Shown here: one piece after another, positions 1-64,000 of the stretch | Layout of the letters: every line of letters begins with the position of its first letter | Position numbering within the stretch: the stretch's first letter is position 1 | NCBI GenBank assembly: GCA_016214265.1 | Contig: JACROU010000037.1 | Coordinates: 3,859 to 67,858, forward strand | From: Candidatus Omnitrophota bacterium | Lineage (GTDB): Bacteria; Omnitrophota; Omnitrophia; Omnitrophales; JACROU01 | Length of the DNA: 64,000 bases | Direction of reading: 5' to 3' | Program-made: the position numbers and the translations under genes | Notes under the pieces: generated by a model | Told to the model about the DNA's origin: nothing | The model's input: only the letters and a program-made list of their open reading frames with translations | The model's database searches: none

Positions 1-1
1 G

Positions 2-1531
2 GAGGAACTTGAAGAAGCCATTATTCGATTTTCTCGGTCAAAGAATGATTTGTCTTCTGAAATTCGATTGTTAAATTCTGATTCCGAAAACCTTTTTATC
101 GAAGAAGCTCTCGCTGCAATAGAAAACTTTTTGAGCGAAGATTATCAAATTTCCAAACGTTCGATCGGCCGTTTGCTTCTTAAAGAGGATCGGGAGGTCT
201 GGGATTTGATCGAAAAAAAAGAACCTCAGGCTTTGTTGAAAATTAAAAGCGTTATTGAAGAAACTAAAGCCCGATACAACCGTCCGCTGGAGCTTGAAAT
301 GGCGCTGGCATTGAAGCGGGAAGTTATTGGAATTTCGAACGAGGTGATTCGGCGAACAGCGGGGTTCCGCGGGCTCAAAAGCGAAAAGCGTGGGTTTGAA
401 GAATGGCTCAGTCGTCTGACCATGAATCCGGTCACAGGACTTCCGATTCTGTTTTTGATTTTGTATCTTGGGCTTTATCAGTTCGTAGGTGTGTTTGGTG
501 CCAAAACCGTCGTAGATTTTTTGGAGAGAACTATTTTTGAAGGCTACATCAACCCTTTCCTGATCAAGCTGTTTAGCCAGTTAATTCCGTGGCCGGTGTT
601 CCGGGATCTGTTTGTCGGTGAGTACGGAATGTTGACGCTCGGTGTGCGTTACGCGATTGCTTTGATTCTTCCGATTGTCTCCTTCTTTTTTCTAGTTTTT
701 GCTGTTATCGAAGATACGGGATATTTGCCGCGTCTGGCGATGCTGATCGATAGAATTTTCAAAAAAATTGGTTTGAGCGGGCGGGCCGTTATTCCAATGG
801 TTTTGGGATTTGGCTGTGACACGATGGCGACTATGGTGACGCGGACGTTGCCGACTCCGCGCGAGCGTGTGATTTCAACGATGCTGCTATCTCTGGCGAT
901 TCCGTGTTCAGCGCAGCTGGGCGTGATTTTCGCGCTGCTTACCGGCCATGTTTTGACGCTCTTTCTTTGGGCGTTTGTGGTGGGGTTGGTTTTTCTTTTT
1001 ATTGGATTTTTAACAGCGCAGATTATGCCGGGTGAGAAGCCTTCTTTTTATATGGAGTTGCCGCCGCTAAGATTTCCCAAAATCACCAACGTTCTGACAA
1101 AAACTTATGTGCGGGTGAAATGGTATTTTCTGGAAGTGCTGCCATTATTTATTGTCGCCAGCTCGCTGATATGGTTGGGGCAGTTGACCGGGGTTTTCGC
1201 GTTTTTAATCCGGTTGCTGGCTGTTCCTGTAAAAATGATCGGTTTGCCGGTAGAAGCTTCCAAAATGTTTTTGATGGGGTTTTTCAGGCGGGATTACGGA
1301 GCGGCGGGGCTGTATGATCTTGCGCGTGCGGGAAAATTGAATGAGGTGCAGCTTCTTGTCGCCTGCGTGACATTGACTCTCTTTCTTCCGTGTATTGCGC
1401 AGTTTCTGATGAATATGAAAGAGCGGGGCTGGAAAACGGGTCTGGGCATTTCGGCTTTCACGCTTTTCTTTTCGTTCTGGGTGGCGTTTTTTCTGAACTT
1501 TATTTTGGTCAGTCTGGGAGTACGGTTATGA
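2..1531 (+). CDS. feoB: Ferrous iron transporter FeoB, C-terminal membrane (gate) domain; 5' end (GTPase domain) lies upstream of the window
   Basis: Reading frame is open from base 2. Polytopic membrane protein with the conserved FeoB gate-domain motifs (GFGCDTMATMVTRTLPTPRERVIST, LIPWPVF). The annotated TTG at 50 is internal. Confidence 0.85.
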   Translation, partial: EELEEAIIRFSRSKNDLSSEIRLLNSDSENLFIEEALAAIENFLSEDYQISKRSIGRLLLKEDREVWDLIEKKEPQALLKIKSVIEETKARYNRPLELEMALALKREVIGISNEVIRRTAGFRGLKSEKRGFEEWLSRLTMNPVTGLPILFLILYLGLYQFVGVFGAKTVVDFLERTIFEGYINPFLIKLFSQLIPWPVFRDLFVGEYGMLTLGVRYAIALILPIVSFFFLVFAVIEDTGYLPRLAMLIDRIFKKIGLSGRAVIPMVLGFGCDTMATMVTRTLPTPRERVISTMLLSLAIPCSAQLGVIFALLTGHVLTLFLWAFVVGLVFLFIGFLTAQIMPGEKPSFYMELPPLRFPKITNVLTKTYVRVKWYFLEVLPLFIVASSLIWLGQLTGVFAFLIRLLAVPVKMIGLPVEASKMFLMGFFRRDYGAAGLYDLARAGKLNEVQLLVACVTLTLFLPCIAQFLMNMKERGWKTGLGISAFTLFFSFWVAFFLNFILVSLGVRL

Positions 1532-1968
1532 TTTGTGATTTATGTCATCATGAATTTAACGAGTCCGAAGCTCGAGGCGCATGTTCCGGCTGTGGCACGC
1601 AAAAAAGCTGTGGCGGCGTTCGCTGTCCCCGCTGTTACTACGAGATGGTTTCAGCGCCCGGATGGATTTCTGGAATTGCGAGATTTTTTAATCGAAAATC
1701 TGGGCGTGAGGCTGTGTGTGAAGAGAAGGAATTTTCAGAAAAATCCGGAGTTTCTCTGAATGAATTTGAAGTAAACCGATCCGCCGAAATCGTTGATTTG
1801 CGGACAGTGGACAATCTTATTCTCAGAAAGATTATTGCGATGGATGCGCTTCCCGGGGCAAAGATTACGCTTGTCCAAAAATTCCCCTCTTTGGTTTTCC
1901 GAATCAACGAGAGTTCATTCTCGATCGATAAAGAGCTGGCTTCTGTTATTTGCGTCAAACCGATTTAG
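1528..1968 (+). CDS. FeoA-domain protein with N-terminal Cys4 zinc-ribbon
   Basis: ATG at 1528 overlaps the feoB stop. N-terminus has CDLC...CSGCG...CPRC. C-terminus (IVDLRTVDNLILRKIIAMDALPGAKITLVQKFPSLVFRINESSFSIDKELASVI) matches the FeoA SH3-like fold. The longer 1390 ORF is an in-frame upstream extension overlapping feoB. Confidence 0.6.
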   Translation: MICDLCHHEFNESEARGACSGCGTQKSCGGVRCPRCYYEMVSAPGWISGIARFFNRKSGREAVCEEKEFSEKSGVSLNEFEVNRSAEIVDLRTVDNLILRKIIAMDALPGAKITLVQKFPSLVFRINESSFSIDKELASVICVKPI

Positions 1969-2843
1969 TCTCGAGCCAGCATGTTAATGAAAAGTTGAGC
2001 GGGGTGTGTCGGCACTCTTTCGTTTAAGGTGATAATGCCGATCGGTCGTGAAAGCTGCAAATCCGAAATCCGAATAGATGTTATCAGTCCCTGAGCCACT
2101 TCTTTTTCAACGGCTTTGCGGGGCACAATCGATATTCCTAATCCTACTTCCACAGCTTTTTTTATCGTGTCAATATTATCGTTGGTCATTCGAATGAAAA
2201 CTTTTACTTCCTTGCTATTTAGCGCTTCGTTGATGGCCTCCCTTGTGGGAATTCCTTCGTCAAAAGTGATGAAGTTTTCGTTATTAATTTCCTGCAATTT
2301 GATGCTGCGTTTTTTTGCCAGGTGGTGTTTGGGAGGGGCAATTAAAATAAGGTTATCTTTGCCGGCAGGGGTGATCTTGATTCTCGGTCGGTTCTTAGGA
2401 TAAGCAACAATGCCGAAATCAATTTTTTCTTGAAGAATAAGATCATAGATCAAGTCCGATCTACTGTATTGAAGATGAATGTAGATATCCGGATAGGCGC
2501 GAATAAATTTTTTCAGATTGGCAGCCAGCTCGTAGATGCCGATGCTATAGACTGTGGCAATCTTGACATTTCCCTTTAGTGTTTTGGTTTTGTTGGAGAG
2601 GTGGGATTTTAAATTTCCGATCCGGGTTAAGAGGTCTTCGACGTAAGGAAGCAAAAATTCCCCTTCCTTGGTCAGACTTACTTTTCGCGGCGCGCGGTCA
2701 AACAGCCGGCATCCCAGCAGCTCCTCAAGATTTTTAATGTGCGAGCTGACGGACGGCTGTGTCAGAAAATTCAATTTTCCGACTTTGGCAAAATTTTTCT
2801 CGTAGGCAATATCTTTGAATATTTTCAAGCTGAGGGTGTTCAT
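1965..2843 (-). CDS. LysR-family transcriptional regulator
   Basis: N-terminal HTH (LKIFKDIAYEKNFAKVGKLNFLTQPSVSSHIKNLEELLGCRLFDR) plus LysR substrate-binding domain. Divergent from the cytochrome cluster. Confidence 0.85.
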   Translation of the reverse strand: MNTLSLKIFKDIAYEKNFAKVGKLNFLTQPSVSSHIKNLEELLGCRLFDRAPRKVSLTKEGEFLLPYVEDLLTRIGNLKSHLSNKTKTLKGNVKIATVYSIGIYELAANLKKFIRAYPDIYIHLQYSRSDLIYDLILQEKIDFGIVAYPKNRPRIKITPAGKDNLILIAPPKHHLAKKRSIKLQEINNENFITFDEGIPTREAINEALNSKEVKVFIRMTNDNIDTIKKAVEVGLGISIVPRKAVEKEVAQGLITSIRISDLQLSRPIGIITLNERVPTHPAQLFINMLARD

Positions 2844-3036
2844 AGATAGAAATAATTTATCATTGCAATATTAAAAATCAATTATTTTTATCGATTGTAT
2901 CGTGCGATTATAATTTCCAGTGACACACGTTCATTCATTAAGCTATAATGATTTTCAGTCGTAACTATAAAACATCATTCAGTTTGAGCGGGTTTGTTAT
3001 TTTCTTCCTTTTCTCTTCAATAATTTCGGAGTTCGT
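2844..3036. promoter_or_regulatory. Divergent AT-rich promoter region between the LysR gene and the cytochrome cluster; contains dyad ATCAAT-N7-ATCGAT (T-N11-A-like) around 2876-2897
   Basis: AT-rich 190-bp intergenic with inverted repeat. Typical LysR autoregulatory/target architecture. Confidence 0.3.
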
Positions 3037-3828
3037 ATGGCAAAACAATTTTGTTGGGTGAAAGCGATTGGAGCATTTGCCTCAGTCGTTATTTTTTTGT
3101 TCGTAGTATCCGGCCAAGCGATGGGCGCCGAGCAGAAGAAAGAGAAATCTTACCCCTTCGAAGGTTTCGTTGGCGTTAAGGGATCAAAATATGTTGGTCA
3201 GGAAACCTGTGAAATGTGTCACGAAAAAGAAGCCCGCGAGTTTAAACTTTCCACCCATTCAAGACTCAATATCGAACATGGTCAGACAAAGGCGCAAGGA
3301 TGCGAAATGTGCCACGGCCCCGGAAGCATTCACGTGGATGCGGGCGGAGGCAAAGGAAAAGGGATTATCAACCCAAGAAAAAATCCTGAAGTTTGTTTTT
3401 CCTGCCATATGGATAAGAAAATGGAATTTCGCCTGCCGTTTCATCATCCCGTTTTGGAGGGTAAAATGGGGTGCGCGGACTGTCATTCCGCGCACGGTGC
3501 CGAAGTCAAGCCTTGGTCTGCGACGACGCTTAGCGGTATGAATGAAGCCTGCTATAAATGCCATAAGATTCAACGCGGTCCTTTTGTGTGGGAGCATGAG
3601 GCTCTTCGTGAAGGCTGCACCGCTTGTCATAAGGTTCATGGTTCGGTTAATGACAAGATGCTGCTTATTCGCGATAGCAATTTGTGCTTAAGATGTCATA
3701 CCCAAATGGATTTTCCAGTGATTGGAAGATCTAACCATGCGGCCCGAATGCCTCAAGGAACTTGCTTTAGTGCAGGGTGTCATACAGCGGTTCATGGATC
3801 GAATTTTGATGATCATCTGCGATATTAG
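3037..3828 (+). CDS. Octaheme c-type cytochrome, secreted (signal peptide)
   Basis: Seven CxxCH (CEMCH, CEMCH, CFSCH, CADCH, CYKCH, CTACH, CLRCH) plus one CxxxCH (CFSAGCH) in 263 aa. N-terminal signal/anchor. Confidence 0.85.
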   Translation: MAKQFCWVKAIGAFASVVIFLFVVSGQAMGAEQKKEKSYPFEGFVGVKGSKYVGQETCEMCHEKEAREFKLSTHSRLNIEHGQTKAQGCEMCHGPGSIHVDAGGGKGKGIINPRKNPEVCFSCHMDKKMEFRLPFHHPVLEGKMGCADCHSAHGAEVKPWSATTLSGMNEACYKCHKIQRGPFVWEHEALREGCTACHKVHGSVNDKMLLIRDSNLCLRCHTQMDFPVIGRSNHAARMPQGTCFSAGCHTAVHGSNFDDHLRY

Positions 3829-3837
3829 AGGGTTACG

Positions 3838-5919
3838 ATGAAAACTACTTTACGCATAGTGCTGGCAGAAATTTTAATCGGTGGATTGTTACTCGTACCT
3901 GGAACCGTTTCTGCGGGAGAGACCGGAACGGAAACAGCGCCTGTTACCTTTGCGCCAGTTCCAGTGCAATATGCTTTTGTGGATGGCGATATGGCCAAGT
4001 TCCAAAACCATAAATGGATGAAGGGTGATTATAACGCAGGGGCGGATAATTCTACGGCGGAGTATAAACTACCCAAAGGCGTAACGTTGTCGATGGAAGG
4101 AAGTGGTCTCGTCCCTCAAAACGATTTTGGTGCGAAAACATCTATTACCAAAGAAAACTTGGGATTTGTCAATTTTGATTTTAAACAATTCCGCCGGTAT
4201 TACGACACGACGGGCGGCGTTTACGACCGATTTGCGACGCTCAGGCACAATGAATTAGACAAAGGTCTTCACATGGATATCGGTCATTTGGGAGTGGATA
4301 CCGGAATTACTATCAAAAATTGGCCTCACTTGGGTTTCGAATACGATCGGGATTACCGGCTTGGCGCCAAATCGCGTCTTTCGTGGGGCGGTGTTACCGA
4401 AGGGGCTATTCTCCGCTACATTTTTCCTTCCTATCAGGAGATCAATCAAAGCGTGGATACTTTTGCTATCAAAGCGGATCACACCATCGGTGGATATAAA
4501 CTAAAAGCAGATCAACGATGGGAACTATTCCGGGCGGATACTTCGCGATGGGAGCAGTGGATGGCAACGACCGGAGTGGCTGCGGATAATAAAAGGCGCC
4601 TGCAGCATCAAGAACCCAGTGCTGATCTGATGACCACAACGGTTGGAGCTGAGCGGTGGTTCAAGAAAGACAAAGTGTTTGTGTCTTCCGGGTATCGTTA
4701 TGCTCAAATGAAAAATAAAGAAATCGAATCCATATTTGAATTTGATGCCGCGGGGAGGCTTTTCAATAACGCCAATGCCAAAAGTGCCCGTAATTCTATT
4801 GCTCACAATAATATGGAGGATAACAGCTGGGTTGGAAATGCTATGTGGACTCCCTGGCATTCTTTGAGTTTGATTGCCAAATTGAAAGGCGACGTGTACC
4901 GAAATTTGGGATTTTCCACAAATCCCATGGATACAAATGCCGGTGTTCCGAATGGAGGAATCGATACTACGGAGATCAGCAATCTCAGCAATAAGATTGG
5001 AAGCGTTGCCGAATCGGTATCCGTGCGTTTTACCGGAATTCCCCATACAGCGCTTTACTCAGAAATGGAATTGCAGGAAATTGGGAATCGACGATATGAA
5101 AATCGTTTGAGCGTTGCTGGTCAGGCGGCTACTAGTGCCAATGAAAACTATACCAATTTGGTAAACATAAATAGTTATCGCCAGATGTGGACTATTGGCG
5201 GAAATTTTGCGCCTTGGTATTTTGTAAATACCACGGCAGATGTTCGCATTCGCCGGGAAAACGATGATTACGATTACATCAAAAACTCACCGCCGACGGG
5301 CGGCGAGCTTTTTCGCGCGTTCTTTGATTCATTAAAAATCAACACTAACGAATTCAAAACCCGGACTACCTTAAGATTGGTGAAGTGGCTGCAGCCAGCC
5401 TTCCGTTATCAGTTTCAAGAAAAGGATTTTTATGCGTTGCCGTATCATGAGCCGGTTTATGTGACGACGCGTACGATATCAAATACTTATACATATGACC
5501 TGATGTATCAGCCATTGGCAGATTTAATGACAATGATTTCATTTTCCAGGCAAACAATTAAAACTGTAACGCCTGCTCATAATTCAGCCCGAACAATGGG
5601 AGTTCCTCCAACTTATAACACCAATGTAAACATGTGGATGTTCAGTGCGGATTACGCCTTAAGGCCCGATTTGATTCTTACGGGTAGCCTTGATTTTTCA
5701 AGAGCGCCTAATTTCAATGATTATTCCACAATCGGTTTACCGCTTGGTGTTGACTACAATCAGATAGATTTAAATTTGGGCGTGCGCTGGGCTTTGAATA
5801 AACGGATTACGTTGGAACCGAAGTACTCCTATTACCATTACAATCCGAATCAAAACGTGGAGTATGGTAAATATGATGCTCATGTAATTTCGCTTGAAAT
5901 GCTCCTACCCTGGGGTTGA
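3838..5919 (+). CDS. Predicted outer-membrane beta-barrel protein (porin-like), candidate partner of the preceding multiheme cytochrome
   Basis: Signal peptide (LLVPGTVSAGE). 693 aa with no Cys, rich in Y/T/N/G and alternating amphipathic beta-strand patterns. Starts 10 nt after the cytochrome gene. Confidence 0.5.
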   Translation: MKTTLRIVLAEILIGGLLLVPGTVSAGETGTETAPVTFAPVPVQYAFVDGDMAKFQNHKWMKGDYNAGADNSTAEYKLPKGVTLSMEGSGLVPQNDFGAKTSITKENLGFVNFDFKQFRRYYDTTGGVYDRFATLRHNELDKGLHMDIGHLGVDTGITIKNWPHLGFEYDRDYRLGAKSRLSWGGVTEGAILRYIFPSYQEINQSVDTFAIKADHTIGGYKLKADQRWELFRADTSRWEQWMATTGVAADNKRRLQHQEPSADLMTTTVGAERWFKKDKVFVSSGYRYAQMKNKEIESIFEFDAAGRLFNNANAKSARNSIAHNNMEDNSWVGNAMWTPWHSLSLIAKLKGDVYRNLGFSTNPMDTNAGVPNGGIDTTEISNLSNKIGSVAESVSVRFTGIPHTALYSEMELQEIGNRRYENRLSVAGQAATSANENYTNLVNINSYRQMWTIGGNFAPWYFVNTTADVRIRRENDDYDYIKNSPPTGGELFRAFFDSLKINTNEFKTRTTLRLVKWLQPAFRYQFQEKDFYALPYHEPVYVTTRTISNTYTYDLMYQPLADLMTMISFSRQTIKTVTPAHNSARTMGVPPTYNTNVNMWMFSADYALRPDLILTGSLDFSRAPNFNDYSTIGLPLGVDYNQIDLNLGVRWALNKRITLEPKYSYYHYNPNQNVEYGKYDAHVISLEMLLPWG

Positions 5920-5931
5920 TAATCACACCCC

Positions 5932-7725
5932 ATGAAGCCGAAATCGCAGGGCGTAAGTCCTTACTATATCTTGAGAAGCTTTCTTTTTTCCTTCTTTAAT
6001 TTCTTTGCCTCTTTAAAGCTCGCCGTGTTTCTTCTTGTCGTGTTGGGAGTGACTTTAGCTGCCGGTACTTTTATTGAATCTGCTTCAGGAACTAAAGCCG
6101 CGCAGCAGATGGTTTACCATACCGCTGCGTTTAGTTTGCTTCTTGGCGTGTTGGCGATGAATCTGGCTTTCGCCGCTTTGGCACGGCTACCCTGGCAGAA
6201 AAAGCATGTGGGATTTGTGATGACTCATGCTGGGATTATCATGATTATCTTTGGATCGTGGATGACCACTCGATTCGCGATTGACGGCCAGCTGGCGTTA
6301 GCGGAAGGGGAAAGAGGAAACCAGATTTCCGTTGATGTCCCGCTCCTCCAAATATTTAATTCCCAAACCAAGCAAAGCATTGAAGTTCCTTTTAAACTTC
6401 CACCACGGCAATGGGAGGGTAATAAACCATTTATTTTGCATGACTTTGATGATGTTGCGGTTAATCTTTTAGCTTTTTTCCCGCATTCCAAACCGGTTGA
6501 GAAAATTGTTCCCAAGGCGGGCGGTTCTTCTGCCGTAGAGTTTGATATTTTTAATGAAAATATGCGTATGGGCGGCAGGCTTCTGGAAGAACAAGGGAAA
6601 GACAGTATGGATTTGGGGCCGGCAGTGGTTCGGTTTTCTTCCCAGGAAATTCCTTTGCCTACGAAAAAATCTGCTTCTTCCGACTCTTTGGGTGATTTGA
6701 TATTCAATTATCAGGGCAAACAAAGCAGGGTGTCCGTATCGAAGGCGCTCACCAAAGAAGTTTCTATTCCCAACACACCCTTCAAAATAAAAATTAATCG
6801 TTATTTGTCTCACGCGATTGTTGAAAATAATCAGCTGGTTGACCGGGGTGAAGCGGCCGTGAATCCGGCCTGTGAATTTGTGATTCTGGGAAAGAAAACG
6901 GAAGAAAAACATACCGCCTTCGCTTTTTTTCCGGATTTTCCGACGCTTCACGGTCGCGCGCCATCACAGACCGGATTGAAAATTCATTTTGAGGCTTCCG
7001 GGTTGGAACAGGGCGCTTCTGCAAACGAACTTCGGATTATCAAGAATGCTTCCGGAAAACTTTTCTATCAGACAAAAACTCAACAAACTGTGATTCCGCC
7101 GGTCCCGGTGGAAGTGGGGAAGGAATACGCTACAGGCTGGATGCATCTGAAATTTCTGGTTAAAACATTTTTTCCTGAAGCGGAACTTAAGTCTTATTTT
7201 GAACCACTGCCTCTTTCACCCCAGGAGAAAAATCCACGGCCGGTAGTTTTGATGGGATTTCAGAAAAACGGCCAGGAAGCGAAACTTTGGCTTCAGCGCG
7301 GAGATCATCAATTTGTTTTTTCCGAAAGTGCACCGCTTCATGTCATTTACGGCGAGAAAAATATTCCTCTTGGATTTGATATTGAGCTTAAAAAATTTAT
7401 GATCGATTATTATCCCGGTTCAGAGCGGCCCGCTGCGTTTAAAAGCGCTGTCAAGTTAATCGACCCCTCAAAAGGCGTTGACCGAGAGGTTGAGATCAGC
7501 ATGAATAAGCCGCTTTCTTACCGTGGATTCAAGGTTTTTCAGTCGGGATATCAGTTGAGCGAAGGCCGGCCCAAAGTGTCCATTTTCTCCGTGGGGCGTG
7601 ACCCGGGCATTCCGGTAAAATATGCGGGCAGCATTGTCATGATTCTTGGCGTTTTATTTATGTTTTATTTGAAAAGATTTTCAAGCAGCAAGCCTCTCTA
7701 TTCAAACGAAAGTGAGAAAAAATGA
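5932..7725 (+). CDS. ccsB: Cytochrome c biogenesis protein CcsB/ResB (System II)
   Basis: N-terminal TM helices, LKLAVFLL...IESASGT..AAQQMVYHT motif, large periplasmic domain, C-terminal TM. Confidence 0.8.
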   Translation: MKPKSQGVSPYYILRSFLFSFFNFFASLKLAVFLLVVLGVTLAAGTFIESASGTKAAQQMVYHTAAFSLLLGVLAMNLAFAALARLPWQKKHVGFVMTHAGIIMIIFGSWMTTRFAIDGQLALAEGERGNQISVDVPLLQIFNSQTKQSIEVPFKLPPRQWEGNKPFILHDFDDVAVNLLAFFPHSKPVEKIVPKAGGSSAVEFDIFNENMRMGGRLLEEQGKDSMDLGPAVVRFSSQEIPLPTKKSASSDSLGDLIFNYQGKQSRVSVSKALTKEVSIPNTPFKIKINRYLSHAIVENNQLVDRGEAAVNPACEFVILGKKTEEKHTAFAFFPDFPTLHGRAPSQTGLKIHFEASGLEQGASANELRIIKNASGKLFYQTKTQQTVIPPVPVEVGKEYATGWMHLKFLVKTFFPEAELKSYFEPLPLSPQEKNPRPVVLMGFQKNGQEAKLWLQRGDHQFVFSESAPLHVIYGEKNIPLGFDIELKKFMIDYYPGSERPAAFKSAVKLIDPSKGVDREVEISMNKPLSYRGFKVFQSGYQLSEGRPKVSIFSVGRDPGIPVKYAGSIVMILGVLFMFYLKRFSSSKPLYSNESEKK

Positions 7726-9341
7726 AAATTTTTCGAGCTCTTTTGCTATTGATTCCTGTTTGTTTCTATTCTGCTCCTGCGATTTGCGGGTCTCACAGCA
7801 ATTTTGATATTAAGTCGCTCGAAAAGATGGCGGTGCAAAGCGGGGGGCGAATCAAGCCTTTCAGCAGTTTCTCAAAAGAAGTGGTTTTGTATGTAACAGG
7901 AAAAGAACGTTTCGCAGGTAAAGATGCCAACACCCTGCTTTTGGAATGGATCGCAAAACCTGAGCAGTGGGAAGCGCAGCCTCTGATTCCGGTTTCCAAT
8001 CAGGCATTAAGGACTTTTTTGGGAATTCCTGCTGAAACGAAAAGAGTCAGCCCGCATTTTCTTTCTTCGAGCCGTGTTTTTCTCGACAGCGTGGCGCAAA
8101 TCGATGCCAAACAATCGCAAGGGGAAGTGTTAAGCACGGTTGATAAAGCGGAGATTGAGCTTTATCAAAAAATGAGTCTGTTTTATGCCTCGTGCGAAGG
8201 AAAAAACTGGTCTGTTATTCCTAATCCATCTTCCCCTCATGACAAGTGGCTCTCCATCGATATGATTAAAACAGATCAGAGAATTGGCAGTCTGGCTGTT
8301 CCGCTCAATACGATGCTGGAAAGTTACCGCTCAAATGATCCGGTGAAATTCAAACAGGCGAGCGAAGAGTTTATCAATCGGTTGGGATTACAGAATTCTT
8401 TTACGCTGGAAATTCAATACAATCACTTAAGGCCTTTCGGATGGGCTTGGCATTTGTATTTGCTGGGATTTTTGATTTTTCTGATAAATTTTGTTTTAAA
8501 GAAATCGTTTTTATCATGGATTGGGGTGGGCAGCGTTATTTTGGGATTTCTGCTGCACACTTATGGATTTGTTCTGCGGTGCATTATTTCGGGCAGGCCT
8601 CCTGTTAGCAACATGTACGAGTCTGTTATCTGGGTTTCGTGGGCGGCGGTTTTGTTTGCGGTTATCCTTTTCTTCGTTTACCGCTCAACGTATGTCACTC
8701 TGGCAGCGTCGGCGATTGCTGCAGTCGGCTTAATTCTGGCAGATAGTTTGCCGGCGGTTTTGGATCCTTCGATCTCGCCTCTGGAACCGGTTTTAAGAAA
8801 TAATTTTTGGCTGACAATTCATGTTCTGACGATCACGTTAAGTTACGGCGCTTTTGCTCTGGCTCTAGCTATTGCACATATTTCTCTCCTCATGCATGTG
8901 TTTCAGACGAAAAATGAAAATCTTCTTCGCATTATCACCGAATTTCTTTACCGGGCGTTGCAAATCGGTGTTGTTCTTTTGGCGGCGGGAACTATTTTGG
9001 GTGGTGTTTGGGCAAATTACTCTTGGGGCCGGTTTTGGGGCTGGGATCCCAAAGAAACTTGGGCCTTAATCGCTCTTCTCGGATATTTGGCTATTCTTCA
9101 TTGCCGTTATGTCGGCTGGATCGGTCCGTTTGGTCTTGCTGTTGGCGCCTCAGTTGCATTTCTGGGCGTTCTGATGGCATGGTACGGTGTCAACTTTGTT
9201 CTTGCCGCGGGACTTCACAGTTATGGTTTTGCCGGCGGCGGACTTCCTTATGTCGGCGCTTTCGTCATCGCCGATTTATTGCTGGTGGCCTTACTCTCTT
9301 TTGTTTATTGGAAAAAGACGCAAATCAAAACTTCTCACTAA
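7722..9341 (+). CDS. ccsA: Cytochrome c biogenesis protein CcsA/ResC with ~240-aa N-terminal periplasmic extension
   Basis: Trp-rich heme-handling motif WGRFWGWDPKETWAL and multi-TM CcsA core. Start overlaps the ccsB stop. Confidence 0.8.
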   Translation: MKIFRALLLLIPVCFYSAPAICGSHSNFDIKSLEKMAVQSGGRIKPFSSFSKEVVLYVTGKERFAGKDANTLLLEWIAKPEQWEAQPLIPVSNQALRTFLGIPAETKRVSPHFLSSSRVFLDSVAQIDAKQSQGEVLSTVDKAEIELYQKMSLFYASCEGKNWSVIPNPSSPHDKWLSIDMIKTDQRIGSLAVPLNTMLESYRSNDPVKFKQASEEFINRLGLQNSFTLEIQYNHLRPFGWAWHLYLLGFLIFLINFVLKKSFLSWIGVGSVILGFLLHTYGFVLRCIISGRPPVSNMYESVIWVSWAAVLFAVILFFVYRSTYVTLAASAIAAVGLILADSLPAVLDPSISPLEPVLRNNFWLTIHVLTITLSYGAFALALAIAHISLLMHVFQTKNENLLRIITEFLYRALQIGVVLLAAGTILGGVWANYSWGRFWGWDPKETWALIALLGYLAILHCRYVGWIGPFGLAVGASVAFLGVLMAWYGVNFVLAAGLHSYGFAGGGLPYVGAFVIADLLLVALLSFVYWKKTQIKTSH

Positions 9342-9363
9342 AATCCAAGGTGATGTTTTGCCT

Positions 9364-10269
9364 ATGAGATGTATTGCTCCAATATCGGCACGAATTAGCG
9401 TTGTTGCCGCTTTTTTGCTTCTGCTTTTCGTCGGCGTACAAAAATTTGTGTGGGCGGTAGAAGCGCCTAAAAATAATTCGTGCGTCACGTGTCACATGGA
9501 TATTTGGGAAGAAACGAAAGACAGCATTCACTCTAGTGAGGGGATTACCTGCAACAATTGTCACGGCGGTGATCCGGCCAAAAAAGAAAAAGAACTCGCC
9601 AAAGCACCCGCCACGGGTTATATCGGAATTCCTGACAAAAAACAGATCGTGAATATGTGCGGTACCTGTCACGCCAACGTTGAGGTGATGAATTTTTATG
9701 GTATTCGTACCGATCAGCTGGCCCGGTATAAAACCAGTATGCATGGAAAAAAACTATTAATTGACGGTGATACACACGTTGCTGCTTGTGCGGATTGCCA
9801 TGGCTATCACAATATTCTTGGTATTGGCGACCCGCAAAGTTCCGTTTATCCTACAAATGTTCCAAAGACATGCAATAAGTGTCATGGCAATGAGAAATTG
9901 ATGGGGCGTTACCATCTTCCGTCAGACATCTTCAAACAATATGAAAATAGTGCCCACGGCGTTGCTTTACTCGTGAAAAACGATCTTTCTTCGGCAAACT
10001 GTGTTAGCTGTCACGGAAGTCACGGAGCCATGCCTCCTGGAGTGAAAGAAGTCAGTGACACTTGCGGCAAATGTCACATTAACGAAAAAAAATTCTTTTT
10101 GACCAGCGAACACGCCAAGTTGGCTGAAGGCAGCAAGTTTTCAGAATGTATATCCTGCCATGGTTTTCATGGCATTCAACACCCCACAATTCAATTGTTC
10201 AGTACGGCTTGCTCGAAATGTCATAATGTGAAAAGCTTGGCGGCGCAAAGAGCGCTTTCAATGCAATAA
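9364..10269 (+). CDS. Nonaheme c-type cytochrome, N-terminally membrane-anchored
   Basis: Nine CxxCH motifs (CVTCH, CNNCH, CGTCH, CADCH, CNKCH, CVSCH, CGKCH, CISCH, CSKCH). Likely ATG at 9364 (MRCIAPISARISVVAAFLLLLFVG). The 9187 ORF start is an upstream extension overlapping ccsA. Confidence 0.8.
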   Translation: MRCIAPISARISVVAAFLLLLFVGVQKFVWAVEAPKNNSCVTCHMDIWEETKDSIHSSEGITCNNCHGGDPAKKEKELAKAPATGYIGIPDKKQIVNMCGTCHANVEVMNFYGIRTDQLARYKTSMHGKKLLIDGDTHVAACADCHGYHNILGIGDPQSSVYPTNVPKTCNKCHGNEKLMGRYHLPSDIFKQYENSAHGVALLVKNDLSSANCVSCHGSHGAMPPGVKEVSDTCGKCHINEKKFFLTSEHAKLAEGSKFSECISCHGFHGIQHPTIQLFSTACSKCHNVKSLAAQRALSMQ

Positions 10270-10272
10270 CTG

Positions 10273-10638
10273 TTGTTAAAATCCCAAACGGAAGTTAGCG
10301 AGACAAAAGCCGTAGTGAAAGCAGCGGCGAATCAGGGTCTTTTTGTTGATGAAGAAAAAGCCGCTTTTGATGAAGCCAATACCAGTTTGATTGAGATGGG
10401 AATAACTCAGCATTCGCTTTCTGTCGGTGAGTTGTCAAAGCTTTCAAATAAAGTTGAAGCTACAACCGAACAAATCCGAAAAGGTATAAATCATAAGTAT
10501 CAAGGTTTGAAGTGGCGGAAAATTGCGCTTATTATTGTGTGGATTTTTGTCCTATTGATGGTTGTGGCGTTGTGGACTAAATATAAACGTTTAAAGTTTA
10601 TCAGGGATGAGAGAAAGAAAAAACACGACGATGAGTGA
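10273..10638 (+). CDS. Small hypothetical protein with C-terminal TM helix
   Basis: ORF has a non-ATG start, a single hydrophobic C-terminal segment (IALIIVWIFVLLMVVALW), and sits between the cytochrome and Rieske genes. Start uncertain. Confidence 0.3.
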   Translation: MLKSQTEVSETKAVVKAAANQGLFVDEEKAAFDEANTSLIEMGITQHSLSVGELSKLSNKVEATTEQIRKGINHKYQGLKWRKIALIIVWIFVLLMVVALWTKYKRLKFIRDERKKKHDDE

Positions 10639-11101
10639 TTCAGGTAAAGATCAAAATCTGGAGAAGCCTTTGTACGAAAAGTCTTTGTCGAGACGCGATT
10701 TTATCAGCTGGATTATCAAGGGCGGATTATTTATCACGTTTTTGAGCATGCTATTGCCCGCATTGGAATATATTTGGCCGGTGACTCGCCGTGGTCCAGT
10801 GGGCGGGGCTAATGATGTTGGTCGCGCCGATGACATTCCCGTTGGCAGCGCAAAAAAAGTAGATGTGTCCGGGACTCCGCTCATTTTAATTCACACACCG
10901 CAAGGATTTAATGCCTTCTCGGCGATTTGCACTCACCTTGGTTGTCTGGTGGGGTGGGATTCTCAGAAGCAATTAATTGCCTGCCCCTGTCATGCGGGAT
11001 TATTTGATACAACAGGCAGAGTGGTGGCGGGCCCGCCGCCAAGACCTTTGGCTTCTTATCCGGTGAATGTTGTGGATGGAAAAATTTTTATTAAACTCTA
11101 A
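10607..11101 (+). CDS. petA: Rieske [2Fe-2S] iron-sulfur subunit with twin-arginine signal (likely true start at 10631)
   Basis: SRRDFI Tat motif plus TM. Rieske boxes CTHLGC and CPCHAG. Confidence 0.85.
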   Translation: MRERKNTTMSDSGKDQNLEKPLYEKSLSRRDFISWIIKGGLFITFLSMLLPALEYIWPVTRRGPVGGANDVGRADDIPVGSAKKVDVSGTPLILIHTPQGFNAFSAICTHLGCLVGWDSQKQLIACPCHAGLFDTTGRVVAGPPPRPLASYPVNVVDGKIFIKL

Positions 11102-11124
11102 AACTCATTTTCAAAAAAATCCTC

Positions 11125-12294
11125 ATGATCAAACAATTTATTCAAAAGTGGTTTGAAGAGCGGTTTGACGTAGAGCAAATCAAACAGCCGCTAAAAAAGC
11201 AGATTGAGAAACCGCTTCCCCCGAACGTGGGTTGGCTTCACACACTGGGCAGTATGTCGTTGATCCTTTTTGTCAGTCAAGTCCTCACAGGGATTTTGCT
11301 GCTAATTTACTATCGTCCAACGGTCAACGAGGCGTTTGAAAGTGTGAAGTTCATCATGTCCAAAGCCTACATGGGATGGCTGTACCGGCAAATTCATGCC
11401 TGGGGCTCCAATCTCATGATCTTGATCGTATTTCTGCATATGCTGCGGACTTATATCATGGGATCTTTCAAGAAACCACGCGAGTTAACCTGGGTTTTTG
11501 GCGTTCTGCTTTTCTTTATAACACTTACTTTTGGTTTTACCGGATATCTTCTTCCCTGGAATCAGTTGTCATATTGGGCAACAACGGTGGGGACGGAACT
11601 GGCTGGGGGGGTTCCCTGGATTGGCTTGTTTATTAAAACCTTGCTGAGGGGAGGCCAGTCGGTGGGCGGTGAGACGCTTTCCCGTTTCTTTGTTGTGCAT
11701 GTCATCATATTGCCTTGGGCGCTTTTTTTCCTGATCATCATTCACATTTTTCTTGTTCGCTTTCAGGGAATTTCAACCATGGAGCCGGTTGGTGAGGAAA
11801 AGAAAGTTAAGCCCGATGAAGGAATTCCATTCTATCCCCATCATGCATTAAAAGAAGGCGTTGTGTTTTATCTTTTAATGGCCGTCCTGATTACGCTATC
11901 GATTTTAGTTCCTTTTGAGTTGGGAGAAAAAGCTGATCCCCTCCAAACGCCGGCTGGTATCAAACCCGAATGGTATTTTTTGCCCATGTATCAGGTGCTG
12001 AAATATTTCCCCAAAATGATAGGTATCTTTGTCGTTGGTTTGGCGCCGCTATTTTTGCTGTTCTGGGCTTTTTTGGATAACAGTAAACAACGCAATCCTC
12101 TTAAAAGACCCTTTTCGATAACGTTTTGCATTCTTGTCCTTATATCTCTGGTTGTGTTCGGAGTGATGGGGGCGTATTCAGAAACTAAAGTAACTTTATT
12201 TGGCAAAACTTACGATGTGGATGTGTACGGCGTTCCTCATCTGGCCGCCGCAAATATTATCGATCAAATTAATCCCGAGAAATCAACGACATGA
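11125..12294 (+). CDS. petB: Cytochrome b (fused b6/subunit IV-like, 389 aa)
   Basis: Canonical cytochrome b motifs (YMGWLYRQIHAWGSNLMILIVFLHMLRTY; LPWNQLSYWATTV). Multi-TM. Confidence 0.85.
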   Translation: MIKQFIQKWFEERFDVEQIKQPLKKQIEKPLPPNVGWLHTLGSMSLILFVSQVLTGILLLIYYRPTVNEAFESVKFIMSKAYMGWLYRQIHAWGSNLMILIVFLHMLRTYIMGSFKKPRELTWVFGVLLFFITLTFGFTGYLLPWNQLSYWATTVGTELAGGVPWIGLFIKTLLRGGQSVGGETLSRFFVVHVIILPWALFFLIIIHIFLVRFQGISTMEPVGEEKKVKPDEGIPFYPHHALKEGVVFYLLMAVLITLSILVPFELGEKADPLQTPAGIKPEWYFLPMYQVLKYFPKMIGIFVVGLAPLFLLFWAFLDNSKQRNPLKRPFSITFCILVLISLVVFGVMGAYSETKVTLFGKTYDVDVYGVPHLAAANIIDQINPEKSTT

Positions 12295-13790
12295 GTGAAG
12301 AAAAGAAACGAAATATTTATTTTCGAAACTGGATGAGTGTTATCGGCGGAATTCTCTCCGTAATTTTGTTTGCCGTTATTTTATTTCTGTTCGTTTTAGA
12401 CTTCCTTGATAAAGGGTTGAACCCTTATTTGGGAATTTTTACCTACGTTGTTGTGCCGGTTTTTTTGGTGATCAGTCTTTTGATGATTCCCATCGGCGCC
12501 TGGCGCGAGCGTGCACGATTTAAAAAACTTGGCCATGTTCAGCAATTTCCCCAGATTGATTTTAATAATCCCACACACCAGAAGATAGCATTTGCGGCTT
12601 GGGGCGTAGTTACGCTGTTTCTTCTTTTTTCAATGGTGGGTGCGTACCGGGCTTACGAGTTTTCGGAGTCTGTCACTTTTTGCGGGCGCACCTGTCATGG
12701 CGTGATGGGACCGGAATATATTGCGTACAAAAATTCCCCGCACGCGCATGTAGCCTGTGTGGAATGCCACATTGGGCCTGGGATTGACTGGTATATCCGT
12801 TCAAAACCTTCCGGAGCCCGTCAGGCTTATTTAACTCTTACAAACCGTTTTAATCGTCCTATTCCAACACCGATAAAGACGCTTCGCCCTGCTCGCGAAA
12901 CTTGTGAGCATTGCCATTGGCCCGAGCAGTTTTACGGGGATAAAGAAGTAAATCATAAATACTTTCTGCCTGATGAAACGAACACAGAATGGAAGGCTCG
13001 ATTACTTGTCCATGTGGGCGGTGCCAAGCCTCGTTATGGGCAGGGTGAAGGCATTCACTGGCATATGAAAGTTAATAATCAGGTTTATTACATCGCCACG
13101 GATGAGAAGAAAGAAAACATTCCATGGGTGCGGCAGATCAATCCTGATGGTAAAGAAGAGATATTTGTTGAAGAAAAATCCGGATACAGCGCTTCGAATC
13201 CGCCAAAAGGTGAAATCAAATTAATGGATTGTATGGATTGTCACAATCGCCCAAGCCATCACTTCAAAGCGCCATCGGAGTCCGTAAATGAAGCGATGGG
13301 CTTTGGACAGATTGACAGTTCACTGCCTTATATAAAACGTGAGGCGGTGAAAGCCTTGGTGGGGAATTACAAATCGAACTCAGAAGCAAAAGCCGAAATT
13401 CGCAAACGTCTCGAGACTTTTTACCGGGAAAAATACCCCGCAATTTGGGAGTCGAAAGGTAAAGAATTGCAGAGCAGTATTGACCGGGTGATTAATATTT
13501 ATAATGTCAACTTTTTCCCAGAAATGAAAACGTCATGGAAGGTGCATCCCAACAATATTGGGCATTTCATCTCTACGGGATGTTTTCGCTGCCACGATGA
13601 CAAACACAAAACTGCGGAAGGTAAAGTGATCCGGAAAGATTGTGCTATGTGTCATGCGATTATTGAGCAGGGCAAACCGGAGTTACTGGAAACTGCTGTG
13701 GCCGGGGTTGAATTCAAGCATCCCGAGGATATTGGCGAGGAATGGAAAGAGACGAAATGTTCTGATTGCCATACTGGCGAACTGGCTTAG
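12291..13790 (+). CDS. Membrane-anchored multiheme c-type cytochrome (about 7 hemes), c-type subunit of the Rieske/cyt b complex
   Basis: Two N-terminal TM helices. CxxCH x6 (CVECH, CEHCH, CMDCH, CFRCH, CAMCH, CSDCH) plus CGRTCH. Start overlaps the cyt b stop. Confidence 0.8.
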   Translation: MSEEKKRNIYFRNWMSVIGGILSVILFAVILFLFVLDFLDKGLNPYLGIFTYVVVPVFLVISLLMIPIGAWRERARFKKLGHVQQFPQIDFNNPTHQKIAFAAWGVVTLFLLFSMVGAYRAYEFSESVTFCGRTCHGVMGPEYIAYKNSPHAHVACVECHIGPGIDWYIRSKPSGARQAYLTLTNRFNRPIPTPIKTLRPARETCEHCHWPEQFYGDKEVNHKYFLPDETNTEWKARLLVHVGGAKPRYGQGEGIHWHMKVNNQVYYIATDEKKENIPWVRQINPDGKEEIFVEEKSGYSASNPPKGEIKLMDCMDCHNRPSHHFKAPSESVNEAMGFGQIDSSLPYIKREAVKALVGNYKSNSEAKAEIRKRLETFYREKYPAIWESKGKELQSSIDRVINIYNVNFFPEMKTSWKVHPNNIGHFISTGCFRCHDDKHKTAEGKVIRKDCAMCHAIIEQGKPELLETAVAGVEFKHPEDIGEEWKETKCSDCHTGELA

Positions 13791-13798
13791 CGCAGTTA

Positions 13799-13814
13799 TG
13801 TGACCTTCGTCACA
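13799..13814. promoter_or_regulatory. CRP-family-like binding site TGTGACCTTCGTCACA (TGTGA-N6-TCACA)
   Basis: Perfect CRP consensus half-sites. Extended 24-mer matches the site at 53012 at 21/24 positions, differing only within the spacer (shared ATGTGA plus CGTCACAGTTTT). About 150 bp upstream of the tetraheme cytochrome gene. Confidence 0.4.
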
Positions 13815-13967
13815 GTTTTAAACCGGGTTCTCTCGCTATAATTCGCTCTTGTCTTTGGAATTAGAGAACATTCCCATCGAATAGATTATTCGGTCGCACG
13901 TCTTATTAATTACAAAAGTTTTCGTTTTTCTATCAAAGTAGGCGAAGCGCAAACAAGGAGGATAGCG

Positions 13968-14522
13968 ATGAAGTCAGGTTATTTGTTGCCACAATTATTA
14001 AGGAGCTTTCTGGTTTTAACTGTTTTTGCTTTTTTGGCCACCCCCGTAGCTTTTGCCGCTGATCATGAATATGTCGGGGCGGCAAAATGCGGAATTTGCC
14101 ATAAGAAACCAGAGCAGGGCGAACAATATCGTATTTGGCAGGAATCAAAACATGCCAAGGCTTTTGAAGCACTGGGAACTCCCGAGGCAAAAGAAGTCGG
14201 CGCTAAACTGGGAATTGATGATCCTCAAAAGAGCGGAAAATGTTTGAAATGTCATTCCACGGCTTATGGACATACAGAACAAGTTGTTACGGATGCGATC
14301 CCGGTTGAAGAAGGCGTTTCTTGCGAAACATGCCATGGTGCCGGAAAAGATTATATGAAAAAGAGCGTCATGGAAGATGTTAACGCCGCGAAAGAAGCGG
14401 GATTAATTATTCCGGATGAGGCGACTTGCACAAAATGCCACAATTCGGAGAGCCCGACGTTCAAGCCGTTTGATTACAAAGAACGTTATGAGAAAATTAA
14501 ACATCCTAAACCCAATAAATAA
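13968..14522 (+). CDS. Periplasmic tetraheme c-type cytochrome
   Basis: Signal peptide. Four CxxCH (CGICH, CLKCH, CETCH, CTKCH). Strong RBS AAGGAGG upstream. Confidence 0.8.
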   Translation: MKSGYLLPQLLRSFLVLTVFAFLATPVAFAADHEYVGAAKCGICHKKPEQGEQYRIWQESKHAKAFEALGTPEAKEVGAKLGIDDPQKSGKCLKCHSTAYGHTEQVVTDAIPVEEGVSCETCHGAGKDYMKKSVMEDVNAAKEAGLIIPDEATCTKCHNSESPTFKPFDYKERYEKIKHPKPNK

Positions 14523-14704
14523 AATTTAACTAACGATACGTTTTCCTCCGTAAACGCCTCCTGGCGAAGAGTACAGAAATGAAAAGACTTCGTTTCTGCA
14601 AACTTCGTTCAGGGGGCGTTTTTATTTGTGATTGTGTAACCCGTGTCATTGGCACAAGTTGTAATCCTGGGGTACTATTTAGGTGGATTGAGTGGGAGGA
14701 TGGC

Positions 14705-15628
14705 ATGACAGAAGAAATGGAGTATTTTCAAAAATACCGTTCGCTCTATGAAGAGGCGGTGTTGCGGTATGTTTGTACCCGCTGCATTGACTTTGGAAAT
14801 GATGGCGTTTGTCATTCTGAAGATCCAAAAGGGTGTGCGGTATTCCGCTATTTGCCCGAATTGATAGCAATTGCAAGACGTATTCACGAACCCAGTATTG
14901 TCCCTTACGTTGATGCCGTGCGTCAAACTGTGTGTGTGCATTGCCGGGCCTTAACCCCTGAGGGGATGTGCCCATTGCGTGCCAAATTAGATTGCGGATT
15001 GGACCGCTACTTAATTCTTGTTATCGAAGCAATGGGGAAAGTGGATGCAATTTTGAAGAATGAGGAAAAAGACAGAGATAGATTGAGTAATGAATCGAAA
15101 AACATCACGTCACTTTTGATCCAACGTTGCCGGAGGGTGTTGGATAGAATTTTTTCATTGGATGAAATGCTGAGAGGATTTTGTTATTCAGGAGAGACGG
15201 CTTATCAGGAAAATTTAATACAAATGAATGAAGTTTCAAAATTTTTCTCAAGATTTTTCTCAAGAGAATGGAACAAGCATATGACGATTGAAAAGGAAAT
15301 ATTGTTTCCGTTTGCGATTGCACATTTGCCGCAAATAAGGCCGGCTATAGATTTTCTGGAATCAAAACACGCTGAATACAGAAAAAAACTTCAAGAATTA
15401 AGAACGCGATATGATGATTTTAAATGGGCAGTAGGTGATGAAGGGAGGAAAAAAGCGGTAGAAAAATTTCAAAATCTCGGAATTTCTTTGGCCAAGCTAT
15501 TCAATGAGTACATTGAGATTGAAGCAAAGAATGTGTATAAAGTGTTGGATCGCGAGCTTTCAGAAGATGACAAATTGGAGCTTATGAGAAAAATTTATCT
15601 CCGCAATGTCAGTCGTAGAGCGGCATAA
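14705..15628 (+). CDS. Cys-rich N-terminal domain / hemerythrin-like C-terminal domain protein
   Basis: GGAGG RBS before the ATG at 14705. N-terminus has CTRC...C...CVHC...C. C-terminus resembles a hemerythrin HHE cation-binding domain and is paralogous to 52196..52720 (shared EILFP[FY] and YKV[LI]DREL). Confidence 0.4.
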   Translation: MTEEMEYFQKYRSLYEEAVLRYVCTRCIDFGNDGVCHSEDPKGCAVFRYLPELIAIARRIHEPSIVPYVDAVRQTVCVHCRALTPEGMCPLRAKLDCGLDRYLILVIEAMGKVDAILKNEEKDRDRLSNESKNITSLLIQRCRRVLDRIFSLDEMLRGFCYSGETAYQENLIQMNEVSKFFSRFFSREWNKHMTIEKEILFPFAIAHLPQIRPAIDFLESKHAEYRKKLQELRTRYDDFKWAVGDEGRKKAVEKFQNLGISLAKLFNEYIEIEAKNVYKVLDRELSEDDKLELMRKIYLRNVSRRAA

Positions 15629-15631
15629 TCC

Positions 15632-16390
15632 ATGTCCGCATTTTTTTCTTCCAGACGACAAGAACAAGATCTTTACGTTGACACTAATTACAAAATCATT
15701 TTCGACGATGACTGTTTAATGGTAGTTGAAAAGCCCGCACCGCTTCCGGTCCACCGTGTCGGTCGTTTCCTCGAAAAAAATTTACTCTCGCTTCTCGAAA
15801 AAAATTTATCTCGCGAGACGGGTTCTTTGCATATCGTGAACCGCCTTGATTCAGAAACCAGCGGATTGGTGCTTGTTGCAAAGACACGTCAATCAGCGGC
15901 TCATTTGAAATCGCAGTTTCAAAATCGAAACGTGAAGAAAGAATATGCGGCTATCGTTTTCGGAATTCCAAAAAGTAAACGAGGGCGGATTGCCTTGCCG
16001 CTTGGAGCCGATATCCAGAATACGTTTCATCTGACGGTGCCTGATCCTGCCGGTCAAAGCGCAGAGACGTGTTATGAGATGATCGAAGAAAGGGAAGGAT
16101 ATGCCTTGCTGCGAGTCGAGCCGCTTACTGGGCGAACGCATCAAATTCGCGCGCATTTGGCTTCGATCGGACATCCGATTGTGGGCGATAAAATTTATAT
16201 CGACCTGTCAATTTATGAGCGGTATGTTCAGGAAGGGTGGCGGGAGGAAATGCTTGAGAAAATGAAATTACCGCGCCTGGCTTTGCATGCGACGGGTCTT
16301 GAATTTCGACATCCGTTGAGTGAGATAAAAATGATGTTTCAGAGCGAACTGCCGCCGATTCTCAAAAAATTCCCCTGTTTTTTGCCGTGA
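15632..16390 (+). CDS. RluA-family pseudouridine synthase
   Basis: Catalytic motif HRLDSETSGLVLVAKT. RluA-family length and layout. Confidence 0.8.
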   Translation: MSAFFSSRRQEQDLYVDTNYKIIFDDDCLMVVEKPAPLPVHRVGRFLEKNLLSLLEKNLSRETGSLHIVNRLDSETSGLVLVAKTRQSAAHLKSQFQNRNVKKEYAAIVFGIPKSKRGRIALPLGADIQNTFHLTVPDPAGQSAETCYEMIEEREGYALLRVEPLTGRTHQIRAHLASIGHPIVGDKIYIDLSIYERYVQEGWREEMLEKMKLPRLALHATGLEFRHPLSEIKMMFQSELPPILKKFPCFLP

Positions 16391-16424
16391 CTTTCATGTC
16401 CCTGGTAGATAAAATTTCCTCACT

Positions 16425-16994
16425 ATGGCAAATTTTTGGCATTGGCTGATTATTCAAGACCAAAGTTTCTTTCTTGCCGCGAATCATTTTCTGAATCAAA
16501 TTCCAGGATCCGAATACATTCTTGGATGGCCGACAATTTTGGGTCAGCCTCGATTTGCTCTTCCGCTCGCGGCCATATTTTTGTTTTTCGGGGATCGACC
16601 GAGATGGTGGCGAGTTTTCCTGATTGTATCAGCAGCCTACGTAATTTCAGGGGGCGCTTCGGAACTTCTTAAAGACCTTATACAGCGCGATCGTCCTTTC
16701 GAAACTTTTTCATCTGTTTGTACCCATTTCAAGTTGCCGACTACGAAGGCGTTTCCTTCCGGACATGTCGTCGTGGTGACCTGTGTGATTTTCGTGCTGA
16801 ATCAAATTTATAGCAATAAGCTGGTATGGTGTTATTTGTTAGTTTTTTGGATGGCGATAACCCGGATTTATGTTGGCGTGCATTATCCGTTGGATGTGAT
16901 CGCGGGTTTTTTTGTGGGGTTGACCGGAAGTTGGATCAGCTTGCGGCTTTTTCGAAGATCGGTGATCGGGGCAGAGCATGACAAAAGAAAATAA
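16425..16994 (+). CDS. PAP2-family phosphatase (membrane)
   Basis: KDLIQRDRP ... PSGH ... VGVHYPLDV acid-phosphatase motifs. Multi-TM. Confidence 0.7.
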   Translation: MANFWHWLIIQDQSFFLAANHFLNQIPGSEYILGWPTILGQPRFALPLAAIFLFFGDRPRWWRVFLIVSAAYVISGGASELLKDLIQRDRPFETFSSVCTHFKLPTTKAFPSGHVVVVTCVIFVLNQIYSNKLVWCYLLVFWMAITRIYVGVHYPLDVIAGFFVGLTGSWISLRLFRRSVIGAEHDKRK

Positions 16995-17046
16995 CGGAAG
17001 CGTCGATAATTAGACAGATGTTTATCCAAGTAACAAAGGAGGCGCA

Positions 17047-17463
17047 ATGTCGAATCCGTTTGAAGATATAAATTTTGCGGCTATTTTTTTTGCAGCTCTG
17101 GTTGGATTTGCTTTGGGATGGCTCTGGTATTCCCCATTTCTATTTGGAAAAATTTGGTGTGAAGAAGCCAAAGTAAAAGAAGAAGATATGAAGAAGAAAA
17201 ATAAGACTATTCTTCTTGCCAGCACATTCGGATTAACGCTTATTGCCGCCTTTATTCTTTCATCTTTCGTTGAAATTGCAGGTGCCAGCGGCGCTCTTTC
17301 GGGAGGAATTATTGGTCTTCTGGCGGGCGGGGGTTTTGTTGCGACAGCGGTTGCTACGAATTATCTTTTCGATGTCAAATCGATGAAAATGTTTTTTATT
17401 AATGCCGGACATCATGTGGCCTGTTATGTGGCGATGGGCACTGTTCTTGGAATGATGAGCTAA
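17047..17463 (+). CDS. DUF1761-like small membrane protein
   Basis: AGGAGG RBS. FAAIFFAALVGFALGWLWYSPFLFGKIW N-terminal helix typical of DUF1761. Confidence 0.5.
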   Translation: MSNPFEDINFAAIFFAALVGFALGWLWYSPFLFGKIWCEEAKVKEEDMKKKNKTILLASTFGLTLIAAFILSSFVEIAGASGALSGGIIGLLAGGGFVATAVATNYLFDVKSMKMFFINAGHHVACYVAMGTVLGMMS

Positions 17464-17595
17464 CCAACAAGAGAAGATAGTTGCTTTCCTGCCTATTTGG
17501 GGAAGGTAGAATTGTAGTAGAGGATTGATTAGGGATGTTAGCCCGGCTGATGAGAATGCTTTTTGGTGGAAACGAGAGTCCTGGGAGGGACGCGT

Positions 17596-18897
17596 TTAGC
17601 GCTCGAGGGTGTTCAAGCCGGGCTTTATTTTTAGCCCAACCAGAACCATCAGAAAAAGAATCGCGCCTGTAGCTGCAAACGGAAGACGATGCGCAACAGC
17701 GTAAAGAAAACCTCCCCAAGTCGGTCCAATCACGCGTCCAAGTGATGCCATTCCTTGCGAAATTCCCATCGTAGCGCCTACCTGAGAAGGATCCGCCTCT
17801 TTCGAAATCAGGCTCGACAACGTCGGAATGACCAAACTCCAGCCGATGGCCATTATTGCCAGAAAAAGAATCAGAATATTTTTTGAATGTGCTACAGAAA
17901 CAAGTGAAAATCCGGCGCTCATAAAAACGGCTCCGGAAAGAAATAAAACTTCCTCACTAAATCGTTTCAAAAGCATCCGGATCAACCCGCCTTGAACCAC
18001 GACATTAATCAATCCCATGAAGGCAAACATAAATCCGACATTTTCTGCCGAGACCTTAAATGACGATTCGCAGAAAAGCGGGAATGAGCTGTAAAGACTG
18101 GATTGTCCGAAACTCGACAGCAGCATGCAGCCGATCAGCATGGGGAAGAGAAATGGCACGCGGGATTTTTTGTCATGAAAAATCATATTCCAGAATTGAG
18201 GAGTGAAAATACTTATTTTCACCAGTTTGCCGTTGTCCGCAGGAGTTTTGCCGACTGTTTCGGGAAGTTTAAACATAACCAACAGGAAACTTACCGTTGA
18301 CATCAAGGCTGCAAAAAATCCGGGAATCGCAAAACGGTTATGCTCCGAGATGTGAAACAGTTTCATAAAAGCCGGATGAATCAAAACCGAAGCAATGGCA
18401 GGCCCAAGTAAAAATCCGATGCCAAACGCGGCGCCGATCAATCCCATGCCTTTGGCGCGGTCTTCTGGAGTGGTGACGTCTGCGACGTAAGCCTGAGCGG
18501 TAGAAATATTCCCCCCCATGATGCCGGCAATTAGACGTGATAAGAAAAGGATAAACAATGAATGGGCGAGGCCGAATAACACATAGGCGATGGCGGCTCC
18601 GAACGTACTGATTAGCATAATCGGCCGCCGGCCAATGCGGTCCGAAAGCCCACCCCAAATTGGCGCAAACACAAGTTGGGCAAACGAGTAGATGCTGTAG
18701 AGCAGTCCAATAGTGACCGGTGAAGCGTTAAAGGCTGAGGCGTAAAAGGGAAGCAGGGGAAGTACAATACCGAATCCCATCAAATCAATAAGGACGGCGA
18801 GGAAAACGGTTATAAGTGCTCCTGAATTTTTTTTCATCGGCATCTGTGATTCCTGATTCATGGCCGCGCATGATATCAAAGAAATCATGCAAATCAA
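17596..18897 (-). CDS. MFS transporter (drug/H+ antiporter-like)
   Basis: 12-TM. MFS signature GGLSDRIGRRPIMLIS. Confidence 0.8.
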   Translation of the reverse strand: MICMISLISCAAMNQESQMPMKKNSGALITVFLAVLIDLMGFGIVLPLLPFYASAFNASPVTIGLLYSIYSFAQLVFAPIWGGLSDRIGRRPIMLISTFGAAIAYVLFGLAHSLFILFLSRLIAGIMGGNISTAQAYVADVTTPEDRAKGMGLIGAAFGIGFLLGPAIASVLIHPAFMKLFHISEHNRFAIPGFFAALMSTVSFLLVMFKLPETVGKTPADNGKLVKISIFTPQFWNMIFHDKKSRVPFLFPMLIGCMLLSSFGQSSLYSSFPLFCESSFKVSAENVGFMFAFMGLINVVVQGGLIRMLLKRFSEEVLFLSGAVFMSAGFSLVSVAHSKNILILFLAIMAIGWSLVIPTLSSLISKEADPSQVGATMGISQGMASLGRVIGPTWGGFLYAVAHRLPFAATGAILFLMVLVGLKIKPGLNTLER

Positions 18898-18960
18898 ATA
18901 TGGACTTTAATTTTTTGGAATTCGTTATTATGATAACCGTCCATAAATAAGGAGAAGCGA

Positions 18961-19635
18961 ATGACTATGTCGACACAAAAACATAATGGAATAATCAGTC
19001 CCGAGGTCTTGTTGCAACAGCTCCGCTGGCGATATGCAGTAAAAAAGTTTGATGTTACCCGGAAAATTCCAGCGGATATCTGGCACGCCCTCGAAAAAAC
19101 GCTTGTACTCAGCCCCTCTTCATTCGGTCTTCAGCCTTGGAAATTTATCGTGGTTCAAGATCCGGCATTGCGCGAACGGCTCCTGCCGGTGTCCTGGAAA
19201 CAATCTCAAATTGTGGACGCGTCCCATTTGGTGGCATTTGCGCACAAAAAAGATATGAACGCGCATGATGTAGAGCGTTATGTGAAGCATACAGCAAAGG
19301 TACGTGAAATTCCCGCGGAGTCATTGGAAGGATACAAGCAATTGATGCTGGGGTTCGTTGGCCGGGCCGGCAAGGGATTTGATATTAATGATTGGGCCGC
19401 GCGTCAGCTGTATATCGCATTGGGAAATTTCTTAACGGCCTCCGCGGTGTTGGGCATCGATACCTGCCCGATTGAAGGCATTGACCCGAAGCAATATGAT
19501 GAAATTCTGGGGCTGGATAAGCAGGGATATCACGTGGTGTTTGTTGCCGCAGCCGGGTATCGCTCGAAGGAAGATGCTTCTGCGGCTCATCCCAAGGTGC
19601 GTTATGCCCACGAAGATGTTGTGGAATATCGTTAA
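18961..19635 (+). CDS. Nitroreductase-family NAD(P)H-dependent oxidoreductase
   Basis: RYAVKKFD...PSSFGLQPWKFIVV pattern of the nitroreductase fold. Confidence 0.75.
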   Translation: MTMSTQKHNGIISPEVLLQQLRWRYAVKKFDVTRKIPADIWHALEKTLVLSPSSFGLQPWKFIVVQDPALRERLLPVSWKQSQIVDASHLVAFAHKKDMNAHDVERYVKHTAKVREIPAESLEGYKQLMLGFVGRAGKGFDINDWAARQLYIALGNFLTASAVLGIDTCPIEGIDPKQYDEILGLDKQGYHVVFVAAAGYRSKEDASAAHPKVRYAHEDVVEYR

Positions 19636-19737
19636 AATTGTGAAAAATTGACAATTTTGTCATTCTGAGATCAGGACCCGTTCTGGAAAAAGTAGAGCTG
19701 TCCCTGGTTCGCCTACGTGCTTCCTTAACGTCCCCTC

Positions 19738-19752
19738 TGGCACTATTTTTGC
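19738..19752 (+). promoter_or_regulatory. Sigma-54 (-24/-12) promoter TGGCAC-N5-TTGC upstream of glnN
   Basis: Exact TGGCACTATTTTTGC match to the RpoN consensus, about 120 nt upstream of the GSIII start. Confidence 0.45.
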
Positions 19753-19873
19753 TATTCTCTACAAAGGCTTATTTTTTGTTGCCTGAGCCTTCCCAAGGGG
19801 CTAACATACGTGCTCCTTTTCTCGGGACAGTTTTTTCGAAAAACCACAAACCAATCAAGAAGGGAAAATTAAC

Positions 19874-22051
19874 ATGAGTGCCATCGATAGTCTTAGCAGT
19901 TTATTTAGCGAAAGCGCAGTGTTTGAAAGAAAATTTCCAAAAAACAATTCCAAAATTGACGTCACCGAAATTTTTGGTGCGAACGTATTCAGTGATAAAG
20001 TCATGAAAGAACGGCTCCCCAAGGATACGTACAAAGCTCTCAAAAAAGTAACCGAGCAGGGAGCTCCTTTGACCCTCGAAGTGGCTAATGTCGTTGCCAA
20101 TGCGATGAAAGATTGGGCGATTGAAAAAGGAGCCACACATTACACCCATTGGTTTCAACCTCTGACCGGAAGAACCGCCGAAAAACACGATTCATTTATT
20201 TCCCCGACTTCTGACGGCGGCGTTGTGATGGAATTTTCCGGCAAACAATTGATTCAGGGTGAGCCTGACGCGTCCTCATTTCCGAGTGGCGGACTCCGAG
20301 CCACCTTTGAAGCTCGCGGCTACACAGCTTGGGATTGCACCTCACCAGCTTTCTTGAAAGAAGACGGTGGCGGCAATGTGACGCTGTGCATTCCGACCGC
20401 GTTTTGTTCTTACACGGGCGGCGCGCTCGACAAGAAAACCCCGTTGCTTCGCTCGATGGAAGCAGTGAATAAACAGTCGATCCGCGTCCTGCGCGCTCTT
20501 GGAAACAGAACTTCCTCGCGCGTGACGGCGACCGTCGGTCCCGAACAGGAATATTTTTTGATCGACAAAAAAGCTTTTGATCAGCGCATCGATTTGATTA
20601 CTTCCGGCCGCACGCTTTTCGGCGCTCCAGCTCCGAAAGGACAGGAATTGGAAGATCAATATTTTGGCGCGATCAAGGACCGCATTTCCGCATTTATGAA
20701 AGATCTCGATACCGAGCTTTGGAAAATGGGTGTCTCGGCAAAAACCAAACACAATGAAGTGGCTCCAGCTCAGTTCGAACTGGCTCCAATTTTTTCAACG
20801 ACCAATATTGCCGCTGACCACAATCAGCTCGTGATGGAAACCATGCAGAAAGTGGCGTTGCGCCATGATCTGGTATGCCTCTTGCACGAAAAACCGTTTG
20901 CGGGCGTGAACGGTTCCGGCAAACACAATAACTGGTCGCTCGCGACGGATGACGGCATCAATTTACTTGAGCCGGGAAAAACGCCGCATGACAACGAACA
21001 GTTTTTGGTGTTCCTCGCTGCGTTGATTACTGCGGTTGATAAGCATGCCGACAAATTGAGAGCGGGTGCCGCCAATCCCGGCAACGATCTGCGTTTGGGT
21101 GCCAACGAAGCCCCTCCGGCCATCATCTCCATTTTCTTGGGGGAAGAATTGACCGATATCGTCGAAAATCTTGGCAAGGGAAAGAAAGCGTCCTCCAAAG
21201 GTCAGCATTTCCTGAACATTGGCGTTGACACACTGCCGTCTCTGCCGAAGGACAACACCGACCGCAACAGAACTTCGCCATTCGCGTTCACAGGAAACAA
21301 GTTCGAATTCCGCATGGTGCCTTCATCGGCTTCTATTTCGGGACCGAACACAATTCTGAACACGATCGTGGCGGAATCTTTGGATGAAATTGCGACACGT
21401 CTTGAAAAAGCAAAAGATATCAATAAAGAAGCCGCGGCGATTATCAAAGACGCGATCATCAAGCACGGCAAAATTATTTTTAACGGGAACAATTATTCCG
21501 AAGATTGGGTCAAGGAAGCCAAAAAACGCGGTATTCCAAATATCAAATCGACGGTGGATGCTTTGGGCGCGATGAACACGCCGGAAACCGTGAAGCTTTT
21601 TGAGAAATACAAAGTTCTCACGAAGGAAGAGCTTCATTCCCGTTACGAAGTTTATTTGGAAATTTATGCCAAGCATATCAACATTGAGGCCCAGGCTTCG
21701 ATTTCGATGGCGAAAAGACAGTACATTCCAGCGGTTTCGAAGTTTGCCGGATGTCTGGCCGACACCATTGCCAAATTGAAAGCGGCGGGAGCTTCGTCAA
21801 CGGTGCAGAAAGAGCATCTGACCAAAGTAACCGGATTGCTTGCTTCGGCTGTTGAAAAGTTGGGAGAGCTTGAAGCGGCATTGAAGAAAGCTCAAGGGAT
21901 TAGTGAAGCGCATGCCAAAGCCGTGGCTTATCGCGACAAGGTGTTCGTCGCTCAGGCTGCTTTTCGTGCGGATATTGATGCCCTCGAAGCAATTACCCCG
22001 GCGGAATTCTGGCCAGTGCCGACTTACGCGGAAATGCTCTTTGGGCTGTAA
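19874..22051 (+). CDS. glnN: Glutamine synthetase type III
   Basis: 725 aa. Similarity throughout to GSIII (N-terminal domain plus catalytic domain motifs, e.g. [11 protein letters not shown]). Confidence 0.9.
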
Positions 22052-22062
22052 TTGACACTTTG

Positions 22063-22135
22063 TGTCATCCCGGGCTTGACCCGGGATCCAGCGTCTTTGA
22101 ACGACACTGGATTCCCGCTTTCGCGGGAATGACAA
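22063..22135. repeat. MITE-like intergenic repeat with termini TGTCATCC...GGAATGACA and internal GGATCCAG/CTGGATTCC; copy 1
   Basis: Shares termini and internal inverted-repeat architecture with 35116-35265. Two nested stem-loops. Sits immediately after the glnN stop. Confidence 0.5.
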
Positions 22136-22206
22136 ACGATGTACAATTTGGCGTGGCTGCTTGATTGCGGCCACGCCATTTTTTTTGCCCACTCGCAGGA
22201 GGTTTT

Positions 22207-22552
22207 AATGGTTTTCGTTTTCAAAGTTCTTATTTCCGGAATCATCATTGCATTTAGCTCCTGGCTCGCCGGGCGCAAACCTGTTTTGGCCGGTTTTATC
22301 GTGGCACTTCCGCTTATTTCAATATTGAGTATTCTTTTCTCCTATCTGGAATACCGTGATATGGAGAAAGTGAATCAATTCGCCGCGTCGATATTTCTGG
22401 CGGTGCCACTATCGCTTTCATTTTTTATTCCATTTTTCCTGAATCGCTGGCTAAAAATGAATTTTGCGCTAACGTTTACGTCTGCTTTGCTGTGCATCGC
22501 AGTTTTTTATTTGGCTTATAATTTCATTTCAAAATCAGGATTGATGCGTTAA
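22207..22552 (+). CDS. Small 4-TM membrane protein, unknown function
   Basis: GGAGG RBS before the ATG at 22207. Hydrophobic profile. The upstream ATG at 22139 abuts the repeat. Confidence 0.4.
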
Positions 22553-22564
22553 TAGGAGTTGACT

Positions 22565-22999
22565 ATGAAAAACAAAATTTTTTCTCTCGTGGCAGTGGTT
22601 GTTTTTTTGATGGGTTGCGCTACCACTCAGCCCAGCGGTTACAAAATTGTGGTTTGGGAAACCTCTGATGTTCATCGGCCGTATGAAGTTCTCGGCCCTG
22701 TTTCCGTGACCGTCGACGTGACCGAAAAAACCGAAGATACTGTTCAGGGGCTTGCGGGATTTATTTCCAAGGATGGCCGTGTTTCGGATCAAATGCCTCC
22801 GGATATGAGAAAAGCGCTTGAACTTAAATCGCAGAAATATAAAGAGATGATTTTTGAGAAGCTGGGCGCGAAGGCCAAAGAGTATGGTGCCAGTGCTGTG
22901 ATCGGCGCCGACTATTTATATGTTCCCGCTTACGCGTCATTCTCGACCAAAGCCACAGTCTCCGCTAAAGGGACAATGATCATTTATAAACAAAAATAA
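22565..22999 (+). CDS. Lipoprotein with YbjQ/DUF74-like domain
   Basis: AGGAG RBS. Lipobox LMGC. C-terminal GASAVIGADYLYV resembles the YbjQ heavy-metal-binding-like family. Confidence 0.45.
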   Translation: MKNKIFSLVAVVVFLMGCATTQPSGYKIVVWETSDVHRPYEVLGPVSVTVDVTEKTEDTVQGLAGFISKDGRVSDQMPPDMRKALELKSQKYKEMIFEKLGAKAKEYGASAVIGADYLYVPAYASFSTKATVSAKGTMIIYKQK

Positions 23000-23012
23000 C
23001 AGGGGTGCGGCT

Positions 23013-24239
23013 GTGCCGAATTCAACTCGCGAAGTTGACGTCTGCATCGTGGGCGGCGGCCCAGCGGGGATGGTGCTGGGCCTCCTGCTCGCTCAACAGG
23101 GAATGAAGACACTTGTCCTGGAGCGTCACCGGAATTTTGATCGTGAATTTCGCGGTGAAGTGCTGATGCCCCGCTTTGTCCAGATGTTCCGCCAAATAGG
23201 CCTTTTTGATTTTCTGGAAAAATATCCTCACCTAAAACTCAACAATCTCGAGATTATTTTTAAGAATTGGCATTTGGCCAAATTTCAAATAGCCAAAATT
23301 GCGCCCGAAGCTCCGTTCGCGCTGTGGATGCCGCAGCCCATTCTCTTGGGCGCGCTTTATGACAAGGGAAAAACGCTTCCGAATTTCGATTTGTGGTTTA
23401 ACGCCTCTGCGCAGGATTTGATTGAAGAAAATGGAACCGTTACGGGTGTGCAAGTGGAGCTTAACGGCAAAATGGTGGAGGTGCGTTCCCGGATTACCGT
23501 GGGAACGGACGGGCGTGCCTCGATGGTGCGCCGTGCGGGCGGTTTTGAGACGGAGTCTGAAAGCCATAATTTCGATGTGATGTGGTTTGCGATTCCGCGT
23601 CCGGAAGGATATGAACAAACCGTTCGCGCATTTCTTTCAACCGGAATTAACTATTTGATTCTTCCGAAATATCCGGACTTGCTTCAATGCGGATTGATTG
23701 TTCCCAAAGGAGAGATGATCCGCTTCAAAGAAAAAGGCATTGAATCGCTTCGCAAAGCACTGTTTAAAGCTTATGCCATTCTTCACCCGTTTGCGGCTGA
23801 GCTTAAAGATTTTAGCCATTTCAATGTGCTGCAAGCCCGCATGAGTTTCGTGAAACGCTGGGCTAAGAATGGTTGTCTTCTGGTCGGTGATTCCGCGCAC
23901 ACGTGCTCGCCGGCCGGGGCCATCGGTGTATCCGTTGCGGTGGGTTCGGCGATTGTTGCGGCGGATGTGATTCGTAAAGCATTGAAAGCAAATGATGTTT
24001 CCGCTGAATTTCTGGATCAGGTTCAACGCATCCGCGGAATGGAAGTTCGGGAAATCCAGAAAATGCAGAAAGAGGTTACCGACGGCCTGATTTTTGCCCC
24101 GCGGGCTTATAAATGGCTGGTACCGTTCTTATTTTACCTCTTCGCTAAGACTCCGCTCCTGCGTCAGTTTCAGCGAAAACTCCTCGTGATGAAAGAACCC
24201 CTGCCGATAGATCAAAGTCTTCAAAGTCTTCATTTTTGA
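23013..24239 (+). CDS. FAD-dependent monooxygenase/oxidoreductase (UbiH / geranylgeranyl reductase-like)
   Basis: N-terminal dinucleotide fold DVCIVGGGPAGMVLGLLLAQQG. GDSAH motif. Confidence 0.75.
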   Translation: MPNSTREVDVCIVGGGPAGMVLGLLLAQQGMKTLVLERHRNFDREFRGEVLMPRFVQMFRQIGLFDFLEKYPHLKLNNLEIIFKNWHLAKFQIAKIAPEAPFALWMPQPILLGALYDKGKTLPNFDLWFNASAQDLIEENGTVTGVQVELNGKMVEVRSRITVGTDGRASMVRRAGGFETESESHNFDVMWFAIPRPEGYEQTVRAFLSTGINYLILPKYPDLLQCGLIVPKGEMIRFKEKGIESLRKALFKAYAILHPFAAELKDFSHFNVLQARMSFVKRWAKNGCLLVGDSAHTCSPAGAIGVSVAVGSAIVAADVIRKALKANDVSAEFLDQVQRIRGMEVREIQKMQKEVTDGLIFAPRAYKWLVPFLFYLFAKTPLLRQFQRKLLVMKEPLPIDQSLQSLHF

Positions 24240-24272
24240 CAAATCCGCCAAGGAATGTTATGTTTGTCGGCT

Positions 24273-26096
24273 ATGACACAGCCAATTAAGATCCGTAATA
24301 TCGCTATCATCGCCCACGTTGACCACGGAAAGACCACGCTGGTCGACGCCATTCTGCGCCAGACGCACGTCCACAGGAACGTTGCGGAGATGGGTGAGCG
24401 TATTATGGACTCGATGGATTTGGAACGTGAACGCGGCATTACGATTCGTGCGAAGAACGCTAGCGTCACCTACAAAGGGACGAAGATTAATATTGTCGAC
24501 ACGCCCGGCCACGCGGATTTTGGCGGCGAGGTCGAACGCACGCTCCGGATGGTGGACGGGGTGCTCCTCGTGGTGGATGCCAAAGATGGGCCAATGCCGC
24601 AAACCCGATTCGTGCTTCGGAAAGCGCTGGAGTTGGGTCACAAAGCCATCGTCGTCATCAACAAAATTGATCGCCCCGACGCGCAGACCGAAGACGTCGT
24701 CAACCGCACATTCGATCTTTTTGTGGAGCTGGGCGCCCACGATGATCAGCTCGACTTCCCAATTATTTACGCTTCAGCAATCAATGGAACAGCCACGCTT
24801 GATTTGCACAAGCCTTCTGACATTATCGATCCCCTTCTGGACACGATTCTTGAAAAAATTCCGTCTCCCAAAGTTGATCCTGATGCGCCTCTTCAAATTT
24901 TAGTGCTCGCGCTTTTAGCGGATTTTTACAAAGGCCGCATGGGCATCGGAAAAATCACGGCTGGTTTGCTTAAAAAGGGCGACAACTGCGCGCTCGTGAA
25001 ACGGGATGGCAAGCAAGTCGTCGCCAAAATCATGAGCATTCTGGTTTATGAAGGTCTGGAGCGCACCGAAGTAGATGAGGCCGTTGCCGGGGATATCGTC
25101 GCGATTGCTGGATTTGCCGATATCGGTATCGGAGACACCATCACTGATGCTGGAAATCCGCGTCCGCTTCCGCCGCCTCAAATTGATGAGCCGACAGTGC
25201 AGATGACCTTCGGCACCAACACCAGCCCTTTCGTCGGCAAGGAAGGAAAATTTATTACTAGCCGCGTTTTGCGTGACCGGTTGTTCAAAGAATTGGAAAC
25301 CAATGTTTCGCTCCGCGTCAAGGAAACAGACAGTCCCGACACGTTTCTTGTGGCCGGCCGCGGTGAGCTTCACCTGGCCATTTTGATTGAGCAAATGCGC
25401 CGCGAGGGTTTTGAACTGCAAGTGTCGAAACCCGAAGTGATTTTTCACGATCGGGACGGAGTAAAATCCGAACCATTTGAATTTCTGGTGGTCGATGTGC
25501 CCGCGGAATATCAGGGTGCCGTGATTGAAGAAATTGGACGTCGAAAAGGTTTGCTCAAACACATGGTGCAAACCCCCACCTGTGAGCTGCATCTGGAATA
25601 TCAGATTTCAACACGGGGTGTGATCGGCTTGAAGGGCGCGCTGATGACCAAAACGCGCGGCACAGCGATTATCCACCACGTTTTCGATGAATACAAACCT
25701 GTTGAAGATCTGGCGTTTATCAACGAATCGCACGGTTCGCTGATTTCCGCGGAGATGGGAACCTCGAATCCCTACGGCCTGAACAACGCGCAGGAACGCG
25801 GCGAATTGTTTATTGGATCGGGCGTTGAAGTATATCAAGGCATGATTATCGGAGAAAATTCCCGTCCCGAAGATCTAGAATTAAGTCCCTGCAAAACCAA
25901 GAAGTTGTCCAACATGCGTTCCACCGGATCTGACGATGCGATTATGCTGGCCCCTCCGCGTGAGCTGACGCTGGAGCTGGCGATTGAATATATCGGCACC
26001 GACGAGCTGGTGGAAGTCACTCCCAAAAATATCCGCATGCGCAAAAAACTTCTTGATCCTACTTTGCGTAAGCGCGCCAAAAAACAGACTGCTTAA
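24273..26096 (+). CDS. typA: Translational GTPase TypA/BipA
   Basis: [30 protein letters not shown]-motifs. EF-G-like domain organisation, about 600 aa. Confidence 0.9.
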
Positions 26097-26219
26097 CTGC
26101 CCAGATTCTTTCCTTCAATATAAAAATTTTTTGCACCTGCAAAATTTTTTTAATTTTTCTTCCCGCTAAGCCCCCGTTTTTGTCATTCTGGTGATAGCCT
26201 TAAATTGGGGGTGTAGACC

Positions 26220-27002
26220 ATGAATTGGAAGCGTCACAAACCCAATTCTTTTCCGGAGCCGCCGCCGTGGGAAACGGGAGTCGAGAAAAAGCAGCTGGAA
26301 CTGTTCGCAGATGTTGCTTCTCATGATTTGCGGGAGCCATTAGAAAAAATTATTTTTTTTGGAGATTTTATCAAGCAGCGTTATGGCGCGGGAATGGATG
26401 AAAAGGGGAGGGACTATCTGGAACGAATGATAGGTTCTGCGATGCGCATGAGCCGGTTAATCGAGGATATTCTTGAGTTCTCGCGCCTGACGTCTCGAAC
26501 CTTCGAGATGAAACCGGTTGATTTGATGGGTATCGTGCGTGAAGTTATTTCTGATTTGGAGGTCCGTATTCAGGAGTCGAATGCGTTGATAGAGGTGGGG
26601 AAGCTCCCGGCTATAACTGCCGACAGCAAGCAAATTTATCATCTTTTTCTTAACTTAATTTCAAACGCAATAAAATTCCGAAAAAAAGAGGAATCACCCC
26701 GCATTATTGTGCGCTCACTCGAGGAGGAAGAAGCAGGGCATGTTACTATTGTGGTAGAGGATAACGGGATTGGCTTTGAACAGCAATTTGCAGATCAGAT
26801 TTTTAAACCCTTCGAACGACTGCATTCCCAATCGGACTATGAAGGAAGCGGCCTTGGATTATCCATTTGTCAGCGTATTGTCATGGCGCATGGCGGTTGT
26901 ATCAATGCAAGGGGTGTTGCGGGGAAAGGTTCTATGTTTATTATAACGCTTCCCAAAGTAGAAAAGGAGGCCGGCCGTGGAGAAAAAAGTTTTGATTGTT
27001 GA
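26220..27002 (+). CDS. Sensor histidine kinase (HisKA + HATPase_c, no obvious sensor domain)
   Basis: H-box SHDLREPL. N, G1, G2 boxes (LISNAIKF, DNGIGF, GSGLGL). Confidence 0.8.
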   Translation: MNWKRHKPNSFPEPPPWETGVEKKQLELFADVASHDLREPLEKIIFFGDFIKQRYGAGMDEKGRDYLERMIGSAMRMSRLIEDILEFSRLTSRTFEMKPVDLMGIVREVISDLEVRIQESNALIEVGKLPAITADSKQIYHLFLNLISNAIKFRKKEESPRIIVRSLEEEEAGHVTIVVEDNGIGFEQQFADQIFKPFERLHSQSDYEGSGLGLSICQRIVMAHGGCINARGVAGKGSMFIITLPKVEKEAGRGEKSFDC

Positions 27003-27357
27003 TGATGATCGGGAAATGTGCACAGTTCTGGGAGATATTTTAGAGTGCCATCATTATCAGGTTAATGTGGCGTATGACGGACTTCAGGCGATTAAAAAAA
27101 CTCACGAACAGAAGTTCGATCTGATTTTGCTGGATGTCTGCATGCCCATTTTTTCCGGATTCTGGTTTTGTTCCGCGTTCAAAAATAAACCAGATACGAA
27201 AAACGTTCCCATTGTTATTATGTCCGGACTTCCCACCGAGAAAAATGAAGAGCAAGCCGCGAATTTAGGTGCCATTGCTTACCTGAAAAAACCGTTTAAA
27301 ATCGAGCTGCTTCTAAAAGTTTTGGCAAAAGCACTGAACGAAAATGCCGAAAATTAG
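26977..27357 (+). CDS. Stand-alone response-regulator receiver (CheY-like)
   Basis: KVLIVDDD ... LILLDVCMP ... K motifs. Overlaps the kinase gene. Confidence 0.8.
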   Translation: MEKKVLIVDDDREMCTVLGDILECHHYQVNVAYDGLQAIKKTHEQKFDLILLDVCMPIFSGFWFCSAFKNKPDTKNVPIVIMSGLPTEKNEEQAANLGAIAYLKKPFKIELLLKVLAKALNENAEN

Positions 27358-27697
27358 AAGTATGCATTCCACCTACAAACGCATGCTTAAAGTTATGGAG
27401 GCCAAAGAGAAGAAGTCCAAGCGTATCAAGCGCGAAGACTGGTATTTATACCTTCTTGAGTGCTGTGACGGTTCGTTTTACACAGGCATCACCAATAATC
27501 TGGAACGCCGTTTTAAAATGCACAATGACGGCAAGGCCTCGCGATTTACGCGATCCCGCCGGCCCGTTAAAATGTTATATCAAGAAAAATTAAAAAGCCG
27601 CACGCAGGCGTTGGTCCGCGAGTGTGCTGTCAAGGCACTGCCACGGAAGAAAAAAGAGGAATTGATCGGCTTATGCCAAAAAAATTCCGGCCTGTGA
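27344..27697 (+). CDS. GIY-YIG nuclease-family protein (YhbQ/UPF0213-like)
   Basis: WYLYLLECCDGSFYTGITNNLERRFKMHN matches the GIY-YIG motif. Real start may be internal (MLKVM...). Confidence 0.6.
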   Translation: MPKIRSMHSTYKRMLKVMEAKEKKSKRIKREDWYLYLLECCDGSFYTGITNNLERRFKMHNDGKASRFTRSRRPVKMLYQEKLKSRTQALVRECAVKALPRKKKEELIGLCQKNSGL

Positions 27698-27753
27698 TTT
27701 ATCTAGCTTAGAAGGCTTGCCAGGCTAAAGTTCCGCGGTTCGCCCGTTTCGTT

Positions 27754-28119
27754 TTGGGTGCGGATACGGTTGTGGTTTTCAAAGAGCATATTTTGGGAAA
27801 ACCAAAAAATAAAAAAGATGCCGTTCGTATGCTCACAATATTGTCTGGAAGAACGCATTCGGTGTTTACCGGAGTTTCGATTCTGGACCGCAAACATCAC
27901 AGCCTTATCACCGGATATGCGCGTACGGACGTGTTTTTTAAAAAGCTGAGCGCCAAAGCAATTCTTGATTACATTGAAAAGGTGCATGTGCTAGACAAGG
28001 CCGGCGCGTACGCGATTCAAGAGGGCCCAAAAATTGCAGCCAATATCAAAGGCTCCTACTCGAATGTGGTTGGACTGCCAACAGAGCTTCTTCGGAGTAT
28101 GTTGAAGGAAATCTCATGA
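27754..28119 (+). CDS. maf: Maf-like nucleotide pyrophosphatase, C-terminal ~135 aa only (N-terminal SPRR region apparently missing)
   Basis: VLGADTVVVF...ILGKP...GRTHSVFTGV...AYAIQ Maf motifs. The frame is closed by TAG 14 codons upstream, with no ATG. Confidence 0.55.
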   Translation: MGADTVVVFKEHILGKPKNKKDAVRMLTILSGRTHSVFTGVSILDRKHHSLITGYARTDVFFKKLSAKAILDYIEKVHVLDKAGAYAIQEGPKIAANIKGSYSNVVGLPTELLRSMLKEIS

Positions 28120-29618
28120 AACGAAATTTTAATTTTCTCAAAAATAAAAAATTTGATGTGCTCGTGATTGGCGGCGGAATCAACGGTGCCGCGATTGCGA
28201 ATATTGCGGCCGCGCATGGTCAGTCCGTCTGCCTCGTCGAAAAGCGCGATTTTGCGAGCGGGACCTCCAGCAAGTCATCGAAACTGATTCACGGAGGTAT
28301 CCGATACCTGGAAAATTTTGAATTCAAGCTCGTGCACGAGGCGCTTGTTGAGCGCGCAATTCATCTGACAGAAGTTCCATATCTGGTAAAGCCGATTTCT
28401 TTTTTGATTCCGGTTTACAAAGGCGACCGGCGACCACTCTGGATGATGCGGCTTGGCGTTTTTTTGTACGATATTCTGGCTGGCCGGCACAACATTGCCC
28501 GGCATCAGGCATTCAGCGCCAAACAATTATTGAAGCTGGAGCCGGCGCTAAAACCAGATGGACTTACCGGCGGGGTGATGTATTTCGACGCCCAAATGGA
28601 TGACGCGCGGCTCTGCCTCGAAAATGTTCTGGCCGCAAAATCCCGGGGTGCGGAAACACTGAATTATGTGGAAACGGTTTCATTCCTGAAAGAAAATGGC
28701 CGCGTGGTCGGCGTGACCGCGCGCGATGTGCTGAATCCGGATCAAAAAACTTTCGAGGTGAGAGCCCGAAAAACAATTGTGGCGGTGGGGCCGTGGACCA
28801 ATATTCTTCTGAAAATGGACAACCCCGAAGCACCAGAGCTGGTGAGGACAACGAAAGGCATCCACATCGTTTATCCCAAACGGATTTCAAGTCACGCCCT
28901 CTTGATTCCGTCTGCGCGTGATAATCGGATCTTTTTTGTGATCCCGTGGGAACATGACAATACGTTGATTGGAACAACGGATACTGATTTCCGCGGCAAT
29001 CCCGATGATGTTGAGGCGAATGCGGAGGATATCCAGTACTTGATTGAGGAAACGAAACGGGTGTTCCCGTCCGTGTTGATCGATCAAAATGAAATCGTGA
29101 CGTTTGCTGGTCTCCGGCCTTTGGTGCAGTCGCCTGCCGGTTCGCCTTCAAAAATTTCGCGCGAACATTCTATTTTCGCCACCGCCTCCGGAATTATTTT
29201 CGTCACCGGTGGAAAATATACGACGTACCGCATTATTGCGCGCGAAGCGTTGTCAAGGTTCATCCCGCTGAAGAAGGATGAGCGGTATCCGCTGTACGGA
29301 AGCGGCGAAATTCACGAGACTGTGGAACAAGTCGCTCGGGAATTTGGCGTGGAGCGTGTGGTGACTCAATTGCTTATGGAGAAATACGGCGCACGCTACC
29401 GGGATATTCTAAAACTCACAATAGAAAATCCGGAGCTTAAGGAACGCATTTGTCCGCATATGCCGGTCATCAAAGCGCAAATTGCCTACGCGATTCAAAC
29501 GGAAATGGCGCAATGTGCGGAAGACATTATCATGCGCCGTCTTTCGCTTGGCTACAATGCGTGTGTGATGAAAGAATGTCAAAAGGCAATTCAACAGGCG
29601 GTTTCCCAATTTTTATGA
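28116..29618 (+). CDS. glpD: FAD-dependent glycerol-3-phosphate dehydrogenase
   Basis: FDVLVIGGGINGAAIA dinucleotide motif. GlpD/GlpA-like length and conserved blocks. Confidence 0.8.
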   Translation: MKRNFNFLKNKKFDVLVIGGGINGAAIANIAAAHGQSVCLVEKRDFASGTSSKSSKLIHGGIRYLENFEFKLVHEALVERAIHLTEVPYLVKPISFLIPVYKGDRRPLWMMRLGVFLYDILAGRHNIARHQAFSAKQLLKLEPALKPDGLTGGVMYFDAQMDDARLCLENVLAAKSRGAETLNYVETVSFLKENGRVVGVTARDVLNPDQKTFEVRARKTIVAVGPWTNILLKMDNPEAPELVRTTKGIHIVYPKRISSHALLIPSARDNRIFFVIPWEHDNTLIGTTDTDFRGNPDDVEANAEDIQYLIEETKRVFPSVLIDQNEIVTFAGLRPLVQSPAGSPSKISREHSIFATASGIIFVTGGKYTTYRIIAREALSRFIPLKKDERYPLYGSGEIHETVEQVAREFGVERVVTQLLMEKYGARYRDILKLTIENPELKERICPHMPVIKAQIAYAIQTEMAQCAEDIIMRRLSLGYNACVMKECQKAIQQAVSQFL

Positions 29619-30106
29619 ACATGGCCAGTTCCGTTCCATATCTCGGTAAACATCATGCGCTTAATCTGGTTTTTGGCCGCGCTGGTGTGATCGAAGCGCG
29701 CGAAGACGAAATTGTGGTGCCCGTGCCTTTTCCGGAGCAGGGCTATGATCACTCAAAATACATTGATACGCGGTTGAATCAATGGGGCCGGATGAAGGCG
29801 ATCGAGATTTTGAAAGACCGGATTTCTTTTTACGAGGCCGTGATGGGCGTTCAATCGTCCCAGCTTCGGATTAAGTCCGTGAAGACATTGTGGGGAAGTT
29901 GCAACTCGAAAGGCCGGGTGATGTTTAACTGGCGGCTCGTGATGGCGCCGATTCCCGTGATCGATTATGTTGTTGTGCACGAGCTGGCGCATCTGATTCA
30001 TCGTAATCATTCCGAAAAATTCTGGAAAACCGTGGAGTCCGTGATTCCCGATTACAAACAGCGCAGAAAATGGCTTCGTCTGAATGAAAAGTCGATGACA
30101 TGGTAG
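29615..30106 (+). CDS. YgjP/DUF45-family metal-dependent hydrolase (HExxH)
   Basis: WGSCN...VVHELAHLIHRNHS motif. ATG at 29615 overlaps the glpD stop. Confidence 0.65.
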   Translation: MNMASSVPYLGKHHALNLVFGRAGVIEAREDEIVVPVPFPEQGYDHSKYIDTRLNQWGRMKAIEILKDRISFYEAVMGVQSSQLRIKSVKTLWGSCNSKGRVMFNWRLVMAPIPVIDYVVVHELAHLIHRNHSEKFWKTVESVIPDYKQRRKWLRLNEKSMTW

Positions 30107-31332
30107 TCGAAACAGTTTGGGATTGTGTGATTGTGGGCGCGGGCGCGGCGGGGCTTATGACCGCGATTACGGCCGCGCGGGGCGGGGCGAAAGTCCTCGT
30201 TCTCGACGGCAAAGAAAAAATTGGCGCGAAAATTTTAATGTCGGGCGGCACGCGCTGCAATGTGACGAACCGGTTGGTGAGCGAAAAAGATTATGAGGGT
30301 GAAAACAAACACGCCATTCGTAATGTGCTTCGTGCTTTTCCGTCCGACCAGGCGGTTGAATTTTTTAGGGAACTTGGCGTTCGTCTTGAACTGGAACCGG
30401 GCGGAAAATATTTTCCGGCCACACATTCGGCTAAAACGGTTCTGCATGCCCTCACGAAAGAAATCGATCGCCTTGGCGTCACGCTTTATCCGCATCACAA
30501 AGTGAATTGCGTTGCCTTTGACGGAGCGTGTTTTCATATTTCGGGAAAAAATTTTCTTTGTGCGGCAAAAACGCTGGTTCTTACGACTGGGGGATTGTCG
30601 CATCCGACGACCGGAAGCGACGGCTCGGGCTATCAGCTGGCGCATTCTCTAGGGCATGATTTGATCCGGACGACGCCGGCTTTGACGCCGCTTGTGACTA
30701 CGGATGCCGGCTGGAAACAACTTGCGGGGATCACGCTTGAGAATGTCCGGCTGACACTTTGGGTGAATCAAAAAAAGGGTATTTCATTCGCGGGCGGGTT
30801 TTTGTTCACCCATTTTGGATTCAGCGGTCCAGCGGCGCTGAATATCAGCCGGCACTGGATTCATTGGAAAAATCAGGGTGCGGATGTGACGCTTGCCGTG
30901 AACTTTTTGCCAGACCAAACAGAAGAATCTATTCGTAAATACATTACCGGTTCCAAAAAGACCGCTAAAAATTTCTTGTCGGATTTATTCCCGGACCGTT
31001 TGGCCGCTATGCTGGTGAAAAAAAATAAAATTTCAGAGTCCGAAACGTTGAGTCAATTAAAGCGCGAGGAACGCGAACTGCTTATTCGTTCTCTGTTTCA
31101 TTTTCCGCTGGTGGTGGCGCGGCTTTACGGCTACGAGAAGGCGGAAGCGACCGCCGGCGGGGTGGATTTAAGCGAAGTGGATACCCGGACGATGGAATCG
31201 AGAATTCAGCCGAGGCTTTTTTTTGCAGGAGAAATTTTGGATGCCGATGGCGTGATCGGAGGGTTTAATTTTCAATGGGCGTGGGCCAGCGGCTATCTGG
31301 CCGGTCGCGCTGTGGCGGAAAAGAAACAATGA
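30100..31332 (+). CDS. HI0933/YhiN-family NAD(FAD)-utilising flavoprotein
   Basis: WDCVIVGAGAAGLMTAI...LMSGGTRCNVTN, diagnostic of the family. Confidence 0.8.
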   Translation: MVVETVWDCVIVGAGAAGLMTAITAARGGAKVLVLDGKEKIGAKILMSGGTRCNVTNRLVSEKDYEGENKHAIRNVLRAFPSDQAVEFFRELGVRLELEPGGKYFPATHSAKTVLHALTKEIDRLGVTLYPHHKVNCVAFDGACFHISGKNFLCAAKTLVLTTGGLSHPTTGSDGSGYQLAHSLGHDLIRTTPALTPLVTTDAGWKQLAGITLENVRLTLWVNQKKGISFAGGFLFTHFGFSGPAALNISRHWIHWKNQGADVTLAVNFLPDQTEESIRKYITGSKKTAKNFLSDLFPDRLAAMLVKKNKISESETLSQLKREERELLIRSLFHFPLVVARLYGYEKAEATAGGVDLSEVDTRTMESRIQPRLFFAGEILDADGVIGGFNFQWAWASGYLAGRAVAEKKQ

Positions 31333-32030
31333 ATCTTGTTCAATTTAATTTTCAGACATCGCCGGTTATTTCAAAGCTCTTCCGTTTTGAGTCGATAATC
31401 TATCGGGGCGAATTAAAGCCAAAAATCCAGCATTTCGAGACAGTGCGTGAAGGCGAAACGTTTCACCTCATCACGACTACGCTGATTCGAAAAGAAGAAA
31501 GTCTGGTCTGGAAATCGTGTCTGGATATGCTCGAATTTACGATGAAAACCGCCGCGGCCGGCATGCAGGGACTTTTCGGGTTTGATTTACTCGCCATCGA
31601 TTTCGGCAAAGGGATCGATCATTTTAATTGGAATGATTTGGCTGCGCTCATTGTGAACCGCTCCCGCAAACTGGCCGTGGGTGAGGAAGTGCTGATTCAA
31701 TACGGTTCGCTTTTCGGCATGCTCAAGAAACGGGTCAGCGAAACCTGGGGCAAAATTGATTTTCACACGGCGGTGGAGGTATTCGGTAAGGATTCCGCTC
31801 AGTTTGATTTGGTGATCAAAAAATTAATCAACGACAGTGCCGAGTTAACGGGAGCCAAAATCATCGCGGTTTTAGACTTGAGTCAGGACCCGATATTTAA
31901 ATTCGGCTTGGAAGAACAGACCGAACGGCTGGCGAAACTGCTTGCGTCGCAGGCATCGCAGGTGATGGACATTTACGTCATCCACCGCGACAAGGCCGTT
32001 GAACTCAAAGCCCAGTTTGGGGTTGATTAG
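31329..32030 (+). CDS. Hypothetical protein, translationally coupled to the flavoprotein gene
   Basis: ATG overlaps the upstream stop. No recognisable motifs. Confidence 0.35.
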   Translation: MNLVQFNFQTSPVISKLFRFESIIYRGELKPKIQHFETVREGETFHLITTTLIRKEESLVWKSCLDMLEFTMKTAAAGMQGLFGFDLLAIDFGKGIDHFNWNDLAALIVNRSRKLAVGEEVLIQYGSLFGMLKKRVSETWGKIDFHTAVEVFGKDSAQFDLVIKKLINDSAELTGAKIIAVLDLSQDPIFKFGLEEQTERLAKLLASQASQVMDIYVIHRDKAVELKAQFGVD

Positions 32031-32084
32031 AAAGTAAGAGTTTCAGCAAGTATACTTGTCACAGATACAGTCAAGGAGGACGGT

Positions 32085-32456
32085 ATGAAGAAAGTGTTCG
32101 CCGCGGTTTTTTTCTTTTCCCTCGTGATGTTCGCGAATGGGTGCTCTCAAGCGCCTTCTCAATCCTCCGATGAATATCTGGGCGTCTGGAAAATTACCGA
32201 TATGAATGGCCGCGTATCCCAATTAACAATCAATGAAAACGGCACGATTCAAAGCGATCAAAAAAGTTTAACCGGCGGAACATGGACGATGGATGGTGCC
32301 AGAGTTCATATTGTCTGGTCGAACGGACGAAACGATTTTCTGTATCACAGTGGAAACAAGTTCAAGGTGATCACTTATTTGCCGGGAGTTTCGGTGGACG
32401 CGACTGTGGGCGTGAACGCGGATGCCGAGCGCGTTAGCGATTTAGCGGGAAAATAA
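32085..32456 (+). CDS. Lipoprotein carrying one copy of a novel ~70-aa YxGVWK...NGT...W..NG.NDFL domain
   Basis: AGGAGG RBS. Signal plus Cys. Domain is paralogous to both halves of the next gene. Confidence 0.5.
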   Translation: MKKVFAAVFFFSLVMFANGCSQAPSQSSDEYLGVWKITDMNGRVSQLTINENGTIQSDQKSLTGGTWTMDGARVHIVWSNGRNDFLYHSGNKFKVITYLPGVSVDATVGVNADAERVSDLAGK

Positions 32457-32476
32457 TTTTAATCAAGGAGGATGTC

Positions 32477-33166
32477 ATGAAAATCAGAATGTTTACCGTA
32501 TTGATGTTGCTTTCATTTATCTCTTTTCTCGGAGTTCAAAGTATTTACGCCCAGATGCCGCCCGCATGGCCTGACGAATATGTGGGTGTCTGGAAACTGA
32601 AACGACAAGGAACCGAAGCGCGCTACATTGTGCTCGCAAAAAATGGCACCTGCAAAACCACGTTCAATATCGACGCGCAAGGAAAATGGCAATTCGATGT
32701 GGATCAACAAGAACTTCGCATTAACTGGAGTGACGGTTGGACGGATATTCTTCTTAAGCAGGGCGGCGAATATAAAAATTATGGTTATTCAGGCAATGCA
32801 TCTGCTGGGGATAAACCAAAAGATAAATTTAAGGCCGTCAAAGTGGATTTGGATCCGTTCGGTTATCTGGGCGTTTGGAAACTAATGATGAAAGACGGCA
32901 CAACCCATCAAATCACGATTAACCCCGATGGTACCGCCACGACGGATATGAGCAGTGGACAAAAAGGCGGATGGGAAATTAGCGGAGAAAAAGTTCATAT
33001 TTCCTGGAACAACGGCGGCAATGATTTTTTAATCAAAACCAAGAACGGGATGTATAAATTGGAACTTAATCCGCCCACGACAAAAGGGGCCGGTTCATCC
33101 ATCGCGTTGCCGATTGAGCGGACTAAAGCATTCTTGAGGGGCGGTGTTACGGCCTCCGTGATTTGA
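32477..33166 (+). CDS. Secreted protein with two tandem copies of the same ~70-aa domain
   Basis: AGGAGG RBS, signal peptide. YVGVWKLKRQG...INWSDGWTDILL and YLGVWKLMMKDG...ISWNNGGNDFLI repeats. Confidence 0.5.
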   Translation: MKIRMFTVLMLLSFISFLGVQSIYAQMPPAWPDEYVGVWKLKRQGTEARYIVLAKNGTCKTTFNIDAQGKWQFDVDQQELRINWSDGWTDILLKQGGEYKNYGYSGNASAGDKPKDKFKAVKVDLDPFGYLGVWKLMMKDGTTHQITINPDGTATTDMSSGQKGGWEISGEKVHISWNNGGNDFLIKTKNGMYKLELNPPTTKGAGSSIALPIERTKAFLRGGVTASVI

Positions 33167-33184
33167 GAAAGAAAACGCGTTTCA

Positions 33185-35110
33185 ATGAAAAAAGCTGAGA
33201 ATATTAATTCGGAAGACCATTTTGAATTTTTGAAAAAACTAATCGAGCTCGAGGAAGCGGATGAAATCGAGCGCTTCCGCGACGAGTTTACCCACCGCAC
33301 TCCCGAAGAACGCGAACGCGCCGGCAAAGCGCTGCTTCGCTTGAATGCCGTCGAATTTCACTTCAATCCCGCAGGTCACAGGCTAGTCACATTTCAATAT
33401 GTCGATCGACGGCCGTTTCCGCTTTATTCTCCGGATACCGGCGACGTGGTCACCGTATCCCGAAACACCGGCGAGTTTTTCGATTTGCCGATCGGAACCG
33501 TTTACGAAAAGCGGCGCGAAGAAATTATCGTCGCGTTCAACCGCGATTTGCCCGAGTGGGTGGACGAAAATGGAATTTATCACCTGAACATTGCGGGCAA
33601 TCGCTCGACCTACAAAAAAATCTTCGACACGCTGCGTCTGGTTCGGACGGCGAAAGACAGCCGGCTGGCCCAGCTTCGCGATATCAGCTTAGGCCTGAAA
33701 AAAGCGGAGGAAAGCGATTTAACAGTTCCCGAGATCGACAAGATTCCGTTTTTCAACGCTCACCTGAACCCATTCCAAAAAGAAGCCGTGAAAATGGCGA
33801 TGGAAGCGCGCGATGTGGCGCTGGTGCACGGTCCGCCGGGCACCGGAAAGACGACAGTGCTCGTCGAAATTATCCGCCAGGAAGTCGCGCTTGGGCATTC
33901 GGTGTTCGTGACGGCCCCGTCCAACGCGGCGTGCGATCATTTACTGGCGTGTCTGGTGGCGGCCGGAGTTGCTGTATTCCGGCTCGGTCATCCGGCGCGT
34001 ATCATGAAACATTTGCGCGAGTACACGCTCGATTTTAAATTGGCGAAACATCCGTACGCCGAAGCGGTCGATGAATACGAGTCGGAACTCCGCGCGCTCT
34101 ACAAAAAACGCGATCGCCGCAGTGAGCGCGTCTGGATCGAAAAAGAAGAATGGGGGCAGATTGCCGAAGAAGCGAAAATGCTGAAGTCCCAAATTCGCGA
34201 GCTGGAAAGCACTATCCTGAAACAGGTGCTGGCCGATACGCCGGTAATTATCGGAACGCACACGAGTGCTCTCGATCCGGTGATCCGCGGCCGGAAATTT
34301 GATTTGGTGGTGATGGACGAGGCCACACAGAGCACTGAGCCCAGCTCGTGGATTCCGATGCTGATCGCGCAAAAGGCGATTTTGGCCGGCGACCATTTTC
34401 AACTGCCGCCCACGATTCTGTCGCAAAAAGCGGCGGAAATGGGACTGGCGGTGACGCTCTTCGAGCGGCTCCACAAAATCCTCCCGAAAAAATTCAAAAC
34501 CCTGCTACGGGTTCAATACCGCATGCACGAAAAAATTATGAATTTTTCCTCCAAAGAATTTTATGGCGGCGATTTGATCGCGGATGAATCCGTCAGATTG
34601 CACACGCTCTCTGATGTCAAACACGTCAAGCGCTGTCCGGTGACGGAAGAAGTTGTGATTTTTCTCGACACCGCCGGCCGGGGATTTTTGGAACACGGAA
34701 GTCAGAGCCGATTTAATGTGGAAGAATCCGATTTGGTGGTTCTGGAACTGGCGAAACTGCTTGAGGCGGGAGTCCGGCCCGAAGATATTGCCGTGATCAG
34801 TCCGTACAGCGCGCAGGTGCGCCTCCTGGCCGATCAAGTGAATAATCCGAATATCGAAGTCGACAGCGTCGACAGTTTTCAGGGACGGGAAAAAGAAGTC
34901 GTCATCGTTTCGCTGGTCCGGTCGAATTTGGAAGGCGAGCTGGGATTTTTAAATGACACGCGCCGCATGAATGTCGCGATGACGCGCGCCCGCCGGAAAC
35001 TTTTCGTGATCGGCGACAGCGCCACCTTGGCCAGCATTCCGTTTTACGCCGATTTCCTCAAATACGCCGAAACGATCGGCGCCTACCGCAGCAGCTGGGA
35101 AGGGGTTTAG
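33185..35110 (+). CDS. Superfamily-1 Upf1/DNA2-like helicase (AAA_11/AAA_12) with ~190-aa N-terminal domain of unknown function
   Basis: Walker A HGPPGTGKTT, DEATQ motif II, VDSFQGREKEVVIVSLVRSN motif. RecD/Upf1-like C-terminal core. Confidence 0.8.
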   Translation: MKKAENINSEDHFEFLKKLIELEEADEIERFRDEFTHRTPEERERAGKALLRLNAVEFHFNPAGHRLVTFQYVDRRPFPLYSPDTGDVVTVSRNTGEFFDLPIGTVYEKRREEIIVAFNRDLPEWVDENGIYHLNIAGNRSTYKKIFDTLRLVRTAKDSRLAQLRDISLGLKKAEESDLTVPEIDKIPFFNAHLNPFQKEAVKMAMEARDVALVHGPPGTGKTTVLVEIIRQEVALGHSVFVTAPSNAACDHLLACLVAAGVAVFRLGHPARIMKHLREYTLDFKLAKHPYAEAVDEYESELRALYKKRDRRSERVWIEKEEWGQIAEEAKMLKSQIRELESTILKQVLADTPVIIGTHTSALDPVIRGRKFDLVVMDEATQSTEPSSWIPMLIAQKAILAGDHFQLPPTILSQKAAEMGLAVTLFERLHKILPKKFKTLLRVQYRMHEKIMNFSSKEFYGGDLIADESVRLHTLSDVKHVKRCPVTEEVVIFLDTAGRGFLEHGSQSRFNVEESDLVVLELAKLLEAGVRPEDIAVISPYSAQVRLLADQVNNPNIEVDSVDSFQGREKEVVIVSLVRSNLEGELGFLNDTRRMNVAMTRARRKLFVIGDSATLASIPFYADFLKYAETIGAYRSSWEGV

Positions 35111-35115
35111 ATTAT

Positions 35116-35265
35116 TGTCATCCCAGACAACACTGCGCGGTTTTATGCGCAGGGAGATCTGGGATCCAGTGTCTTCTCCGCCACGGCGGATCCGCCCAAT
35201 GGTGGAAAAGCCTCTGGATTCCGGATCACGGACGCTCTACGAGCGTCTCTTGTCCGGAATGACAA
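35116..35265. repeat. MITE-like repeat, copy 2 (TGTCATCC...GGAATGACA), longer variant
   Basis: Same termini and GGGATCCAG / CTGGATTCC internal boxes as 22063-22135. Lies between convergent helicase and dusB genes. Confidence 0.5.
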
Positions 35266-35268
35266 AGT

Positions 35269-36228
35269 TTAGAAGTTTTCGATCAGCCGGCGCAAGTCCT
35301 CGGCGAGGGTGGTGGCATTGATTTTATTGCGGAATTCGGCGGCTCCGGGTTGTCCGGCAAAGTACCAGCACAAAATTTTCCGGCATTTCAAGACGCCCAT
35401 TTTTTCGCCTTCGGTTTCGATTTCGAGTTCAAAATGTCTGAGCGCCGTTTTTTTGATGGTCTCCAAATCCGGTTTCGTCGTGGGCACGCCGCCGTTTAAC
35501 ACCGATTCAATCGATTTATAAATCCAGGGATTCCCGAGCGCGCCGCGTCCGATCATCACGCCGTCGCATCCCGTTTCCTCCAGCAGGCGTTTCGCGTCGT
35601 CGCCGCACATCACATCCCCATTGCCGAACACCGGAATCTTCACGGTTTCTTTCACTCGGCGAATCGACTGCCAGTCCGCGGTGCCGCTGTAGCCTTGAGC
35701 GCGGGTCCGGCCGTGAACGGTGATCGCGGAAAGGCCGGCATCTTCAGCCAGTTTCGCGATGCGCACGGCCTCCGCGCCGGAAGGATCGAAGTAGCCTTTT
35801 CGCATTTTCACGGTGACGGGGATGCGCTTCACATTCTTAACGACGCTCTCGAAAATTTTTTTCGTGGTGTCGGGTTCGATCAAGAGGGCCGAGCCGCCGC
35901 CGGGACCCGTGATTTTGGGAACCGGGCATCCGCAATTGATATCGATCAAATCAAAACCCATATCTTCGATAATACGCGCGGCTTCGCCCATCACCTCGGG
36001 CCGGGCCCCGACAATTTGCGCGCCCAGCGGCCGGTCGTTTTCGACGCGTTTCAAAATCCCGTTCGTGCGCCGCGCCTCGCGTACCAAGGCTTCCGAACTG
36101 AGCATCTCGAGGAAGGCAAACTCCATCCCGTGCTCGCGCGCCACCAGCCGGAACGCCAGATCGGTACATCCTGCCATCGGGGATTGAATGATGTTGGTTT
36201 TGAGTGTGAGAGTTTTTAGCTGCAACAT
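35269..36228 (-). CDS. dusB: tRNA-dihydrouridine synthase
   Basis: IQSPMAGCTDLAFR...IDINCGCP...VTVKMR conserved Dus motifs. Confidence 0.85.
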   Translation of the reverse strand: MLQLKTLTLKTNIIQSPMAGCTDLAFRLVAREHGMEFAFLEMLSSEALVREARRTNGILKRVENDRPLGAQIVGARPEVMGEAARIIEDMGFDLIDINCGCPVPKITGPGGGSALLIEPDTTKKIFESVVKNVKRIPVTVKMRKGYFDPSGAEAVRIAKLAEDAGLSAITVHGRTRAQGYSGTADWQSIRRVKETVKIPVFGNGDVMCGDDAKRLLEETGCDGVMIGRGALGNPWIYKSIESVLNGGVPTTKPDLETIKKTALRHFELEIETEGEKMGVLKCRKILCWYFAGQPGAAEFRNKINATTLAEDLRRLIENF

Positions 36229-36474
36229 AAGCTCGTATTGTACTCGATTTTGTGATTTTGCCCTCTCCCTTTTCCGTCATTGGGAGGATCCGCCGCGGCG
36301 GCCAATACTTCATCACGCTCCAGAAGGTTGTGGACGCCCTAGTCCAGACCGCCATTCAAGCCAGAAGCCTCGCCGTTGCCGCGTAAGTATTATTCAAAAA
36401 ATACATATTTTAATTATATATAATTTATGGTACCTTCATGCCCTCGGAAAACAGTACGAAGAAAGGTGGGCGTT

Positions 36475-37299
36475 ATGGAAACGACAAAGGTTGCTTTATT
36501 CAAGGGCAAAAAAATCAGGAAAACGATTTCTAACAATGAGTGGTGGTTTGTTATTGAAGATGTTATTGCAGTGCTCACTGATTCAGCGCAGCCGGCAGGA
36601 TACATCAAGGATATGCGGCGCAGAGATCCTGAGCTTGCTAAAGGGTGGGGGCAAATTGCCACCCCCCTTCCTATTGAAACCGTCGGCGGCAAACAGAATG
36701 TGAGCTGTGCCAATATCGAAGGTATCTTCCGAATTATCCAATCGATTCCTTCTCCCAAAGCCGAACCTTTTAAGCGCTGGCTGGCAAAAGTCGGATACGA
36801 GCGGGTACAGGAAATAGAAAATCCCGAACTGGCAACGAAACGCACTCGGATGCTTTATAAACTTAAAGGTTATAGCGAAGATTGGATTGAAAAGCGGATG
36901 CGGGGTATTGCCATCCGCGAAGAATTGACCGATGAGTGGAAGAAGCGCGAGGCGAGAGAGCAAAAAGATTACGAGATACTGACAGCCGAAATTTCCAAAG
37001 CCACGTTTGGCATAACGCCGGTCGAGTACAAAAAATTAAAGGGGTTAAAAAGAGAAAACTTGCGTGACCACATGAATGATTTTGAGTTGATCTTTACCAT
37101 GCTTGGTGAGCGCGCCACAACCGAAATACACCGGACCGAAGATTCGAAAGGTGTGGAAAAACTGAAAAATGATGCCAAAGCGGGCGGCGATATTGCCGGA
37201 GGTGCGAGGAAGCAGCTGGAAAGGCGTCTCGGTCGATCTGTCGTGTCAGGGAAAAATTTTCTACAGAAGCCGCAAAGCAAAAAATCACTCCAAAAGTAA
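36475..37299 (+). CDS. DinD-like / Bro-N domain protein (DNA-damage-inducible protein D family)
   Basis: GGTGGG RBS. N-terminal Bro-N-like region and C-terminus are alignable to E. coli DinD (…GYQGLYGG…KGLKK… pattern). Preceded by an AT-rich promoter-like intergenic. Confidence 0.6.
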   Translation: METTKVALFKGKKIRKTISNNEWWFVIEDVIAVLTDSAQPAGYIKDMRRRDPELAKGWGQIATPLPIETVGGKQNVSCANIEGIFRIIQSIPSPKAEPFKRWLAKVGYERVQEIENPELATKRTRMLYKLKGYSEDWIEKRMRGIAIREELTDEWKKREAREQKDYEILTAEISKATFGITPVEYKKLKGLKRENLRDHMNDFELIFTMLGERATTEIHRTEDSKGVEKLKNDAKAGGDIAGGARKQLERRLGRSVVSGKNFLQKPQSKKSLQK

Positions 37300-37587
37300 G
37301 CATTAATCGGTGGCTGGCGGGGAAGATTTTAATGGCCGCTTTTGACTATGCTCGCGAAAAAGGGTATAAACTTGTTTCGTTTGTATCCATCCGGCGAAGT
37401 CCCATTCGCTTTAATCGAGGTTGTTATGAGTAACAAAAAAACAAGATTACAGCAACTTGAAGAGCGTTATCAGGATGGGTACAAAAGAATGCCAGAAAAA
37501 GTCGATAATGTAGAACCTTTGTTCCGTGCAGGTCTTGAAAGTTTCACCCCGGAAATAGAGTTATAAAAATAAAATAAGGAGGCTCTT

Positions 37588-37824
37588 ATGCCATACGATG
37601 CCGCATTAGATGACAAGTTGTTCAACAAAGCGTTTGAGGGTGAGGGAACACGGGTGAGCGTTAGCGTGTACTCTTACAACAAAGGCGCCAAAAAACTTCA
37701 GATTTCGCGCGAAAATTATAGCGCTGAAGGTGAAGCGCGTTTCGCCAAGCTCGGACGTCTGACAAAGCCGGAATTAGTCGCGATCCTTCCTTTTCTTCAG
37801 GAAGCCATTTCGCAAATGGATTAA
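37588..37824 (+). CDS. PC4/YdbC-like single-stranded-DNA-binding small protein
   Basis: AGGAGG RBS. RVSVSVYSYNKGAKKLQISRENY...RLTKPELVAILPFLQEAI resembles the bacterial PC4-like YdbC family. Confidence 0.4.
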   Translation: MPYDAALDDKLFNKAFEGEGTRVSVSVYSYNKGAKKLQISRENYSAEGEARFAKLGRLTKPELVAILPFLQEAISQMD

Positions 37825-38792
37825 TGGATTCAGCGTTTCGCCCTGCCTGGTGGTGTCCCGGCCCACATCTGCAGTCGATTTTTGCTCATTTTTTCCGCTC
37901 CGTGCCTCGACTGTGTTTGACACGAAAACGGATTGAAACTCCGGATCACGATTTTCTTGATCTGGATTTTCTGGATTTCGAGAAGGAAGCCCCCCTGGTC
38001 GTGGTGTTGCACGGACTCGAGGGCTCTTCTGACGCGCGTTATATCCAAAGTTTGATGGGAGTGGTTCGTGCCCGCGGTTGGCGAGGCGTTGCCGTGAATC
38101 TGCGCGGCTGCTCGGGCGAACAAAATCGCCAGCGGTATTCCTACCATGCCGGCAAATCCGAAGATCTTGATTTCGTGGTGAACTATCTGATTCAGCGCGA
38201 GAAGGTGACATCCATTTATCTTGTCGGATTTTCTCTCGGCGGAAATATGCTGTTGAAATGGCTGGGCGAGTCGGGCGGCCAAGTGCCTAAGCAGGTGATG
38301 CGAGCCGCGGTGGTTTCCGTTCCTTTCGATCTTGCTAAATCCACGGAAATTATGGACCGGGGTTTTCATCGGGCGGTGTACACGTCGGGAATGCTCAAAA
38401 CGCTGAAGGTGAAAGCCCTCGAAAAGGAAAAACAATTTCCCGGCTGTGTCGATATCGCGAAAGTCCGCCGGGCGCGCACCTTCGGGGAGTTCGATTCGTA
38501 CGTGACGGCGCCCGTCAATGGCATCGAAAGCGCCATGACATACTGGATTCAGTCGAGCGCGATTCATTATTTGGACCAGATTCGCGTCCCAACCCTCGTG
38601 ATTCATGCCGAAGACGACCCCTTTTTCCCCGGACGGCTCTTACCGCGTGAAAAATGGAAAGCTTCCAATTACCTCCAAGCTGTGGTAACGTCTTCCGGTG
38701 GGCATCTGGGATTCGTCTCGGGTGCCTGGCCCTGGCAACAGGAGCTCTGGCTCGAAAATTCAATGTTAGGATTTTTTAATGGAACCCACTGA
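37824..38792 (+). CDS. Alpha/beta-fold hydrolase (YheT-like)
   Basis: LVVVLHGLEGSS...GFSLGGNML nucleophile elbow. Family-typical length. Confidence 0.75.
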   Translation: MDSAFRPAWWCPGPHLQSIFAHFFRSVPRLCLTRKRIETPDHDFLDLDFLDFEKEAPLVVVLHGLEGSSDARYIQSLMGVVRARGWRGVAVNLRGCSGEQNRQRYSYHAGKSEDLDFVVNYLIQREKVTSIYLVGFSLGGNMLLKWLGESGGQVPKQVMRAAVVSVPFDLAKSTEIMDRGFHRAVYTSGMLKTLKVKALEKEKQFPGCVDIAKVRRARTFGEFDSYVTAPVNGIESAMTYWIQSSAIHYLDQIRVPTLVIHAEDDPFFPGRLLPREKWKASNYLQAVVTSSGGHLGFVSGAWPWQQELWLENSMLGFFNGTH

Positions 38793-40071
38793 AGTAAGTT
38801 TTGATTCTCTCAAACTGCATCCGAACCTCCTCAAAGGAATTCATAGTCTCGGATTTATACGCCCAACCCCTATTCAGGCGCAGGCCATTCCGCACATTTT
38901 GGCCGGCCGTGATTTGATCGGTTGCGCCCAGACGGGATCCGGAAAAACGGCGGCATTCGTTCTGCCTATTCTTCACAAGCTGCTCCACAGTCATCTGAAA
39001 AAAAATTGCCGCTCACTGATTTTAGCGCCGACGCGCGAGTTGGCGCTTCAATCGATGGATCACTTGAAGGCGCTCTCGAAGTTCGTGCATTTGCGCGGCA
39101 CCGCGATATTCGGCGGCGTGCCCATGCAGCCGCAAATCAAAGATCTGGAACGTGGGGTTGATATCATTTCAGCGACGCCCGGCCGGTTGCTTGACCACAT
39201 TTACGCTGGTCGCATTGATTTTGCCGATTTGGAAGTTTTTGTGCTGGACGAAGTGGATCGCATGCTCGACATGGGATTTCTTCCGGACATCAAAAGCATT
39301 TTGCGATTGCTGCCGCATAAACGTCAGAATCTGGTTTTCTCAGCGACGCTCGCGCCCGACATTCGCCGACTGGTGGATGAAATTTTGAAAGATCCCGTGG
39401 TGATTCAGATCGGCCGTCCGCAGACTGTCGCTGTGGGGCTTCGTCATGCTATTTATCCGGTGCCGAGACATTTGAAAACGGATCTTCTGTTGGAACTGCT
39501 CCACGGGCAAAAGATGACGTCGGTTCTGATTTTTTCGCGAACCAAACATTTTGCCGACAAGCTAGCCTCAATGTTGGAGCGTCGCGGACTAAAAGTGTCC
39601 GTGCTGCATGGCGACCGCAGTCAGGGACAGCGGCTCCGGGCATTGGAAAGTTTCCGTCAAGGCCGGAATCAAATTATGGTGGCCACCGATATCGCCGCGC
39701 GCGGCATCGACATCGATAACATTTCGCACGTCGTTAACTATGATATTCCCGCGACACCGGAAGATTACATTCACAGGATCGGCCGGACGGCGCGTGGGGA
39801 AGATGCTACCGGAGACGCTTTTTCGCTGGTGGACCGGGAAGAAGAACCGCTGGTCAAAGATATCGAGCGTGCACTCAAACAAACGTTGCCCAGAGTTACA
39901 CTGCCCGATTTTGATTATAAAAAATCAGCGCCTCCAAAAACTCATCATGAATCGCATCATCAGCGTCCGTCGCATCATGGCCCAAGAAGAAATCATTCTG
40001 GAGGCGGGGGCGGCGGGGGATCTCAGCATCGCCATGGCCGCGATCGCAGGGGCAATCGAGAAAGTCGTTGA
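38779..40071 (+). CDS. rhlE: DEAD-box ATP-dependent RNA helicase with RG-rich tail
   Basis: Q-motif. AQTGSGKTAAF, DEVD, SAT, HRIGRTAR. C-terminal GGGGGGGSQHRHGRDRRGN. Confidence 0.9.
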   Translation: MEPTEVSFDSLKLHPNLLKGIHSLGFIRPTPIQAQAIPHILAGRDLIGCAQTGSGKTAAFVLPILHKLLHSHLKKNCRSLILAPTRELALQSMDHLKALSKFVHLRGTAIFGGVPMQPQIKDLERGVDIISATPGRLLDHIYAGRIDFADLEVFVLDEVDRMLDMGFLPDIKSILRLLPHKRQNLVFSATLAPDIRRLVDEILKDPVVIQIGRPQTVAVGLRHAIYPVPRHLKTDLLLELLHGQKMTSVLIFSRTKHFADKLASMLERRGLKVSVLHGDRSQGQRLRALESFRQGRNQIMVATDIAARGIDIDNISHVVNYDIPATPEDYIHRIGRTARGEDATGDAFSLVDREEEPLVKDIERALKQTLPRVTLPDFDYKKSAPPKTHHESHHQRPSHHGPRRNHSGGGGGGGSQHRHGRDRRGNRESR

Positions 40072-40237
40072 CACAAACCCGCATAAAGTTTAGTCTACAA
40101 CACAGTTAATTGTTTTTATTTTCCGTTTTTTCAGAAAGGCCGGTTTTAGTTTTTTGTAATCCGTAAATGTTAATGATCTACAAGTTCCTACCTACACTCC
40201 AAATCAAGTTTCTTTTTCCTACGGTATCTTCCCAACA

Positions 40238-40654
40238 ATGATTGAAAATGGTAAGCGGGTTAAAATTCATTACACTTTGACCGTTGAGGGTTTTGTGGTG
40301 GACAGTTCCGAAGGACAGGAACCACTTCAGTACACTCAGGGCAATGGAGAAATTATCGTTGGTCTTGAAAGACAGCTTTTAGAATTAAATGTGGGCGACA
40401 GACGCGAGATCACGGTGTCTCCCGAAGATGGTTATGGCCTAGAAGATCCGGCTGCTTTTGTTGAAGTTGCCAAAGATCGTTTGCCGGAAGGGGACCTTCT
40501 TCCGGGGATGCAGTTTTTGGTGACGCGTCAGGACGGAAGCAAAATGCCGGTTACGATTACGGAAGTTAAAGAAGATTCGGTCATCCTGAATTTAAATCAT
40601 CCGCTGGCGGGCAAAGAGCTTATTTTTACCATTGAGATTATTGCGATTGATTAG
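40238..40654 (+). CDS. FKBP-type peptidyl-prolyl isomerase (SlyD/FkpB-like)
   Basis: KIHYTLTVEGFVVDSS...EGDLLPGMQF FKBP fold with IF insert. Confidence 0.8.
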   Translation: MIENGKRVKIHYTLTVEGFVVDSSEGQEPLQYTQGNGEIIVGLERQLLELNVGDRREITVSPEDGYGLEDPAAFVEVAKDRLPEGDLLPGMQFLVTRQDGSKMPVTITEVKEDSVILNLNHPLAGKELIFTIEIIAID

Positions 40655-40709
40655 CATTTGAAATTATCATTGTAGGTGTAGTAGAAGTGTAACAAATAAA
40701 GAAAGGAAC

Positions 40710-40916
40710 ATGAACATGGCAAAAGGTACCGTAAAGTGGTTTAACGATTCAAAAGGATATGGCTTCATTACTCCCGAGAATGGAAAAGATGTATTCGTGC
40801 ATCATTCCGCGATTTTGGGCGAAGGATTCAAAACACTGAAAGAGGGTGAAGTGGTCAGTTTTGAAATCGTTGCCGGTCCCAAGGGTGATCAAGCGGTTAA
40901 TGTCAAGCGCGGGTAA
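40710..40916 (+). CDS. cspA: Cold-shock protein, CspA family
   Basis: [15 protein letters not shown] and [11 protein letters not shown] motifs. Confidence 0.9.
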
Positions 40917-41012
40917 TTAATCCAGCTGCTCGTCAATCGCATACTTTAAAAGGGCGGGGTCATTTACTTGGCTCCGCCCTTTTTTTTCGAACAATTTCAA
41001 CAGGAGACGTTC

Positions 41013-41633
41013 ATGAACCGCCAGGTTTCCACCGACAAAGATTCTCTCAGAGAAAAAACGCTCGAAGTGACCAAGCGCCACAAGGCCTCATGGGTTGAGC
41101 TGGGCCAATATCTTTATTCGATTTATCACGACAAAATGTACAAAGATTGGGGATTCTTGTCTTTCGAGGCATATTGCTGGAAAGAGCTGCGTCTGAAACA
41201 GCCGACGGCGATGAAGCTTCTGAAATCCTATTATTTTCTTGAGAAGGAAGAGCCCAAGTTTTTGAACGAAGCCAGTTCCCCGGAAACGGCGCCGCGGGAA
41301 ATTCCAAATTATGAGTCGGTGAATTTGTTGAGGCTCGCCAAAGAAAATAAAAGTGTGACTGAAAGCGATTACCGGGATTTGCGCGAAGTGGTGATCGAGA
41401 AAGCCAGTGAGCCGAAAGAGGTGCGGGCTCAGGTGAAAAAAATCATTGCCGAGCAGGAAGAAGAAAAAAATCCCGCCGAGGTTCGTAAATCACGAAGAAA
41501 TTCTGCGATCAAGAGACTGATCACAGTTTTGGCCAGCGCCAAGCGGCAGTTGGCCAGCGAGAATCTCATTCCCGAACATCTCGTCAAACAAATTGACGCT
41601 TTGACGGCAAAGCTCGAAGATCAGCTGGAATAA
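41013..41633 (+). CDS. Hypothetical protein (charged, helical), unknown function
   Basis: ORF with internal ATG at 41013 preceded by AGGAG. No recognisable motif. Confidence 0.35.
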   Translation: MNRQVSTDKDSLREKTLEVTKRHKASWVELGQYLYSIYHDKMYKDWGFLSFEAYCWKELRLKQPTAMKLLKSYYFLEKEEPKFLNEASSPETAPREIPNYESVNLLRLAKENKSVTESDYRDLREVVIEKASEPKEVRAQVKKIIAEQEEEKNPAEVRKSRRNSAIKRLITVLASAKRQLASENLIPEHLVKQIDALTAKLEDQLE

Positions 41634-41653
41634 CCGAGAAGGTAGCCGCAATA

Positions 41654-41687
41654 AAAGGTTCCTGGAACCTAGGTTCCAGGAACCTTT
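41654..41687. terminator. Perfect 34-nt palindrome AAAGGTTCCTGGAACCTAGGTTCCAGGAACCTTT between convergent genes
   Basis: Self-complementary. Placed at convergent 3' ends. The core AGGTTCCTGGAACCT recurs at 61951-61965, also between convergent genes. Confidence 0.4.
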
Positions 41688-42357
41688 AACTGGAATGAAG
41701 ATATTCTTCGAGGGTGTCGGCGATGGCGTTACCTATTTTCCGGTATCCCGTGATGTCGGGATGAAGACCGTCAGGTGATGCGGCTAAAAACCCATGTTTT
41801 TCGGGGTCTTCGACGATGCTGAATGTGTCACAAAATCCCAACCCCTTTTCTTGCGCGTAAAATTTAATCCAGCGATTCAGCACCATCATATCGTCCAGTA
41901 CGTCTGGAGTTATGTTATTGTAGGGCAGAAGAGTGCAGGCAATGACCTTGATATTTTTTTCGAGGGCCATCGCATAAATCTTTTTTAAATTTTCCTGAAC
42001 TTCTTCAACCGGCCGGCCTTGATACAAATCATTCACACCTGCCAGCACGATAACGACTTCCGGTTTGTAGGGAAGCGCTTCTGAATCGAATTTCCTCAAA
42101 ATTTTATCCGACCGCCAGCCATTGACACCGCGGTTGATGACCTGCCACTCCGGGTGCCGTTGCATGATCCAGTATTCATACTGGCTTTGAGGATTCCCCG
42201 CGCCATCCGGTGGAGCTTCTGCCGGAGAGCGGAATCCCGGTGTTCCCGCTGTCGTGGAATCGCCCAGAGCTACAATGGTTACGGCTTTATCTGCGATAGC
42301 AGCCAATAACAGAATAGCTAGTGCCAAAATCAATAAAATGAGCAGTATTCTCTTCAT
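41686..42357 (-). CDS. Secreted SGNH/GDSL-family hydrolase (arylesterase/lipase-like)
   Basis: Signal peptide. GDSTTAG block I, GVNDL block III, DGLHP block V. Confidence 0.75.
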   Translation of the reverse strand: MKRILLILLILALAILLLAAIADKAVTIVALGDSTTAGTPGFRSPAEAPPDGAGNPQSQYEYWIMQRHPEWQVINRGVNGWRSDKILRKFDSEALPYKPEVVIVLAGVNDLYQGRPVEEVQENLKKIYAMALEKNIKVIACTLLPYNNITPDVLDDMMVLNRWIKFYAQEKGLGFCDTFSIVEDPEKHGFLAASPDGLHPDITGYRKIGNAIADTLEEYLHSS

Positions 42358-42383
42358 AGGAATTACCCTAAGAATCGGCTAAA

Positions 42384-43703
42384 ATGCACCTTTTATCCAG
42401 TGGAGAAAAGATGATTCTGCGCGCGTTGTCCCACCAAAATTATCGCCTATTTTTCAGCGGGCAATCAGTGTCGCTTATCGGCACATGGATATCCCGGGTG
42501 GCGATGAGCTGGCTGGTGTACCGTTTGACGGATTCAGCGTTTGTTCTTGGTGTGGTCGGATTTGCCAATCAAATCCCCACATTTTTTCTGGTGCCGTTTG
42601 CCGGTGTGCTCGTGGATCGTTGGAGCCGGCACCGGATGCTGGTGATGACACATTCGCTTCTGATGGCGCATTCATTTATCTTGGCGGTTCTGGCACTCAC
42701 GCACACTATTCAAGTTTGGCAAATTATTTTACTTAGCATTCTTCAGGGAATTATTCACTCGTTTGAAATCCCGGCCCGGCAGTCTTTCGTTTCAGAAATG
42801 GTGGGGAAAAAAGAAGATTTGGCCAATGCCATTGCGCTTAACTCCTCGCTGTTCAACGCGACGCGTCTGGTCGGTCCCGCTTTGGCCGGAGTTTTAATTT
42901 CCGCCTTGGGTGAGGGGATGTGTTTTTTGCTGGACGGAATTAGTTATATCGCAGTGATCGTTTCATTGCTTTCCATGACGATTATTCCAAGACCCATAAA
43001 AAATATAAAAACCAATGTATTTCAGGGAATCAAAGAAGGAATCGATTTTGCTTTTGGTTTTGCGCCGGTTCGAGCCATCCTTCTTCTGGTTGCGTTGGCC
43101 AGCCTGACGGGAATTTCGTACACTGTATTATTGCCGGTGATCGCCCGGGACGTGCTGCACGGAGACGCGCATATTCTGGGGGTGCTTACGTCTGTTGCGG
43201 GATTTGGTGCGTTGATGGGCGCGCTTTATCTGGCTTCTCGAAAATCGGTACGGGGACTTGGACAATACATCGCGATTTCTTCGGGGCTTGCCGGTCTGGG
43301 ACTTATCTTTTTTGCTCTGTCACATGCGCTGTGGTTTTCGCTTGTGACCATTTTTGTGGTAGCTTTTGGTTTTATGATTCAGCTGGCGTCTTCGAATACG
43401 GTGATACAAACAGTCGTCGATGAAGATAAACACGGCCGTGTTCTCAGTCTTTATATTTTGGCGCTTATGGGGATGTCCCCTTTTGGTAATTTACTTGCGG
43501 GTTGGTTAGCGTATAAAATCGGGGCTGGAAATACCTTGATCATCGGCGGTATTTCCTGTATTACCGGAGCTTTTCTGTTTGCGATAAAATTACCCGAGTT
43601 CCGGGAAAAAATCCGGCCGATTTATATCAAAAAAGGAATTATTCCCGAGGTGGCAAAAGGAATTCAGGAAGCCGAGAAAGCAGCTGAGTTGACTCAGGAT
43701 TAA
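42384..43703 (+). CDS. MFS transporter (EntS-like family)
   Basis: 12 predicted TM. MFS loop motifs. Confidence 0.75.
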   Translation: MHLLSSGEKMILRALSHQNYRLFFSGQSVSLIGTWISRVAMSWLVYRLTDSAFVLGVVGFANQIPTFFLVPFAGVLVDRWSRHRMLVMTHSLLMAHSFILAVLALTHTIQVWQIILLSILQGIIHSFEIPARQSFVSEMVGKKEDLANAIALNSSLFNATRLVGPALAGVLISALGEGMCFLLDGISYIAVIVSLLSMTIIPRPIKNIKTNVFQGIKEGIDFAFGFAPVRAILLLVALASLTGISYTVLLPVIARDVLHGDAHILGVLTSVAGFGALMGALYLASRKSVRGLGQYIAISSGLAGLGLIFFALSHALWFSLVTIFVVAFGFMIQLASSNTVIQTVVDEDKHGRVLSLYILALMGMSPFGNLLAGWLAYKIGAGNTLIIGGISCITGAFLFAIKLPEFREKIRPIYIKKGIIPEVAKGIQEAEKAAELTQD

Positions 43704-43754
43704 ATTTGGTGAGAAGGTATCTGATACCTTCTTCGTAAAAAAAGGAGAATCTTA

Positions 43755-44069
43755 ATGAAAAAAATAATGATGGTATTTGTGTTGTCGGGTTTTTTGTTTA
43801 ATTTTTCGGGTTTGGCGCTGGCGGGTGATGCCTGTTGTCCTCAAGGTGCCAACCCCGGCACGGCTCAAAGCGCTCCAACAAAGGAGTGGGTTCTTCAGAA
43901 GCGACACGACCGGCTTGAAAGGAAAATTGCTCAAGCGAAAGAACGTAGAGAGAAACTGGTGGCTGACAAAGCTTCACAAGAGAAACTGGCGAAAATTGAT
44001 GCCCGGATCTCCAAGCTCCAAACCAGCCTGGATGAGGTAAATGCCAAGCTGGCAACGCCTCAGCAATAA
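43755..44069 (+). CDS. Small secreted coiled-coil protein with Cys-Cys near the N-terminus
   Basis: GGAG RBS. Signal peptide. KERREKLVADKASQEKLAKIDARISKLQ heptads. Confidence 0.4.
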   Translation: MKKIMMVFVLSGFLFNFSGLALAGDACCPQGANPGTAQSAPTKEWVLQKRHDRLERKIAQAKERREKLVADKASQEKLAKIDARISKLQTSLDEVNAKLATPQQ

Positions 44070-44083
44070 TCCTCTTTCCCAAA

Positions 44084-44126
44084 AAGGTAGCGGCCTACCT
44101 TGTTCTCCAAGGTAGGCCGCTACCTT
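44084..44126 (+). terminator. Perfect 18-bp stem / 7-nt loop hairpin downstream of 43755..44069
   Basis: AAGGTAGCGGCCTACCTT-gttctcc-AAGGTAGGCCGCTACCTT. No U-tract, so it may act as a stability element rather than a classic intrinsic terminator. Confidence 0.4.
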
Positions 44127-44217
44127 TCTTCCAACGTTAACACCTATTAACCTCATTTTAAGATTGTCTTTATATCTTCCTGCGAGAGTTCTAACGAATA
44201 GCGAAGGGAGAAGTAAG

Positions 44218-45081
44218 ATGAGAGCATCGATTCGTGGTAATGAATGGAAACAAGCGGCCGGAAAAAGAAGAATACATTTCTTGATTGCCGGTTTGTTGGC
44301 TTTCGTTTTTGTAGCGGTATTTCTGATTCCTGAAAAATTCATTCAAGCGCAATCCATATCAATTCTTCCGGGGATGAAACAATCTTCGGGCATAGTAGAT
44401 AAGGTTGTTCCCCAGGAAAGAAATCCAAAATTTTTGACTCAACGGGTTCAAGAGCGGACATCGGCGTTATCTCCTCGTTCAAAGGTCTCTAACGAGATCG
44501 CAACAACTTCAGTTTCTATTTTGAATGAGGCTGTGACAATAAAGCGGGAGGAGGGCCTGCTTCAGAAGTCATTGACTGATGTCCGCTCTAAATTTATTCC
44601 ATCTCAAGTTCCAGTCGCTCCTCGCGTTAAAGAAATTCCGAAAGCGGTTGAGACGAACACGATTGTCATTCCTCAAAAACTTGAGGTGTTGTCAGCGGCT
44701 CTCATCAATCAAAACATCAAAGGCCTGGCTGGATTAAAGCTGGATCAATTCATGAGTGACTATCTTGCCGCCATTGGTGTTGAGTTGGGCGCCTGGATGG
44801 AAGACAACGGAAAAGAGCAATATTTTCTTGATTTGTTCAAAATCAAAGGACCTTGGGTTCTGGTGTTTTTGGCGATGTCGCCGACCAGCATGCACGAATA
44901 TATGCAGGATCTGGATTTGCCGAGTTCGGTAGGGGATATTCTCGAAGCCAAAAAACTCCGGGTCAATATGACTATTGAACAGCACGGCCGCGACATTCTG
45001 GTGGAAACTCAGGGTGCCTATGACATGTGGATTACCTTCCGAATCAATGAAAACAATCAGGTATCTGTCGAGAAAGAGTAA
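44218..45081 (+). CDS. Hypothetical N-terminally membrane-anchored protein
   Basis: GGGAGAAG RBS. Single TM (IHFLIAGLLAFVFVAVFLI). No known motifs. Confidence 0.4.
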   Translation: MRASIRGNEWKQAAGKRRIHFLIAGLLAFVFVAVFLIPEKFIQAQSISILPGMKQSSGIVDKVVPQERNPKFLTQRVQERTSALSPRSKVSNEIATTSVSILNEAVTIKREEGLLQKSLTDVRSKFIPSQVPVAPRVKEIPKAVETNTIVIPQKLEVLSAALINQNIKGLAGLKLDQFMSDYLAAIGVELGAWMEDNGKEQYFLDLFKIKGPWVLVFLAMSPTSMHEYMQDLDLPSSVGDILEAKKLRVNMTIEQHGRDILVETQGAYDMWITFRINENNQVSVEKE

Positions 45082-45148
45082 GGCAACGCGGCACTTTTTG
45101 AAGAAAAGGTATCCGGTACCTGCTAAAATACCCGCCAATTAATGCACT

Positions 45149-45802
45149 ATGAATCAACAATCCATTCTTAACAAAACGGTTGAGCACGTAAAGAAAACTT
45201 TGTCAGGCGAAGGGTCCGGCCATGACTGGTGGCATATTTACCGCGTGTGGCAGAATGCCCGTGAGATTGGTGTGCGCGAGAAGGCCGATATGTTCGTCGT
45301 CGAGTTGGCCGCGCTCTTACACGATATTGCCGATTGGAAATTTCATGGCGGCGATGATTCGAAAGGCCCGAAGGCCGCGCGCGAATGGATGATTTCCTGC
45401 GGGGTGGATGAAATAACTATTCAGCATGTTTGCGAAATTATTTCCGAGATATCCTTCAAAGGCGCTGGTGTTGCTTCCAAAATCAACACCAAAGAGGGCA
45501 TGGTGGTTCAGGACGCCGATCGTCTTGACGCGATTGGCGCCATCGGTATTGCCCGCACGTTTGCTTACGGCGGTCACAAAGGTCGGGAAATGTACAACCC
45601 CGAGATTAAGCCAGAACAGCATGATACATTTGATCAGTACAAAAAAAATTCCGGTCCTACCGTTAATCATTTTTATGAAAAACTTTTGCTTCTCAAAGAT
45701 CGAATGAATACCCGTTCGGCGCGCGAGCTTGCCGAAAGCCGGCATCGGTTTATGGAGGAATTCTTGGTTCGTTTTTACGCAGAATGGGAAGGTCGGCAGT
45801 GA
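45149..45802 (+). CDS. HD-domain metal-dependent phosphohydrolase
   Basis: H...HD...D motif (WWHIYRVW...LLHDIAD...DADRLDA). Confidence 0.75.
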   Translation: MNQQSILNKTVEHVKKTLSGEGSGHDWWHIYRVWQNAREIGVREKADMFVVELAALLHDIADWKFHGGDDSKGPKAAREWMISCGVDEITIQHVCEIISEISFKGAGVASKINTKEGMVVQDADRLDAIGAIGIARTFAYGGHKGREMYNPEIKPEQHDTFDQYKKNSGPTVNHFYEKLLLLKDRMNTRSARELAESRHRFMEEFLVRFYAEWEGRQ

Positions 45803-47367
45803 ATCGAAAAGTCTATCTGATCGCCGCTTTGTTGATTGTTCTTGCCGGCGCCTTGATTAATTTTAAGGTTCTGCGCGGGGGGCAAAGCCTTAGCCCGGAA
45901 GTCACGCGGCATTTGTGGCGTGTCAAAATTATCGCTAATATTACCGGCAAAGGCGAGCATGCACGGGTACGTTTGACACTGCCCAAAAATAATGCGCATC
46001 AGAAAATCTATAACGAGCATTTCGAAAACGATGAAATGGTTTTTTACGTGCGGACTCAGGTGAAGTCTGGAAATCGCATCGGCACTTGGCGTGCGGAAAT
46101 TTTGGACGGCTCCAAATCCCTTCAGTACACATTCTCGGCGCAGCTCAGAAGAATCCAGTACGAAATTCCTGAAAATCTAACGCTCCCCGAAAATCCCGAA
46201 AAAGCATATCCGCCCGAGATGAAACAGTGGCTGGATCCCTCAAAGTTTATTCAATCAAAAGATCTTCTGATTCAGGATCATTTAAAAGCAATCATCGGCC
46301 ATGATAAAAATGTTGCCCAGGACATACGGAAAATTTTTAATTTTGTGCATGGCGATATCCGGTATCAGACGGAAAAGAAAAGCAAAGACGCGAAGGAAAC
46401 CTTGCTTAATCTGGAGGCCAATTGCGGCGGCAAGGCCAGGCTTTTTGCTGCGCTGGCTCAGGCGGCAGGAATTCCCACGCGCCTTGTCGGCGGCATGATT
46501 ATGACGCCCAGCATCAAAACGATTACGCATGTGTGGGTGGAAAGTTATATCGGCGGGAAATGGATTCCCTTCGATGTGGTAAATAATTATTTTGCGTACA
46601 TGCCCAATCATTATGTGGAGCTTTATCGCGGCGATTATCCGCTTTTCAAACACGTGGGACTTTTGAAATTCGATTATTATTTTGTGATCACGAAAGAGCG
46701 GATCCCGCCGCTTGATAATCCCTGGTCGCTTTATGTCCTGCCGATTCATTTTCAGAAAATGATCAAAGTGCTGCTTCTGATTCCCCTGGGTGCTGTGATC
46801 GTGGCGTTATTCCGGACGATCGTTGGAATTCCCACTTTCGGTACGTTTGCGCCGGTTCTGCTGGCGCTTGCGTTTCGCGAAGTGTCGCTTGGCGTGGGGC
46901 TGCTTTTTCTGGCGATGGTTGTTGCGATCGGATGCGCGTTCCGGAATTTGCTGGACTGGCTGAAAATTTTGGTGATACCGCGGCTTTCGATTGTGGTGAC
47001 ACTCGTAATTATGGTAGTGCTTGCGTCGCTGGTGCTTTTCTATCAGATCGGTCAGCAGAGGGTGCTTTACGTGACGCTCTTTCCGATGATTATCATCACC
47101 TGGACCATCGAACGGTTTTCCGTGCTTCAGATTGAAGACGGCACGCGAGCGGCCATTCAAAGTGCCGTCGGCACCGCGATTGTTGCGACCGCCGCCTATT
47201 TTGTGATGGGCATTCGCACGGTGCGGATTTATCTGTTTGCGTTTCCCGAACTTCTTTTGGTGATTATGGCGGTGCTGTTAATTTTGGGCCGCTACACAGG
47301 AATCCGCTTTTCGGAACTCTATCGTTTCCGGGAGTTTTACAATATTAGCGGCAGAAAAAAACTATGA
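45784..47367 (+). CDS. Transglutaminase-like domain fused to C-terminal 7-TM domain (7TM-TGase family)
   Basis: Cys-His-Asp candidate triad (EANCGGKARLF ... HVWVE ... D) followed by seven hydrophobic helices. Start overlaps the HD-gene end. Confidence 0.65.
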   Translation: MGRSAVNRKVYLIAALLIVLAGALINFKVLRGGQSLSPEVTRHLWRVKIIANITGKGEHARVRLTLPKNNAHQKIYNEHFENDEMVFYVRTQVKSGNRIGTWRAEILDGSKSLQYTFSAQLRRIQYEIPENLTLPENPEKAYPPEMKQWLDPSKFIQSKDLLIQDHLKAIIGHDKNVAQDIRKIFNFVHGDIRYQTEKKSKDAKETLLNLEANCGGKARLFAALAQAAGIPTRLVGGMIMTPSIKTITHVWVESYIGGKWIPFDVVNNYFAYMPNHYVELYRGDYPLFKHVGLLKFDYYFVITKERIPPLDNPWSLYVLPIHFQKMIKVLLLIPLGAVIVALFRTIVGIPTFGTFAPVLLALAFREVSLGVGLLFLAMVVAIGCAFRNLLDWLKILVIPRLSIVVTLVIMVVLASLVLFYQIGQQRVLYVTLFPMIIITWTIERFSVLQIEDGTRAAIQSAVGTAIVATAAYFVMGIRTVRIYLFAFPELLLVIMAVLLILGRYTGIRFSELYRFREFYNISGRKKL

Positions 47368-48308
47368 TCCAGTTTCTTCGAACGTTTTATCAAGCGGGTC
47401 TCCTTGGCATGAACCGGCGAAACGGCAATTACACCCTCGTGCGCAACCCAAGAAAACTTTATCCTTTTGTGGATGATAAGCTGAAAACTAAGGAGTTGCT
47501 GATCGCCAATGGCATTGCCTCGCCGGAGCTGTATTTCACCATCGAGCGCAATTCTGAATTAAATAACCTGAGCCGGCTGAACATGTTCAAAGATTTTGTG
47601 ATCAAACCAGCCCGTGGGGCGGCGGGCCGCGGTATTTTTGTGATTGTCGATAAAGTCGGCGATTACTGGAAAAAGGCAAGCGGCGAGCTGGTATCGATGG
47701 AAGACATTGAGTATCACGTCACCAACATTATTGCCGGACTGTATTCGCTGGGTGGCGTGAGCGACCGGGCGTTTGTGGAATATCGGGTGCAAAGTCATGA
47801 AGTGTTTCTTCCCGTCACCTTTCAAGGCGTTCCAGATATTCGGATGATTCTTTATCGCGGGGTGCCCGTGATGTCGATGCTACGTCTGCCGACGAAAGAA
47901 TCTGGCGGCCGGGCGAATTTGCATCAGGGTGCCGTGGGCGCTGGTGTTGACATGCTGGACGGCGTGACGCTTGGCGGTGTTTATCACGATCAATTGATTG
48001 AACATCATCCGGATACGAATGTTTCTATCCGGGGAATTAAAATTCCTTTTTGGCCGGAGCTTCTGGAAGCGGCAGCGAAAATTTATGATGTGTTCAAACT
48101 GGGATATGTCGGCGTTGATTTTGTCATTGATCAAGAGCTGGGCCCGCTGATTCTTGAGCTGAACGCCCGGCCGGGCCTTAATATTCAGCTTGCCAACCGG
48201 ACAGGGCTGCTGCCCCGGCTTAATGCGATCGATCGATGGGGTGGTTTAGTCGAAAATCTGGCTTGGGAAAAGAGAATGGAAATCTCACGAAAAGTGATTA
48301 AGCTGTAA
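47364..48308 (+). CDS. Alpha-L-glutamate ligase-like ATP-grasp protein (RimK-related)
   Basis: ATP-grasp features. Overlaps the stop of the 7TM-TGase gene. This is the known pairing of these two families. Confidence 0.65.
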
Positions 48309-48339
48309 GGGTGTCACCAGTCAAAAGGAGAAGCTATTC

Positions 48340-50346
<2,007 letters not shown>

Positions 50347-50374
50347 AATAATAGTAAGAAGAGAGGTTGGTACG

Positions 50375-51049
50375 ATGGCGCTGAAATTAAAAGATATTCC
50401 CTTATTTCATGGTCTTTCTGAAAGCGAACTTGCAGTAGTAAGACTCTGCTTGAAAGAGAAAACGTTCCAAAAAGGCGAGCTTCTATTTAATGAAGGGAAA
50501 TCCTGCGAGCGGGTGTTCATCGTTCAGCAGGGTCGCGTGAAACTGTACCGGATCGCCTCGTCGGGCCGCGAGCAAATTCTTGAAACCTTGGGGCCCGGTG
50601 ATACATGCGCCTGCAATCCCGGCGCCCAGGTTTGGTGTTGTACGACAACTGCGGAAGCGGTGACGCCGTGCAAGGTGTGGTTTTTGTCGCGGGAAGATTA
50701 TGTGAAAATGGTGCAAACCAATTCAAAAGTCAGCCAGGCCCTCAACCGGCTTTTTGCGGACCGTCTGAAAGCCTTCAGTTCACTTATCGAGGAAGTTTCG
50801 CTTAAAGACGTCAAAAAACGCCTCATCAAATTTCTTTTAGAGATGCACGCTGAGCGGAAAAGAAAATACGGGCAGGGTGACGCGATGTTTATTCCTTTCA
50901 CGCGCGAAGAAATTGCCCAAAGAATCGGTTCGGCCCGTGAGACAGTGGTGCGTTATCTTATGCAGTTGAAACGTTGTAAGCTCATCGATTTAAAACCGCA
51001 TCAAATTATCATTTGCGATCAGCACGGCCTCGAAAAACTCCTTCAGTAA
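50375..51049 (+). CDS. Crp/Fnr-family transcriptional regulator (cNMP-binding + C-terminal HTH)
   Basis: LFHGLSESELAVV...FNEGKSCERVFIVQQGRVKLY cNMP fold. C-terminal HTH REEIAQRIGSARETVVRYL. Confidence 0.8.
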   Translation: MALKLKDIPLFHGLSESELAVVRLCLKEKTFQKGELLFNEGKSCERVFIVQQGRVKLYRIASSGREQILETLGPGDTCACNPGAQVWCCTTTAEAVTPCKVWFLSREDYVKMVQTNSKVSQALNRLFADRLKAFSSLIEEVSLKDVKKRLIKFLLEMHAERKRKYGQGDAMFIPFTREEIAQRIGSARETVVRYLMQLKRCKLIDLKPHQIIICDQHGLEKLLQ

Positions 51050-51202
51050 TTGTCTTTTTTTTCGCATAACCAGTTCTGAAGGAGAAATCTCGCCGTGAGT
51101 TCTCCTTCGGAGTTGCTCGCAAGCCTTAGATTGTGACCCTGGTCACTGCTTAAAACGAAAGCTTTGTGTATCTTTGCCACATCAAAACAGGAGGTTGTTA
51201 TG

Positions 51203-51373
51203 GCTACTCCAAAAATCCAGAAATCGATGCCTCAAACAAAAAAAGAAAAGAAGATCTCTCGCGAAGAAATTGCCCGGCTGGCCTTCGAGCTCTACGAGAA
51301 AGACGGCAGGGAAGAGGGTAAGGATCTTGAGCATTGGTTTGAAGCCGAAAGGATTTTGAGGTCGCATCAATAA
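51203..51373 (+). CDS. DUF2934-like small protein
   Basis: AGGAGG RBS. EEIARLAFELYEKDGREEGKDLEHWFEAERIL matches the DUF2934 signature. Confidence 0.4.
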   Translation, partial: ATPKIQKSMPQTKKEKKISREEIARLAFELYEKDGREEGKDLEHWFEAERILRSHQ

Positions 51374-51382
51374 GCAAATAAC

Positions 51383-52171
51383 ATGACCATTCCGCTTCAA
51401 AATTCGGTTGTCTATGGCCCCATACAATCCCGCCGACTGGGGAATTCTTTGGGCATCAATGTGCTTCCGACTGACATTAAATTTTGCCTTTCAAGCTGCA
51501 TCTATTGCCAATATGGCTGGACTGACTTGAGCGCGATGCAAAAAGTGAAACTTCATCCTGCCACAGAGCTGGTGAAGGAAATCGAGGACAGTTTTAAAAA
51601 AATATTTTCAACCGGCACCATCATTGACTCCATCACTTTTTCCGGCAACGGTGAGTCCACGCTGCATCCCGAATTCGGAACTTTAGTCCGGGAAGTTAAG
51701 CGATTGCGCAATCACTATTTTCCTGCCATCCCCGTTTCAATCCTTTCAGATTCTTCCCGGGTTTATCTTCCCGAAGTGCGTGAAGCCCTGGAGAAATTGG
51801 ACGAGCGGTATATGAAACTAGACACGGGCGATCAGGAAATGTATCAGAAAATAAACAATCCGGTTGTAAAGGCGGATTGGAACCGGATCGTCGACGGGCT
51901 CAGCCGTCTTTCTCAGGTGACATTGCAGAGTCTTTTTCTATCAGAGCCTGTAGATAATTCAAGCGGGGAAGCTCTTAACCGCTGGCTTGCAGCGCTCGCA
52001 CGTATTCATCCTGTCGGCCTTCAAATTTATACTGTATACCGTGATACGGCGGATCCGAAAGTAAAGTCGGTGACGTCGAAACGGCTGTCTGAAATCGCGC
52101 ATTTGGCCTGTCAAGTAACGGACTTGAGTACGGTGACTGCGGTCACAGATACTTTTTTGGAATTGATGTAG
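51383..52171 (+). CDS. Radical SAM domain protein
   Basis: CLSSCIYCQ (Cx3Cx2C) preceded by a GPIQSRRLGNSLGIN block. Confidence 0.55.
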   Translation: MTIPLQNSVVYGPIQSRRLGNSLGINVLPTDIKFCLSSCIYCQYGWTDLSAMQKVKLHPATELVKEIEDSFKKIFSTGTIIDSITFSGNGESTLHPEFGTLVREVKRLRNHYFPAIPVSILSDSSRVYLPEVREALEKLDERYMKLDTGDQEMYQKINNPVVKADWNRIVDGLSRLSQVTLQSLFLSEPVDNSSGEALNRWLAALARIHPVGLQIYTVYRDTADPKVKSVTSKRLSEIAHLACQVTDLSTVTAVTDTFLELM

Positions 52172-52195
52172 CTTTTTTCCGAGAGGTCGGACGAG

Positions 52196-52720
52196 ATGGC
52201 GCACAAGAAAAAAGAATTTAATGTGGTTCAATTACTCGAAAAAAGTCACGATGAGACTTTTCAGAGGACCGATCAATTTCGTGATCTGTTAATCAATCTG
52301 CGTTACGAAGGCAAGTTGTCACTGGGCAAAAACCTAAAGCAGGCCGAAGATGTGCTTAAGTTTTTTAGCCAGGAGCATGCCGGGCATATGCAGTTCGAAG
52401 AAGAAATCCTTTTCCCTTATTTAAAATCTCACGTGCCGAAACTTGAGCCGGTAATTTATCTTCTTCATGCGGAACATTTGGATTTTAAGAACAACCTGAA
52501 AAATTTTGAGAATCTCATCGGTGAGCTTTCCAAAGAAAGGCAGGAAAGCGACCGCGCCGTCATTTTTGAAAAAATCAGAGAAACAGGGGCTTATCTTATT
52601 TTCCTTCTCAGAAGTCACAATCAGTCTGAAAGTGAAAGCGTGTATAAAGTGATCGATCGTGAACTCCATGACGATGAGAAGGAAGAGCTTGCTGAAAAAA
52701 TAGAGAAGTTTCTGCCGTAA
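52196..52720 (+). CDS. Hemerythrin-like (HHE cation-binding) domain protein
   Basis: H/E-rich pairs (EHAGHMQFEEEILFPYL; HAEHLDF). Paralogous to the C-terminus of 14705..15628. Confidence 0.55.
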   Translation: MAHKKKEFNVVQLLEKSHDETFQRTDQFRDLLINLRYEGKLSLGKNLKQAEDVLKFFSQEHAGHMQFEEEILFPYLKSHVPKLEPVIYLLHAEHLDFKNNLKNFENLIGELSKERQESDRAVIFEKIRETGAYLIFLLRSHNQSESESVYKVIDRELHDDEKEELAEKIEKFLP

Positions 52721-52738
52721 CCGGAAAAACCCAAATCC

Positions 52739-52981
52739 ATGAAGCAAACTTACAAATGGCTGCCCGTAATAAAAAAAGAAAATTGTACGGGCTGTGGTTT
52801 ATGCGTTGAAGCATGTACGCCAAAATGTTTAGAGGTTGTCGATGGTGTTGTTGTTCTCACGCTTCCGATTCTTTGCGGAAGTGAGGAGCATTGCATTTCA
52901 CCTTGTAACTATGAAGCCATTGAGATGAAATGGGTGCCTGCGCCCGGACGTGACTATATCGGTTTGTGGCACGAAAAATAG
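52739..52981 (+). CDS. Small ferredoxin-like [4Fe-4S] protein
   Basis: CTGCGLCVEACTP Cx2Cx2Cx3CP motif plus additional Cys. Confidence 0.5.
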   Translation: MKQTYKWLPVIKKENCTGCGLCVEACTPKCLEVVDGVVVLTLPILCGSEEHCISPCNYEAIEMKWVPAPGRDYIGLWHEK

Positions 52982-53011
52982 TTTTCCCTCCATATTTATA
53001 TTCTGACATTA

Positions 53012-53027
53012 TGTGATCACCGTCACA
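53012..53027. promoter_or_regulatory. CRP-family-like site TGTGATCACCGTCACA upstream of rrf2-nosZ
   Basis: TGTGA-N6-TCACA. Extended match ATGTGANNNNCGTCACAGTTTT with the site at 13799. About 95 bp upstream of the Rrf2 start. Confidence 0.4.
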
Positions 53028-53121
53028 GTTTTTGATCTTCTTGAAATGTATGATAATAATGTGGATGTTAGTATCCATAATTTGAACGTTTATTCGTTTC
53101 TGTCTGAAGGGAATCTGAATT

Positions 53122-53589
53122 ATGTTCCGCCTGTATTCAAAAGGCTGTGAGTACGTAATCCGCGCATTGGCGCTTGTGAATGCCTCAAAAGAGGGGCGGT
53201 GTTTTTCTGTTAAGGATATTTGCAGAAAGGCCCGGTTGCCGGAATGGTATACCCGGAAGGTTTTTCAATCGTTGGTTCGAAACGGTTATTTAGAGGCTTC
53301 GCGCGGCCCGGGGGGTGGTTACACGTTAAAAGTCCACCCCAGTAAAATTTCGCTGTTAAATATGATCCGCGCAGTTGATGGTAAGGATGTTTTAGATCAA
53401 TGCATGATGAGTTCGGGAAAATGCAAGAACAAGAAATCCTGTGTGATGCATAACAAGTGGATTAGGATAAAAGAAAGTGTGGTTCGGGAATTAAAGTCGG
53501 TTACGGTTCAAGATCTAATGGATTTAACTTCTGGCAGAAGCAAACATGTTTCAACATTAAAAAGGAGGCATGAATCAAATGGGCATTAA
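53122..53589 (+). CDS. Rrf2-family transcriptional regulator (NsrR/IscR-like, 3-Cys)
   Basis: N-terminal wHTH (CEYVIRALALV...VKDICRKARLPEWYTRKVFQSLVRNGYLEASRGPGGGYTL) plus three C-terminal Cys. Confidence 0.8.
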   Translation: MFRLYSKGCEYVIRALALVNASKEGRCFSVKDICRKARLPEWYTRKVFQSLVRNGYLEASRGPGGGYTLKVHPSKISLLNMIRAVDGKDVLDQCMMSSGKCKNKKSCVMHNKWIRIKESVVRELKSVTVQDLMDLTSGRSKHVSTLKRRHESNGH

Positions 53590-55597
53590 AAACTGGAAAT
53601 GGTTTGCCGTGCTGGTCGCGGTGATTTTTGCGGGAGGTTTGTTTTTTCTCGGCAAGCCCGCAATGAAGGAGGTCAGCGCCGTGCAGGCGCCTGGACTCCC
53701 TGCGGACTCCATGCAGGTTATCCAAAAGAGAGGATTGAGCCCAGATGATGTTTTTGGCGCTCTGTCAACGTATGTGCCAACCGGGAAATATGATGAATAT
53801 TATATGTTTGCGTCGGGTGGGCATGGCGGACAAGTTTTGGTGATAGGCCTTCCTTCGATGAGACTGCTTCGAGTGATTGCCGTGTTTGAGCCGGAGTCAT
53901 GGCAGGGATACGGATTTGGCGTGAAAGAAAATCCGCTGGTCAATAAAACAGAAACTATTCCGGGACAGAAACCCAAAGATCTGTCTTGGGCGGATACGCA
54001 TCATCCCGGCCTCAGTGAAACAGACGGAAAATATGACGGCCAGTTTTTGTTTATCGGGGATAAAGCAAATGGCCGTTTAGCGGTAATTGATTTACGGGAT
54101 TTTGAAACGAAGCAGATTGTGGATAATCCCGTAGTCAATAACGATCACGGAGCCGCGTTTGTCACGCCAAACACGGAATATGTGGTGGAGTCGACGCAAT
54201 TTTCAGTTCCGCTCGGAGGCAAATACGCGCCGATTTCAGATTATCAAAAAGAATATCGCGGATTGGCTACGTTCTGGAAATTCGACCGGGCCAAAGGCCG
54301 TATTGATGGGGAAAAATCATTCGCGCTTGAATTGCCTCCGTACTGGCAGGATTTAGCCGATGCGGGAAAAGGGCCCAGCGACGGGTTTGTGTTCATCAAC
54401 TCGTTTAATACAGAAATGGCGACAGGGGGCATTGAGGAAGGAAATCCTCCGTTTGAGGCCGGCGTGTCTCAGCGGGATATGGATTATCTGCACGTGATTA
54501 ATTGGAAGAAAGCGGAAGAAGTAGTGCAGCAGGGCAAGTTCAAAGTCGTGAACGGGATGAAAGTGATTCCGCTCGATGTTTCCGCTGCGGAAGGGCTTCT
54601 TTATTTTATTCCCGAGCCGAAGAGTCCGCACGGAGTCGACATCACACCGAGCGGGAAGCATATCGTGATTGGCGGCAAGTTGGATCCGCACGTGACGATT
54701 TACGCCATCGATTTGATCCAGCAGGCGATTGAGAAAAAAGATTATGAGGGCACGGATCCGTACGGCATTCCGATTCTGAGATTCGATGCCGTGAAAAAAG
54801 CGCAGGTCGAATTGGGGTTGGGACCGCTACACACGCAGTTTGACAATCACGGTTACGCGTACACCAGCTTGTTTCTGGAAAGCGCCGTTGCCCGATGGAC
54901 GTTGGGCGACGATAAGTTTCAAGCCCCGGAAAAACCCTGGACGTTGGTGAGCAAAATCCCCGTTTCGTACAACGTGGGGCATATCGCTGTGGCTCAGGGC
55001 GACACAGTGGAGCCGGACGGGAATTATTTGGTCGCGCTCAACAAATGGTCGGTGGACCGGTTTCCCAACATCGGACCGCTTTTGCCGCAGAATCTTCAGC
55101 TGATCGACATCGCGCAAACCGGAGATCACATGAAGCTTCTGTACGATATGCCGATCGGGATGGCGGAGCCGCATTACGCTCAAATTGTCAGGGCCGACAA
55201 AATCAAAGCCTGGGAAGTGTATCCGGAAGTTGGGTGGAACGCGGAGACGCAATCGAAGAGTAATACCGCGGCTACTGAAAGCAAGGTCGTGCGGAGTGGC
55301 AACAATGTGGAAATTTTTATGACCGCTTTGCGCAGTCACTTTGATCCGGAACATATTAAGGTCAAACAGGGCGATCACGTGACGCTTCACATCACCAACA
55401 TGGAAAGAACCCGCGACGCCACCCACGGTTTCAACATTTCGAATTATAACATTGCGGCCAGTATGGAACCGGGTGAGACTGTGGATATTGATTTTATCGC
55501 CGATAAACCGGGCGTGTTTCCGTATTACTGCCTGGAGTTTTGTTCTGCGCTGCATCTGGAAATGATGGGTTATCTGATGGTAGAACCTGCGGAATAG
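53570..55597 (+). CDS. nosZ: Nitrous-oxide reductase NosZ with Sec-type signal (clade II-like); ATG at 53579 is the better-spaced start
   Basis: Seven-bladed propeller CuZ-domain His-containing blocks. C-terminal CuA motif CLEFCSALHLEMMGY. No RR motif in the signal peptide. Confidence 0.92.
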   Translation: MNQMGIKNWKWFAVLVAVIFAGGLFFLGKPAMKEVSAVQAPGLPADSMQVIQKRGLSPDDVFGALSTYVPTGKYDEYYMFASGGHGGQVLVIGLPSMRLLRVIAVFEPESWQGYGFGVKENPLVNKTETIPGQKPKDLSWADTHHPGLSETDGKYDGQFLFIGDKANGRLAVIDLRDFETKQIVDNPVVNNDHGAAFVTPNTEYVVESTQFSVPLGGKYAPISDYQKEYRGLATFWKFDRAKGRIDGEKSFALELPPYWQDLADAGKGPSDGFVFINSFNTEMATGGIEEGNPPFEAGVSQRDMDYLHVINWKKAEEVVQQGKFKVVNGMKVIPLDVSAAEGLLYFIPEPKSPHGVDITPSGKHIVIGGKLDPHVTIYAIDLIQQAIEKKDYEGTDPYGIPILRFDAVKKAQVELGLGPLHTQFDNHGYAYTSLFLESAVARWTLGDDKFQAPEKPWTLVSKIPVSYNVGHIAVAQGDTVEPDGNYLVALNKWSVDRFPNIGPLLPQNLQLIDIAQTGDHMKLLYDMPIGMAEPHYAQIVRADKIKAWEVYPEVGWNAETQSKSNTAATESKVVRSGNNVEIFMTALRSHFDPEHIKVKQGDHVTLHITNMERTRDATHGFNISNYNIAASMEPGETVDIDFIADKPGVFPYYCLEFCSALHLEMMGYLMVEPAE

Positions 55598-55600
55598 TTT

Positions 55601-58363
55601 ATGTCAGGACCAGGTCTTGAAAATCAAGACCTGGTCCTGGATTGGGAATCGTTCATGGAAAAAAAGACGGGAGTAAGGGCGCCTCGCGAGGCGCCCCTAC
55701 TGACGAGCCTATTGCTTGTGGCGGGAATTATTTTACTGCTTTTTTCTCTCGTTTTTCCTTACTGGAAAATTCACGTCATCGCTCCGCAGTACCCGAAGGG
55801 ATTAAACATTTCGATATTTGTCAATCATCTTGAAGGCGATGTTCAAGAAATTGACATGTTGAATCACTATATTGGAATGAAAATGCTGGGCAAAGCCGCT
55901 CAGATTGAGCGCAGCGTTGCGATTGCGGGTATTTCAACCATCACACTTTCGCTTCTTGTCGCACTTTTTTTGCGGCGCCGATGGTCGATTTTGTTTATTC
56001 TTCCGGCTATTTTCTTTCCCTCCATTTTCGCGCTAGACCTTTTTCTCTGGTTAAGAGATTACGGGCTTCACCTGGATCCGCATGCTCCGTTAAGTTCTTC
56101 CATCAAACCTTTTGTCCCGACGCTTTTCGGGAAAGGGATTATCGGTCAGTTTAAATCCATTTCATCGTTTGAAATCGGATTTTATTTCAGTGTTCTTGCG
56201 GCATTGTTAGCTTCCGTCGCTTCGATTCTGCGTTTCGGCGGCGGGAAAAAAATAGCGCATCAAATAATTCCCCTCGCTATCGGCCTTTCAGTCCTTTTCG
56301 GATCTTCTTCGGCCATCGCTAAAACAATTGATGTGATGACCGAATGTCCGGTGATGGATATTCAGCATGCTCTTGCCATTGCCGAACCCGGGGACACGAT
56401 TCGAGTTCACGGCGGCCGGGTGTATCACGGCCCGTGGGTGATTGATAAATCGGTAAAACTTGTCGGAGAAAATTTCCCCGTGATTGACGGCGGGGGAAAA
56501 GGAACCGTGGTGGATCTCCGGGCGCCTAACATTGAGATGCGGGGATTCGAGATTCGCGGGAGCGGCAATTCCCTCGTGGGCGAGGACACGGGAATTGTGG
56601 CGGAGGCGCCCGGCATTTTATTGGAAGACAATCGCCTGGATGACGTTCTTTTCGGGATTTCTCTGAAGCGCGCGCCGAAGTCGACCCTACGCGGCAATAC
56701 ACTTCACGGCAAAAGTCTTCCCGAGGCCCGCCGCGGCGATTTGATTCGCGTTTGGTACAGCGATGATGTGGTGCTGGACGGTAATCACACGACGGAAGGC
56801 CGCGACGCCGTGATCTGGTTTTCAAAACACGTGCTCCTTGAAAATAATATTTTTGAAGGCGGTCGTTACGGCCTGCATTACATGTATTGCGATGATTCCA
56901 CGGTGAAAAATAATATGTTCACCGGAAATTCCGTGGGTGTTTATATGATGTACAGTGAGCGCATTCAAATTCTTGGGAACCGGATTCTGAATAATCGCGG
57001 GCCCAGCGGATTTGGAATCGGCTTGAAAGATATGAGCAATGCTAAAGTTGAAAATAACATCATCGCGAATAACCGGGTGGGGATGTTCTTTGACGGGGCA
57101 ACGGGGGATTACCAACGAAATCTGATCGCGTTTAATGATATCGGCATTACCTTGCTTTCATCCTCTCAGCGCAATCATTTTAAGGAAAATAGTTTTGTCG
57201 AAAACGCCGAACAGGTGATTATCGAAGGCATGGGATCCACGATGTTGAATGACTGGAACGGGAATTTCTGGAGTGATTATCGCGGTGTGGATGCGAATCA
57301 AGACGGAGCGGGTGACAGACCGTATCAATCGAGAAAGCTATTCGAAAGACTGGTGGACCGGTATCCCGTTCTCAAACTTTTTTCGGCCAGTCCGTCCACG
57401 CAGGCGATTGATTTTGCCTCATCCACGTTTCCCGTTTTTGCGCCTCAGTCCCGGTTCCAGGATGCTGCCCCGCTTACGAATCCGGTTTTGCCCGAGGTGC
57501 GTGTTGAAACCGGGAAGCGATCATGGCCGTTTGTGATGATTTCGGGGATGTTGTTTTTGCCCATTTTGGGGCTTACAATCAGGAATCGATCGGACCTAAA
57601 ACACGGACTACCAATGCCATCAACCTCGACATCTTCAACTTTAGAATCCAACATCGCGATTCAAGTTTCCGAACTCACAAAAAATTTCGGAAAAGTCCAC
57701 GCGCTGAAACAAGTCAGCTTTCAGGTGAAACAGGGAGAAACGCTGGTGTTGTGGGGGCCGAACGGGGCCGGCAAGACGACGGTGCTTCGCTCGCTGCTCG
57801 GCATTATTCCATTTGAGGGCCAATTGAATGTTTGGGGGCTTGATGTGCGCTCGGCCGGAAAAGCCGTGCGGCGCGAGATCGGTTACGTGCCGCAGGAAAT
57901 CCGGTTTTACAACGATCAAACGGTTTGGGAGACGATTTGTTTTTTTGGACGGCTTCGCCGGGTCAGCAAAGAACGGGCGAAGCAGCTTCTCAAGGAATGG
58001 GATTTGGAAGCCTCCGTTCAAAAAAAAGTGAACGCGCTTTCGGGCGGGATGAAACAGCGGCTGGCTTTGGTGGTTTCTCTGTTGTCGGATCCGCCGATTA
58101 TTTTTCTGGATGAAGCCACCAGTCATTTGGATGTTCAGTCCCGCCGTGAATTTATCGCCCTGCTCGAGCGTCTTAAAAAAATGGGGAAGACTCTGATGTT
58201 GTGTTCACACCGTTCCAGCGAAGTGTGGAAATTGGCCGACCGGGTGCTCGTTCTGGATCAGGGGCTTAAAGTGATCGAGGGTTCGCCGGAAGAAGTGGTG
58301 CTTCATTTGGGCAAGGGAGCCTCCAATTGGTCCGCCGGCGGACCAATTGAGAGGGGCGATTGA
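55601..58363 (+). CDS. nosDF: Single 920-aa ORF: N-terminal 5-TM NosB-like domain + periplasmic NosD (parallel beta-helix) + TM + cytoplasmic ABC ATPase NosF
   Basis: Uninterrupted frame. NosD-type beta-helix repeats (…NNIFEGGRYGLHYMY…NNMFTGNSVGVYMMY…). Walker A GPNGAGKTT, ABC signature LSGGMKQRLAL, Walker B IIFLDEATSHLD. Hydropathy gives a topologically consistent arrangement. Confidence 0.8.
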   Translation: MSGPGLENQDLVLDWESFMEKKTGVRAPREAPLLTSLLLVAGIILLLFSLVFPYWKIHVIAPQYPKGLNISIFVNHLEGDVQEIDMLNHYIGMKMLGKAAQIERSVAIAGISTITLSLLVALFLRRRWSILFILPAIFFPSIFALDLFLWLRDYGLHLDPHAPLSSSIKPFVPTLFGKGIIGQFKSISSFEIGFYFSVLAALLASVASILRFGGGKKIAHQIIPLAIGLSVLFGSSSAIAKTIDVMTECPVMDIQHALAIAEPGDTIRVHGGRVYHGPWVIDKSVKLVGENFPVIDGGGKGTVVDLRAPNIEMRGFEIRGSGNSLVGEDTGIVAEAPGILLEDNRLDDVLFGISLKRAPKSTLRGNTLHGKSLPEARRGDLIRVWYSDDVVLDGNHTTEGRDAVIWFSKHVLLENNIFEGGRYGLHYMYCDDSTVKNNMFTGNSVGVYMMYSERIQILGNRILNNRGPSGFGIGLKDMSNAKVENNIIANNRVGMFFDGATGDYQRNLIAFNDIGITLLSSSQRNHFKENSFVENAEQVIIEGMGSTMLNDWNGNFWSDYRGVDANQDGAGDRPYQSRKLFERLVDRYPVLKLFSASPSTQAIDFASSTFPVFAPQSRFQDAAPLTNPVLPEVRVETGKRSWPFVMISGMLFLPILGLTIRNRSDLKHGLPMPSTSTSSTLESNIAIQVSELTKNFGKVHALKQVSFQVKQGETLVLWGPNGAGKTTVLRSLLGIIPFEGQLNVWGLDVRSAGKAVRREIGYVPQEIRFYNDQTVWETICFFGRLRRVSKERAKQLLKEWDLEASVQKKVNALSGGMKQRLALVVSLLSDPPIIFLDEATSHLDVQSRREFIALLERLKKMGKTLMLCSHRSSEVWKLADRVLVLDQGLKVIEGSPEEVVLHLGKGASNWSAGGPIERGD
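55607..55637 (+). terminator. Perfect 14-bp stem / 3-nt loop hairpin immediately 3' of the nosZ stop, inside the annotated 5' end of the next ORF
   Basis: GGACCAGGTCTTGA-aaa-TCAAGACCTGGTCC. Likely an mRNA 3' stabiliser or partial terminator. Suggests the downstream gene starts at ATG 55655. Confidence 0.4.
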
Positions 58364-59193
58364 TGGATCTTGTGAATGTCGGAATTATTTTGAGGAAGGA
58401 AATCGAGGATGCCCGGCGCAATCGCTGGTTTATTCTGCTTTCCGTTATTTTTTCAGGCCTGACTCTGACACTTTGTCTGTTTGGCTATTCCGGACTCGGC
58501 AATTTCGGTGTGGCGGGGTTCGGAAGAACGGCCGCGAGCATTCTCAATCTGGTGCTCTTGATTGTGCCGCTGATGGGACTCGTGCTCGGCGCGGTGAGCA
58601 TTTCCGGGGAGCGGGAGCACGGAACCTTGCTGATGCTCCTGGCGCAGCCCGTGACATCGTCGGAAATTCTCGTGGGAAAATATTTGGGTGTCGCGATCGC
58701 GGTGAGCGGCTCGCTTTTACTCGGTTTCGGATTAAGCGGCATGGTGATCGGATGGTACGGCGGCGCGGCTAATGTCGCCGGATATTTGATTTTGGTGGGA
58801 TTCACGTTGCTGCTTGGACTGGTGACGCTCGGACTCGGATTTTGTTTATCGGTATTTAATCACAAAAGCGCGACTGCTATCGGAGGCGCCATTTTCGTGT
58901 GGTTTTTGCTTTTGTTCATCAGTGATTTGGGCATGATGGGAACGGCGATGGTGCTGAAATTGGCTCCGCGAGTCCTGCTGTGGTTTACTTTTCTTAATCC
59001 TGTTCAGGTATTCCGATTGGCGGTGATCAATCTTCTGCACGGTGATTTGGAAAGCTTGGGCGGAGTCGGAACTTATGCGATGGAGGTTTTCGGCAGCGGA
59101 GCAACCTGGTTCTTTGCCGGTTTCTTATTTTTATGGGTTGTTGTACCATTGGTGTTATCATTGGTTGTTTTCAAAAGGAAATGTGTTTTATGA
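58360..59193 (+). CDS. nosY: ABC-2 type permease NosY
   Basis: 6-TM. Start overlaps the nosDF stop (ATGA). Confidence 0.8.
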   Translation: MMDLVNVGIILRKEIEDARRNRWFILLSVIFSGLTLTLCLFGYSGLGNFGVAGFGRTAASILNLVLLIVPLMGLVLGAVSISGEREHGTLLMLLAQPVTSSEILVGKYLGVAIAVSGSLLLGFGLSGMVIGWYGGAANVAGYLILVGFTLLLGLVTLGLGFCLSVFNHKSATAIGGAIFVWFLLLFISDLGMMGTAMVLKLAPRVLLWFTFLNPVQVFRLAVINLLHGDLESLGGVGTYAMEVFGSGATWFFAGFLFLWVVVPLVLSLVVFKRKCVL

Positions 59194-59642
59194 CGCGAAT
59201 TTTTATCGCCGGACTTCTTTTTTTGCTGATCGGATGCGGGAATAACGCCTTGAATCTTGAGCCGCATATCCGCTACGGCAATGACACGTGCAGTGATTGC
59301 CGCATGATTATCAATGAAGAGCCGTTTGCCGCCGCCATTATTGTTTCGCCTGAGCTTACGGTGAAATTCGACAGCATCAGTTGTTTGCTTCGTTACCATC
59401 AGGAAAACCCGTCCGTCGGTGGAACTATGTGGGTTCACGATTTTGATACGCGGCAGTGGGTGAATGCGCGCTCGGCGTTTTTTGTGCAGAGTAAAGATAT
59501 TTTGACGCCGATGGGCGACGGCTTGCTGGCGTTTTCAAGCCGGGATTCTGCTCAGGCCTGGGTTAACAAGACAAAGGGAACCTTTTACGAATTCTCAGAA
59601 CTTTCCAAAATACAAATCTCAAAGGGAGGCGTTGTTTCATGA
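59190..59642 (+). CDS. nosL: Copper chaperone lipoprotein NosL
   Basis: Lipobox LIGC. CSDCRM…M copper-binding pattern. ATG overlaps the nosY stop. Confidence 0.8.
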   Translation: MTRIFIAGLLFLLIGCGNNALNLEPHIRYGNDTCSDCRMIINEEPFAAAIIVSPELTVKFDSISCLLRYHQENPSVGGTMWVHDFDTRQWVNARSAFFVQSKDILTPMGDGLLAFSSRDSAQAWVNKTKGTFYEFSELSKIQISKGGVVS

Positions 59643-60355
59643 TTAAGAAAATGTTCTTCGGCTTAATGTTGGCGGGAATCGTTTTTAGTTTCCTTTCATC
59701 TGCGATGGCGGACGGCGGGGGGACTATTACGGGAAAAGTTGTTTACAAAGGCGAGGCCATTACACCTCAACCGATCAATTTTGGTCCCGAGAAGGCATGT
59801 GCGGCATCACATAAGGACAAAATGCCGGTAAATGAAGATATTGTAATTAACCCAGACAATACTGTAAAATGGGCCTTTGTACGCATCAAGGAAGATGTCC
59901 CTGGTGATTATCCCGCCCCTACGGATCCTGTCATCATTGAGCAAAACGGATGTATTTTTACTCCACACGGCGCTGCTGTTCGCGTTGGACAGCCAGTGGA
60001 ATTTCATAATAATGATGAGGTGCTGCACAACGTACGCGGAGCGTCAAAAGAGGGGCAGGCTTTTAATGTGGCTCAGCCACTCAAGGGGATGAAGACCAAA
60101 AAGACATTCGCGAAGCCGGAAATGGGGATGCAGCTGAAATGCGATGTTCATTTCTGGATGGCGGCCTATCTTCACGTTATGGCGAATCCGTTTTATGCCA
60201 TCACGGGTGACGACGGCTCTTTTACGATCAAAGATCTTCCGCCGGGCGATTACACGCTGGAGCTTTGGCACGAAAAATTGGGAATACTTACGAAACCTGT
60301 CAGCGTCAAAGCGGGCGAAACGCAAACAGTAGATTTTGAGCTCGAGAAAAAATAA
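59639..60355 (+). CDS. Secreted cupredoxin-like protein (candidate type-1 Cu site His…Cys-x2-His-x2-Met)
   Basis: Signal peptide. HNNDEVLHNV … KCDVHFWM gives an amicyanin-like ligand spacing. Flanking beta-sandwich segments. Translationally coupled to nosL. Confidence 0.5.
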   Translation: MIKKMFFGLMLAGIVFSFLSSAMADGGGTITGKVVYKGEAITPQPINFGPEKACAASHKDKMPVNEDIVINPDNTVKWAFVRIKEDVPGDYPAPTDPVIIEQNGCIFTPHGAAVRVGQPVEFHNNDEVLHNVRGASKEGQAFNVAQPLKGMKTKKTFAKPEMGMQLKCDVHFWMAAYLHVMANPFYAITGDDGSFTIKDLPPGDYTLELWHEKLGILTKPVSVKAGETQTVDFELEKK

Positions 60356-60363
60356 TAAACTTA

Positions 60364-61947
60364 ATGAGAAAACTTCTTTTAACCTCTGTTTGTCGTCCTT
60401 TGGGTGAGGATTTCGGCGATTCGAAATCTGTCGGATACGAACTTCTTCACGGTCAGGTGACGAGGGCGCAGGGCATTTTCAGCCTACGCACCGTGATTCA
60501 TCATTTCTCTCTGGAATATATCGCGCACAATCTCGACACGCCCACGACTGTCCTTCAATATCCTTCCGAAAAGGAATTTATTCGCGAATTAAAACACGGT
60601 TATGACTACGTCGGCATTTCCTTCGTGCTGGCCACGCTGCATCACATGCAGAGAATGTCGGCCTTGATCCGCAAATACTCACCCAAAAGCAAAATTATTT
60701 TGGGCGGATACGGCACCGTGCTGACGGATGAAGAGCTGAATCCTTACGGAGATTTTATCTGCCGTGAGGAAGGTATCGGATACCTCCGAAGGTTGTTGGG
60801 CGAACCGGAAAAGAAAATGCCGTATGATCACCCGGTCATCACGAATCGCCTCAAAATTTTCTCGGTGCCTTTCGGCGAGAACGGAATGATTTTCGCGGGA
60901 CTGGGATGTCCGAACGGCTGTGACTTCTGCTGTACCTCGCACTTTTTCAAGCGTCAGCACATCCGGCTGTTACCCACCGGCGATGATATTTTCTATACCA
61001 TAAAGAAATATTTGAACCAAAATCCGAAAATGAATTTCACCGTCCTCGACGAAGACTTTTTGCTGAATCAGGCACGCTCGCGGCGTTTTCTGGAATTGGT
61101 GCGCCAGGAGGGGATCACGCCGTCGATGTTCGTATTCTCCAGCATCAAAGCACTGTCGCAGTACGACGTGAAAGAACTGGTTGAGATGGGCATTACGGGG
61201 CTTTGGATCGGCTACGAGGGTAAGCATTCCAACTTTGAGAAACAGAAGGGTCGGAATCCGCAGGAATTGTTCAAAGATCTCCGTGATCACGGCATCGTCA
61301 TTCTGGCTTCGATGGTGATCGGGTTTGATTATCAGTCTCCGGAAATTATCAGCTCTGAGCTGGAAGAATTGTTGAGCCTTCATCCGACATTTACGCAGAC
61401 GCTGATTTACGGTCCGACTCCCGGCACGCCGTTTTATGATCGGATTGTGAAGGAAAAACGATTGGTGAGTGCCCTGGCTCAGGACCGCGCGTTGTACTAC
61501 AAACGCTGCACAGGATTTTATGGCATGATCCAGCATCCCAAATTGTCCCCGGAAGATCTTCAGCAAATTCAGGCGCGTTGTTTCCGGACCGATTTTGAAA
61601 AATTAGGCCCCTCGATTTTGCGCTCGATCGAAAATTGGTTTTTGGGATATCAAAAATTATATCAGGAAAAAAGCGAAGCGCTCCGCCGCCGCGCGGAAAG
61701 TTATCGGAAAGATATTCTGGACGCTGTTCCCATTTTTCTCTCGATTCGATTGCTGGGTCCGACGAAAGCAGTTCGCGCGAAAGCCAAAGAGCTTTATCGC
61801 CAGATCAACAAACATTTCGGCCGGCCTTCGTTGAAAGTTCACGTTTTGTCGTGGGGCGCGCTGGTCATGGCCTTCTGGACCGATCTGTGCCTCCGCTTCA
61901 AATGGTTTCAACACCCATCCCTAGTCCGCATTTCTTATCGAAGATAA
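60364..61947 (+). CDS. B12-binding-domain radical SAM protein
   Basis: N-terminal Rossmann-like B12-binding region (ILGGYG). CPNGCDFCC Cx3Cx2C. Confidence 0.6.
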   Translation: MRKLLLTSVCRPLGEDFGDSKSVGYELLHGQVTRAQGIFSLRTVIHHFSLEYIAHNLDTPTTVLQYPSEKEFIRELKHGYDYVGISFVLATLHHMQRMSALIRKYSPKSKIILGGYGTVLTDEELNPYGDFICREEGIGYLRRLLGEPEKKMPYDHPVITNRLKIFSVPFGENGMIFAGLGCPNGCDFCCTSHFFKRQHIRLLPTGDDIFYTIKKYLNQNPKMNFTVLDEDFLLNQARSRRFLELVRQEGITPSMFVFSSIKALSQYDVKELVEMGITGLWIGYEGKHSNFEKQKGRNPQELFKDLRDHGIVILASMVIGFDYQSPEIISSELEELLSLHPTFTQTLIYGPTPGTPFYDRIVKEKRLVSALAQDRALYYKRCTGFYGMIQHPKLSPEDLQQIQARCFRTDFEKLGPSILRSIENWFLGYQKLYQEKSEALRRRAESYRKDILDAVPIFLSIRLLGPTKAVRAKAKELYRQINKHFGRPSLKVHVLSWGALVMAFWTDLCLRFKWFQHPSLVRISYRR

Positions 61948-61982
61948 CTAAGGTTCCTGGAACCTAAGTGCCACGTTGGATT

Positions 61983-63152
61983 TTATTGAAACGCAGGTAA
62001 GCCGGTGAGGCGCTCGCCGATGATCAGCGTGTGGATTTCGTGCGTGCCTTCGTAGGTGAGAACCGATTCCAAATTCATCATGTGGCGCATGATGCCATAT
62101 TCGCCCATGATGCCGTTGGCGCCGAGAATGCCGCGTGAGACGCGGGCAGTATCGAGGGCCATGGCAACATTGTTGCGTTTGGCCATGCTGACTTGATCAA
62201 ACGTAGCCGCGCCTTTTTCTTTTAATTGGCCCAACCGGTAGACGAGAAGCTGAGCTTTTGTGATCTCTGTGGCCATGTTAGCCAGTTTTTCCTGAGTGAT
62301 TTGGAAGGCGCCGATGGGTTTCCCAAATTGCGTGCGGTTTTTCGCGTACCGAAGAGCTGTCTCAAAACATGCTTGAGCCGCTCCGATGGCGCCCCAGGCA
62401 ATTCCGTAACGCGCTTGAGTCAGGCAGGCCAGCGCGGTTTTGAGTCCTTTGGCGCCTGGTAATAAATTTTTTTCCGGAATTTCGCAGTGATCAAAAATAA
62501 GTTCCGAAGTCACCGAAGCGCGAAGCGAATATTTATCTTTTGTCTCCGGCGCGCTGAATCCGGGCGTTCCTTTTTCCACCAAAAATCCGCAGATTTCTCC
62601 GTCCAGTTTCGCCCAAACAACCGCAACATCCGCAACCGTGCCGTTCGTGATCCACATTTTAGCGCCATTCAGCTCGAACGCATTTCCTTTTTTCTTGGCG
62701 TTGGTGAGCAGGCTGGAGGGATCAGAGCCTGAGTCGGGTTCTGTCAAACCAAAGCAGCCGATTTTTTTGCCCGAGGCCAGTTCCGGCAGCCATTTCTTTT
62801 TTTGGGATTCACTGCCGAATTGAAAAATGGGGAACATGACCAGCCCGCTTTGAACGGAAACAAAACTTCTGAGTCCGCTATCGCCCCGCTCGAGTTCTTG
62901 CATCATCAGTCCGTAAGCGATATCACCTACGCCCGGACATCCGTAGCCCTGAAGATTTGCACCCAAAAGGCCCAACTCGGCGATTTTGGGAATTAGCGGG
63001 GAGGGAAACGTAGCTTCTTCGAAATGCTTTCCAATAATAGGAAGAACACGATCGTTGACGAATCGCCTCACAGTGTCGCGGATAGTCCGCTCGTCTTGAG
63101 TGAGGAGATCGTTTAAAAAAAAATAGTCGAGTTCTGAAAAATTTTCGTTTAT
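61983..63152 (-). CDS. Acyl-CoA dehydrogenase (glutaryl-CoA dehydrogenase-like)
   Basis: ACAD N, middle and C domains (GCFGLTEPDSGSD, YEGTHEIHTLIIGERLTG). Start taken at MINENF…; the ORF extension to 63233 is probably non-coding. Confidence 0.85.
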   Translation of the reverse strand: MNENFSELDYFFLNDLLTQDERTIRDTVRRFVNDRVLPIIGKHFEEATFPSPLIPKIAELGLLGANLQGYGCPGVGDIAYGLMMQELERGDSGLRSFVSVQSGLVMFPIFQFGSESQKKKWLPELASGKKIGCFGLTEPDSGSDPSSLLTNAKKKGNAFELNGAKMWITNGTVADVAVVWAKLDGEICGFLVEKGTPGFSAPETKDKYSLRASVTSELIFDHCEIPEKNLLPGAKGLKTALACLTQARYGIAWGAIGAAQACFETALRYAKNRTQFGKPIGAFQITQEKLANMATEITKAQLLVYRLGQLKEKGAATFDQVSMAKRNNVAMALDTARVSRGILGANGIMGEYGIMRHMMNLESVLTYEGTHEIHTLIIGERLTGLPAFQ

Positions 63153-63227
63153 CATAAGTACTGGATACCTTTTAGTTAAAAAGTGCCACATCACTTTGCT
63201 GCGGAATTCTAACAATTGGTAAATAAA

Positions 63228-64000
63228 ATGCAACAGAAGAAGAATTATGTTTTCTGCCTGATGACTTTGGTATTTATCGCGATTACCGTTGCGGTTTCAA
63301 ACAAGGCTTTTCCCGCGAATGTGCCCGCAGAATCCCAAATACCCGCTTTTGGCATGTCACATGAAGAGGCGGTTCTCATTAAAGGGAAGAAATCCTACGA
63401 TACCTATTGCATCGGCTGCCATGGCGTTAAAGGAGACGGTAAGGGGGTTGCGGCCTCTTTTCTGAATCCCAAACCTCGGAATTTCATGCTCGCCGAGTTT
63501 CGTAACAGCACGCGTCCCTCCGGATCACTCCCGACCGATCAGGATCTGTATAATTCTATCGCAAACGGTTTGCACGGGACGTCCATGCCGACATGGAGAC
63601 TACTGCCGGAGTCGGAGCGCTGGGCTTTGGTAGCCTACATTAAGACTTTTGCTCCAGACAGGTGGAAAGAAGAAGGTGAAAGAATTTCGACCCCAATTCC
63701 TGAAGATCCTTTTGCCGGCCGGCGCGAAGAGGGAATCAAGAAGGGTGAAATTGCTTATCATGGTATCGCCGCCTGCTACAGCTGTCATCCGTCCTACTGG
63801 AGCCCCCAGAAAATTAATGAGGCCCGGGCCACGTATCAAATGCCGCCAATTGCCGGCCTCAGGCAAAACATTGCTTTATCCGAAGCCAAGCCCGACAGTG
63901 AAGGAAATCCGATTACTCCGCCTGACTTTACGTGGGATACGCTCAAACGAGGAACGGAGCTGGAAACTTTGTATCAGGCCATTGCCAACGGAATTTCAGG
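63228..64000 (+). CDS. Diheme class-I c-type cytochrome (c4/CcoP-like), 3' end beyond window
   Basis: ATG at 63228 with signal/TM. Two CxxCH (CIGCHG, CYSCHP), each in a typical cytochrome c domain context (GKKSYDTYCIGCHG…SMPTW). Frame is open to the window end. Confidence 0.7.
   Translation, partial: MQQKKNYVFCLMTLVFIAITVAVSNKAFPANVPAESQIPAFGMSHEEAVLIKGKKSYDTYCIGCHGVKGDGKGVAASFLNPKPRNFMLAEFRNSTRPSGSLPTDQDLYNSIANGLHGTSMPTWRLLPESERWALVAYIKTFAPDRWKEEGERISTPIPEDPFAGRREEGIKKGEIAYHGIAACYSCHPSYWSPQKINEARATYQMPPIAGLRQNIALSEAKPDSEGNPITPPDFTWDTLKRGTELETLYQAIANGIS

Follow-up and report, generated by a model that had tools for sequence, protein, structure and literature searches.

What do two near-identical palindromes in one stretch of Candidatus Omnitrophota DNA bind, and to what effect on the genes behind them? 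The stretch analysed here, 64 kb in all and referred to as the window, carries one such palindrome ahead of a tetrahaem cytochrome gene and another ahead of rrf2-nosZ; a preliminary description had reported both as perfect CRP/FNR-type operators and, noting a Crp/Fnr regulator gene in the same window, had proposed a common anaerobic or redox regulon linking a "cytochrome wire" with N2O reduction. A pattern search for TGTGA-N6-TCACA recovered exactly these two perfect matches in the window (sites 1 and 2, Table 1), where 0.02 are expected, and none of 100 dinucleotide-preserving shuffles reached two. Extended to 24 bases, site 1 (TTATGTGACCTTCGTCACAGTTTT) and site 2 (TTATGTGATCACCGTCACAGTTTT) are identical at 21 positions, with all three differences confined to the six-base spacer, just as had been described. 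The reported gene order is also confirmed by the coordinates: site 1 begins 9 nt past the stop codon of the multihaem gene before it and 154 nt ahead of the ATG of the cytochrome gene, and site 2 lies 31 nt past the preceding stop codon and 95 nt ahead of the rrf2 ATG.

Allowing one mismatch added three matches, at 3208, 51132 and 52132. The first lies inside a cytochrome gene, where the codons of CxxCH motifs (TGT ... TGT CAC) imitate the palindrome; the other two, sites 3 and 4, are additional to the pair first reported. Matches with two mismatches were discarded, as their number (26 found, 21.6 expected) is at chance level and many are again CxxCH codons in cytochrome genes. A 50-column position matrix, trained on related loci only and then run over the window, ranked the same four sites first (scores of 18.9-26.5, against a maximum of 15.4 over 50 random windows) and found no fifth site in the window. 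Site 3 lies 83 nt past the stop codon of the regulator gene, a position conserved phylum-wide, and precedes a DUF2934 mini-ORF and a radical SAM gene; site 4 lies 49 nt ahead of a haemerythrin gene. Sites 3, 4 and 2 form three promoters spaced 1000 and 880 bp.

Table 1. Predicted sites, promoter elements and genes of the 64-kb window, in order of position
Feature	Coordinates	Strand	Description
NrfH-like multihaem gene	12291-13790		directly upstream of site 1
Site 1	13799..13814	+	TGTGACCTTCGTCACA, perfect CRP-type palindrome; predicted activator site; matrix score 18.9
Site 1 -10 box	13837..13842	+	TATAAT; offset 38 from site start
Tetrahaem cytochrome	13968..14522	+	periplasmic, 4 CxxCH, cytochrome c554 family, signal peptide; first gene behind site 1
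Cys-rich/haemerythrin fusion	14579..15628	+	349 aa; Cys-rich N-terminal domain, C-terminal haemerythrin HHE; second gene behind site 1
Crp/Fnr regulator	50375..51049	+	224 aa; helix R188-E189-T-V-V-R193; invariant C44, C78, C80, C89
Site 3	51132..51147	+	TGTGACCCTGGTCACT, 1 mismatch; matrix score 26.5
Site 3 -10 box	51169..51174	+	TATCTT; offset 37
DUF2934 protein	51201..51373	+	small, 57 aa; first ORF behind site 3
Radical SAM protein	51383..52171	+	262 aa; behind site 3
Site 4	52132..52147	+	GGTGACTGCGGTCACA, 1 mismatch; within 3' end of radical SAM gene; matrix score 25.3
Site 4 -10 box	52169..52174	+	TAGCTT; offset 37; overlaps TAG stop of radical SAM gene
Haemerythrin HHE-domain protein	52196..52720	+	174 aa; core conserved target, behind site 4
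4Fe-4S ferredoxin	52739..52981	+	small, 80 aa; probably co-transcribed with haemerythrin
Site 2	53012..53027	+	TGTGATCACCGTCACA, perfect palindrome; rrf2-nosZ promoter; matrix score 23.2
Site 2 -10 box	53049..53054	+	TATGAT; offset 37
Second palindrome	53062..53077	+	TGGATGTTAGTATCCA; at predicted transcription start of rrf2-nosZ
Rrf2-family regulator	53122..53589	+	first gene of nos operon
NosZ	53570..55597	+	Sec-dependent (clade II); TIGR04246 853.9 bits, cut-off 625
nos accessory genes	55601..59193	+	NosD-NosF fusion (920 aa) and NosY-like ABC-2 permease; probably same transcript

The same motif accompanies the regulator in its relatives. Homologues of the regulator occur by the hundreds in metagenomes at 65-82% identity, every named one being Omnitrophica, and from an alignment of 25 of them we collected 76 loci with the regulator on the plus strand in each; most of these loci are titled Omnitrophota, and the rest are unclassified MAGs, some bearing the label Planctomycetia/Planctomycetales, and single Eisenbacteria, Auribacterota and Clostridia records. 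Perfect sites number 42 across 1.04 Mb of regulator-bearing loci, where Markov shuffles give 0.57, an enrichment of about 74-fold, so the motif is not one that turns up at many random positions. A site follows the regulator gene in 57 of the 68 loci with enough downstream sequence; 55 of these sites lie within about 0-130 nt of the regulator stop codon, and one each at +247 and +345. Four loci carry a further site upstream of the regulator gene (cluster c21), which suggests that the regulator is autoregulated. At the promoters orthologous to that of rrf2-nosZ the site is kept in two relatives, L001 (at 3239, CGTGACGCGCGTCACAG, 127 nt before rrf2) and L002 (at 12234, AGTGACGTACGTCACAG, 97 nt before rrf2), and is absent in a third, L023. 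The motif thus withstands both conditions that the preliminary description had named as refuting it, scatter over random positions and absence from orthologous promoters. The first of these is syntenic with the window, with regulator, site, radical SAM gene, site and rrf2-nosZ in that order, and the window differs from it by an extra haemerythrin-ferredoxin cassette with a site of its own. Judged by these sequence comparisons, we conclude that the palindromes are a real, conserved cis-regulatory element and no chance match.

The sites have a fixed relation to a promoter. All four in the window are on the plus strand, and in each a -10 box of the form TAnnnT follows at 37-38 nt, counted from where the site starts. 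Of 44 perfect sites, 27 have the TAnnnT hexamer starting at offset 37 and 36 have it within offsets 36-38, with essentially none on the mirrored side. Setting this hexamer at -12 to -7 places the site centre at about -41.5 relative to the inferred transcription start (about 42.5 bp upstream of it for site 1, with its offset of 38). The family consensus over the 76 loci, TGTGAC-N4-GTCACAGAC-N18-TAnnnT, is asymmetric: the palindrome TGTGAC-N4-GTCACA is followed by GAC (G in 40, A in 33 and C in 23 of the 44 sites), and on the upstream side just 7 of 44 have C at the mirror position. Because the downstream GAC has no mirror counterpart, the element is oriented; we also considered GAC as part of a longer palindrome read by the regulator, and rejected this since the mirror side lacks GTC in both the 44 sites and 110 metagenome sites. 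The conserved GAC falls at -33, -32 and -31, coinciding with the GAC of a TTGACA -35 hexamer at a 17-bp spacer. Under the sites lies only a poor, weak -35 element: the best hexamer is CAGACn, with GAC retained in most relatives, and sites 1 and 2 of the window have CAGTTT, with G alone retained.

This geometry also accounts for part of what sites 1 and 2 share beyond the palindrome. The G that follows TCACA occupies -33 throughout the family and is a feature of the promoter, not part of regulator recognition; the C before GTCACA is common, at about half of the sites; and the upstream TTA and downstream TTTT are not family features. Agreement at all 11 shared non-core positions of the two sites has a probability of about 3e-5 from the family column frequencies, a post hoc figure, and promoters 1 and 2 may owe it to common descent or to a weak terminator role for the preceding gene.

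In class II CRP/FNR-activated promoters the activator overlaps a degenerate -35 element. With the inferred start, the present sites have both the centre about 41.5 bp upstream and the overlapped, poor -35 of this class, and the earlier word "operator" is misleading, because the fixed-distance -10 box and the weak -35 point to a class II activator site. A -35 element this poor is typical of activator-dependent promoters and the rigid phasing of 37 ± 1 is needed for activation, not for occlusion, which makes it unlikely that the sites are repressor operators at which a Crp/Fnr protein or another factor blocks the -35 until a signal releases it, even though the sites do overlap the -35, Crp/Fnr proteins can repress from such positions, and negative control of the clade II nosZ of Nitrosophilus by a Crp/Fnr protein has been inferred (PMC11539149). 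The relative whose rrf2-nosZ promoter lacks the site has instead a consensus TTGACA -35 with a TACTAT -10, and this contrast supports activation. Activating region 3 of FNR reads QGDEQ; the β4-β5 loop of the present regulator, SGREQ, is largely invariant and by analogy may be its counterpart, which again speaks against repression.

Which protein would act from these sites? The Crp/Fnr regulator noted at first sight is borne out by its domains (Pfam PF00027 at 71.5 bits, PF13545 at 59.6 bits and PF00325 at 27.5 bits, all above their cut-offs) and by its homologues, and the combination of a cNMP_binding domain, HTH_Crp_2/Crp domains and the fold places it in the superfamily. The top Foldseek matches are all Crp/Fnr, and for the subfamily Foldseek and structure prediction gave only the generic Crp/Fnr fold. 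NCBIfam equivalog models score far under their cut-offs (FixK 65 versus 300, CRP 64 versus 266 and FNR 59 versus 228 bits), and identity to any solved structure is at most 28%. The recognition helix, R-E-T-[VI]-x-R in every one of the 25 aligned homologues, corresponds residue by residue to R180-E181-T-V-G-R185 of CRP, in which R180, E181 and R185 are the residues that read TGTGA (PMC2677863, PMC1274295). Helix and TGTGA-N6-TCACA site together are those by which CRP recognition is defined.

Helix and site also vary together. In three loci (L050, L051 and L055) the helix is R-V-T-V-A-R or R-I-T-I-A-R, and the regulator gene is followed by TGTATC-N4-GATACA, with TATATC for L055; the AGA extension and the distance to the -10 box are unchanged, and GTGAC-type sites are absent from the 46 kb of these loci. 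The 60 loci with an R-E-T helix have 97 GTGAY-N4-RTCAC sites versus 4 variant sites. What differs is the base pair at position 7 of the half-site in CRP. Throughout the family E181 acts as a specificity determinant (PMC1274295), and the CRP substitutions E181V, E181L and E181K were originally selected on sites with A or T at position 7 (PMC2677863). Since the three loci appear to belong to a single lineage, the co-variation would count as a single event, and one of exactly the predicted kind. We conclude that the sites very probably have the protein encoded at 50375 as their cognate factor, because of the position of the site after its gene, its recognition helix, and the co-variation of helix and site.

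The element itself is more widespread than the regulator. A metagenome pattern scan for the full consensus returned at least 120 stretches, 110 of them distinct among the matches listed; among these matches the Cys-type Omnitrophota regulator is present in only three, and many come from GC-rich soil contigs, with the end of a distant Crp/Fnr gene just upstream or a multihaem cytochrome gene downstream. Those distant Crp/Fnr proteins are 22-33% identical to the regulator; their helix is R-E-x-x-x-R and their sensor sequence differs. We had considered the motif as specific to Omnitrophota and rejected this, as most of the metagenome matches listed belong to other lineages and other Crp/Fnr subfamilies; the DNA element and promoter design are generic to CRP-type (R-E-R) members of the superfamily. 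With the same motif recurring in other subfamilies, the novelty lies in the lineage, the regulon and the sensor domain. That recurrence also means that a second R-E-R paralogue elsewhere in the genome could own the sites or share them, and it gives some footing to the idea that the sites belong to another Crp/Fnr protein whose gene lies beyond the window, a true cAMP-CRP for example, with the Cys-rich protein merely a target, since R-E-x-x-x-R helices occur with this motif and geometry in several unrelated subfamilies and our view takes in 64 kb of the genome. We regard such a paralogue as decidedly improbable: the site stands directly after the regulator gene in the great majority of loci, helix and adjacent site change together in the three loci above, and no other Crp/Fnr gene lies within the 64-kb window.

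The notion that sites 1 and 2 are intrinsic terminators, their likeness being that of a terminator design (a 6-bp hairpin with a 4-nt loop, then GUUUU), is barely tenable, for although both sites lie shortly past stop codons with a short T run after them and a consensus scan flags the hairpin of site 4 as terminator-like, that scan finds no terminators at sites 1 and 2, their hairpins are weak (-6.8 and -5.5 kcal/mol, z-scores of -1.8 and -0.25 against shuffles, respectively), the T run is only 4-5 bases, the stem sequence is invariant over 44 sites instead of co-varying, the 3' flank is GAC and not Ts, the -10 box is fixed, and the site 4 hairpin precedes the stop codon of its gene. The variants with a T run may have a secondary role as weak terminators.

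Our preferred reading, to which we assign a probability of about 0.8, is that all four sites are bound by a Crp/Fnr-family class II activator encoded at 50375-51049. The activator would sit on the DNA as a dimer, reading it as CRP does through R188, E189 and R193 (the equivalents of R180, E181 and R185), and would touch RNA polymerase directly, standing in for the poor -35. When active, it would switch on four units: the tetrahaem cytochrome with the Cys-rich/haemerythrin protein; the DUF2934 protein with the radical SAM protein; the haemerythrin with the ferredoxin; and rrf2-nosZ-nosDFY, the last probably with an additional Rrf2 operator at the transcription start. We infer activation over repression, as well as the nature of the cofactor and the sensed signal discussed below, from sequence.

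The sensor domain of this putative activator departs from that of CRP. The alignment of 25 homologues has C44, C78, C80 and C89 invariant, together with N81-P82-G83 and W87, and three of the four cysteines lie in or beside the phosphate-binding cassette. The ligands of cAMP in CRP proper (G71, E72, R82, S83) are not retained: invariant C80 occupies the position of E72 in both alignments, C78 that of I70, and R82 aligns to C89 (phmmer, against M. tuberculosis CRP) or to A84 (hhalign), depending on the method. With C80 in place of E72 and no conserved R82, the protein cannot bind cAMP in the manner of CRP. In what was once the nucleotide pocket, the four cysteines most likely ligate a metal or iron-sulfur centre, through which the regulator would report O2, redox state or NO. 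The AlphaFold model is moderate in quality, with a pLDDT of 75.8, falling to 58 over residues 81-90, which form the Cys loop, and does not give the geometry of the cysteines; low confidence in this loop is what a loop in need of a cofactor might show in such a model.

To define the regulon we clustered the genes that follow 80 promoter-type sites of the relatives, where a site qualified with no more than one mismatch and a -10 box at offsets 36-38. A haemerythrin HHE protein of about 175 aa is the first gene at 42 of the 80 sites and is among the first four genes at 48, and homologues of the haemerythrin encoded at 52196 are found in 52 of the 76 loci. Other recurrent genes behind sites encode multihaem cytochromes (14 members), HemA glutamyl-tRNA reductase, radical SAM/SPASM proteins, Rieske/cytochrome b and Rrf2-NosZ; further ones encode tRNA_edit-domain and cytidylate-kinase-like proteins and two small unannotated proteins (clusters c1 and c3). 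Also recurrent is a cytochrome c plus EB_dh protein, with a protein of about 1150 aa after it that is NarG/Nxr-like by eye only. The radical SAM gene of the window has an orthologue behind a site in the syntenic relative L001 (61% identity; site at 2376) and a distant homologue behind a site in L074 (40%; site at 396). By gene content the regulon appears to be anaerobic-respiratory and haem-centred, like the regulons of FNR or HcpR, and its commonest first target phylum-wide would be haemerythrin, not nos or cytochromes. The shared regulon first proposed stands in that one type of site links a cytochrome gene with rrf2-nosZ; it has, however, four sites in the window and not two, and haemerythrin as its core target.

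The "cytochrome wire" is a part of this regulon more clearly in the clade than in the present genome. Orthologues of the tetrahaem cytochrome encoded at 13968 (57-67% identity) are distal genes of tightly packed, site-headed operons of 9-10 genes in four relatives (L059, L036, L057 and L069), and these long operons are orthologous to the entire window cluster 3037-13790. In the window, however, the matrix scan found no site ahead of this cluster, where only AGTGAC at 2919, a decayed half-site wrongly spaced from its -10, is present; site 1 is downstream of the cluster and can drive only the genes at 13968 and 14579. The link of the cytochrome wire to N2O reduction is in this sense true of the clade, whose operons are headed by sites, but holds only in part for this genome, in which the 3037-13790 cluster is without one. 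The two domains of the fusion protein encoded at 14579 are separate site-driven genes in L031 (7239) and L005 (10682). For an orthologous site 1 promoter we scanned metagenomes with the 349-aa protein and found nothing, and the protein database contained only a 99% twin, whose contig is 100% identical across the site 1 promoter and hence uninformative; operon-level orthology was used instead. An Rfam scan of the window, including the 119-nt leader of the gene at 13968, gave no hits.

The nos operon may be under a second control. A further palindrome at the predicted transcription start of rrf2-nosZ (Table 1) has its TGGAT and TCCA invariant in all four rrf2-nosZ promoters compared, and is probably a repressor operator for Rrf2. 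Regulation of clade II nosZ is known in only a few Campylobacterota (PMC11539149); in Wolinella, NssA, NssB and NssC control the gene (PMC11539149).

These features set the regulator among several known systems. It resembles CRP at E. coli class II promoters (galP1 and the synthetic CC(-41.5)) in the 16-bp palindrome, the R180/E181/R185 triad and the fold, and in an inferred centre at -41.5 with the -35 overlapped by two bases; it differs in its unconserved cAMP ligands and four invariant cysteines, and in its targets, which are respiratory/N-oxide genes and not catabolic operons. FNR senses O2 through a Cys-ligated [4Fe-4S] cluster, with cysteines in an N-terminal extension (C20, C23, C29) and C122, and its recognition helix is E-x-x-S-R. 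As a predicted Crp/Fnr activator that works at class II sites on genes of anaerobic respiration and on nos, the Omnitrophota regulator is like FNR, DNR/NnrR and NssR/NssA-C, but their boxes are TTGAT-N4-ATCAA or TTGA-N6-TCAA, whereas those here are of the TGTGA type; unlike FNR it has no cysteines before residue 25, carries its cysteines in the β-roll pocket, and does not qualify as an FNR. HcpR of Desulfovibrio, a Crp/Fnr protein of anaerobes, recognizes the consensus wTGTGAnnnnnnTCACAw, retains R180/E181 and is usually encoded beside its main target (PMC1274295), and HcpR regulons often take in ferredoxin, haemerythrin and cytochrome c genes (Rodionov et al. 2005, PMC1274295). By this published description the present regulator shares the consensus and R180/E181 of Desulfovibrio-type HcpR, but the defining target, hcp, is absent behind the sites (the annotated clusters behind sites in the 76 loci, within ±10 kb of the regulator, contain no hcp-like gene), and descriptions of HcpR do not include a CxC...C signature. 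The structure of Porphyromonas gingivalis HcpR (9day) is 19% identical to the regulator. In the literature searched we found no description of an Omnitrophota regulon.

We suggest, tentatively, that the regulator represents a new Crp/Fnr sensor class: a cyclic-nucleotide pocket rebuilt as a four-Cys metal or Fe-S site would sense O2 or NO and drive the anaerobic respiration of Omnitrophota, including clade II N2O reduction, with the adjacent haemerythrin serving as a signal buffer or cluster guard. This is possible but doubtful as a whole; the former cAMP pocket, lined with cysteines, would repay biochemical study. The natural exchange of the recognition-helix Glu for Val or Ile with a matching change in the DNA provides a clean field case of the rule that connects CRP E181 with position 7. 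Omnitrophota are abundant in groundwater and sediments and almost entirely uncultured, and clade II nosZ is the N2O sink of many non-denitrifiers. For these bacteria the analysis yields a testable wiring diagram, made up of one regulator, a 16-bp site with its promoter geometry, four promoters and a phylum-wide haemerythrin target, and a simple pattern scan could predict the members of the regulon in any Omnitrophota MAG. The switch would be of a familiar kind; what is new is the lineage, the regulon and, possibly, a novel sensor.

The large cytochrome cluster of the window comprises nine genes, with multihaem, outer-membrane-barrel, Rieske and cytochrome b members, and is orthologous to operons in two of the Omnitrophota-type loci with regulator homologues (L059 and L036). 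At the head of the relatives' operons stand a regulator site and the genes for haemerythrin and HemA, whereas we found no regulator site for the window cluster, only a decayed half-site, AGTGAC, ahead of it. Gene order at the end of the window cluster is rearranged relative to these operons, and the tetrahaem gene has been relocated behind a 499-aa gene, with its own site gained.

Near the regulator gene, three promoter-type sites spaced 1000 and 880 bp apart each precede a short cassette. The middle cassette is missing from the related locus L001, which suggests that site-plus-gene units are inserted as modules.

In the window, a 349-aa protein fuses a haemerythrin domain to an unannotated Cys-rich domain (approximately residues 37-167) with many CxxC-like motifs; its only whole-length relative in the protein database is one 99% twin, and both domains are separate site-driven genes in related loci L031 and L005. 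Proteins of clusters c3 and c1, each about 80 aa, are regularly encoded 3′ of the haemerythrin gene; neither has a Pfam match, E-x-x-H-like motifs are present in both, and the window holds no copy of either.

Regulator and site have changed together in three loci (L050, L051 and L055), whose regulators carry V or I at the position equivalent to the CRP glutamate E181. The site after the regulator gene is TGTATC-N4-GATACA in L050 and L051, replacing TGTGAC-N4-GTCACA, and L055 has TATATC; promoter spacing is identical to that of TGTGAC-type sites. The E181/position 7 specificity swap is known from CRP genetics, and these loci are a natural example.

A near-identical promoter, TGTGACGGCAGTCACAGAC-ttggaattagccttgcat-TAGTTT, recurs in soil metagenomes upstream of a multihaem cytochrome gene, whose product has ~30-36% identity to the Omnitrophota ones. 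At least one lineage besides Omnitrophota therefore seems to place multihaem cytochromes under CRP-type class II control. In three metagenome contigs (L100, L140 and L170) the regulator genes end just 5′ of the site and belong to another Crp/Fnr subfamily, whose helix is of the R-E-x-x-x-R type and whose phosphate-binding-cassette region has a conserved pair of cysteines (G-E/G-S-C-I-L/I-T/S-S-S-C-L-L-G). Nucleotide pockets with cysteine substitutions may range more widely than the Omnitrophota family.

Positions of the features discussed, by locus
Feature	Locus	Position
Cytochrome cluster	window	3037-13790
Orthologous operon	L059	6633-16354
Orthologous operon	L036	450-9869
Half-site	window	2919
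Site, DUF2934 + radical SAM	window	51132
Site, haemerythrin + ferredoxin	window	52132
Site, rrf2-nos	window	53012
Cys-rich/haemerythrin fusion	window	14579-15628
c3/c1 genes	L009, L011, L012, L021, L034, L035, L044, L045, L047 and others	second and third genes after site
Variant site, 3′ of regulator gene	L050	4205-4220
Variant site, 3′ of regulator gene	L051	10294-10309
Variant site, 3′ of regulator gene	L055	2078-2093
Soil cytochrome promoter	among matches listed: L089, L102, L105, L186, L078, L114, L118, L157, L179, L196	
NosD-NosF fusion	window	55601-58363
NosD beta-helix domain	window	residues 377-562
NosF-type ABC ATPase	window	residues 702-841
TGGAT-N6-ATCCA, rrf2-nosZ promoter	window	53062-53077
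Same palindrome	L001	~3290-3310
Same palindrome	L002	~12285-12300
Same palindrome	L023	12456-12473, 12483-12500

NosD and NosF are as a rule separate proteins; in the window their counterparts are joined in a single 920-aa ORF, the N-terminal ~370 aa of which have no Pfam match. The rrf2-nosZ promoter contains a second palindrome, TGGAT-N6-ATCCA (in broader form ATGGA-N8-TCCAT), at the -10 or just downstream in all such promoters compared (window, L001, L002 and L023), with two copies in L023. The window copy, the sole perfect match within the 64 kb, is a likely operator of the Rrf2 protein heading the nos operon. If so, nosZ would be under dual control, by Crp/Fnr activation and Rrf2 repression.

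Follow-up and report, generated by a model that had tools for sequence, protein, structure and literature searches.

Rlo operons and related enzymes

Amidoligase systems of this kind were reportedly first described, by comparative analysis, by Iyer et al. in 2009 (Mol Biosyst). The closest described system is the rloABC operon of Pseudomonas aeruginosa (Lormand et al. 2025, mBio; PMC12239564), and the initial annotation of the locus presented here, which called the system functionally uncharacterised, is out of date on this point. RloB is a 7TM_transglut membrane protein followed by the ATP-grasp protein RloC (TIGR02291/PF14397), usually with overlapping codons, and rloA, encoding a PF05618 retropepsin, lies immediately upstream in all RloB-type loci examined (a set gathered by protein search and contig look-ups). 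RloA cleaves polyglutamate in vitro, and the triple rloA mutant is suppressed by deleting rloB or rloC (PMC12239564), which suggests that RloB and RloC make something that RloA must remove. P. aeruginosa carries two unlinked, redundant rloA paralogues, its RloB and RloC influence biofilm formation and cell shape as well as osmotic tolerance and susceptibility to antibiotics, and the Vibrio cholerae rloB/rloC orthologues are strongly induced by VxrAB (PMC12239564). The hosts are Gammaproteobacteria, with orthologues in Vibrio, Aeromonas, Legionella, Methylophaga, and others. Our search of a plasmid collection recovered rloABC examples only from Legionella and Aeromonas, which served as RloA, RloB, and RloC references, and a metagenome scan with an RloB alignment, using poor search patterns, returned four Aeromonas-like loci only.

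The ribosomal protein S6 poly-alpha-L-glutamate ligase RimK and its retropepsin partner RimB share a general ligase and peptidase logic with the locus described here; however, their system is cytosolic and RimK has no membrane partner. The bacterial transglutaminase-like cysteine proteases, including 3isr from Cytophaga hutchinsonii, LapG, the PeiP/PeiW endoisopeptidases, and CPR-C4, display a beta-sandwich followed by a transglutaminase core with a Cys-His-Asp triad, and LapG provides a precedent for hydrolase activity in the periplasm. In the present locus, by contrast, such a domain sits in one polypeptide between a membrane anchor and a seven-transmembrane (7TM) domain, and its gene is linked to that of an ATP-grasp ligase.

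Organization of the locus

The window, by which we mean the whole 64-kb stretch of Omnitrophota DNA analyzed, contains a run of three open reading frames on the + strand at 45149-45802 (217 aa), 45784-47367 (527 aa), and 47364-48308 (314 aa), as taken from the program-made list. The overlapping start and stop codons described in the initial annotation are present in the sequence at both junctions. The features are as follows:

45149-45802, + strand: HD-domain phosphohydrolase, 217 aa, YpgQ/YedJ type (PF01966, E 3.5e-10; PDB relatives; HD motifs)
45799-45802, + strand: GTGA start/stop overlap between the HD and TGase-7TM genes
45799-47367, + strand: TGase-7TM membrane protein, 522 aa from GTG 45799 (527 aa from ATG 45784; Pfam; the public call is 522 aa; AlphaFold2 pLDDT 85.3)
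45817-45873, + strand: N-terminal transmembrane anchor, aa 7-25, after MNRK (hydropathy peak 2.47; helix 3-26 in the AlphaFold2 model)
45874-46734, + strand: predicted periplasmic ectodomain, aa 26-312, a beta-sandwich and then a transglutaminase-like cysteine-protease core (Foldseek and phmmer to 3isr)
46423-46425, + strand: Cys209 codon (TGC), putative nucleophile (Cys in 79/82 genome-locus homologues and in 0/117 RloB-type proteins)
46528-46530, + strand: His244 codon (CAT; His in 79/82 homologues)
46573-46575, + strand: Asp259 codon (GAT; Asp in 68/82 and Cys in 12/82 homologues)
46738-47289, + strand: 7TM domain, aa 314-497, with an invariant G-x-P-T-F-G-T-F-x-P motif and an E-R-F...E-D-G loop (PF14402, E 2.7e-65)
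47290-47364, + strand: conserved basic cytosolic C-terminal helix, aa 498-522 (invariant G497, G501, R503, E506, R509, and F510; 7 K/R in 25 residues)
47364-47367, + strand: ATGA start/stop overlap between the TGase-7TM and ATP-grasp genes (same -3 spacing in many related loci)
47364-48308, + strand: RloC-type ATP-grasp ligase, 314 aa, alpha-L-glutamate ligase-like (TIGR02291, 385.5 bits; PF14397, 1.3e-82)

At the second junction, the ligase ATG begins at 47364 and the TGA of the membrane protein gene occupies 47365-47367. The ligase is read as a cytosolic enzyme whose translation is coupled to that of the membrane protein. The first junction can be read in two ways, either from the first ATG (45784), which gives a 19-nt overlap with the HD stop codon, or from the GTG at 45799 inside the GTGA overlap, with GGAAGG 6 nt on its 5' side; our residue numbering follows the 522-aa GTG form, as in the public record (P0001). 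Given that four-base overlaps are frequent between unrelated genes in the relatives (several occur among the gene calls of locus L004), a start/stop overlap alone is weak evidence for a functional link. The pairing of the TGase-7TM and ATP-grasp genes, described as recurrent in the initial annotation, is far beyond chance, with the ligase gene directly 3' of the membrane protein gene in every related locus whose contig is long enough. A promoter and terminator scan of 43600-50600 gave counts no higher than shuffled sequence, and an Rfam scan of the entire window returned zero family matches.

Judged from its sequence, 45799-48308 is a predicted two-gene envelope module of the RloB/RloC kind with an intact triad and without an RloA-type protease gene beside it, and the pair represents a variant of a known, poorly understood Rlo-type system.

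The membrane protein

The domain identities first assigned to the three proteins (HD, TGase-7TM, and ATP-grasp) agree with their Pfam and NCBIfam matches. In the membrane protein, Pfam returned 7TM_transglut (PF14402; 220.8 bits, profile positions 43-247 of 248), Transglut_core (PF01841; 2.9e-20, 73 bits against a gathering cutoff of 23), confirming that the 527-aa frame holds a transglutaminase core, and a weak Transglut_i_TM match (PF14400; 4.4e-7, just 30 bits over profile positions 1-97 of 161). Its score against the NCBIfam RloB model NF052267 was 207.8 bits, below the cutoff of 900 of this narrow 'exception'-type model, on which Legionella RloB itself scores 472. The protein is predicted to reside in the inner membrane with an N-in anchor, a periplasmic transglutaminase-like domain, seven transmembrane helices, and a basic cytosolic tail, the ectodomain being placed outside because of the basic character of the tail and the helix count.

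The ectodomain model matched 3isr in Foldseek (E 7.5e-17, TM(target) 0.70, ~287 columns), although sequence identity is just ~20%. In the phmmer alignment to 3isr, the Cys, His, and Asp of the triad lie opposite identical residues, and C209 is the single Cys of the ectodomain. As read from this alignment, which had been proposed as a check, the protein is a Transglut_core member with an intact Cys209-His244-Asp259 triad. The closest Foldseek matches are putative proteases (3isr, 3kd4, CPR-C4, the PeiP endoisopeptidase, and LapG), and the true transglutaminases TG2, TG3, and FXIII are also among the matches. The ectodomain is a putative catalytic domain that may have hydrolase or transamidase activity, as predicted from its fold and triad.

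The 7TM domain, in which columns G343, T346, G348-F350, P352, E438, R439, and E446 are invariant, had no solved-structure match in Foldseek. The basic C-terminal helix that follows, with its conserved GRYTGxRxxExxRF stretch, is a candidate docking site for the ligase. RloB shares the 7TM motifs and the same predicted topology, with 29% identity overall and ~42% in the 7TM part, but has lost the Cys, His, and Asp and displays a full PF14400 domain, no PF01841, and no ectodomain Cys. Across the RloB-type proteins, PF01841 was missing in 120/120. The window protein displays none of these marks of an inactive ectodomain, and, unlike in rloABC, no PF05618 retropepsin gene lies in the operon, either here or among the relatives of the window protein.

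The ATP-grasp ligase

The second gene of the pair encodes a ligase of the TIGR02291/RloC type and not an ordinary RimK, as judged by profile scores: it lies above the curated TIGR02291 cutoff (314.2 bits, with residues 4-291 covered) and well below that of the RimK model TIGR00768 (49.2 against 143.4 bits), in line with the earlier assignment. It also matched PF14397 (ATPgrasp_ST) and shares 50% identity with Legionella RloC over 296 aa. The 'alpha-L-glutamate ligase-like' label of TIGR02291 members is a name by homology only. The family profile matches the solved structures of RimK, cyanophycin synthetase, and TTLL polyglutamylase, the best matches being 7qys, 4iwx, and 5zct; given that these are the nearest solved relatives, we infer a Glu-type substrate. 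RimK belongs to the same broad ATP-grasp branch. The 21 family members compared all have the metal/ATP-binding residues D252, E265, and N267, and this stretch aligns to RimK. However, residue 30 of the ligase aligns to RimK residue 89, leaving RimK residues 1-88 without a counterpart. As this ~88-aa N-terminal region is the substrate domain of RimK, the ligase probably depends on its membrane partner.

Triad state and neighboring peptidase genes

Among 82 genome-locus homologues, the triad read CHD in 67 and CHC in 12, and among the database homologues CHD was found in 106/118, including every sequence of at least 46% identity. None of the 96 homologues with 46-71% identity has lost the triad, and most of the distant ones have it too; this conservation indicates purifying selection on the predicted catalysis.

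No RloA, C25, or S41 peptidase gene was found near the intact-triad loci (the window and ~80 relatives), these three families having been searched directly. A six-frame search of the window and 83 related loci with an RloA profile HMM gave none at E<=10, with positive controls found in 8/8 cases, and no RloA turned up in the +/-8 kb around 79 genome loci, which span many phyla. Pfam annotation of the immediate upstream neighbors of intact-type loci showed no peptidase among the recurrent families, a comparison in which singletons would be hidden. For the window genome, the absence of a protease covers 64 kb only, and an unlinked RloA-like protease may be encoded elsewhere. The initial annotation had treated the missing protease as an oddity of this locus; it is instead the rule across the intact-triad subfamily.

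The loci with a dead triad present the opposite picture, with an adjacent peptidase gene in 11/11 examined. Six of these have the PF05618 RloA retropepsin, four have an S41 peptidase (accompanied, in the three with contigs that run on far enough, by a C25 peptidase and a solo TG-like gene), and one has C25 alone. In a neighbor-joining tree, the dead-triad sequences formed three separate clades, one of which is sister to the intact Omnitrophota clade; the correlation between peptidase and triad state amounts to three independent loss events, and the counts are without phylogenetic correction. Given that the fused domain is either intact without a nearby peptidase gene or dead with an adjacent one, a peptide-cleaving step outside the cytoplasm is suggested to be an obligatory part of the pathway.

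The HD-domain gene

YpgQ of Bacillus subtilis and YedJ of Escherichia coli are HD nucleotide pyrophosphohydrolases, and this family has no known tie to Rlo-type systems. The HD protein of the window aligns end to end with the PDB entries 3djb (2.9e-65, residues 2-215), 3dto, 5dqv (the B. subtilis YpgQ entry; 4.8e-35), and 3gw7, and its motifs are intact (H29, H58-D59, and D122-x3-D126). With 100.2 bits against a cutoff of 286 for the YedJ equivalog model NF007515, it is placed by sequence comparison within the YpgQ/YedJ family as a generic nucleotide phosphohydrolase and not as a YedJ orthologue.

Besides the window, just one relative (L002/L003, 65% identical) has an HD homologue adjoining the pair, giving 2 of ~80 species-level loci (2/~21 in the Omnitrophota clade versus 0/~58 elsewhere); none was found at L004, L006, or 77 other genome loci. 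Since L002/L003 shares the entire CSD-GDSL-MFS-305aa-HD block with the window, the linkage represents a single evolutionary event. The HD gene is probably co-transcribed with the pair, is translationally coupled to it here, and may have a lineage-specific role, but it looks like a passenger in the same transcription unit in the present lineage rather than a conserved member of the system. These data speak against the earlier suggestion that the HD protein is an atypical partner replacing the protease, and they offer a caution that an overlapping neighbor should not be counted as a system component without comparative support.

Proposed function and alternative explanations

Our main reading, to which we give a probability of about one half, is that a Glu-type peptide, synthesised by the ligase and moved out via the 7TM domain, is trimmed in cis by the intact periplasmic domain, which would take on the role that RloA fills in trans; the HD protein would lie outside the system. 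On the cytosolic side of the 7TM domain, the ligase would spend ATP on making an acidic product of Glu type, either a peptide or a peptide tail. The 7TM domain would then pass this product across the inner membrane (transport is assumed here), where the cysteine-protease-like domain would trim or release it. Where the fused domain is dead, trimming would occur in trans by secreted RloA, or by the C25/S41 peptidases.

The intact domain could instead be a true transglutaminase or transpeptidase, covalently attaching the exported product to an envelope amine (for example in peptidoglycan or on a lipoprotein Lys) rather than cleaving it. Acyl-enzyme chemistry permits either outcome, the fold and triad are common to TG2, TG3, and FXIII, and Rlo mutants show effects on cell shape and on the action of cell-wall antibiotics (PMC12239564); yet the genes beside the dead domain in all three lineages are hydrolases (retropepsin, C25, and S41) and not ligases, and the closest structural matches are the putative proteases listed above, so that we regard attachment as unlikely, if worth keeping in view. 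Somewhat less probable still is that the pair works exactly as RloBC does, with the transglutaminase-like domain serving as a binding or scaffold module with an unused triad, and with an RloA-like protease encoded elsewhere. The unlinked rloA paralogues of P. aeruginosa (PMC12239564) are a precedent for such an arrangement, and our view of the window genome spans 64 kb only; however, retention of the triad across the 96 closer homologues and most distant ones, loss of the Cys exactly where a peptidase gene adjoins (11/11), and the failure to find RloA around the 79 loci all argue for a domain that is used.

An HD phosphohydrolase acting as a true third component in place of the protease, for instance through hydrolysis of an intermediate that carries a phosphate or a nucleotidyl group, or through nucleotide levels that control the ligase, would account for the overlap of the HD stop codon with the TGase-7TM start (GTGA or 19 nt) and for the gene order kept in L002/L003. 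We nonetheless consider it very improbable: the sole HD-bearing relative reflects the single event noted above, all other loci (including L004 and L006) lack the gene, its nearest relatives are stand-alone YpgQ/YedJ proteins, gene overlaps are frequent in these genomes, and the HD protein is cytosolic, whereas RloA works outside the cytoplasm. Least credible to us is a role in cell-surface polysaccharide modification, in which the ATP-grasp protein would be a sugar amidoligase and not a peptide maker. The Pfam name of PF14397, 'sugar-transfer associated ATP-grasp', points that way, as do the TPR/BamD-like and secreted ~404-aa flanks seen in Proteobacteria and Nitrospirota, which resemble exopolymer secretion systems; but no conserved glycosyltransferase or sugar-activating gene lies beside the pair, the nearest solved relatives of the ligase all ligate amino acids, and what RloA cleaves is polyglutamate (PMC12239564).

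The window pair also represents a two-gene form of the system, in which product and mechanism should be easier to study by experiment.

Flanking genes and a possible ancestral form

A small precursor-peptide gene had been proposed as something to look for nearby; the gaps beside the gene run (67 nt and 31 nt) leave no room for one, and no small open reading frame is conserved across the related loci. The 104-aa secreted frame (43755-44069) and the 305-aa frame were considered as precursor candidates and set aside, neither being conserved beyond the closest relative. An acetyl-CoA synthetase gene 31 nt downstream, also found downstream in L006, was likewise rejected as a member of the unit, since the other loci lack it.

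TPR/BamD-like proteins and the secreted ~404-aa protein flank the pair in Proteobacteria and Nitrospirota. The ~404-aa protein of the proteobacterial loci, a candidate outer-membrane protein, has no Pfam match, no PDB sequence match, and a lone NCBIfam match far below cutoff. More speculatively, and in our estimate improbable, the intact-triad TGase-7TM protein and a ligase without an N-terminal domain could be the ancestral, self-contained Rlo form. Working at the membrane, the two proteins would polymerise an amino acid, probably glutamate in alpha linkage, thread the polymer via the 7TM domain, and cut or release it by means of the built-in periplasmic cysteine protease. On this view, rloABC of Gammaproteobacteria is a derived form, with cutting handed to a secreted retropepsin. 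If so, the diderm loci with TPR/BamD-like and secreted proteins would represent synthase-dependent secretion of a non-ribosomal polyamino-acid exopolymer.

Gene Organization of the Locus

Three overlapping genes make up the locus, and our list of open reading frames reproduced exactly the coordinates at which the initial annotation had placed them:

45149-45802, + strand, HD-domain protein
45784-47367, + strand, transglutaminase-7TM membrane protein (TG7TM), 527 aa
47364-48308, + strand, ATP-grasp ligase, 314 aa

The TG7TM and ligase genes overlap at an ATGA junction, while the first ATG of the TG7TM gene (45784) gives a 19-nt overlap with the HD stop. An alternative GTG start (45799) lies within a GTGA overlap, with GGAAGG six bases upstream; the resulting 522-aa form is the call in the public contig record (Candidatus Omnitrophica MAG), and TG7TM residue numbers here count from it. 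All three domain calls of the initial annotation were right (PF01966; 7TM_transglut with Transglut_core; TIGR02291).

The HD protein, a PF01966 match, aligns over its full length with solved HD hydrolases of the YpgQ/YedJ type (3djb, 2.9e-65; 3dto; 5dqv, 4.8e-35; 3gw7) and does not reach the YedJ equivalog cutoff. It had been emphasized as an atypical partner of the other two genes, an emphasis that the comparison set (79 genome loci encoding a relative of the membrane protein, and the contigs of close database hits) did not bear out. We conclude that the HD gene, rather than being a partner of the pair, is a lineage-specific neighbour, because homologues occur only in the window and in one relative, L002/L003 (phmmer, E<1e-5), and these genomes often have four-base overlaps where the two genes are unrelated. 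The L002/L003 relative is 65% identical and has the whole CSD/unknown/GDSL/MFS/305-aa/HD block in common with the window. In locus L004 (62% identity), an ArsB/CitMHS transporter gene lies upstream of the pair in place of HD, and locus L006 has the downstream acetyl-CoA synthetase gene, as in the window, with HD absent.

The Membrane Protein and Its Transglutaminase Domain

The window membrane protein matches the Pfam families 7TM_transglut (2.7e-65) and Transglut_core (2.9e-20), with a weak and partial match to Transglut_i_TM, and reaches 208 bits on the NCBIfam RloB model, whose cutoff is 900. Cys209, His244, and Asp259 line up with identical residues of the solved cysteine-protease-like structure 3isr, bearing out the proposed transglutaminase core, and C209 is the sole cysteine of the ectodomain. 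An AlphaFold2 model (70 homologues as input; pLDDT 85.3) matches 3isr across its entire predicted ectodomain (E 7.5e-17; target-normalised TM 0.70), followed by TglA, eukaryotic transglutaminases, the CPR-C4 protease, the PeiP endoisopeptidase, and LapG; the 7TM part of the model had no match in the PDB. The ectodomain is predicted to lie outside the cytoplasm, as it is for RloB, since the C-terminal tail carries 7 K/R among 25 residues.

At the triad positions, 67 of 82 genome-locus homologues have Cys-His-Asp (CHD) and 12 have Cys-His-Cys (CHC), and CHD is found in 106/118 database homologues, among them every sequence of at least 46% identity. None of the RloB profile's 120 top hits contains PF01841, and RloB-type proteins have no Cys at the nucleophile position (0/117) and mostly no Cys anywhere in the ectodomain (115/117). 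By sequence, the window transglutaminase domain differs from the inactive RloB kind and keeps a putatively catalytic Cys-His-Asp triad.

The CHC loci (L035, L037, L048, L049, L055, L062, L065, L066, L069, L070, L077, and L078) belong to Zixibacteria, Ignavibacteriales, Acidobacteriota, Pirellulales, Polyangiales, and FCPU426; the TG7TM gene lies near 8001-9560 in most of the twelve, and an adjacent peptidase gene in none (0/12). Many RloB-type proteins (e.g., database homologues P0137, P0170, P0175, and P0205) bear the public name 'gonadoliberin III', evidently a propagated annotation error.

The ATP-Grasp Ligase

The ligase gene directly follows the membrane gene wherever the contig continues in the comparison set. 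Its product scores above the TIGR02291 cutoff (385.5 vs. 314.2 bits) and fails the model of RimK proper (49 bits vs. a cutoff of 143), as the initial ATP-grasp call would have it, and shares 50% identity over 296 residues with RloC from a Legionella rloABC operon. Among solved structures, RimK headed the matches of the ligase-family profile, ahead of cyanophycin synthetase and tubulin polyglutamylases, all of which ligate acidic amino acids. Match coordinates give no counterpart in the family for the N-terminal pre-ATP-grasp domain of RimK (~88 residues), in place of which stands a conserved 29-residue segment (ligase residues 1-29; window 47364-47450); invariant residues of this short N-terminal segment in the family are N17, R19, N20, N28, and R30.

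Peptidase Genes and the State of the Triad

A profile HMM built from the RloA sequences of six rloABC loci matched 8/8 control loci, one of them outside the training set, and found no RloA at E<=10 when the 64-kb window and 83 related loci were translated in six frames; single-sequence RloA searches likewise found nothing. A PF05618 gene lies immediately upstream in 6/6 RloB-type loci examined. In a second dead-triad group (P0103, P0110, P0113, and locus L031; triads VHD, PRD, AGD, and PTD), the gene immediately upstream of the dead TG7TM encodes an S41 (PDZ) peptidase in 4/4 loci:

L095:2759-11678, S41/TG7TM operon
L096:3-7276, S41/TG7TM operon
L031:4854-13654, S41/TG7TM operon
L098:2884-7587, S41/TG7TM operon

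In the three loci where the contig continues, the order is S41, dead TG7TM, ATP-grasp, a solo transglutaminase-like lipoprotein likewise without a triad, and Peptidase_C25; L098 ends inside the gene after TG7TM, leaving the S41 part alone visible. The third group (P0099-P0101; S-H/R-C) has Ser in place of the nucleophile, and its membrane gene overlaps at its start with a gene for a 772-aa Peptidase_C25 (P0101 = L097:247-4109).

No homologue of these C25 and S41 peptidases lies beside any intact-triad gene, and a Pfam scan of 69 neighbours lying directly upstream of an intact-type gene found no peptidase, with TPR/BamD-like families alone strongly recurrent. Peptidase adjacency thus tracks the state of the triad, being present in 11/11 dead-triad loci, which amount to about three independent events and not eleven, and in 0/~80 intact-triad loci. 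The three dead-triad groups form separate clades in a neighbour-joining tree, the third being sister to the intact Omnitrophota clade.

Relationship to rloABC and Proposed Mechanism

The rloABC operon of Pseudomonas aeruginosa encodes a secreted retropepsin (RloA) that cleaves polyglutamate in vitro and a cytosolic ATP-grasp protein (RloC); the hypo-osmotic lethality of a triple rloA mutant is suppressed by deletion of rloB or rloC (Lormand et al. 2025, PMC12239564). The window locus resembles this system in its TIGR02291 ligase and 7TM_transglut protein, the 7TM motifs GxPTFGTFxP and ERF...EDG, invariant in this domain, being common to RloB. It would work like an Rlo system, yet does not qualify as an rloABC operon, because the membrane protein lacks the 'inactive' feature that defines RloB and the locus has no rloA. 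It is instead an ordinary representative of a widespread, little-studied intact-triad branch of the Rlo family. The PF01841+PF14402 architecture is visible in databases, and the Pfam wording 'usually fused to an inactive transglutaminase' leaves room for an intact form; the literature searched, which did not cover the founding 2009 survey, contained no paper describing either the intact-triad, protease-free form or the anticorrelation of triad and peptidase.

The value of the locus lies in a testable hypothesis for the function of RloB and RloC. Starting from the parts, their order, the predicted topology, the conserved triad, and the comparative pattern, we infer the remaining steps. The simplest reading would have RloBC make a Glu-rich product, or expose one, outside the cytoplasm, where it then has to be trimmed, since loss of rloB or rloC rescues loss of rloA and RloA cuts polyglutamate. 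The ligase, without an acceptor-binding N-domain of its own, may act on the cytosolic side of the 7TM protein, possibly docking on its invariant basic tail GRYTGxRxxExxRF; the 7TM domain would hand the product outward, and the intact Cys-His-Asp domain would cut it in cis. The same chemistry could serve a transamidase that attaches the product to an envelope amine, but this outcome seems less likely. We favour hydrolysis, because every gene that takes over from the dead domain encodes a hydrolase and the nearest structural relatives of the ectodomain are proteases or isopeptidases.

Other Loci and Neighbouring Genes

In Proteobacteria, Nitrospirota, Campylobacterota, and other groups, about 50 loci (L025-L084) besides L022:2459-10075 have the intact-type pair within a five-gene block, in the order TPR/BamD-like, TG7TM, ATP-grasp, a ~630-aa TPR protein, and a ~404-aa secreted protein with no family. 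This block is similar to TPR-plus-porin exopolymer secretion systems by gene layout only. In Sulfurimonadaceae, a second TG7TM paralogue lies ~3 kb downstream of the first (L067:12423-14024; L072:12424-14025). A Transglut_core2 plus TPR protein directly follows the ATP-grasp in two loci of the Omnitrophota-like clade (L014:6014-6955, labelled Planctomycetia; L016:2657-3697).

Within the window, Pfam gave no family for the frames at 44164-45081 (305 aa) and 40968-41633 (221 aa), nor did NCBIfam for the former, whose homologues among the loci examined occur only in L002/L003. Finally, the region 50324-55597 carries Rrf2, 4Fe-4S protein, hemerythrin, radical-SAM, and Crp/Fnr regulator genes ahead of one for a nitrous-oxide reductase, NosZ (53570-55597; nos_propeller plus cupredoxin), suggesting a capacity for N2O respiration in this Omnitrophota genome.

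Follow-up and report, generated by a model that had tools for sequence, protein, structure and literature searches.

An Omnitrophica clade II nitrous oxide reductase operon with NosB, NosD and NosF in one polypeptide and a cupredoxin gene at the position of a cytochrome c gene

The nitrous oxide reductase (NosZ) of Wolinella succinogenes carries a C-terminal cytochrome c domain. According to PMC9697520 and PMC11409646, the nos cluster of this organism runs nosZ, B, D, G, C1, C2, H, F, Y, L, and NosB is essential there. In the Bacteroidota Dyadobacter fermentans and Flavobacterium azooxidireducens NosB is fused to NosL and shows the motif LNHYIGM, a conserved NosB signature (PMC9697520), and a NosB-NosC2 fusion has also been mentioned (PMC11409646). 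The NosDFY and NosL proteins of Pseudomonas stutzeri (PDB 7O0Y series) are separate polypeptides, deposited with one NosD per two NosF, and this organism has no NosB.

In a 64,000-nucleotide stretch of DNA (the window) from an uncultured Omnitrophica bacterium, we confirmed a compact nos operon for the N2O-destroying enzyme. The genes rrf2 and nosZ, a 920-aa NosB-NosD-NosF ORF, nosY, nosL and a cupredoxin gene occupy positions 53122-60355 on the plus strand and overlap or adjoin tightly; the order given in the first-pass annotation, fusion included, was recovered with every named gene. Independent assemblies with 52-54% protein identity show the identical order, and a second assembly from this population agrees at 99.99% across 7.7 kb, so the arrangement is neither chance nor an assembly artefact. 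The enzyme type is ordinary; what is unusual is that three helper proteins share one polypeptide and that a blue-copper protein is encoded at the place of a cytochrome c in related bacteria. With a probability of roughly 0.7, the whole is best explained as a nitrous oxide reductase operon of clade II that is complete and self-contained, with the electron route, regulation and stoichiometry proposed below.

Its closest counterparts are the clade II clusters of Ardenticatena maritima and other Chloroflexota, with which it shares the NosZ family (57-75% identity), the gene order, nosB directly 3' of nosZ, a C-terminal transmembrane (TM) anchor on NosD and the lack of nosR, nosX, nosG and nosH. 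It differs from them in that B, D and F form one ORF, rrf2 is translationally coupled to nosZ, and the gene following nosL encodes a cupredoxin instead of a monohaem cytochrome c of about 145 aa. A Sec-type NosZ and the presence of NosB are held in common with W. succinogenes, but the Omnitrophica locus has no NosGH menaquinol dehydrogenase or NosC cytochromes, its NosB, NosD and NosF are fused, and its 675-aa NosZ lacks the C-terminal cytochrome c domain. NosD, NosF, the ABC-2 permease and NosL are homologous to those of P. stutzeri. As in the Bacteroidota fusions, NosB bears LNHYIGM and is joined to a maturation partner, although this partner is NosD-NosF (plus NosY in Armatimonadota) rather than NosL.

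The nosZ gene (53570-55597, plus strand) encodes a Sec-dependent, clade II nitrous oxide reductase of family TIGR04246. The protein scores 854 bits against this Sec model (cutoff 625) and 435 bits against the Tat model (cutoff 625), fails the clade III L-NosZ model (190 bits, cutoff 700) and has no RR pair among the first 40 residues of its N-terminus, MNQMGIKNWKWFAVLVAVIFAGGLFFLG, in agreement with the Sec-type assignment made earlier. All seven CuZ histidines (144, 145, 193, 354, 421, 471 and 535) and the CuA ligands (H619, C654, C658, H662 and M665) align to those of a solved N2O reductase. As read from its sequence, NosZ carries a Sec signal and every CuZ and CuA ligand and is a predicted N2O reductase.

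The fused gene is one continuous frame of 920 aa (55601-58363, plus strand). A perfect 17-bp stem-loop (55604-55640, plus strand; -58.9 kcal/mol, z = -6.7) lies directly 3' of the nosZ stop, and because it occupies the beginning of the frame, translation probably starts at ATG 55655, giving 902 aa as in the NCBI record. A second, GC-rich hairpin is found at 55672-55701. The hairpin adjoining nosZ would raise nosZ expression over that of the accessory genes. The N-terminal domain (55655-56245, plus strand; ORF residues about 19-215) is predicted to cross the membrane in four TM helices and has two periplasmic loops, which carry LNHYIGM (ORF residues 87-93) and WLRDxGLxLDP...KPFVP. It is approximately 50% identical to stand-alone proteins of about 215 aa encoded between nosZ and nosD in two related loci (L006 and L007), and these sequence features, together with its place directly 3' of nosZ, identify it as NosB. 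Across the aligned homologues, NosB lacks any conserved Cys and shows no ligand pattern of the haem or Fe-S type; of its Cys, His and Met residues, the only invariant ones are a single His and a single Met within LNHYIGM. The predicted model (pLDDT 89) consists of four TM helices and a periplasmic sheet, shows no redox fold among its structural matches and resembles claudin/TARP proteins weakly (TM 0.35-0.46).

The remainder of the chain begins with TM5 (56264-56320, plus strand), apparently a retained NosD signal peptide with a K/R-rich n-region, an h-region and the sequence SSSAIA/KT, a possible signal-peptidase site. The NosD domain that follows (56321-57523, plus strand) is a periplasmic beta-helix, the copper-relay component, and matches TIGR04247 over ORF residues 254-626 (396 bits, cutoff 300). 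TM6 (57524-57580, plus strand) is a single helix that would take the chain back to the cytoplasm, and its counterpart in sister clusters is the membrane anchor at the C-terminus of NosD where NosD is unfused. The NosF domain (57581-58363, plus strand; ORF residues 686-905) is a cytoplasmic ABC ATPase (ABC_tran, 9e-30). The P. stutzeri homologues in the PDB match with E-values of 3e-31 for NosD and 2e-32 for NosF. The predicted topology fits the positive-inside rule and is consistent with a chain of four NosB helices, the former NosD signal peptide as TM5, NosD in the periplasm, the TM anchor and NosF in the cytoplasm.

Across 80 species-level genomes the genes invariably run B, D, F, Y; D and F are fused in 41%, and some show B-D-F or B-D-F-Y. 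Frame tracking at 88 loci gave B D F Y at 41, B D-F Y, the commonest fused architecture, at 20, B-D-F Y at nine and B-D-F-Y at four. The best 120 homologues of the fused ORF come from Omnitrophica, Isosphaeraceae, Gemmataceae and Armatimonadetes, measure 775-1310 aa and all contain NosD and ABC_tran domains; the fusion extends to NosY (B-D-F-Y) in Armatimonadota. Unfused nosZ-B-D-F-Y-L clusters are present in A. maritima and in another Omnitrophica MAG, where NosD ends in a TM anchor. The fusion suggested by the first-pass annotation is thus real and conserved across independent homologues, and the comparison indicates that it came from the joining of adjacent genes that sister clusters encode separately.

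The nosY gene (58360-59193, plus strand) encodes an ABC-2 type permease (ABC2_membrane_2, 2e-37), and its start overlaps the stop of the fused gene. The copper chaperone lipoprotein NosL (PF05573, 59 bits, cutoff 24) lies in an ORF at 59133-59642 (plus strand), for which 59190 is the likely translation start, yielding MTRIFIAGLLFLLIGC with the lipobox LLIGC. The predicted proteins make up a copper-insertion machinery of the P. stutzeri type, with the NosL lipoprotein delivering to periplasmic NosD and the NosF/NosY ABC module driving the process; copper would presumably pass from NosL to NosD to NosZ as in that organism (bioRxiv 10.64898/2025.12.16.694761).

The fusion bears on the stoichiometry of this machinery. 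In the PDB, NosD is found in 16 entries with 16 chains and NosF in 17 entries with 34 chains, representing three deposited sequences. The solved complex is built of separate subunits, with a single NosD for each NosF2Y2; here NosD and NosF are one chain. Unless this chain is processed, it implies a NosD:NosF ratio of 1:1, as against 1:2 in the P. stutzeri structures, and since NosF acts as a dimer, each NosF2Y2 would come with a pair of NosD and a pair of NosB. The transporter may lack room for a second tethered NosD, the solved complex holding one. Its union with NosD-NosF ties NosB to the copper-insertion machine, and its partners, NosD, NosF and NosY here and NosL in PMC9697520, are maturation components; NosB would be an auxiliary subunit of the maturation machine and not a redox protein. 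We tentatively propose, at odds well short of even, that in this large branch of clade II NosB is such a subunit of a symmetric (NosB-NosD-NosF)2(NosY)2 complex, or (NosBDFY)2 in Armatimonadota, serving an enzyme whose CuA takes electrons from a blue-copper donor that replaces cytochrome c. If true, the transporter would have two copper-relay NosD arms, compared with the single NosD in P. stutzeri, and NosB would gain a function.

The last of the named genes (59639-60355, plus strand; 4-nt overlap with nosL) encodes a secreted 238-aa protein with a genuine type-1 copper domain, in accordance with the cupredoxin predicted for this position. The ligands H130, N131, C168, H171 and M174, forming the His-Asn and C-x2-H-x2-M motifs, are invariant in 46 sequences. 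The AF2 model (pLDDT 89.8) gave plastocyanin, amicyanin, pseudoazurin and the N. maritimus cupredoxin as the best Foldseek matches, with E-values of 1e-6 to 1e-4 and TM scores of 0.7-0.76 (target). The protein has the predicted fold and the ligand set of these carriers, but it differs from them in its 238-aa length and its extra CarboxypepD_reg domain, a beta-sandwich in which the cupredoxin domain appears to be nested, and its score for the plastocyanin family lies under the cutoff (TIGR02656, 19.6 bits against 87.85). It was found in nine of ten fused loci with enough flank and in one unfused Omnitrophica locus, and in no other loci; a same-strand adjacent c-type cytochrome ORF was present in 45 of the 55 cupredoxin-less loci, and all six of these ORFs that were tested by Pfam are class I cytochromes c. 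The cupredoxin gene fills the position that a class I cytochrome c has in sister clusters. In Paracoccus, pseudoazurin or cytochrome c550 delivers electrons to CuA, and it is established that blue copper proteins can act as donors to N2O reductase (PMC6530538). From its position in the operon, the cupredoxin is a candidate electron donor to the CuA of NosZ and would replace the class I cytochrome c of the sister clusters.

Electrons could reach the cupredoxin from a Rieske/cytochrome b cluster some 40 kb upstream. A bc complex at 9364-14522 had been named as the source, and the cluster is real: a 9-haem cytochrome (9187-10269) and a 6-haem cytochrome (12291-13790) flank a Rieske Fe-S protein (10607-11101, plus strand) and a cytochrome b (11125-12294, plus strand), and a tetrahaem c554-like cytochrome (13968-14522, plus strand) lies beside them. 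The cupredoxin would be reduced through this complex and the multihaem cytochromes, and the tetrahaem cytochrome is a candidate link between the complex and the cupredoxin or NosZ. We infer this source from a shared promoter box, described below, and from the analogy with Wolinella, in which clade II N2O respiration needs a Rieske/cytochrome bc complex (Hein et al., 2017, cited by PMC9697520 and PMC11409646).

No nosR, nosG or nosH was found in the 53 kb before nos or in the roughly 10 kb after it. The Pfam-scanned ORFs of the 64-kb window contain no NosR-like (FMN_bind/Fer4), NapG/NapH-like or ApbE-like (nosX) domains, the gene table shows no NosR-like, ApbE-like or NapG/NapH-like genes in the 6.3 kb beyond the window end, and across the 64 kb a single ORF, an 80-aa ferredoxin, has a CX2CX2CX3C motif. 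For the sister clusters, too, the gene tables that were consulted show no nosG/nosH-like or NosR-like genes next to nos. The absence of nosR and nosGH noted in the first-pass annotation holds for the scanned ORFs and the adjoining 6.3 kb, but its significance was overstated, the absence of nosR being the clade II norm (PMC9697520). Genes for nosG/nosH, nosC or other donors could sit elsewhere in the genome.

The first gene of the operon, rrf2 (53122-53589, plus strand; PF02082, E 5e-31), encodes an Rrf2-family regulator, and Rrf2 genes adjoining clade II nosZ have already been reported (PMC6264515). The protein shares the winged-helix Rrf2 fold and three clustered cysteines with IscR and NsrR, unlike which it is encoded next to nosZ and not isc or hmp. 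It was described earlier as NsrR-like; this label is not supported, the NCBIfam NsrR model giving 40 bits (cutoff 182) and the NsrR structure just 27.5 bits, below those of IscR, the nearest at 43 bits, and CymR. The NCBIfam IscR model gives 72 bits (cutoff 207.55), and the protein lies under the NCBIfam equivalog cutoffs of all named subfamilies. Its ligand pattern, C94-x6-C101-x5-C107-x2-H110, aligns to the IscR ligand positions and is of the IscR Cys3-His type, three Cys followed by a His at +3. The overlap with nosZ involves the 3' end of rrf2 instead of its start region as first described; it measures 20 nt, or 11 nt with nosZ starting at the second ATG, and the nosZ Shine-Dalgarno AAAGGAGG sits within rrf2; the two genes are translationally coupled.

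Position 53012, initially taken as the cluster start, is non-coding and coincides with a perfect TGTGA-N6-TCACA palindrome of the Crp type, TGTGATCACCGTCACA (53012-53027), upstream of rrf2-nosZ and overlapping the putative -35 region. The extended box, TTATGTGA-N6-TCACAGTTTT, spans 53008-53031. A second perfect box with the same extended flanks (13799-13814) precedes the tetrahaem cytochrome gene, 23 nt upstream of TATAAT; these two perfect matches in 64 kb compare with 0.02 expected. For the nos box, the -10-like TATGAT at 53049-53054 or the scan tool's alternative at 53055-53060 would place the box centre about 41-48 nt upstream of the expected start, and both perfect boxes sit 22-23 nt upstream of a -10-like hexamer. 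A Crp/Fnr-family regulator encoded at 50324-51049 (plus strand), with the CRP-like recognition helix RETVVR, is a candidate for binding these boxes; a 63% identical homologue occurs near the nos cluster in the related locus L002. In L001 and L002, the two related loci inspected, no Crp-type box was found ahead of rrf2. The neighbouring Crp-family regulator would activate transcription at the predicted box over the -35 region, in the manner of a Crp/Fnr-activated class II promoter, and the co-translated putative Fe-S Rrf2 regulator would then tune nos transcription.

Several other explanations were weighed against this reading. An artefact of assembly or frameshift joining three genes would account for the unusual length of the 920-aa ORF and nothing else, and its probability is negligible: more than 100 independent homologues have the same fused architecture, an identical NCBI protein exists, the fused topology is coherent, and together with the frame tracking and the second assembly this refutes such an origin. 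Alternatively, the fusion may be merely genetic, with signal peptidase cutting between NosB and NosD at SSSAIA/KT and leaving NosD-NosF and free NosB, which may act elsewhere, for example in electron transfer. Cleavage at this AxA-type motif would weaken the argument for a covalent NosB tether. A K/R-rich linker and a hydrophobic stretch precede NosD in 27 of 27 aligned fused proteins, most with a small-residue c-region, the cleavage product NosD-NosF is the form in which fusion occurs most often in sister clusters, and literature cited in PMC9697520 considers a part for NosB in electron transport. We nevertheless regard this as less likely than not, for the fusion is kept in several phyla, the partners of NosB found here or named in PMC9697520 are maturation components (PMC11409646 adds NosC2), and NosB shows neither a conserved Cys nor ligands of the haem or Fe-S type.

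The route of electrons is also subject to alternatives. The 238-aa protein might serve in copper handling or storage for NosL and NosD in the manner of periplasmic cupredoxins of the CopI type, the true donor being a cytochrome c encoded elsewhere; its gene directly adjoins that of the copper chaperone, it has the additional non-cupredoxin domain, and Gemmataceae loci encode it together with a dihaem cytochrome c. This is rather improbable in view of the full and invariant type-1 site with its canonical His-Asn, the nearest folds, which are those of electron carriers, a distribution that complements that of class I cytochrome c at this place in the operon, and the precedent of blue copper donors. 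A similarly low likelihood is given to an operon for microoxic detoxification under N2O or NO stress in place of energy-conserving Rieske/cytochrome b respiration, the shared box then marking no more than membership of one low-oxygen regulon. Immediately upstream are hemerythrin, ferredoxin and radical SAM genes that have similar boxes, immediately downstream are a cbb3-type oxidase cluster and NnrS, and no nir or nor genes were found within the window; yet clade II NosZ supports the growth of many non-denitrifiers (PMC9697520; PMC11409646), and a full maturation set and a candidate dedicated donor are encoded here.

At the 3' end, a gene for a B12-binding radical SAM protein (60364-61947, plus strand) lies 8 nt from the cupredoxin gene and is possibly the last gene of the operon; a 70% identical homologue is located beside the nos cluster of L002.

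To our knowledge, N2O has no biological sink other than N2O reductase. Clade II organisms dominate this sink in many environments, and the maturation and electron supply of their NosZ are far less clear than those of clade I. The cluster studied here consists of six closely spaced ORFs on the + strand (53122-60355), with gene junctions that overlap or are separated by a few bases. Profile searches assigned them to an Rrf2 regulator (53122-53589), NosZ (53570-55597), a 920-residue protein (55601-58363) in which a membrane domain is followed by NosD, a single TM helix and an ABC ATPase, the ABC-2 permease NosY (58360-59193), NosL (ORF 59133-59642) and a secreted protein of 238 residues (59639-60355) that matches plastocyanin weakly and has a CarboxypepD_reg domain. 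The most likely start of NosL is 59190, giving a lipoprotein signal that ends in LIGC. An independent second assembly shows 99.99% identity across 7,683 bp and continues 6.3 kb beyond the window end, and an NCBI protein is identical to the fused protein from residue 19 of the latter onward. Run SRR12113407 contains this population as well. The cluster is real, and the first-pass annotation read it correctly for the most part. A Sec-type NosZ, the lack of nosR/nosGH and an Rrf2 neighbour are already known in clade II clusters. What is noteworthy is the covalent NosB-NosD-NosF machine with its relatives and the cupredoxin in place of cytochrome c, both lineage-wide variants of a known system, which yield testable hypotheses.

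The assignment of NosZ to the Sec-type clade II enzymes, already proposed from the first reading, is supported by several lines of evidence. The protein scores 854 bits with the Sec-dependent NosZ model (cutoff 625), versus 435 bits with the Tat-dependent and 190 bits with the clade III model, and its N-terminus carries a hydrophobic signal without a twin arginine. Alignment to a solved N2O reductase shows that all seven CuZ histidines (144, 145, 193, 354, 421, 471 and 535) and the CuA ligands (H619, C654, C658, H662 and M665) are kept. The chain is 675 residues long and lacks a cytochrome c domain. The proposed absence of nosR and nosGH likewise holds for the region covered by the second assembly and the motif and Pfam scans, from 53 kb before the operon to about 10 kb after it. 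Pfam gave no NosR-like and no NapG/NapH-like domain match among about 50 of the larger ORFs of the window, and nosR, nosG and nosH were not found in the 6.3 kb beyond its end. When every ORF of 80 residues or more was scanned for the ferredoxin motif CX2CX2CX3C, one alone carried it (52739-52981), encoding a cytoplasmic ferredoxin of 80 residues; we rejected it as a NosG/NosH remnant, given that it has no signal peptide, consists of a single small domain and lies outside the operon. This absence is not unusual: no nosGH-like genes stand beside nos in the sister-cluster neighbourhoods whose gene tables were examined, and nosR is absent from clade II clusters by definition (PMC9697520).

More than 1,700 proteins share about 50% identity with the N-terminal domain of the 920-residue protein; the majority are stand-alone, about 215 residues long and without a Pfam family. 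Based on a published motif and on synteny, we identify this domain as a predicted NosB. It contains LNHYIGM, the described NosB signature (PMC9697520), and both Ardenticatena maritima and another Omnitrophica MAG carry a separate NosB-like gene between nosZ and nosD, in the order nosZ-B-D-F-Y-L. NosB has no conserved cysteine, and its only invariant Cys, His or Met residues are H89 and M93 of LNHYIGM (in the stand-alone set; near-invariant in the fused set), so that few potential metal ligands are available. The structural model (pLDDT 89) shows four helices in a bundle, capped by a small periplasmic sheet, and resembles, weakly, only the claudin/TARP-type auxiliary subunits (TM 0.35-0.46). 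Taken together, the fusions, the scarcity of metal ligands, the model and the existence of NosB-NosL fusions (PMC9697520) make a role of NosB within the copper-insertion machine more likely than one in electron transfer. In public databases, stand-alone NosB, with no CXXCH and no Pfam family, is often mis-annotated as 'cytochrome C' or 'copper chaperone NosL'. NosB is essential in Wolinella.

Hydropathy analysis of the fused ORF reveals the four NosB helices followed by a fifth segment of hydrophobic character, with K/R residues on its N-terminal and SSSAIA|KT on its C-terminal side, which we read as a retained NosD signal peptide. After this segment, 400 periplasmic NosD residues, one helix and a cytoplasmic ATPase are predicted, with the short K/R-rich loops on the cytoplasmic side. 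Since unfused NosD proteins of sister loci end in a C-terminal TM anchor, plain loss of stop codons yields a topologically valid chain. The junction between NosB and NosD resembles a signal peptide, and cleavage there could release NosB.

This fusion has been conserved. The best 120 homologues of the fused protein span 775 to 1310 residues and all contain NosD and ABC_tran, those of 1270-1310 residues additionally containing the permease. To survey the fusions we took one genome per species and tracked the reading frames of per-domain tblastn matches over 88 loci, including the window; ORF length was dropped as a classifier because high-GC genomes yield long spurious stop-free frames. With a hyphen for one polypeptide and a space for separate ORFs, the unfused arrangement B D F Y was found in 41 of the 88 loci, B D-F Y in 20, B-D-F Y in nine, B-D-F-Y in four and B D-F-Y in one, while four loci showed B D-F or D-F with a missing end and nine had other unfused or partial arrangements. 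NosD and NosF are fused in 32 of 78 classifiable loci (41%) among 80 species representatives. The B-D-F form occurs in Omnitrophica, Planctomycetia, Gemmataceae/Fimbriiglobus, Poribacteria and Elusimicrobiota, and B-D-F-Y in Armatimonadota; Fontivita pretiosa, the sole cultured genome in the survey list, is unfused. One homologue of 1148 residues (P0011) has two tandem NosB domains ahead of NosD-NosF. We found no relevant paper on B-D-F or D-F fusions, a limited negative as key subscription reviews lie outside the literature searched.

The fusions bear on the stoichiometry of the complex. The Protein Data Bank has 16 chains of P. stutzeri NosD in 16 entries and 34 chains of NosF in 17 entries (three deposited sequences), which amounts to one NosD per NosF dimer. 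In contrast, the single D-F chain fixes a 1:1 ratio, which would give every NosF dimer two copies of NosD and, in the present protein, of NosB as well. The 1:2:2 NosD:F:Y ratio of P. stutzeri cannot then be universal. The fusions also act as a natural 'Rosetta stone' that places NosB physically with NosD, NosF and NosY, and single-chain NosBDF or NosBDFY proteins would be convenient targets for structural work.

In the 238-residue protein encoded 3' of nosL, H130-N131, C168, H171 and M174 are invariant, both among five syntenic homologues and among 46 homologues, and the pattern H-N...C-x2-H-x2-M is that of type-1 copper. The AlphaFold model (pLDDT 89.8) finds its best matches in plastocyanin, amicyanin, pseudoazurin and an archaeal cupredoxin. 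Only positions 31-82 of the 82-position CarboxypepD_reg model are matched by Pfam, in the C-terminal part of the protein, and the beginning of the domain seems to be represented by the N-terminal strand GGTITGKVVYKGE; hence the cupredoxin domain seems to be inserted into a CarboxypepD_reg-like beta-sandwich. C54 and C105 are also invariant and may form a disulfide.

The most telling evidence on the cupredoxin is its distribution. A homologue is encoded 3' of nosL in nine of the ten B-D-F(-Y) loci with sufficient flank; one unfused locus, from Omnitrophica, has it too, and all other surveyed loci lack it. Among the 55 loci without the cupredoxin, 45 have a c-type cytochrome ORF adjoining the cluster on the same strand, typically a monohaem protein of about 145 residues directly 3' of nosL or a dihaem protein of about 300 residues directly 5' of nosZ; six of these ORFs are Cytochrom_C by Pfam. 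This complementary distribution indicates that the cupredoxin holds the slot of the cytochrome c. In Paracoccus, the CuA donors pseudoazurin and cytochrome c550 are interchangeable (PMC6530538), and with this precedent and the shared slot, the idea of the first-pass annotation that the cupredoxin could be the immediate donor to NosZ is reasonable. The complementarity at the same operon position further suggests a copper-for-iron switch of the electron donor in Omnitrophica, Planctomycetia and Armatimonadota, which would bear on how metal availability controls N2O consumption. Across the compared loci (L009-L086), the monohaem cytochrome after nosL was seen in Chloroflexota, KSB1, Calditrichota and Thermoanaerobaculia, the dihaem cytochrome before nosZ in Phycisphaerae, and a cupredoxin followed by a dihaem cytochrome c in Gemmataceae.

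The regulator had been described as NsrR-like, a label that the comparisons do not bear out. The protein falls below every subfamily cutoff (IscR 72, SUF regulator 67, CymR 50, RirA 43 and NsrR 40 bits), and among twelve solved structures IscR is the nearest (43 bits) and NsrR ranks tenth (27.5 bits). Its residues C94, C101, C107 and H110 fall on the Cys3-His ligand positions of IscR in the alignment, and it is best described as a putative Fe-S-type Rrf2 regulator. The overlap with nosZ noted earlier does exist, but at the end of rrf2 and not at its start: the 3' 20 nt of rrf2 overlap the start of nosZ, whose ribosome-binding site lies inside rrf2. Of the 82 loci with any match, 25 have an Rrf2 homologue no more than 8 kb from nosZ, and in about 12 it lies directly upstream; clade II nos scaffolds are enriched in Rrf2 genes (PMC6264515).

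The window contains two perfect copies of the palindrome TGTGA-N6-TCACA (0.02 expected), one at 53012-53027, upstream of rrf2, and one at 13799-13814, upstream of a tetrahaem cytochrome gene (13968-14522). The extended 24-nt sites (53008-53031 and 13795-13818) are near-identical, TTATGTGA-N6-TCACAGTTTT, and a -10-like hexamer lies 22-23 nt downstream of each perfect box, so that the box covers the -35 region. This is the arrangement of class II Crp/Fnr-activated promoters. Copies with one mismatch (51132-51147 and 52132-52147) precede the radical SAM and hemerythrin genes just upstream of the operon. The gene at 50324-51049 codes for a Crp-family regulator whose recognition helix, RETVVR, is nearer to that of CRP (RETVGR, which binds TGTGA) than to that of FNR. 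These sites suggest that the nos operon and the tetrahaem cytochrome may be co-regulated, within a small Crp-family regulon that would also include the hemerythrin and the radical SAM enzyme. Against co-regulation counts the absence of the box upstream of rrf2 in both related loci examined, L001 and L002, the latter having only GTGA-N6-TCAC variants, upstream of hemerythrin and cox genes. Between 9.2 and 14.5 kb, the analysis confirms the Rieske/cytochrome b genes together with three multihaem cytochromes, and the shared box lends modest support to the electron path via this bc complex proposed in the first-pass annotation. Directly 5' of the Rieske/cytochrome b cluster, 3037-9341 encodes a 7-haem cytochrome, a 693-residue ORF without a family match and ResB/CcsA of system II cytochrome c maturation.

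A hairpin with a perfect 17-bp stem (55604-55640) starts 7 nt past the nosZ stop and a second one follows at 55672-55701, both together reaching -58.9 kcal/mol (z = -6.7). Their positions argue that the fused ORF starts at 55655, which probably leaves the first hairpin in a 57-nt intergenic spacer; the hairpins might boost nosZ mRNA relative to that of the accessory genes. At the other end, a B12-binding radical SAM gene (60364-61947, 527 residues, weak HpnJ/BchE-like matches) lies 8 nt past the cupredoxin gene and may be part of the operon; a 70% identical homologue is encoded beside the L002 nos cluster (15407-16990). Upstream, a radical SAM protein (262 residues), a hemerythrin (174 residues) and the 80-residue 4Fe-4S-type ferredoxin are encoded at 51383-52981, between the Crp-family gene and rrf2, and Crp and hemerythrin homologues likewise flank the L002 cluster. 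Past the window end, positions 6911-14038 of the second assembly (L088; about 63228-70355 in window coordinates) encode a cytochrome c, COX1, FixO, FixS, a P-type ATPase and NnrS, which look like a cbb3-type oxidase cluster with a copper-delivery ATPase and an NO-related membrane protein.

Follow-up and report, generated by a model that had tools for sequence, protein, structure and literature searches.

A widespread in-frame fusion of nosB, nosD and nosF, present in an Omnitrophica clade II nos cluster

Results

Gene content of the nos locus

The window (the whole 64-kb stretch of DNA analysed here) comes from a metagenome-assembled Omnitrophica genome and contains a clade II nos cluster composed of Rrf2, nosZ, a fusion gene, nosY and nosL. 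Directly upstream of the fusion gene, nosZ (53570-55597, + strand) encodes a Sec-type (clade II) nitrous oxide reductase, which scored 853.9 bits against TIGR04246 (cutoff 625) and also matched the Pfam families nos_propeller and cupredoxin. Downstream are nosY (58363-59193, +), encoding the ABC-2 permease partner (PF12679, E 1.7e-37; NosY of PDB 7o0y_D, E 1.3e-26), and nosL (59133-59642, +), encoding the copper chaperone (PF05573, E 7e-16). The probable ATG of nosY shares bases with the TGA stop of the fusion gene (TGATG). We searched the 64 kb for a second nosF, or a NosF-like ORF that could form a heterodimeric ATPase, and found none.

Between nosZ and nosY, the ORF listing showed a single unbroken + strand frame at 55601-58363 (920 aa), so the original prediction of one uninterrupted frame for NosB, NosD and NosF modules was borne out. 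This is the maximal frame possible for the gene. The start at ATG 55601, assumed in that prediction, was replaced with ATG 55655 as the most likely one, because a hairpin overlaps the former, the NCBI protein P0001 (100% identical to the fusion protein) is 902 aa long, and the N-termini of homologues line up with M19 of the 920-aa frame in a 28-sequence alignment. The coding sequence most likely extends over 55655-58363 (+; 902 aa plus stop); residues are numbered below in the 920-aa frame. ORFs that cross the gene in other frames (57249-57536 and 57523-57816, besides several minus-strand ones) were taken as chance frames, because they lie wholly within well-conserved NosD/NosF coding sequence.

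The hairpin is a perfect 17-bp stem-loop (55604-55640, +; dG -35.1 kcal/mol, z -6.0) that starts 7 nt past the nosZ stop and covers ATG 55601; none of 200 shuffled sequences folded equally well. GC-rich hairpins occur at the same position after nosZ in Ardenticatena maritima (L001), Phycisphaerales (L003) and two further loci (L085 and L086). A search of the 64-kb window for a second copy found none, and the idea of a repeat element was rejected for this unique sequence. It is probably an intergenic hairpin that marks the transcript end, stabilises the transcript or acts as an attenuator.

The N-terminal module is NosB

The NosB domain (aa 19-215; 55655-56245, +) starts 58 nt downstream of the nosZ stop. 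It was delimited by homologues, motif, a published reference and an AF2 model (pLDDT 88, pTM 0.78), and has four TM helices (aa 33-51, 106-124, 130-148 and 192-210; Kyte-Doolittle and AF2) with two periplasmic loops that build a beta-sheet in the model. Conserved motifs of NosB are LNHYIGM and YGHN (van Spanning 2011, as quoted in PMC9697520). The first is present verbatim at aa 87-93 (55859-55879, +), on a predicted periplasmic helix, and all seven residues (L87, N88, H89, Y90, I91, G92 and M93) are invariant in a 40-sequence NosB alignment.

When aa 1-254 were scanned by themselves against Pfam and NCBIfam, with E values up to 10, the result was noise and no family match. A curated NosB model is absent from both collections, and the assignment was made by the literature motif, synteny and the published reference ABB45043.1 of Sulfurimonas denitrificans, taken from the reference set of PMC11409646. 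To this protein the module showed 27% identity over 169 aa by BLASTP (E 1e-18) and a probability of 99.8% by hhalign (E 2.9e-28). It has 728 homologues, mainly stand-alone proteins of ~215-230 aa, and stand-alone homologues with about 50% identity are encoded exactly between nosZ and nosD.

An unrelated membrane anchor preceding NosD would account for the missing family match of aa 1-253 and for the second motif, which reads YGLH (aa 153-156) in the fusion. The same position reads FGHN in S. denitrificans; G155 is invariant in the alignments, and the flanking residues vary among fused proteins, most of which lack the His at that position. The verbatim LNHYIGM, the homology to published NosB and the position of the stand-alone homologues all speak against such an anchor, which we consider next to impossible and rejected. 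The NosB-like nature of the N-terminus, as originally predicted, thus stands, and the counterpart whose absence would have spoken against it was found by homology and synteny. The predicted count of five TM helices does not: judged by unfused homologues, the region consists of a 4-TM NosB followed by the signal peptide/anchor of NosD itself.

In shape, the module resembles the claudin/PMP22/TARP-gamma tetraspan fold at just 9-15% identity (about 10%). Four-helix soluble bundles score alike, and nothing points to shared ancestry. We found no recognisable cofactor-binding or transporter domain in the module. Most simply read, NosB is an auxiliary or docking subunit of the copper-loading machinery.

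NosD and NosF modules and membrane topology

The NosD periplasmic beta-helix domain occupies aa 241-626 (56321-57478, +; TIGR04247; PDB 7o0y_A, E 2e-30). Within it, aa 254-626 matched TIGR04247 with 396.5 bits (cutoff 300) over model positions 1-376 of 377, which identifies a full-length NosD; the E value against PF05048 was 7.6e-42, and AF2 pLDDT was mostly 88-98. TM helix 6 (aa 642-660; 57524-57580, +; Kyte-Doolittle) is the C-terminal membrane anchor of NosD and is predicted to bring the chain back to the cytoplasm, where a low-confidence linker follows (aa 661-685; 57581-57655, +). Stand-alone clade II NosD also ends with a C-terminal membrane helix, as has been reported for Bacillus azotoformans NosD (PMC3475470).

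The NosF ABC ATPase domain (aa 686-905; 57656-58315, +; PF00005, E 9e-30; PDB 7o0y_B, E 1.7e-32) has its Walker A, Q-loop, signature, Walker B and H-loop all intact. Invariant in the 28-sequence alignment are G719, N721, G722, A723, G724, K725, T727, Q765, L813, S814, G815, G816, Q819, D837, E838 and H870; the ~70-aa C-terminal domain found in most homologues is missing. In the PDB search, several unrelated ABC ATPases outscored P. stutzeri NosF against this module, so we named it NosF by synteny: it occupies the nosF position of unfused clusters and is followed by nosY. An NCBIfam scan gave no match to a NosF-specific model above the cutoff, and a Foldseek search of the PDB with the full-length model brought up chiefly generic ABC ATPases and yielded no further information.

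The fifth hydrophobic segment in the Kyte-Doolittle plot lies at aa 222-240, and the pattern of five segments before the beta-helix and one after it is as originally described. The positive charges K21, K22, R26 and R29, RRR125-127, R211, K216 and K217, and R661, R663 and K667 are all on the predicted cytoplasmic side. The in/out topology claimed earlier is therefore consistent, with the positive-inside rule obeyed and the NosD module predicted to be periplasmic.

The joint between NosB and NosD resembles a signal peptide

The B-D joint (aa 216-240; 56246-56320, +), as judged from sequence anatomy and homologues, is the counterpart of the N-terminal signal peptide in stand-alone NosD. Its n-region contains KK, its hydrophobic core spans 222-236, and its c-region ends in A-I-A (aa 238-240) before K241. 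The complete signal-peptide anatomy recurs in divergent homologues. The n-regions of their B-D linkers have a median net charge of +2.5, the uncharged cores have a median of 14 residues, which is short for a TM helix, and small residues stand at -3/-1 immediately before the conserved start of mature NosD. The motif [AVS]x[AG] was present in 69% of the linkers and AxA in 35%; in 13-residue stretches drawn at random from the same proteins, the values were 38% and 11%. The predicted orientation of the segment, N-in and C-out, is that used by signal peptidase.

These features are compatible with a real gene fusion whose product is a polyprotein: signal peptidase I may cut a single precursor after A-I-A, giving NosB with the former signal peptide as its fifth helix and a NosD-NosF protein, so that the covalently fixed pair would be NosD:NosF only. 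The fbcH polyprotein of Bradyrhizobium japonicum is processed in this way, being cut at an internal signal sequence to yield cytochromes b and c1. However, the motif comparison is crude and the enrichment merely 2-3 fold, the strict motif is missing in about 30% of homologues, and its presence in the others may simply have been left over from fusions that were repeated and recent. Weighing both sides, we give cleavage slightly less than an even chance.

The fusion is conserved among many lineages

The best 120 database matches comprised 108 B-D-F, 10 B-D-F-Y and 2 D-F proteins; thus all 120 fuse NosD with NosF and 118 also include NosB. This answers the proposed database check for NosD-NosF fusions and agrees with the original reading of three proteins in one chain. 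At least 119 homologues with 41-54% identity, from four independent data sources (NCBI, JGI, ENA and Logan assemblies), keep the single frame, and the 28-sequence alignment is colinear across both joints with no change of frame. Of 119 fused homologues, 107 have one hydrophobic segment at each joint, and TM helix 6 is kept in the same number. An 877-kb Gemmataceae contig carries nosZ-BDF-nosY-nosL, and P0097, a B-D-F-Y protein, is present on 16 contigs. Fused proteins of ~900-1300 aa are already in the databases, labelled simply 'NosD'. With more than a hundred other uncultured bacteria carrying it, the fusion is a common rather than singular variant. It also seems to be undescribed: our literature search for a NosB-NosD-NosF fusion found no paper describing that combination, in keeping with the original remark that no description was known.

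These data bear on two ways in which the fusion could be deceptive. Indel errors or a mis-join could make separate nosB, nosD and nosF genes merely look fused. The genome was assembled from a metagenome, the one protein that matches at 100% (P0001) probably belongs to the same record, and broken nos genes at the related loci L017 and L030 show that such errors happen. Nevertheless, an artefact is extremely unlikely, as the original note had also held: the same frame recurs in the homologues of all four sources, both joints consist of conserved functional elements rather than junk, base composition is even along the whole gene, and similarity to homologues stays in one frame on either side of each joint.

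Alternatively, internal starts or other recoding could produce separate proteins from one mRNA frame, leaving the fusion with no consequence at the protein level. Genes of unfused relatives are tightly coupled or overlapping (4-bp overlaps in L003), and the sequence by itself leaves room for internal initiation. Yet aa 211-253 contain no ATG and no evident ribosome-binding site, an upstream chain without a stop codon would not be terminated and the full-length product would still be made, and the open joints are kept in many lineages. We regard this explanation as very unlikely. The three-gene nosBDF fusion is very probably genuine and evolutionarily conserved, formed by in-frame joining of three neighbours.

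Modules are fused in different combinations

We further surveyed loci with a contig search seeded on generic ABC ATPase motifs. It gave at least 32 named clade II nos loci with mixed fusion states; loci L038-L084 were mostly unrelated ABC ATPase pairs. Across the contig and protein matches listed, the modules keep their order and the boundaries between chains shift. The B-D-F-Y state was seen in Anaerolineae SSC4 (L006) and in 'Armatimonadetes bacterium DC' (P0097), separate B plus D-F in Fraserbacteria, Dehalococcoidia, Thermoflexales, Thermoanaerobaculia and one Planctomycetota genome, and B-D plus F-Y in Vicinamibacterales (L028). The B-D-F state is found in Elusimicrobiota (L009) and in Isosphaeraceae and Gemmataceae, the latter two, which include the closest relatives, being outside the contig matches listed. 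A rough NJ tree built from the NosD domain requires at least 8 changes of fusion state for D-F, at least 9 for B-D and at least 2 for F-Y. Because of these repeated switches, joining and splitting of nos modules look recurrent.

Discussion

Fusion of adjacent operon genes with compatible topology is ordinary, and the nosBDF fusion is not a new kind of system. As separate proteins, NosB has both ends inside, clade II NosD has an N-terminal signal peptide and is anchored by a TM helix at its C-terminus, and NosF is cytoplasmic. Comparison with unfused loci thus shows that the ends to be joined were already all cytoplasmic, so that two stop codons could be lost without a change in topology. From homology and gene context, we infer a copper-loading function for the fusion. 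The ~902-aa product would be inserted by six membrane passes, so that the loops of NosB and the beta-helix of NosD face the periplasm while the ATPase of NosF stays cytoplasmic. The B-D joint might about equally well stay intact or be cut, in which case NosB would be freed from NosD-NosF. Together with NosY and NosL, the protein would form a machine that supplies NosZ with copper, in the manner of NosDFY-NosL in Pseudomonas stutzeri. NosL would pass Cu(I) on to NosD. A NosF dimer that binds and hydrolyses ATP would, with NosY as relay, toggle NosD between copper uptake from NosL and delivery to apo-NosZ.

The widespread natural linkage of NosB to NosD-NosF(-NosY) suggests that NosB acts at the copper-loading ABC machine. 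Work by Hein et al. from 2017 reportedly showed with a Wolinella nosB deletion that NosB is required for N2O respiration. NosB occurs mainly in clade II N2O reducers, with exceptions reported in archaea and Chloroflexota (PMC11409646), and clade II includes most non-denitrifying N2O sinks (PMC11409646). Surveys of nosB, nosF or nosY based on names or best hits overlook fusions annotated 'NosD', which affects Planctomycetota, Omnitrophota, Chloroflexota, Armatimonadota, Elusimicrobiota and Acidobacteriota.

The closest unfused counterparts are those of Ardenticatena maritima and a Phycisphaerales genome, which have nosZ-nosB-nosD-nosF-nosY-nosL in the same order as the domains of the fusion. 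Their NosB has four TM helices and ~42-48% identity to the NosB module, and their NosD combines a signal peptide with a C-terminal TM helix, as in the fusion modules. In these organisms, however, stop codons keep B, D and F apart, the genes lying 13-15 bp from each other or overlapping by 4 bp, whereas the gene in the window reads through both stops.

Other NosB fusions are on record, namely NosB-NosL in Dyadobacter and Flavobacterium (PMC9697520) and NosB-cytochrome c, 'NosB-NosC2', in Campylobacterota such as Sulfurimonas (Hein et al. 2017, cited in PMC11409646). In these, NosB is again N-terminal and joined to the product of the next gene, and LNHY(I/V)GM and the core are common to all; the partner is a chaperone or a cytochrome, whereas here it is the beta-helix plus ATPase of NosD-NosF. 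NosB therefore seems to fuse with whichever gene follows, which weakens the argument for a specific NosB-NosD contact.

Among characterised systems, the fusion is best compared with NosDFY of P. stutzeri (PDB 7O0Y), whose NosD (E 2e-30), NosF (E 1.7e-32) and NosY (E 1.3e-26) are homologous to the products encoded here, where nosL lies alongside. The presumed job is the same as that of P. stutzeri NosDFY-NosL, ATP-driven delivery of Cu(I) to apo-NosZ. That system belongs to clade I, is of the Tat type and lacks NosB; the alignment to its NosD ends at 419 of 436 aa, which leaves no space for a C-terminal TM helix. A further difference is the missing C-terminal domain of the NosF module in the window. 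The P. stutzeri system also consists of three separate polypeptides, in the ratio NosD1:NosF2:NosY2 according to PDB chain counts (NosD, 16 chains in 16 entries; NosF, 30 in 15; NosY, 34 in 17).

In the fusion, signal peptidase cannot take away the D-F joint, which must be retained in the mature protein, and the covalent linkage implies a NosD:NosF ratio of 1:1. The fixed stoichiometry that had been predicted for the whole assembly machinery is thus secure for NosD:NosF and not for NosB, which may be cut from NosD at the signal-peptidase-like site still present in their joint. Since the window has no second nosF, the ATPase dimer must draw on two fusion chains, which would give NosD:NosF:NosY = 2:2:2. 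We tentatively extend this to a model in which NosB is a stoichiometric, integrated subunit of the copper machine, with the composition B2D2F2Y2 or, for four-way fusions, (BDFY)2 and two membrane-tethered NosD per transporter. We consider it possible but rather unlikely; the single NosD per NosF2Y2 in the solved clade I complex, as opposed to the two tethered NosD implied by the fusion, was counted against a 2:2:2 arrangement. If B2D2F2Y2 were true, NosB, whose role has long been unknown, would serve in NosZ maturation or docking and not in electron transfer, structural work would have ready-made constructs in the natural single-chain proteins, and the architecture would differ from that of the solved clade I NosD1F2Y2. 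The D-F linkage suggests that a 1:1 ratio of NosD to NosF is tolerated, versus the 1:2 ratio in the sole solved complex, that of P. stutzeri.

The fusion gene and its neighbours

A single unbroken plus-strand ORF at 55601-58363 in the ORF listing of the window encodes 920 amino acids, whose numbering is used throughout. As originally predicted, this one frame covers NosB, NosD and NosF: residues 254-626 match TIGR04247 (NosD) end to end (396.5 bits; cutoff 300), and an ABC ATPase, assigned to NosF by synteny, lies at residues 686-905 (PF00005, E = 9e-30). Matches to the solved P. stutzeri proteins were found for NosD (E = 2e-30), NosF (E = 1.7e-32) and the neighbouring NosY (E = 1.3e-26), and base composition is uniform along the gene. 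In an alignment of 28 sequences, Walker A, Q765, LSGG, D837-E838 and H870 of NosF were invariant; the NosD core was kept as well, with its GLH(Y/F)MY and LMYS rungs and invariant H426, M428 and M450. Each of the three modules is intact. The NosF module stops 15 residues past the ABC domain (58316-58363, residues 906-920), whereas P. stutzeri NosF and most fused homologues carry a C-terminal domain of about 70 amino acids; a minority of fused homologues (P0017, P0041, P0100, P0102 and P0111) have an equally short NosF.

Upstream lies a Sec-type, clade II nosZ (53570-55597; TIGR04246, 854 bits, cutoff 625), whose start is overlapped by the 3' end of an Rrf2 regulator gene (53122-53589). Directly 3' of the fusion gene are nosY (from 58360 or 58363 to 59193; PF12679, E = 1.7e-37) and nosL (59133-59642; PF05573); the TGA stop of the fusion gene overlaps the probable ATG of nosY (TGATG). 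Also encoded upstream of nosZ are a hemerythrin-domain protein (52196-52720), a small 4Fe-4S ferredoxin (52739-52981) and a Crp/Fnr-like regulator (50324-51049), the last recognised from inspection of the sequence alone. Together with the Rrf2 regulator (50324-53589 in all), they plausibly form a module that controls the nos genes in response to redox state or NO. After nosL, a 238-aa secreted protein (59639-60355) carries a C-terminal CarboxypepD_reg-like domain and, in its central stretch, cupredoxin-type ligands (H..., then C-D-V-H-F-W-M) with a weak plastocyanin match (E = 9e-4). In the Gemmataceae cluster L085, a CarboxypepD_reg protein likewise follows nosL, and a dihaem cytochrome c comes next. 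The 238-aa protein is a candidate electron donor to NosZ where clusters lack nosG/H/C.

The N-terminal part is NosB

Pfam and NCBIfam gave no match to the N-terminal region, and a curated NosB model does not exist. LNHYIGM, given as a conserved NosB motif in a passage of PMC9697520 that cites van Spanning, occurs verbatim at residues 87-93 and was invariant across 40 homologues; the second published motif, YGHN, reads YGLH in the window, and only its Gly is invariant. A search with residues 1-235 returned 728 proteins, the best being stand-alone proteins of about 215-230 aa with about 50% identity. Two stand-alone homologues, Ardenticatena maritima ARMA_0979 and a Phycisphaerales protein, have their genes in Z-B-D-F-Y-L clusters, each lying precisely where nosB is defined to lie, between nosZ and nosD (PMC11096178). 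The published NosB reference, ABB45043.1 of Sulfurimonas denitrificans, itself a NosB-cytochrome c fusion (Text S1, PMC11409646), showed 27% identity to the N-terminal part over 169 aa (E = 1e-18), and a profile built from the stand-alone homologues matched it at a probability of 99.8% (E = 2.9e-28). By motif, stand-alone homologues, position and reference match, the membrane region predicted to be NosB-like is NosB.

In a confident AF2 model of this domain (pLDDT 88, pTM 0.78), there are four TM helices, the two loops together form a periplasmic sheet of five strands, and LNHYIGM lies on a short helix. Stand-alone NosB proteins in public records are widely mislabelled 'copper chaperone NosL' or 'cytochrome C' (P0127, P0130, P0178, P0180, P0183 and others), labels presumably carried over from NosB-NosL and NosB-cytochrome c fusion proteins.

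Topology and possible cleavage of the fusion protein

A hydropathy scan revealed six hydrophobic segments (residues 33-51, 106-124, 130-148, 192-210, 222-240 and 642-660), and clusters of positive charge on alternating sides fit an N-in six-pass topology in which NosD lies outside and the ATPase inside. The predicted count of five segments plus one thus stood, but not the assignment of all five to NosB: stand-alone NosB has four hydrophobic helices, and stand-alone clade II NosD starts with a signal peptide, the fifth segment here, and ends with a TM helix and a short basic tail. The segment after the beta-helix is NosD's own anchor; such a C-terminal helix has been noted in all five NosD proteins of Bacillus azotoformans (PMC3475470). 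Unfused relatives have these genes spaced by 13-15 bp or overlapping by 4 bp. Since all joined termini were already cytoplasmic, losing two stop codons was enough for fusion. The full-length model (pLDDT 82.5, pTM 0.49) showed confident domains and low-confidence linkers, as would be expected for one chain modelled out of its complex.

In the window and its homologues, the B-D segment retains every part of a Sec signal peptide: the n-region is basic (median net charge +2.5), the uncharged core is short (median 14 residues), and the c-region has small residues at -3/-1 immediately ahead of the conserved start of mature NosD (in the window, SSS-A-I-A followed by K-T-I-D-V). At this joint, [AVS]x[AG] occurred in 69% and AxA in 35% of 118 fused proteins; the corresponding figures for 13-residue stretches taken at random from these proteins were 38% and 11%. 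The segment has the orientation on which signal peptidase I acts. Judged from this anatomy, there is about an even chance that the B-D joint is cut, in which case the mature products would be NosB and NosD-NosF. The D-F joint, an out-to-in helix followed by a cytoplasmic linker, is not processable by signal peptidase I and must persist in the mature protein. The fixed stoichiometry originally proposed is therefore secure only for the NosD-NosF linkage, as NosB may be cleaved off.

The fusion is real and recurs across lineages

The search for NosD-NosF fusions proposed with the original prediction found both domains in one chain in all of the best 120 database matches to the full protein (41-54% identity; NCBI, JGI, ENA and Logan assemblies). 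Typed with the window domains, 108 were B-D-F, 10 B-D-F-Y (1268-1310 aa, with NosY joined as well) and 2 D-F; named sources included Isosphaeraceae, Gemmataceae, Planctomycetes and 'Armatimonadetes bacterium DC'. An 877-kb Gemmataceae contig reads nosZ-BDF-nosY-nosL, and one BDFY protein (P0097) turned up on 16 contigs, with the gene order nosZ-BDFY-nosL. The 28-sequence alignment was colinear across both joints, which vary in length and always keep the frame; exactly one hydrophobic segment separated B from D, and likewise D from F, in 107 of 119 fused homologues. Its presence in these independent assemblies shows that the fusion is real and not an assembly artefact. In two other loci, L017 (Ca. 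Hadersleviella danica, 6655-8839) and L030 (Chloroflexia, 3715-7814), nosZ, nosB, nosD or nosF is split into at least two overlapping frames, which suggests pseudogenes or assembly indel errors; apparent splits, like apparent fusions, call for read-level checks.

The architecture is widespread, not singular. We surveyed clade II nos loci from species-representative genomes, using the 32 named ones among the matches listed. Within this set, all nos genes were separate in many loci, one of them in the complete genome of Fontivita pretiosa strain B-254; a separate NosB with fused NosD-NosF occurred in Fraserbacteria, Dehalococcoidia, Thermoflexales, Anaerolineales, Thermoanaerobaculia and one Planctomycetota genome, and BDF in Elusimicrobiota. 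Anaerolineae SSC4 (L006, 5944-9717) encodes one 1257-aa NosB-D-F-Y chain, and a Vicinamibacterales locus (L028, 5150-9359) has nosL first, then a NosB-NosD and a NosF-NosY fusion. Across phyla, B, D, F and Y are joined in nearly every neighbouring combination. On a rough NJ tree of 150 NosD domains, built without support values, parsimony required at least 8 D-F, 9 B-D and 2 F-Y state changes, so joining and splitting of these genes look recurrent. Most BDF proteins grouped together, and the nearest relatives of the window protein were all fused.

Start codon and hairpins

A perfect 17-bp hairpin (55604-55640; dG -35.1 kcal/mol, z -6.0) starts 7 nt past the nosZ stop and overlaps ATG 55601, the start originally predicted; no second copy was found within the window, so it is not a dispersed repeat. 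A 100% identical NCBI protein (P0001) has 902 aa, matching ATG 55655, and residues 1-18 of the 920-aa frame have no counterpart in the multiple alignment. GC-rich hairpins directly follow nosZ in four related loci (L085, 7925-8005; L086, 7931-8005; L001 of Ardenticatena maritima, 7873-8005; L003 of Phycisphaerales, 7928-8005), with a U-run 3' of the hairpin in two (L086 and L003). ATG 55655 is therefore the likely true start, replacing 55601, and the hairpin is likely an intergenic RNA element. It may act as a partial terminator or 3'-end stabiliser that holds nosZ mRNA above that of the accessory genes. A second inverted repeat (55672-55701; 13 pairs, 8 GC; AGTAAGGGCGCCTCGCGAGGCGCCCCTACT), 18 nt past the probable ATG, scored terminator-like on the minus strand and could affect translation initiation.

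Discussion

Our results support the main interpretation of the original prediction, with corrections on start codon, helix assignment (4+1), spread and possible NosB cleavage. Published fusions are NosB-NosL in Dyadobacter and Flavobacterium (PMC9697520) and NosB-cytochrome c (NosB-NosC2; Hein 2017, as cited in PMC11409646). We found no description of NosB-NosD, NosD-NosF or NosB-D-F(-Y) fusions in the openly accessible full-text literature; in public databases, the fused proteins bear only the labels 'NosD' or 'nitrous oxidase accessory protein'. NosB has been seen fused to whichever gene lies downstream, nosC2, nosL or nosD, so its fusion may stem from gene proximity and matching topology no less than from specific contact. 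The fusion is an ordinary evolutionary event; it offers a clue to the function of NosB and the stoichiometry of NosDFY, and it cautions surveys that count genes.

With NosY and NosL, the fusion protein would load copper into NosZ, as the P. stutzeri machinery does. No second NosF-like ORF was found within the 64-kb window. ABC transporters need two ATPase domains; two fusion chains would thus pair, giving NosD:NosF:NosY of 2:2:2. The two tethered NosD domains on one NosY dimer might alternate, or one might be idle. In contrast, the solved complex has, per entry, a single NosD with NosF and NosY in pairs, going by PDB counts of 16 entries and 16 chains for NosD, 15 and 30 for NosF, and 17 and 34 for NosY.
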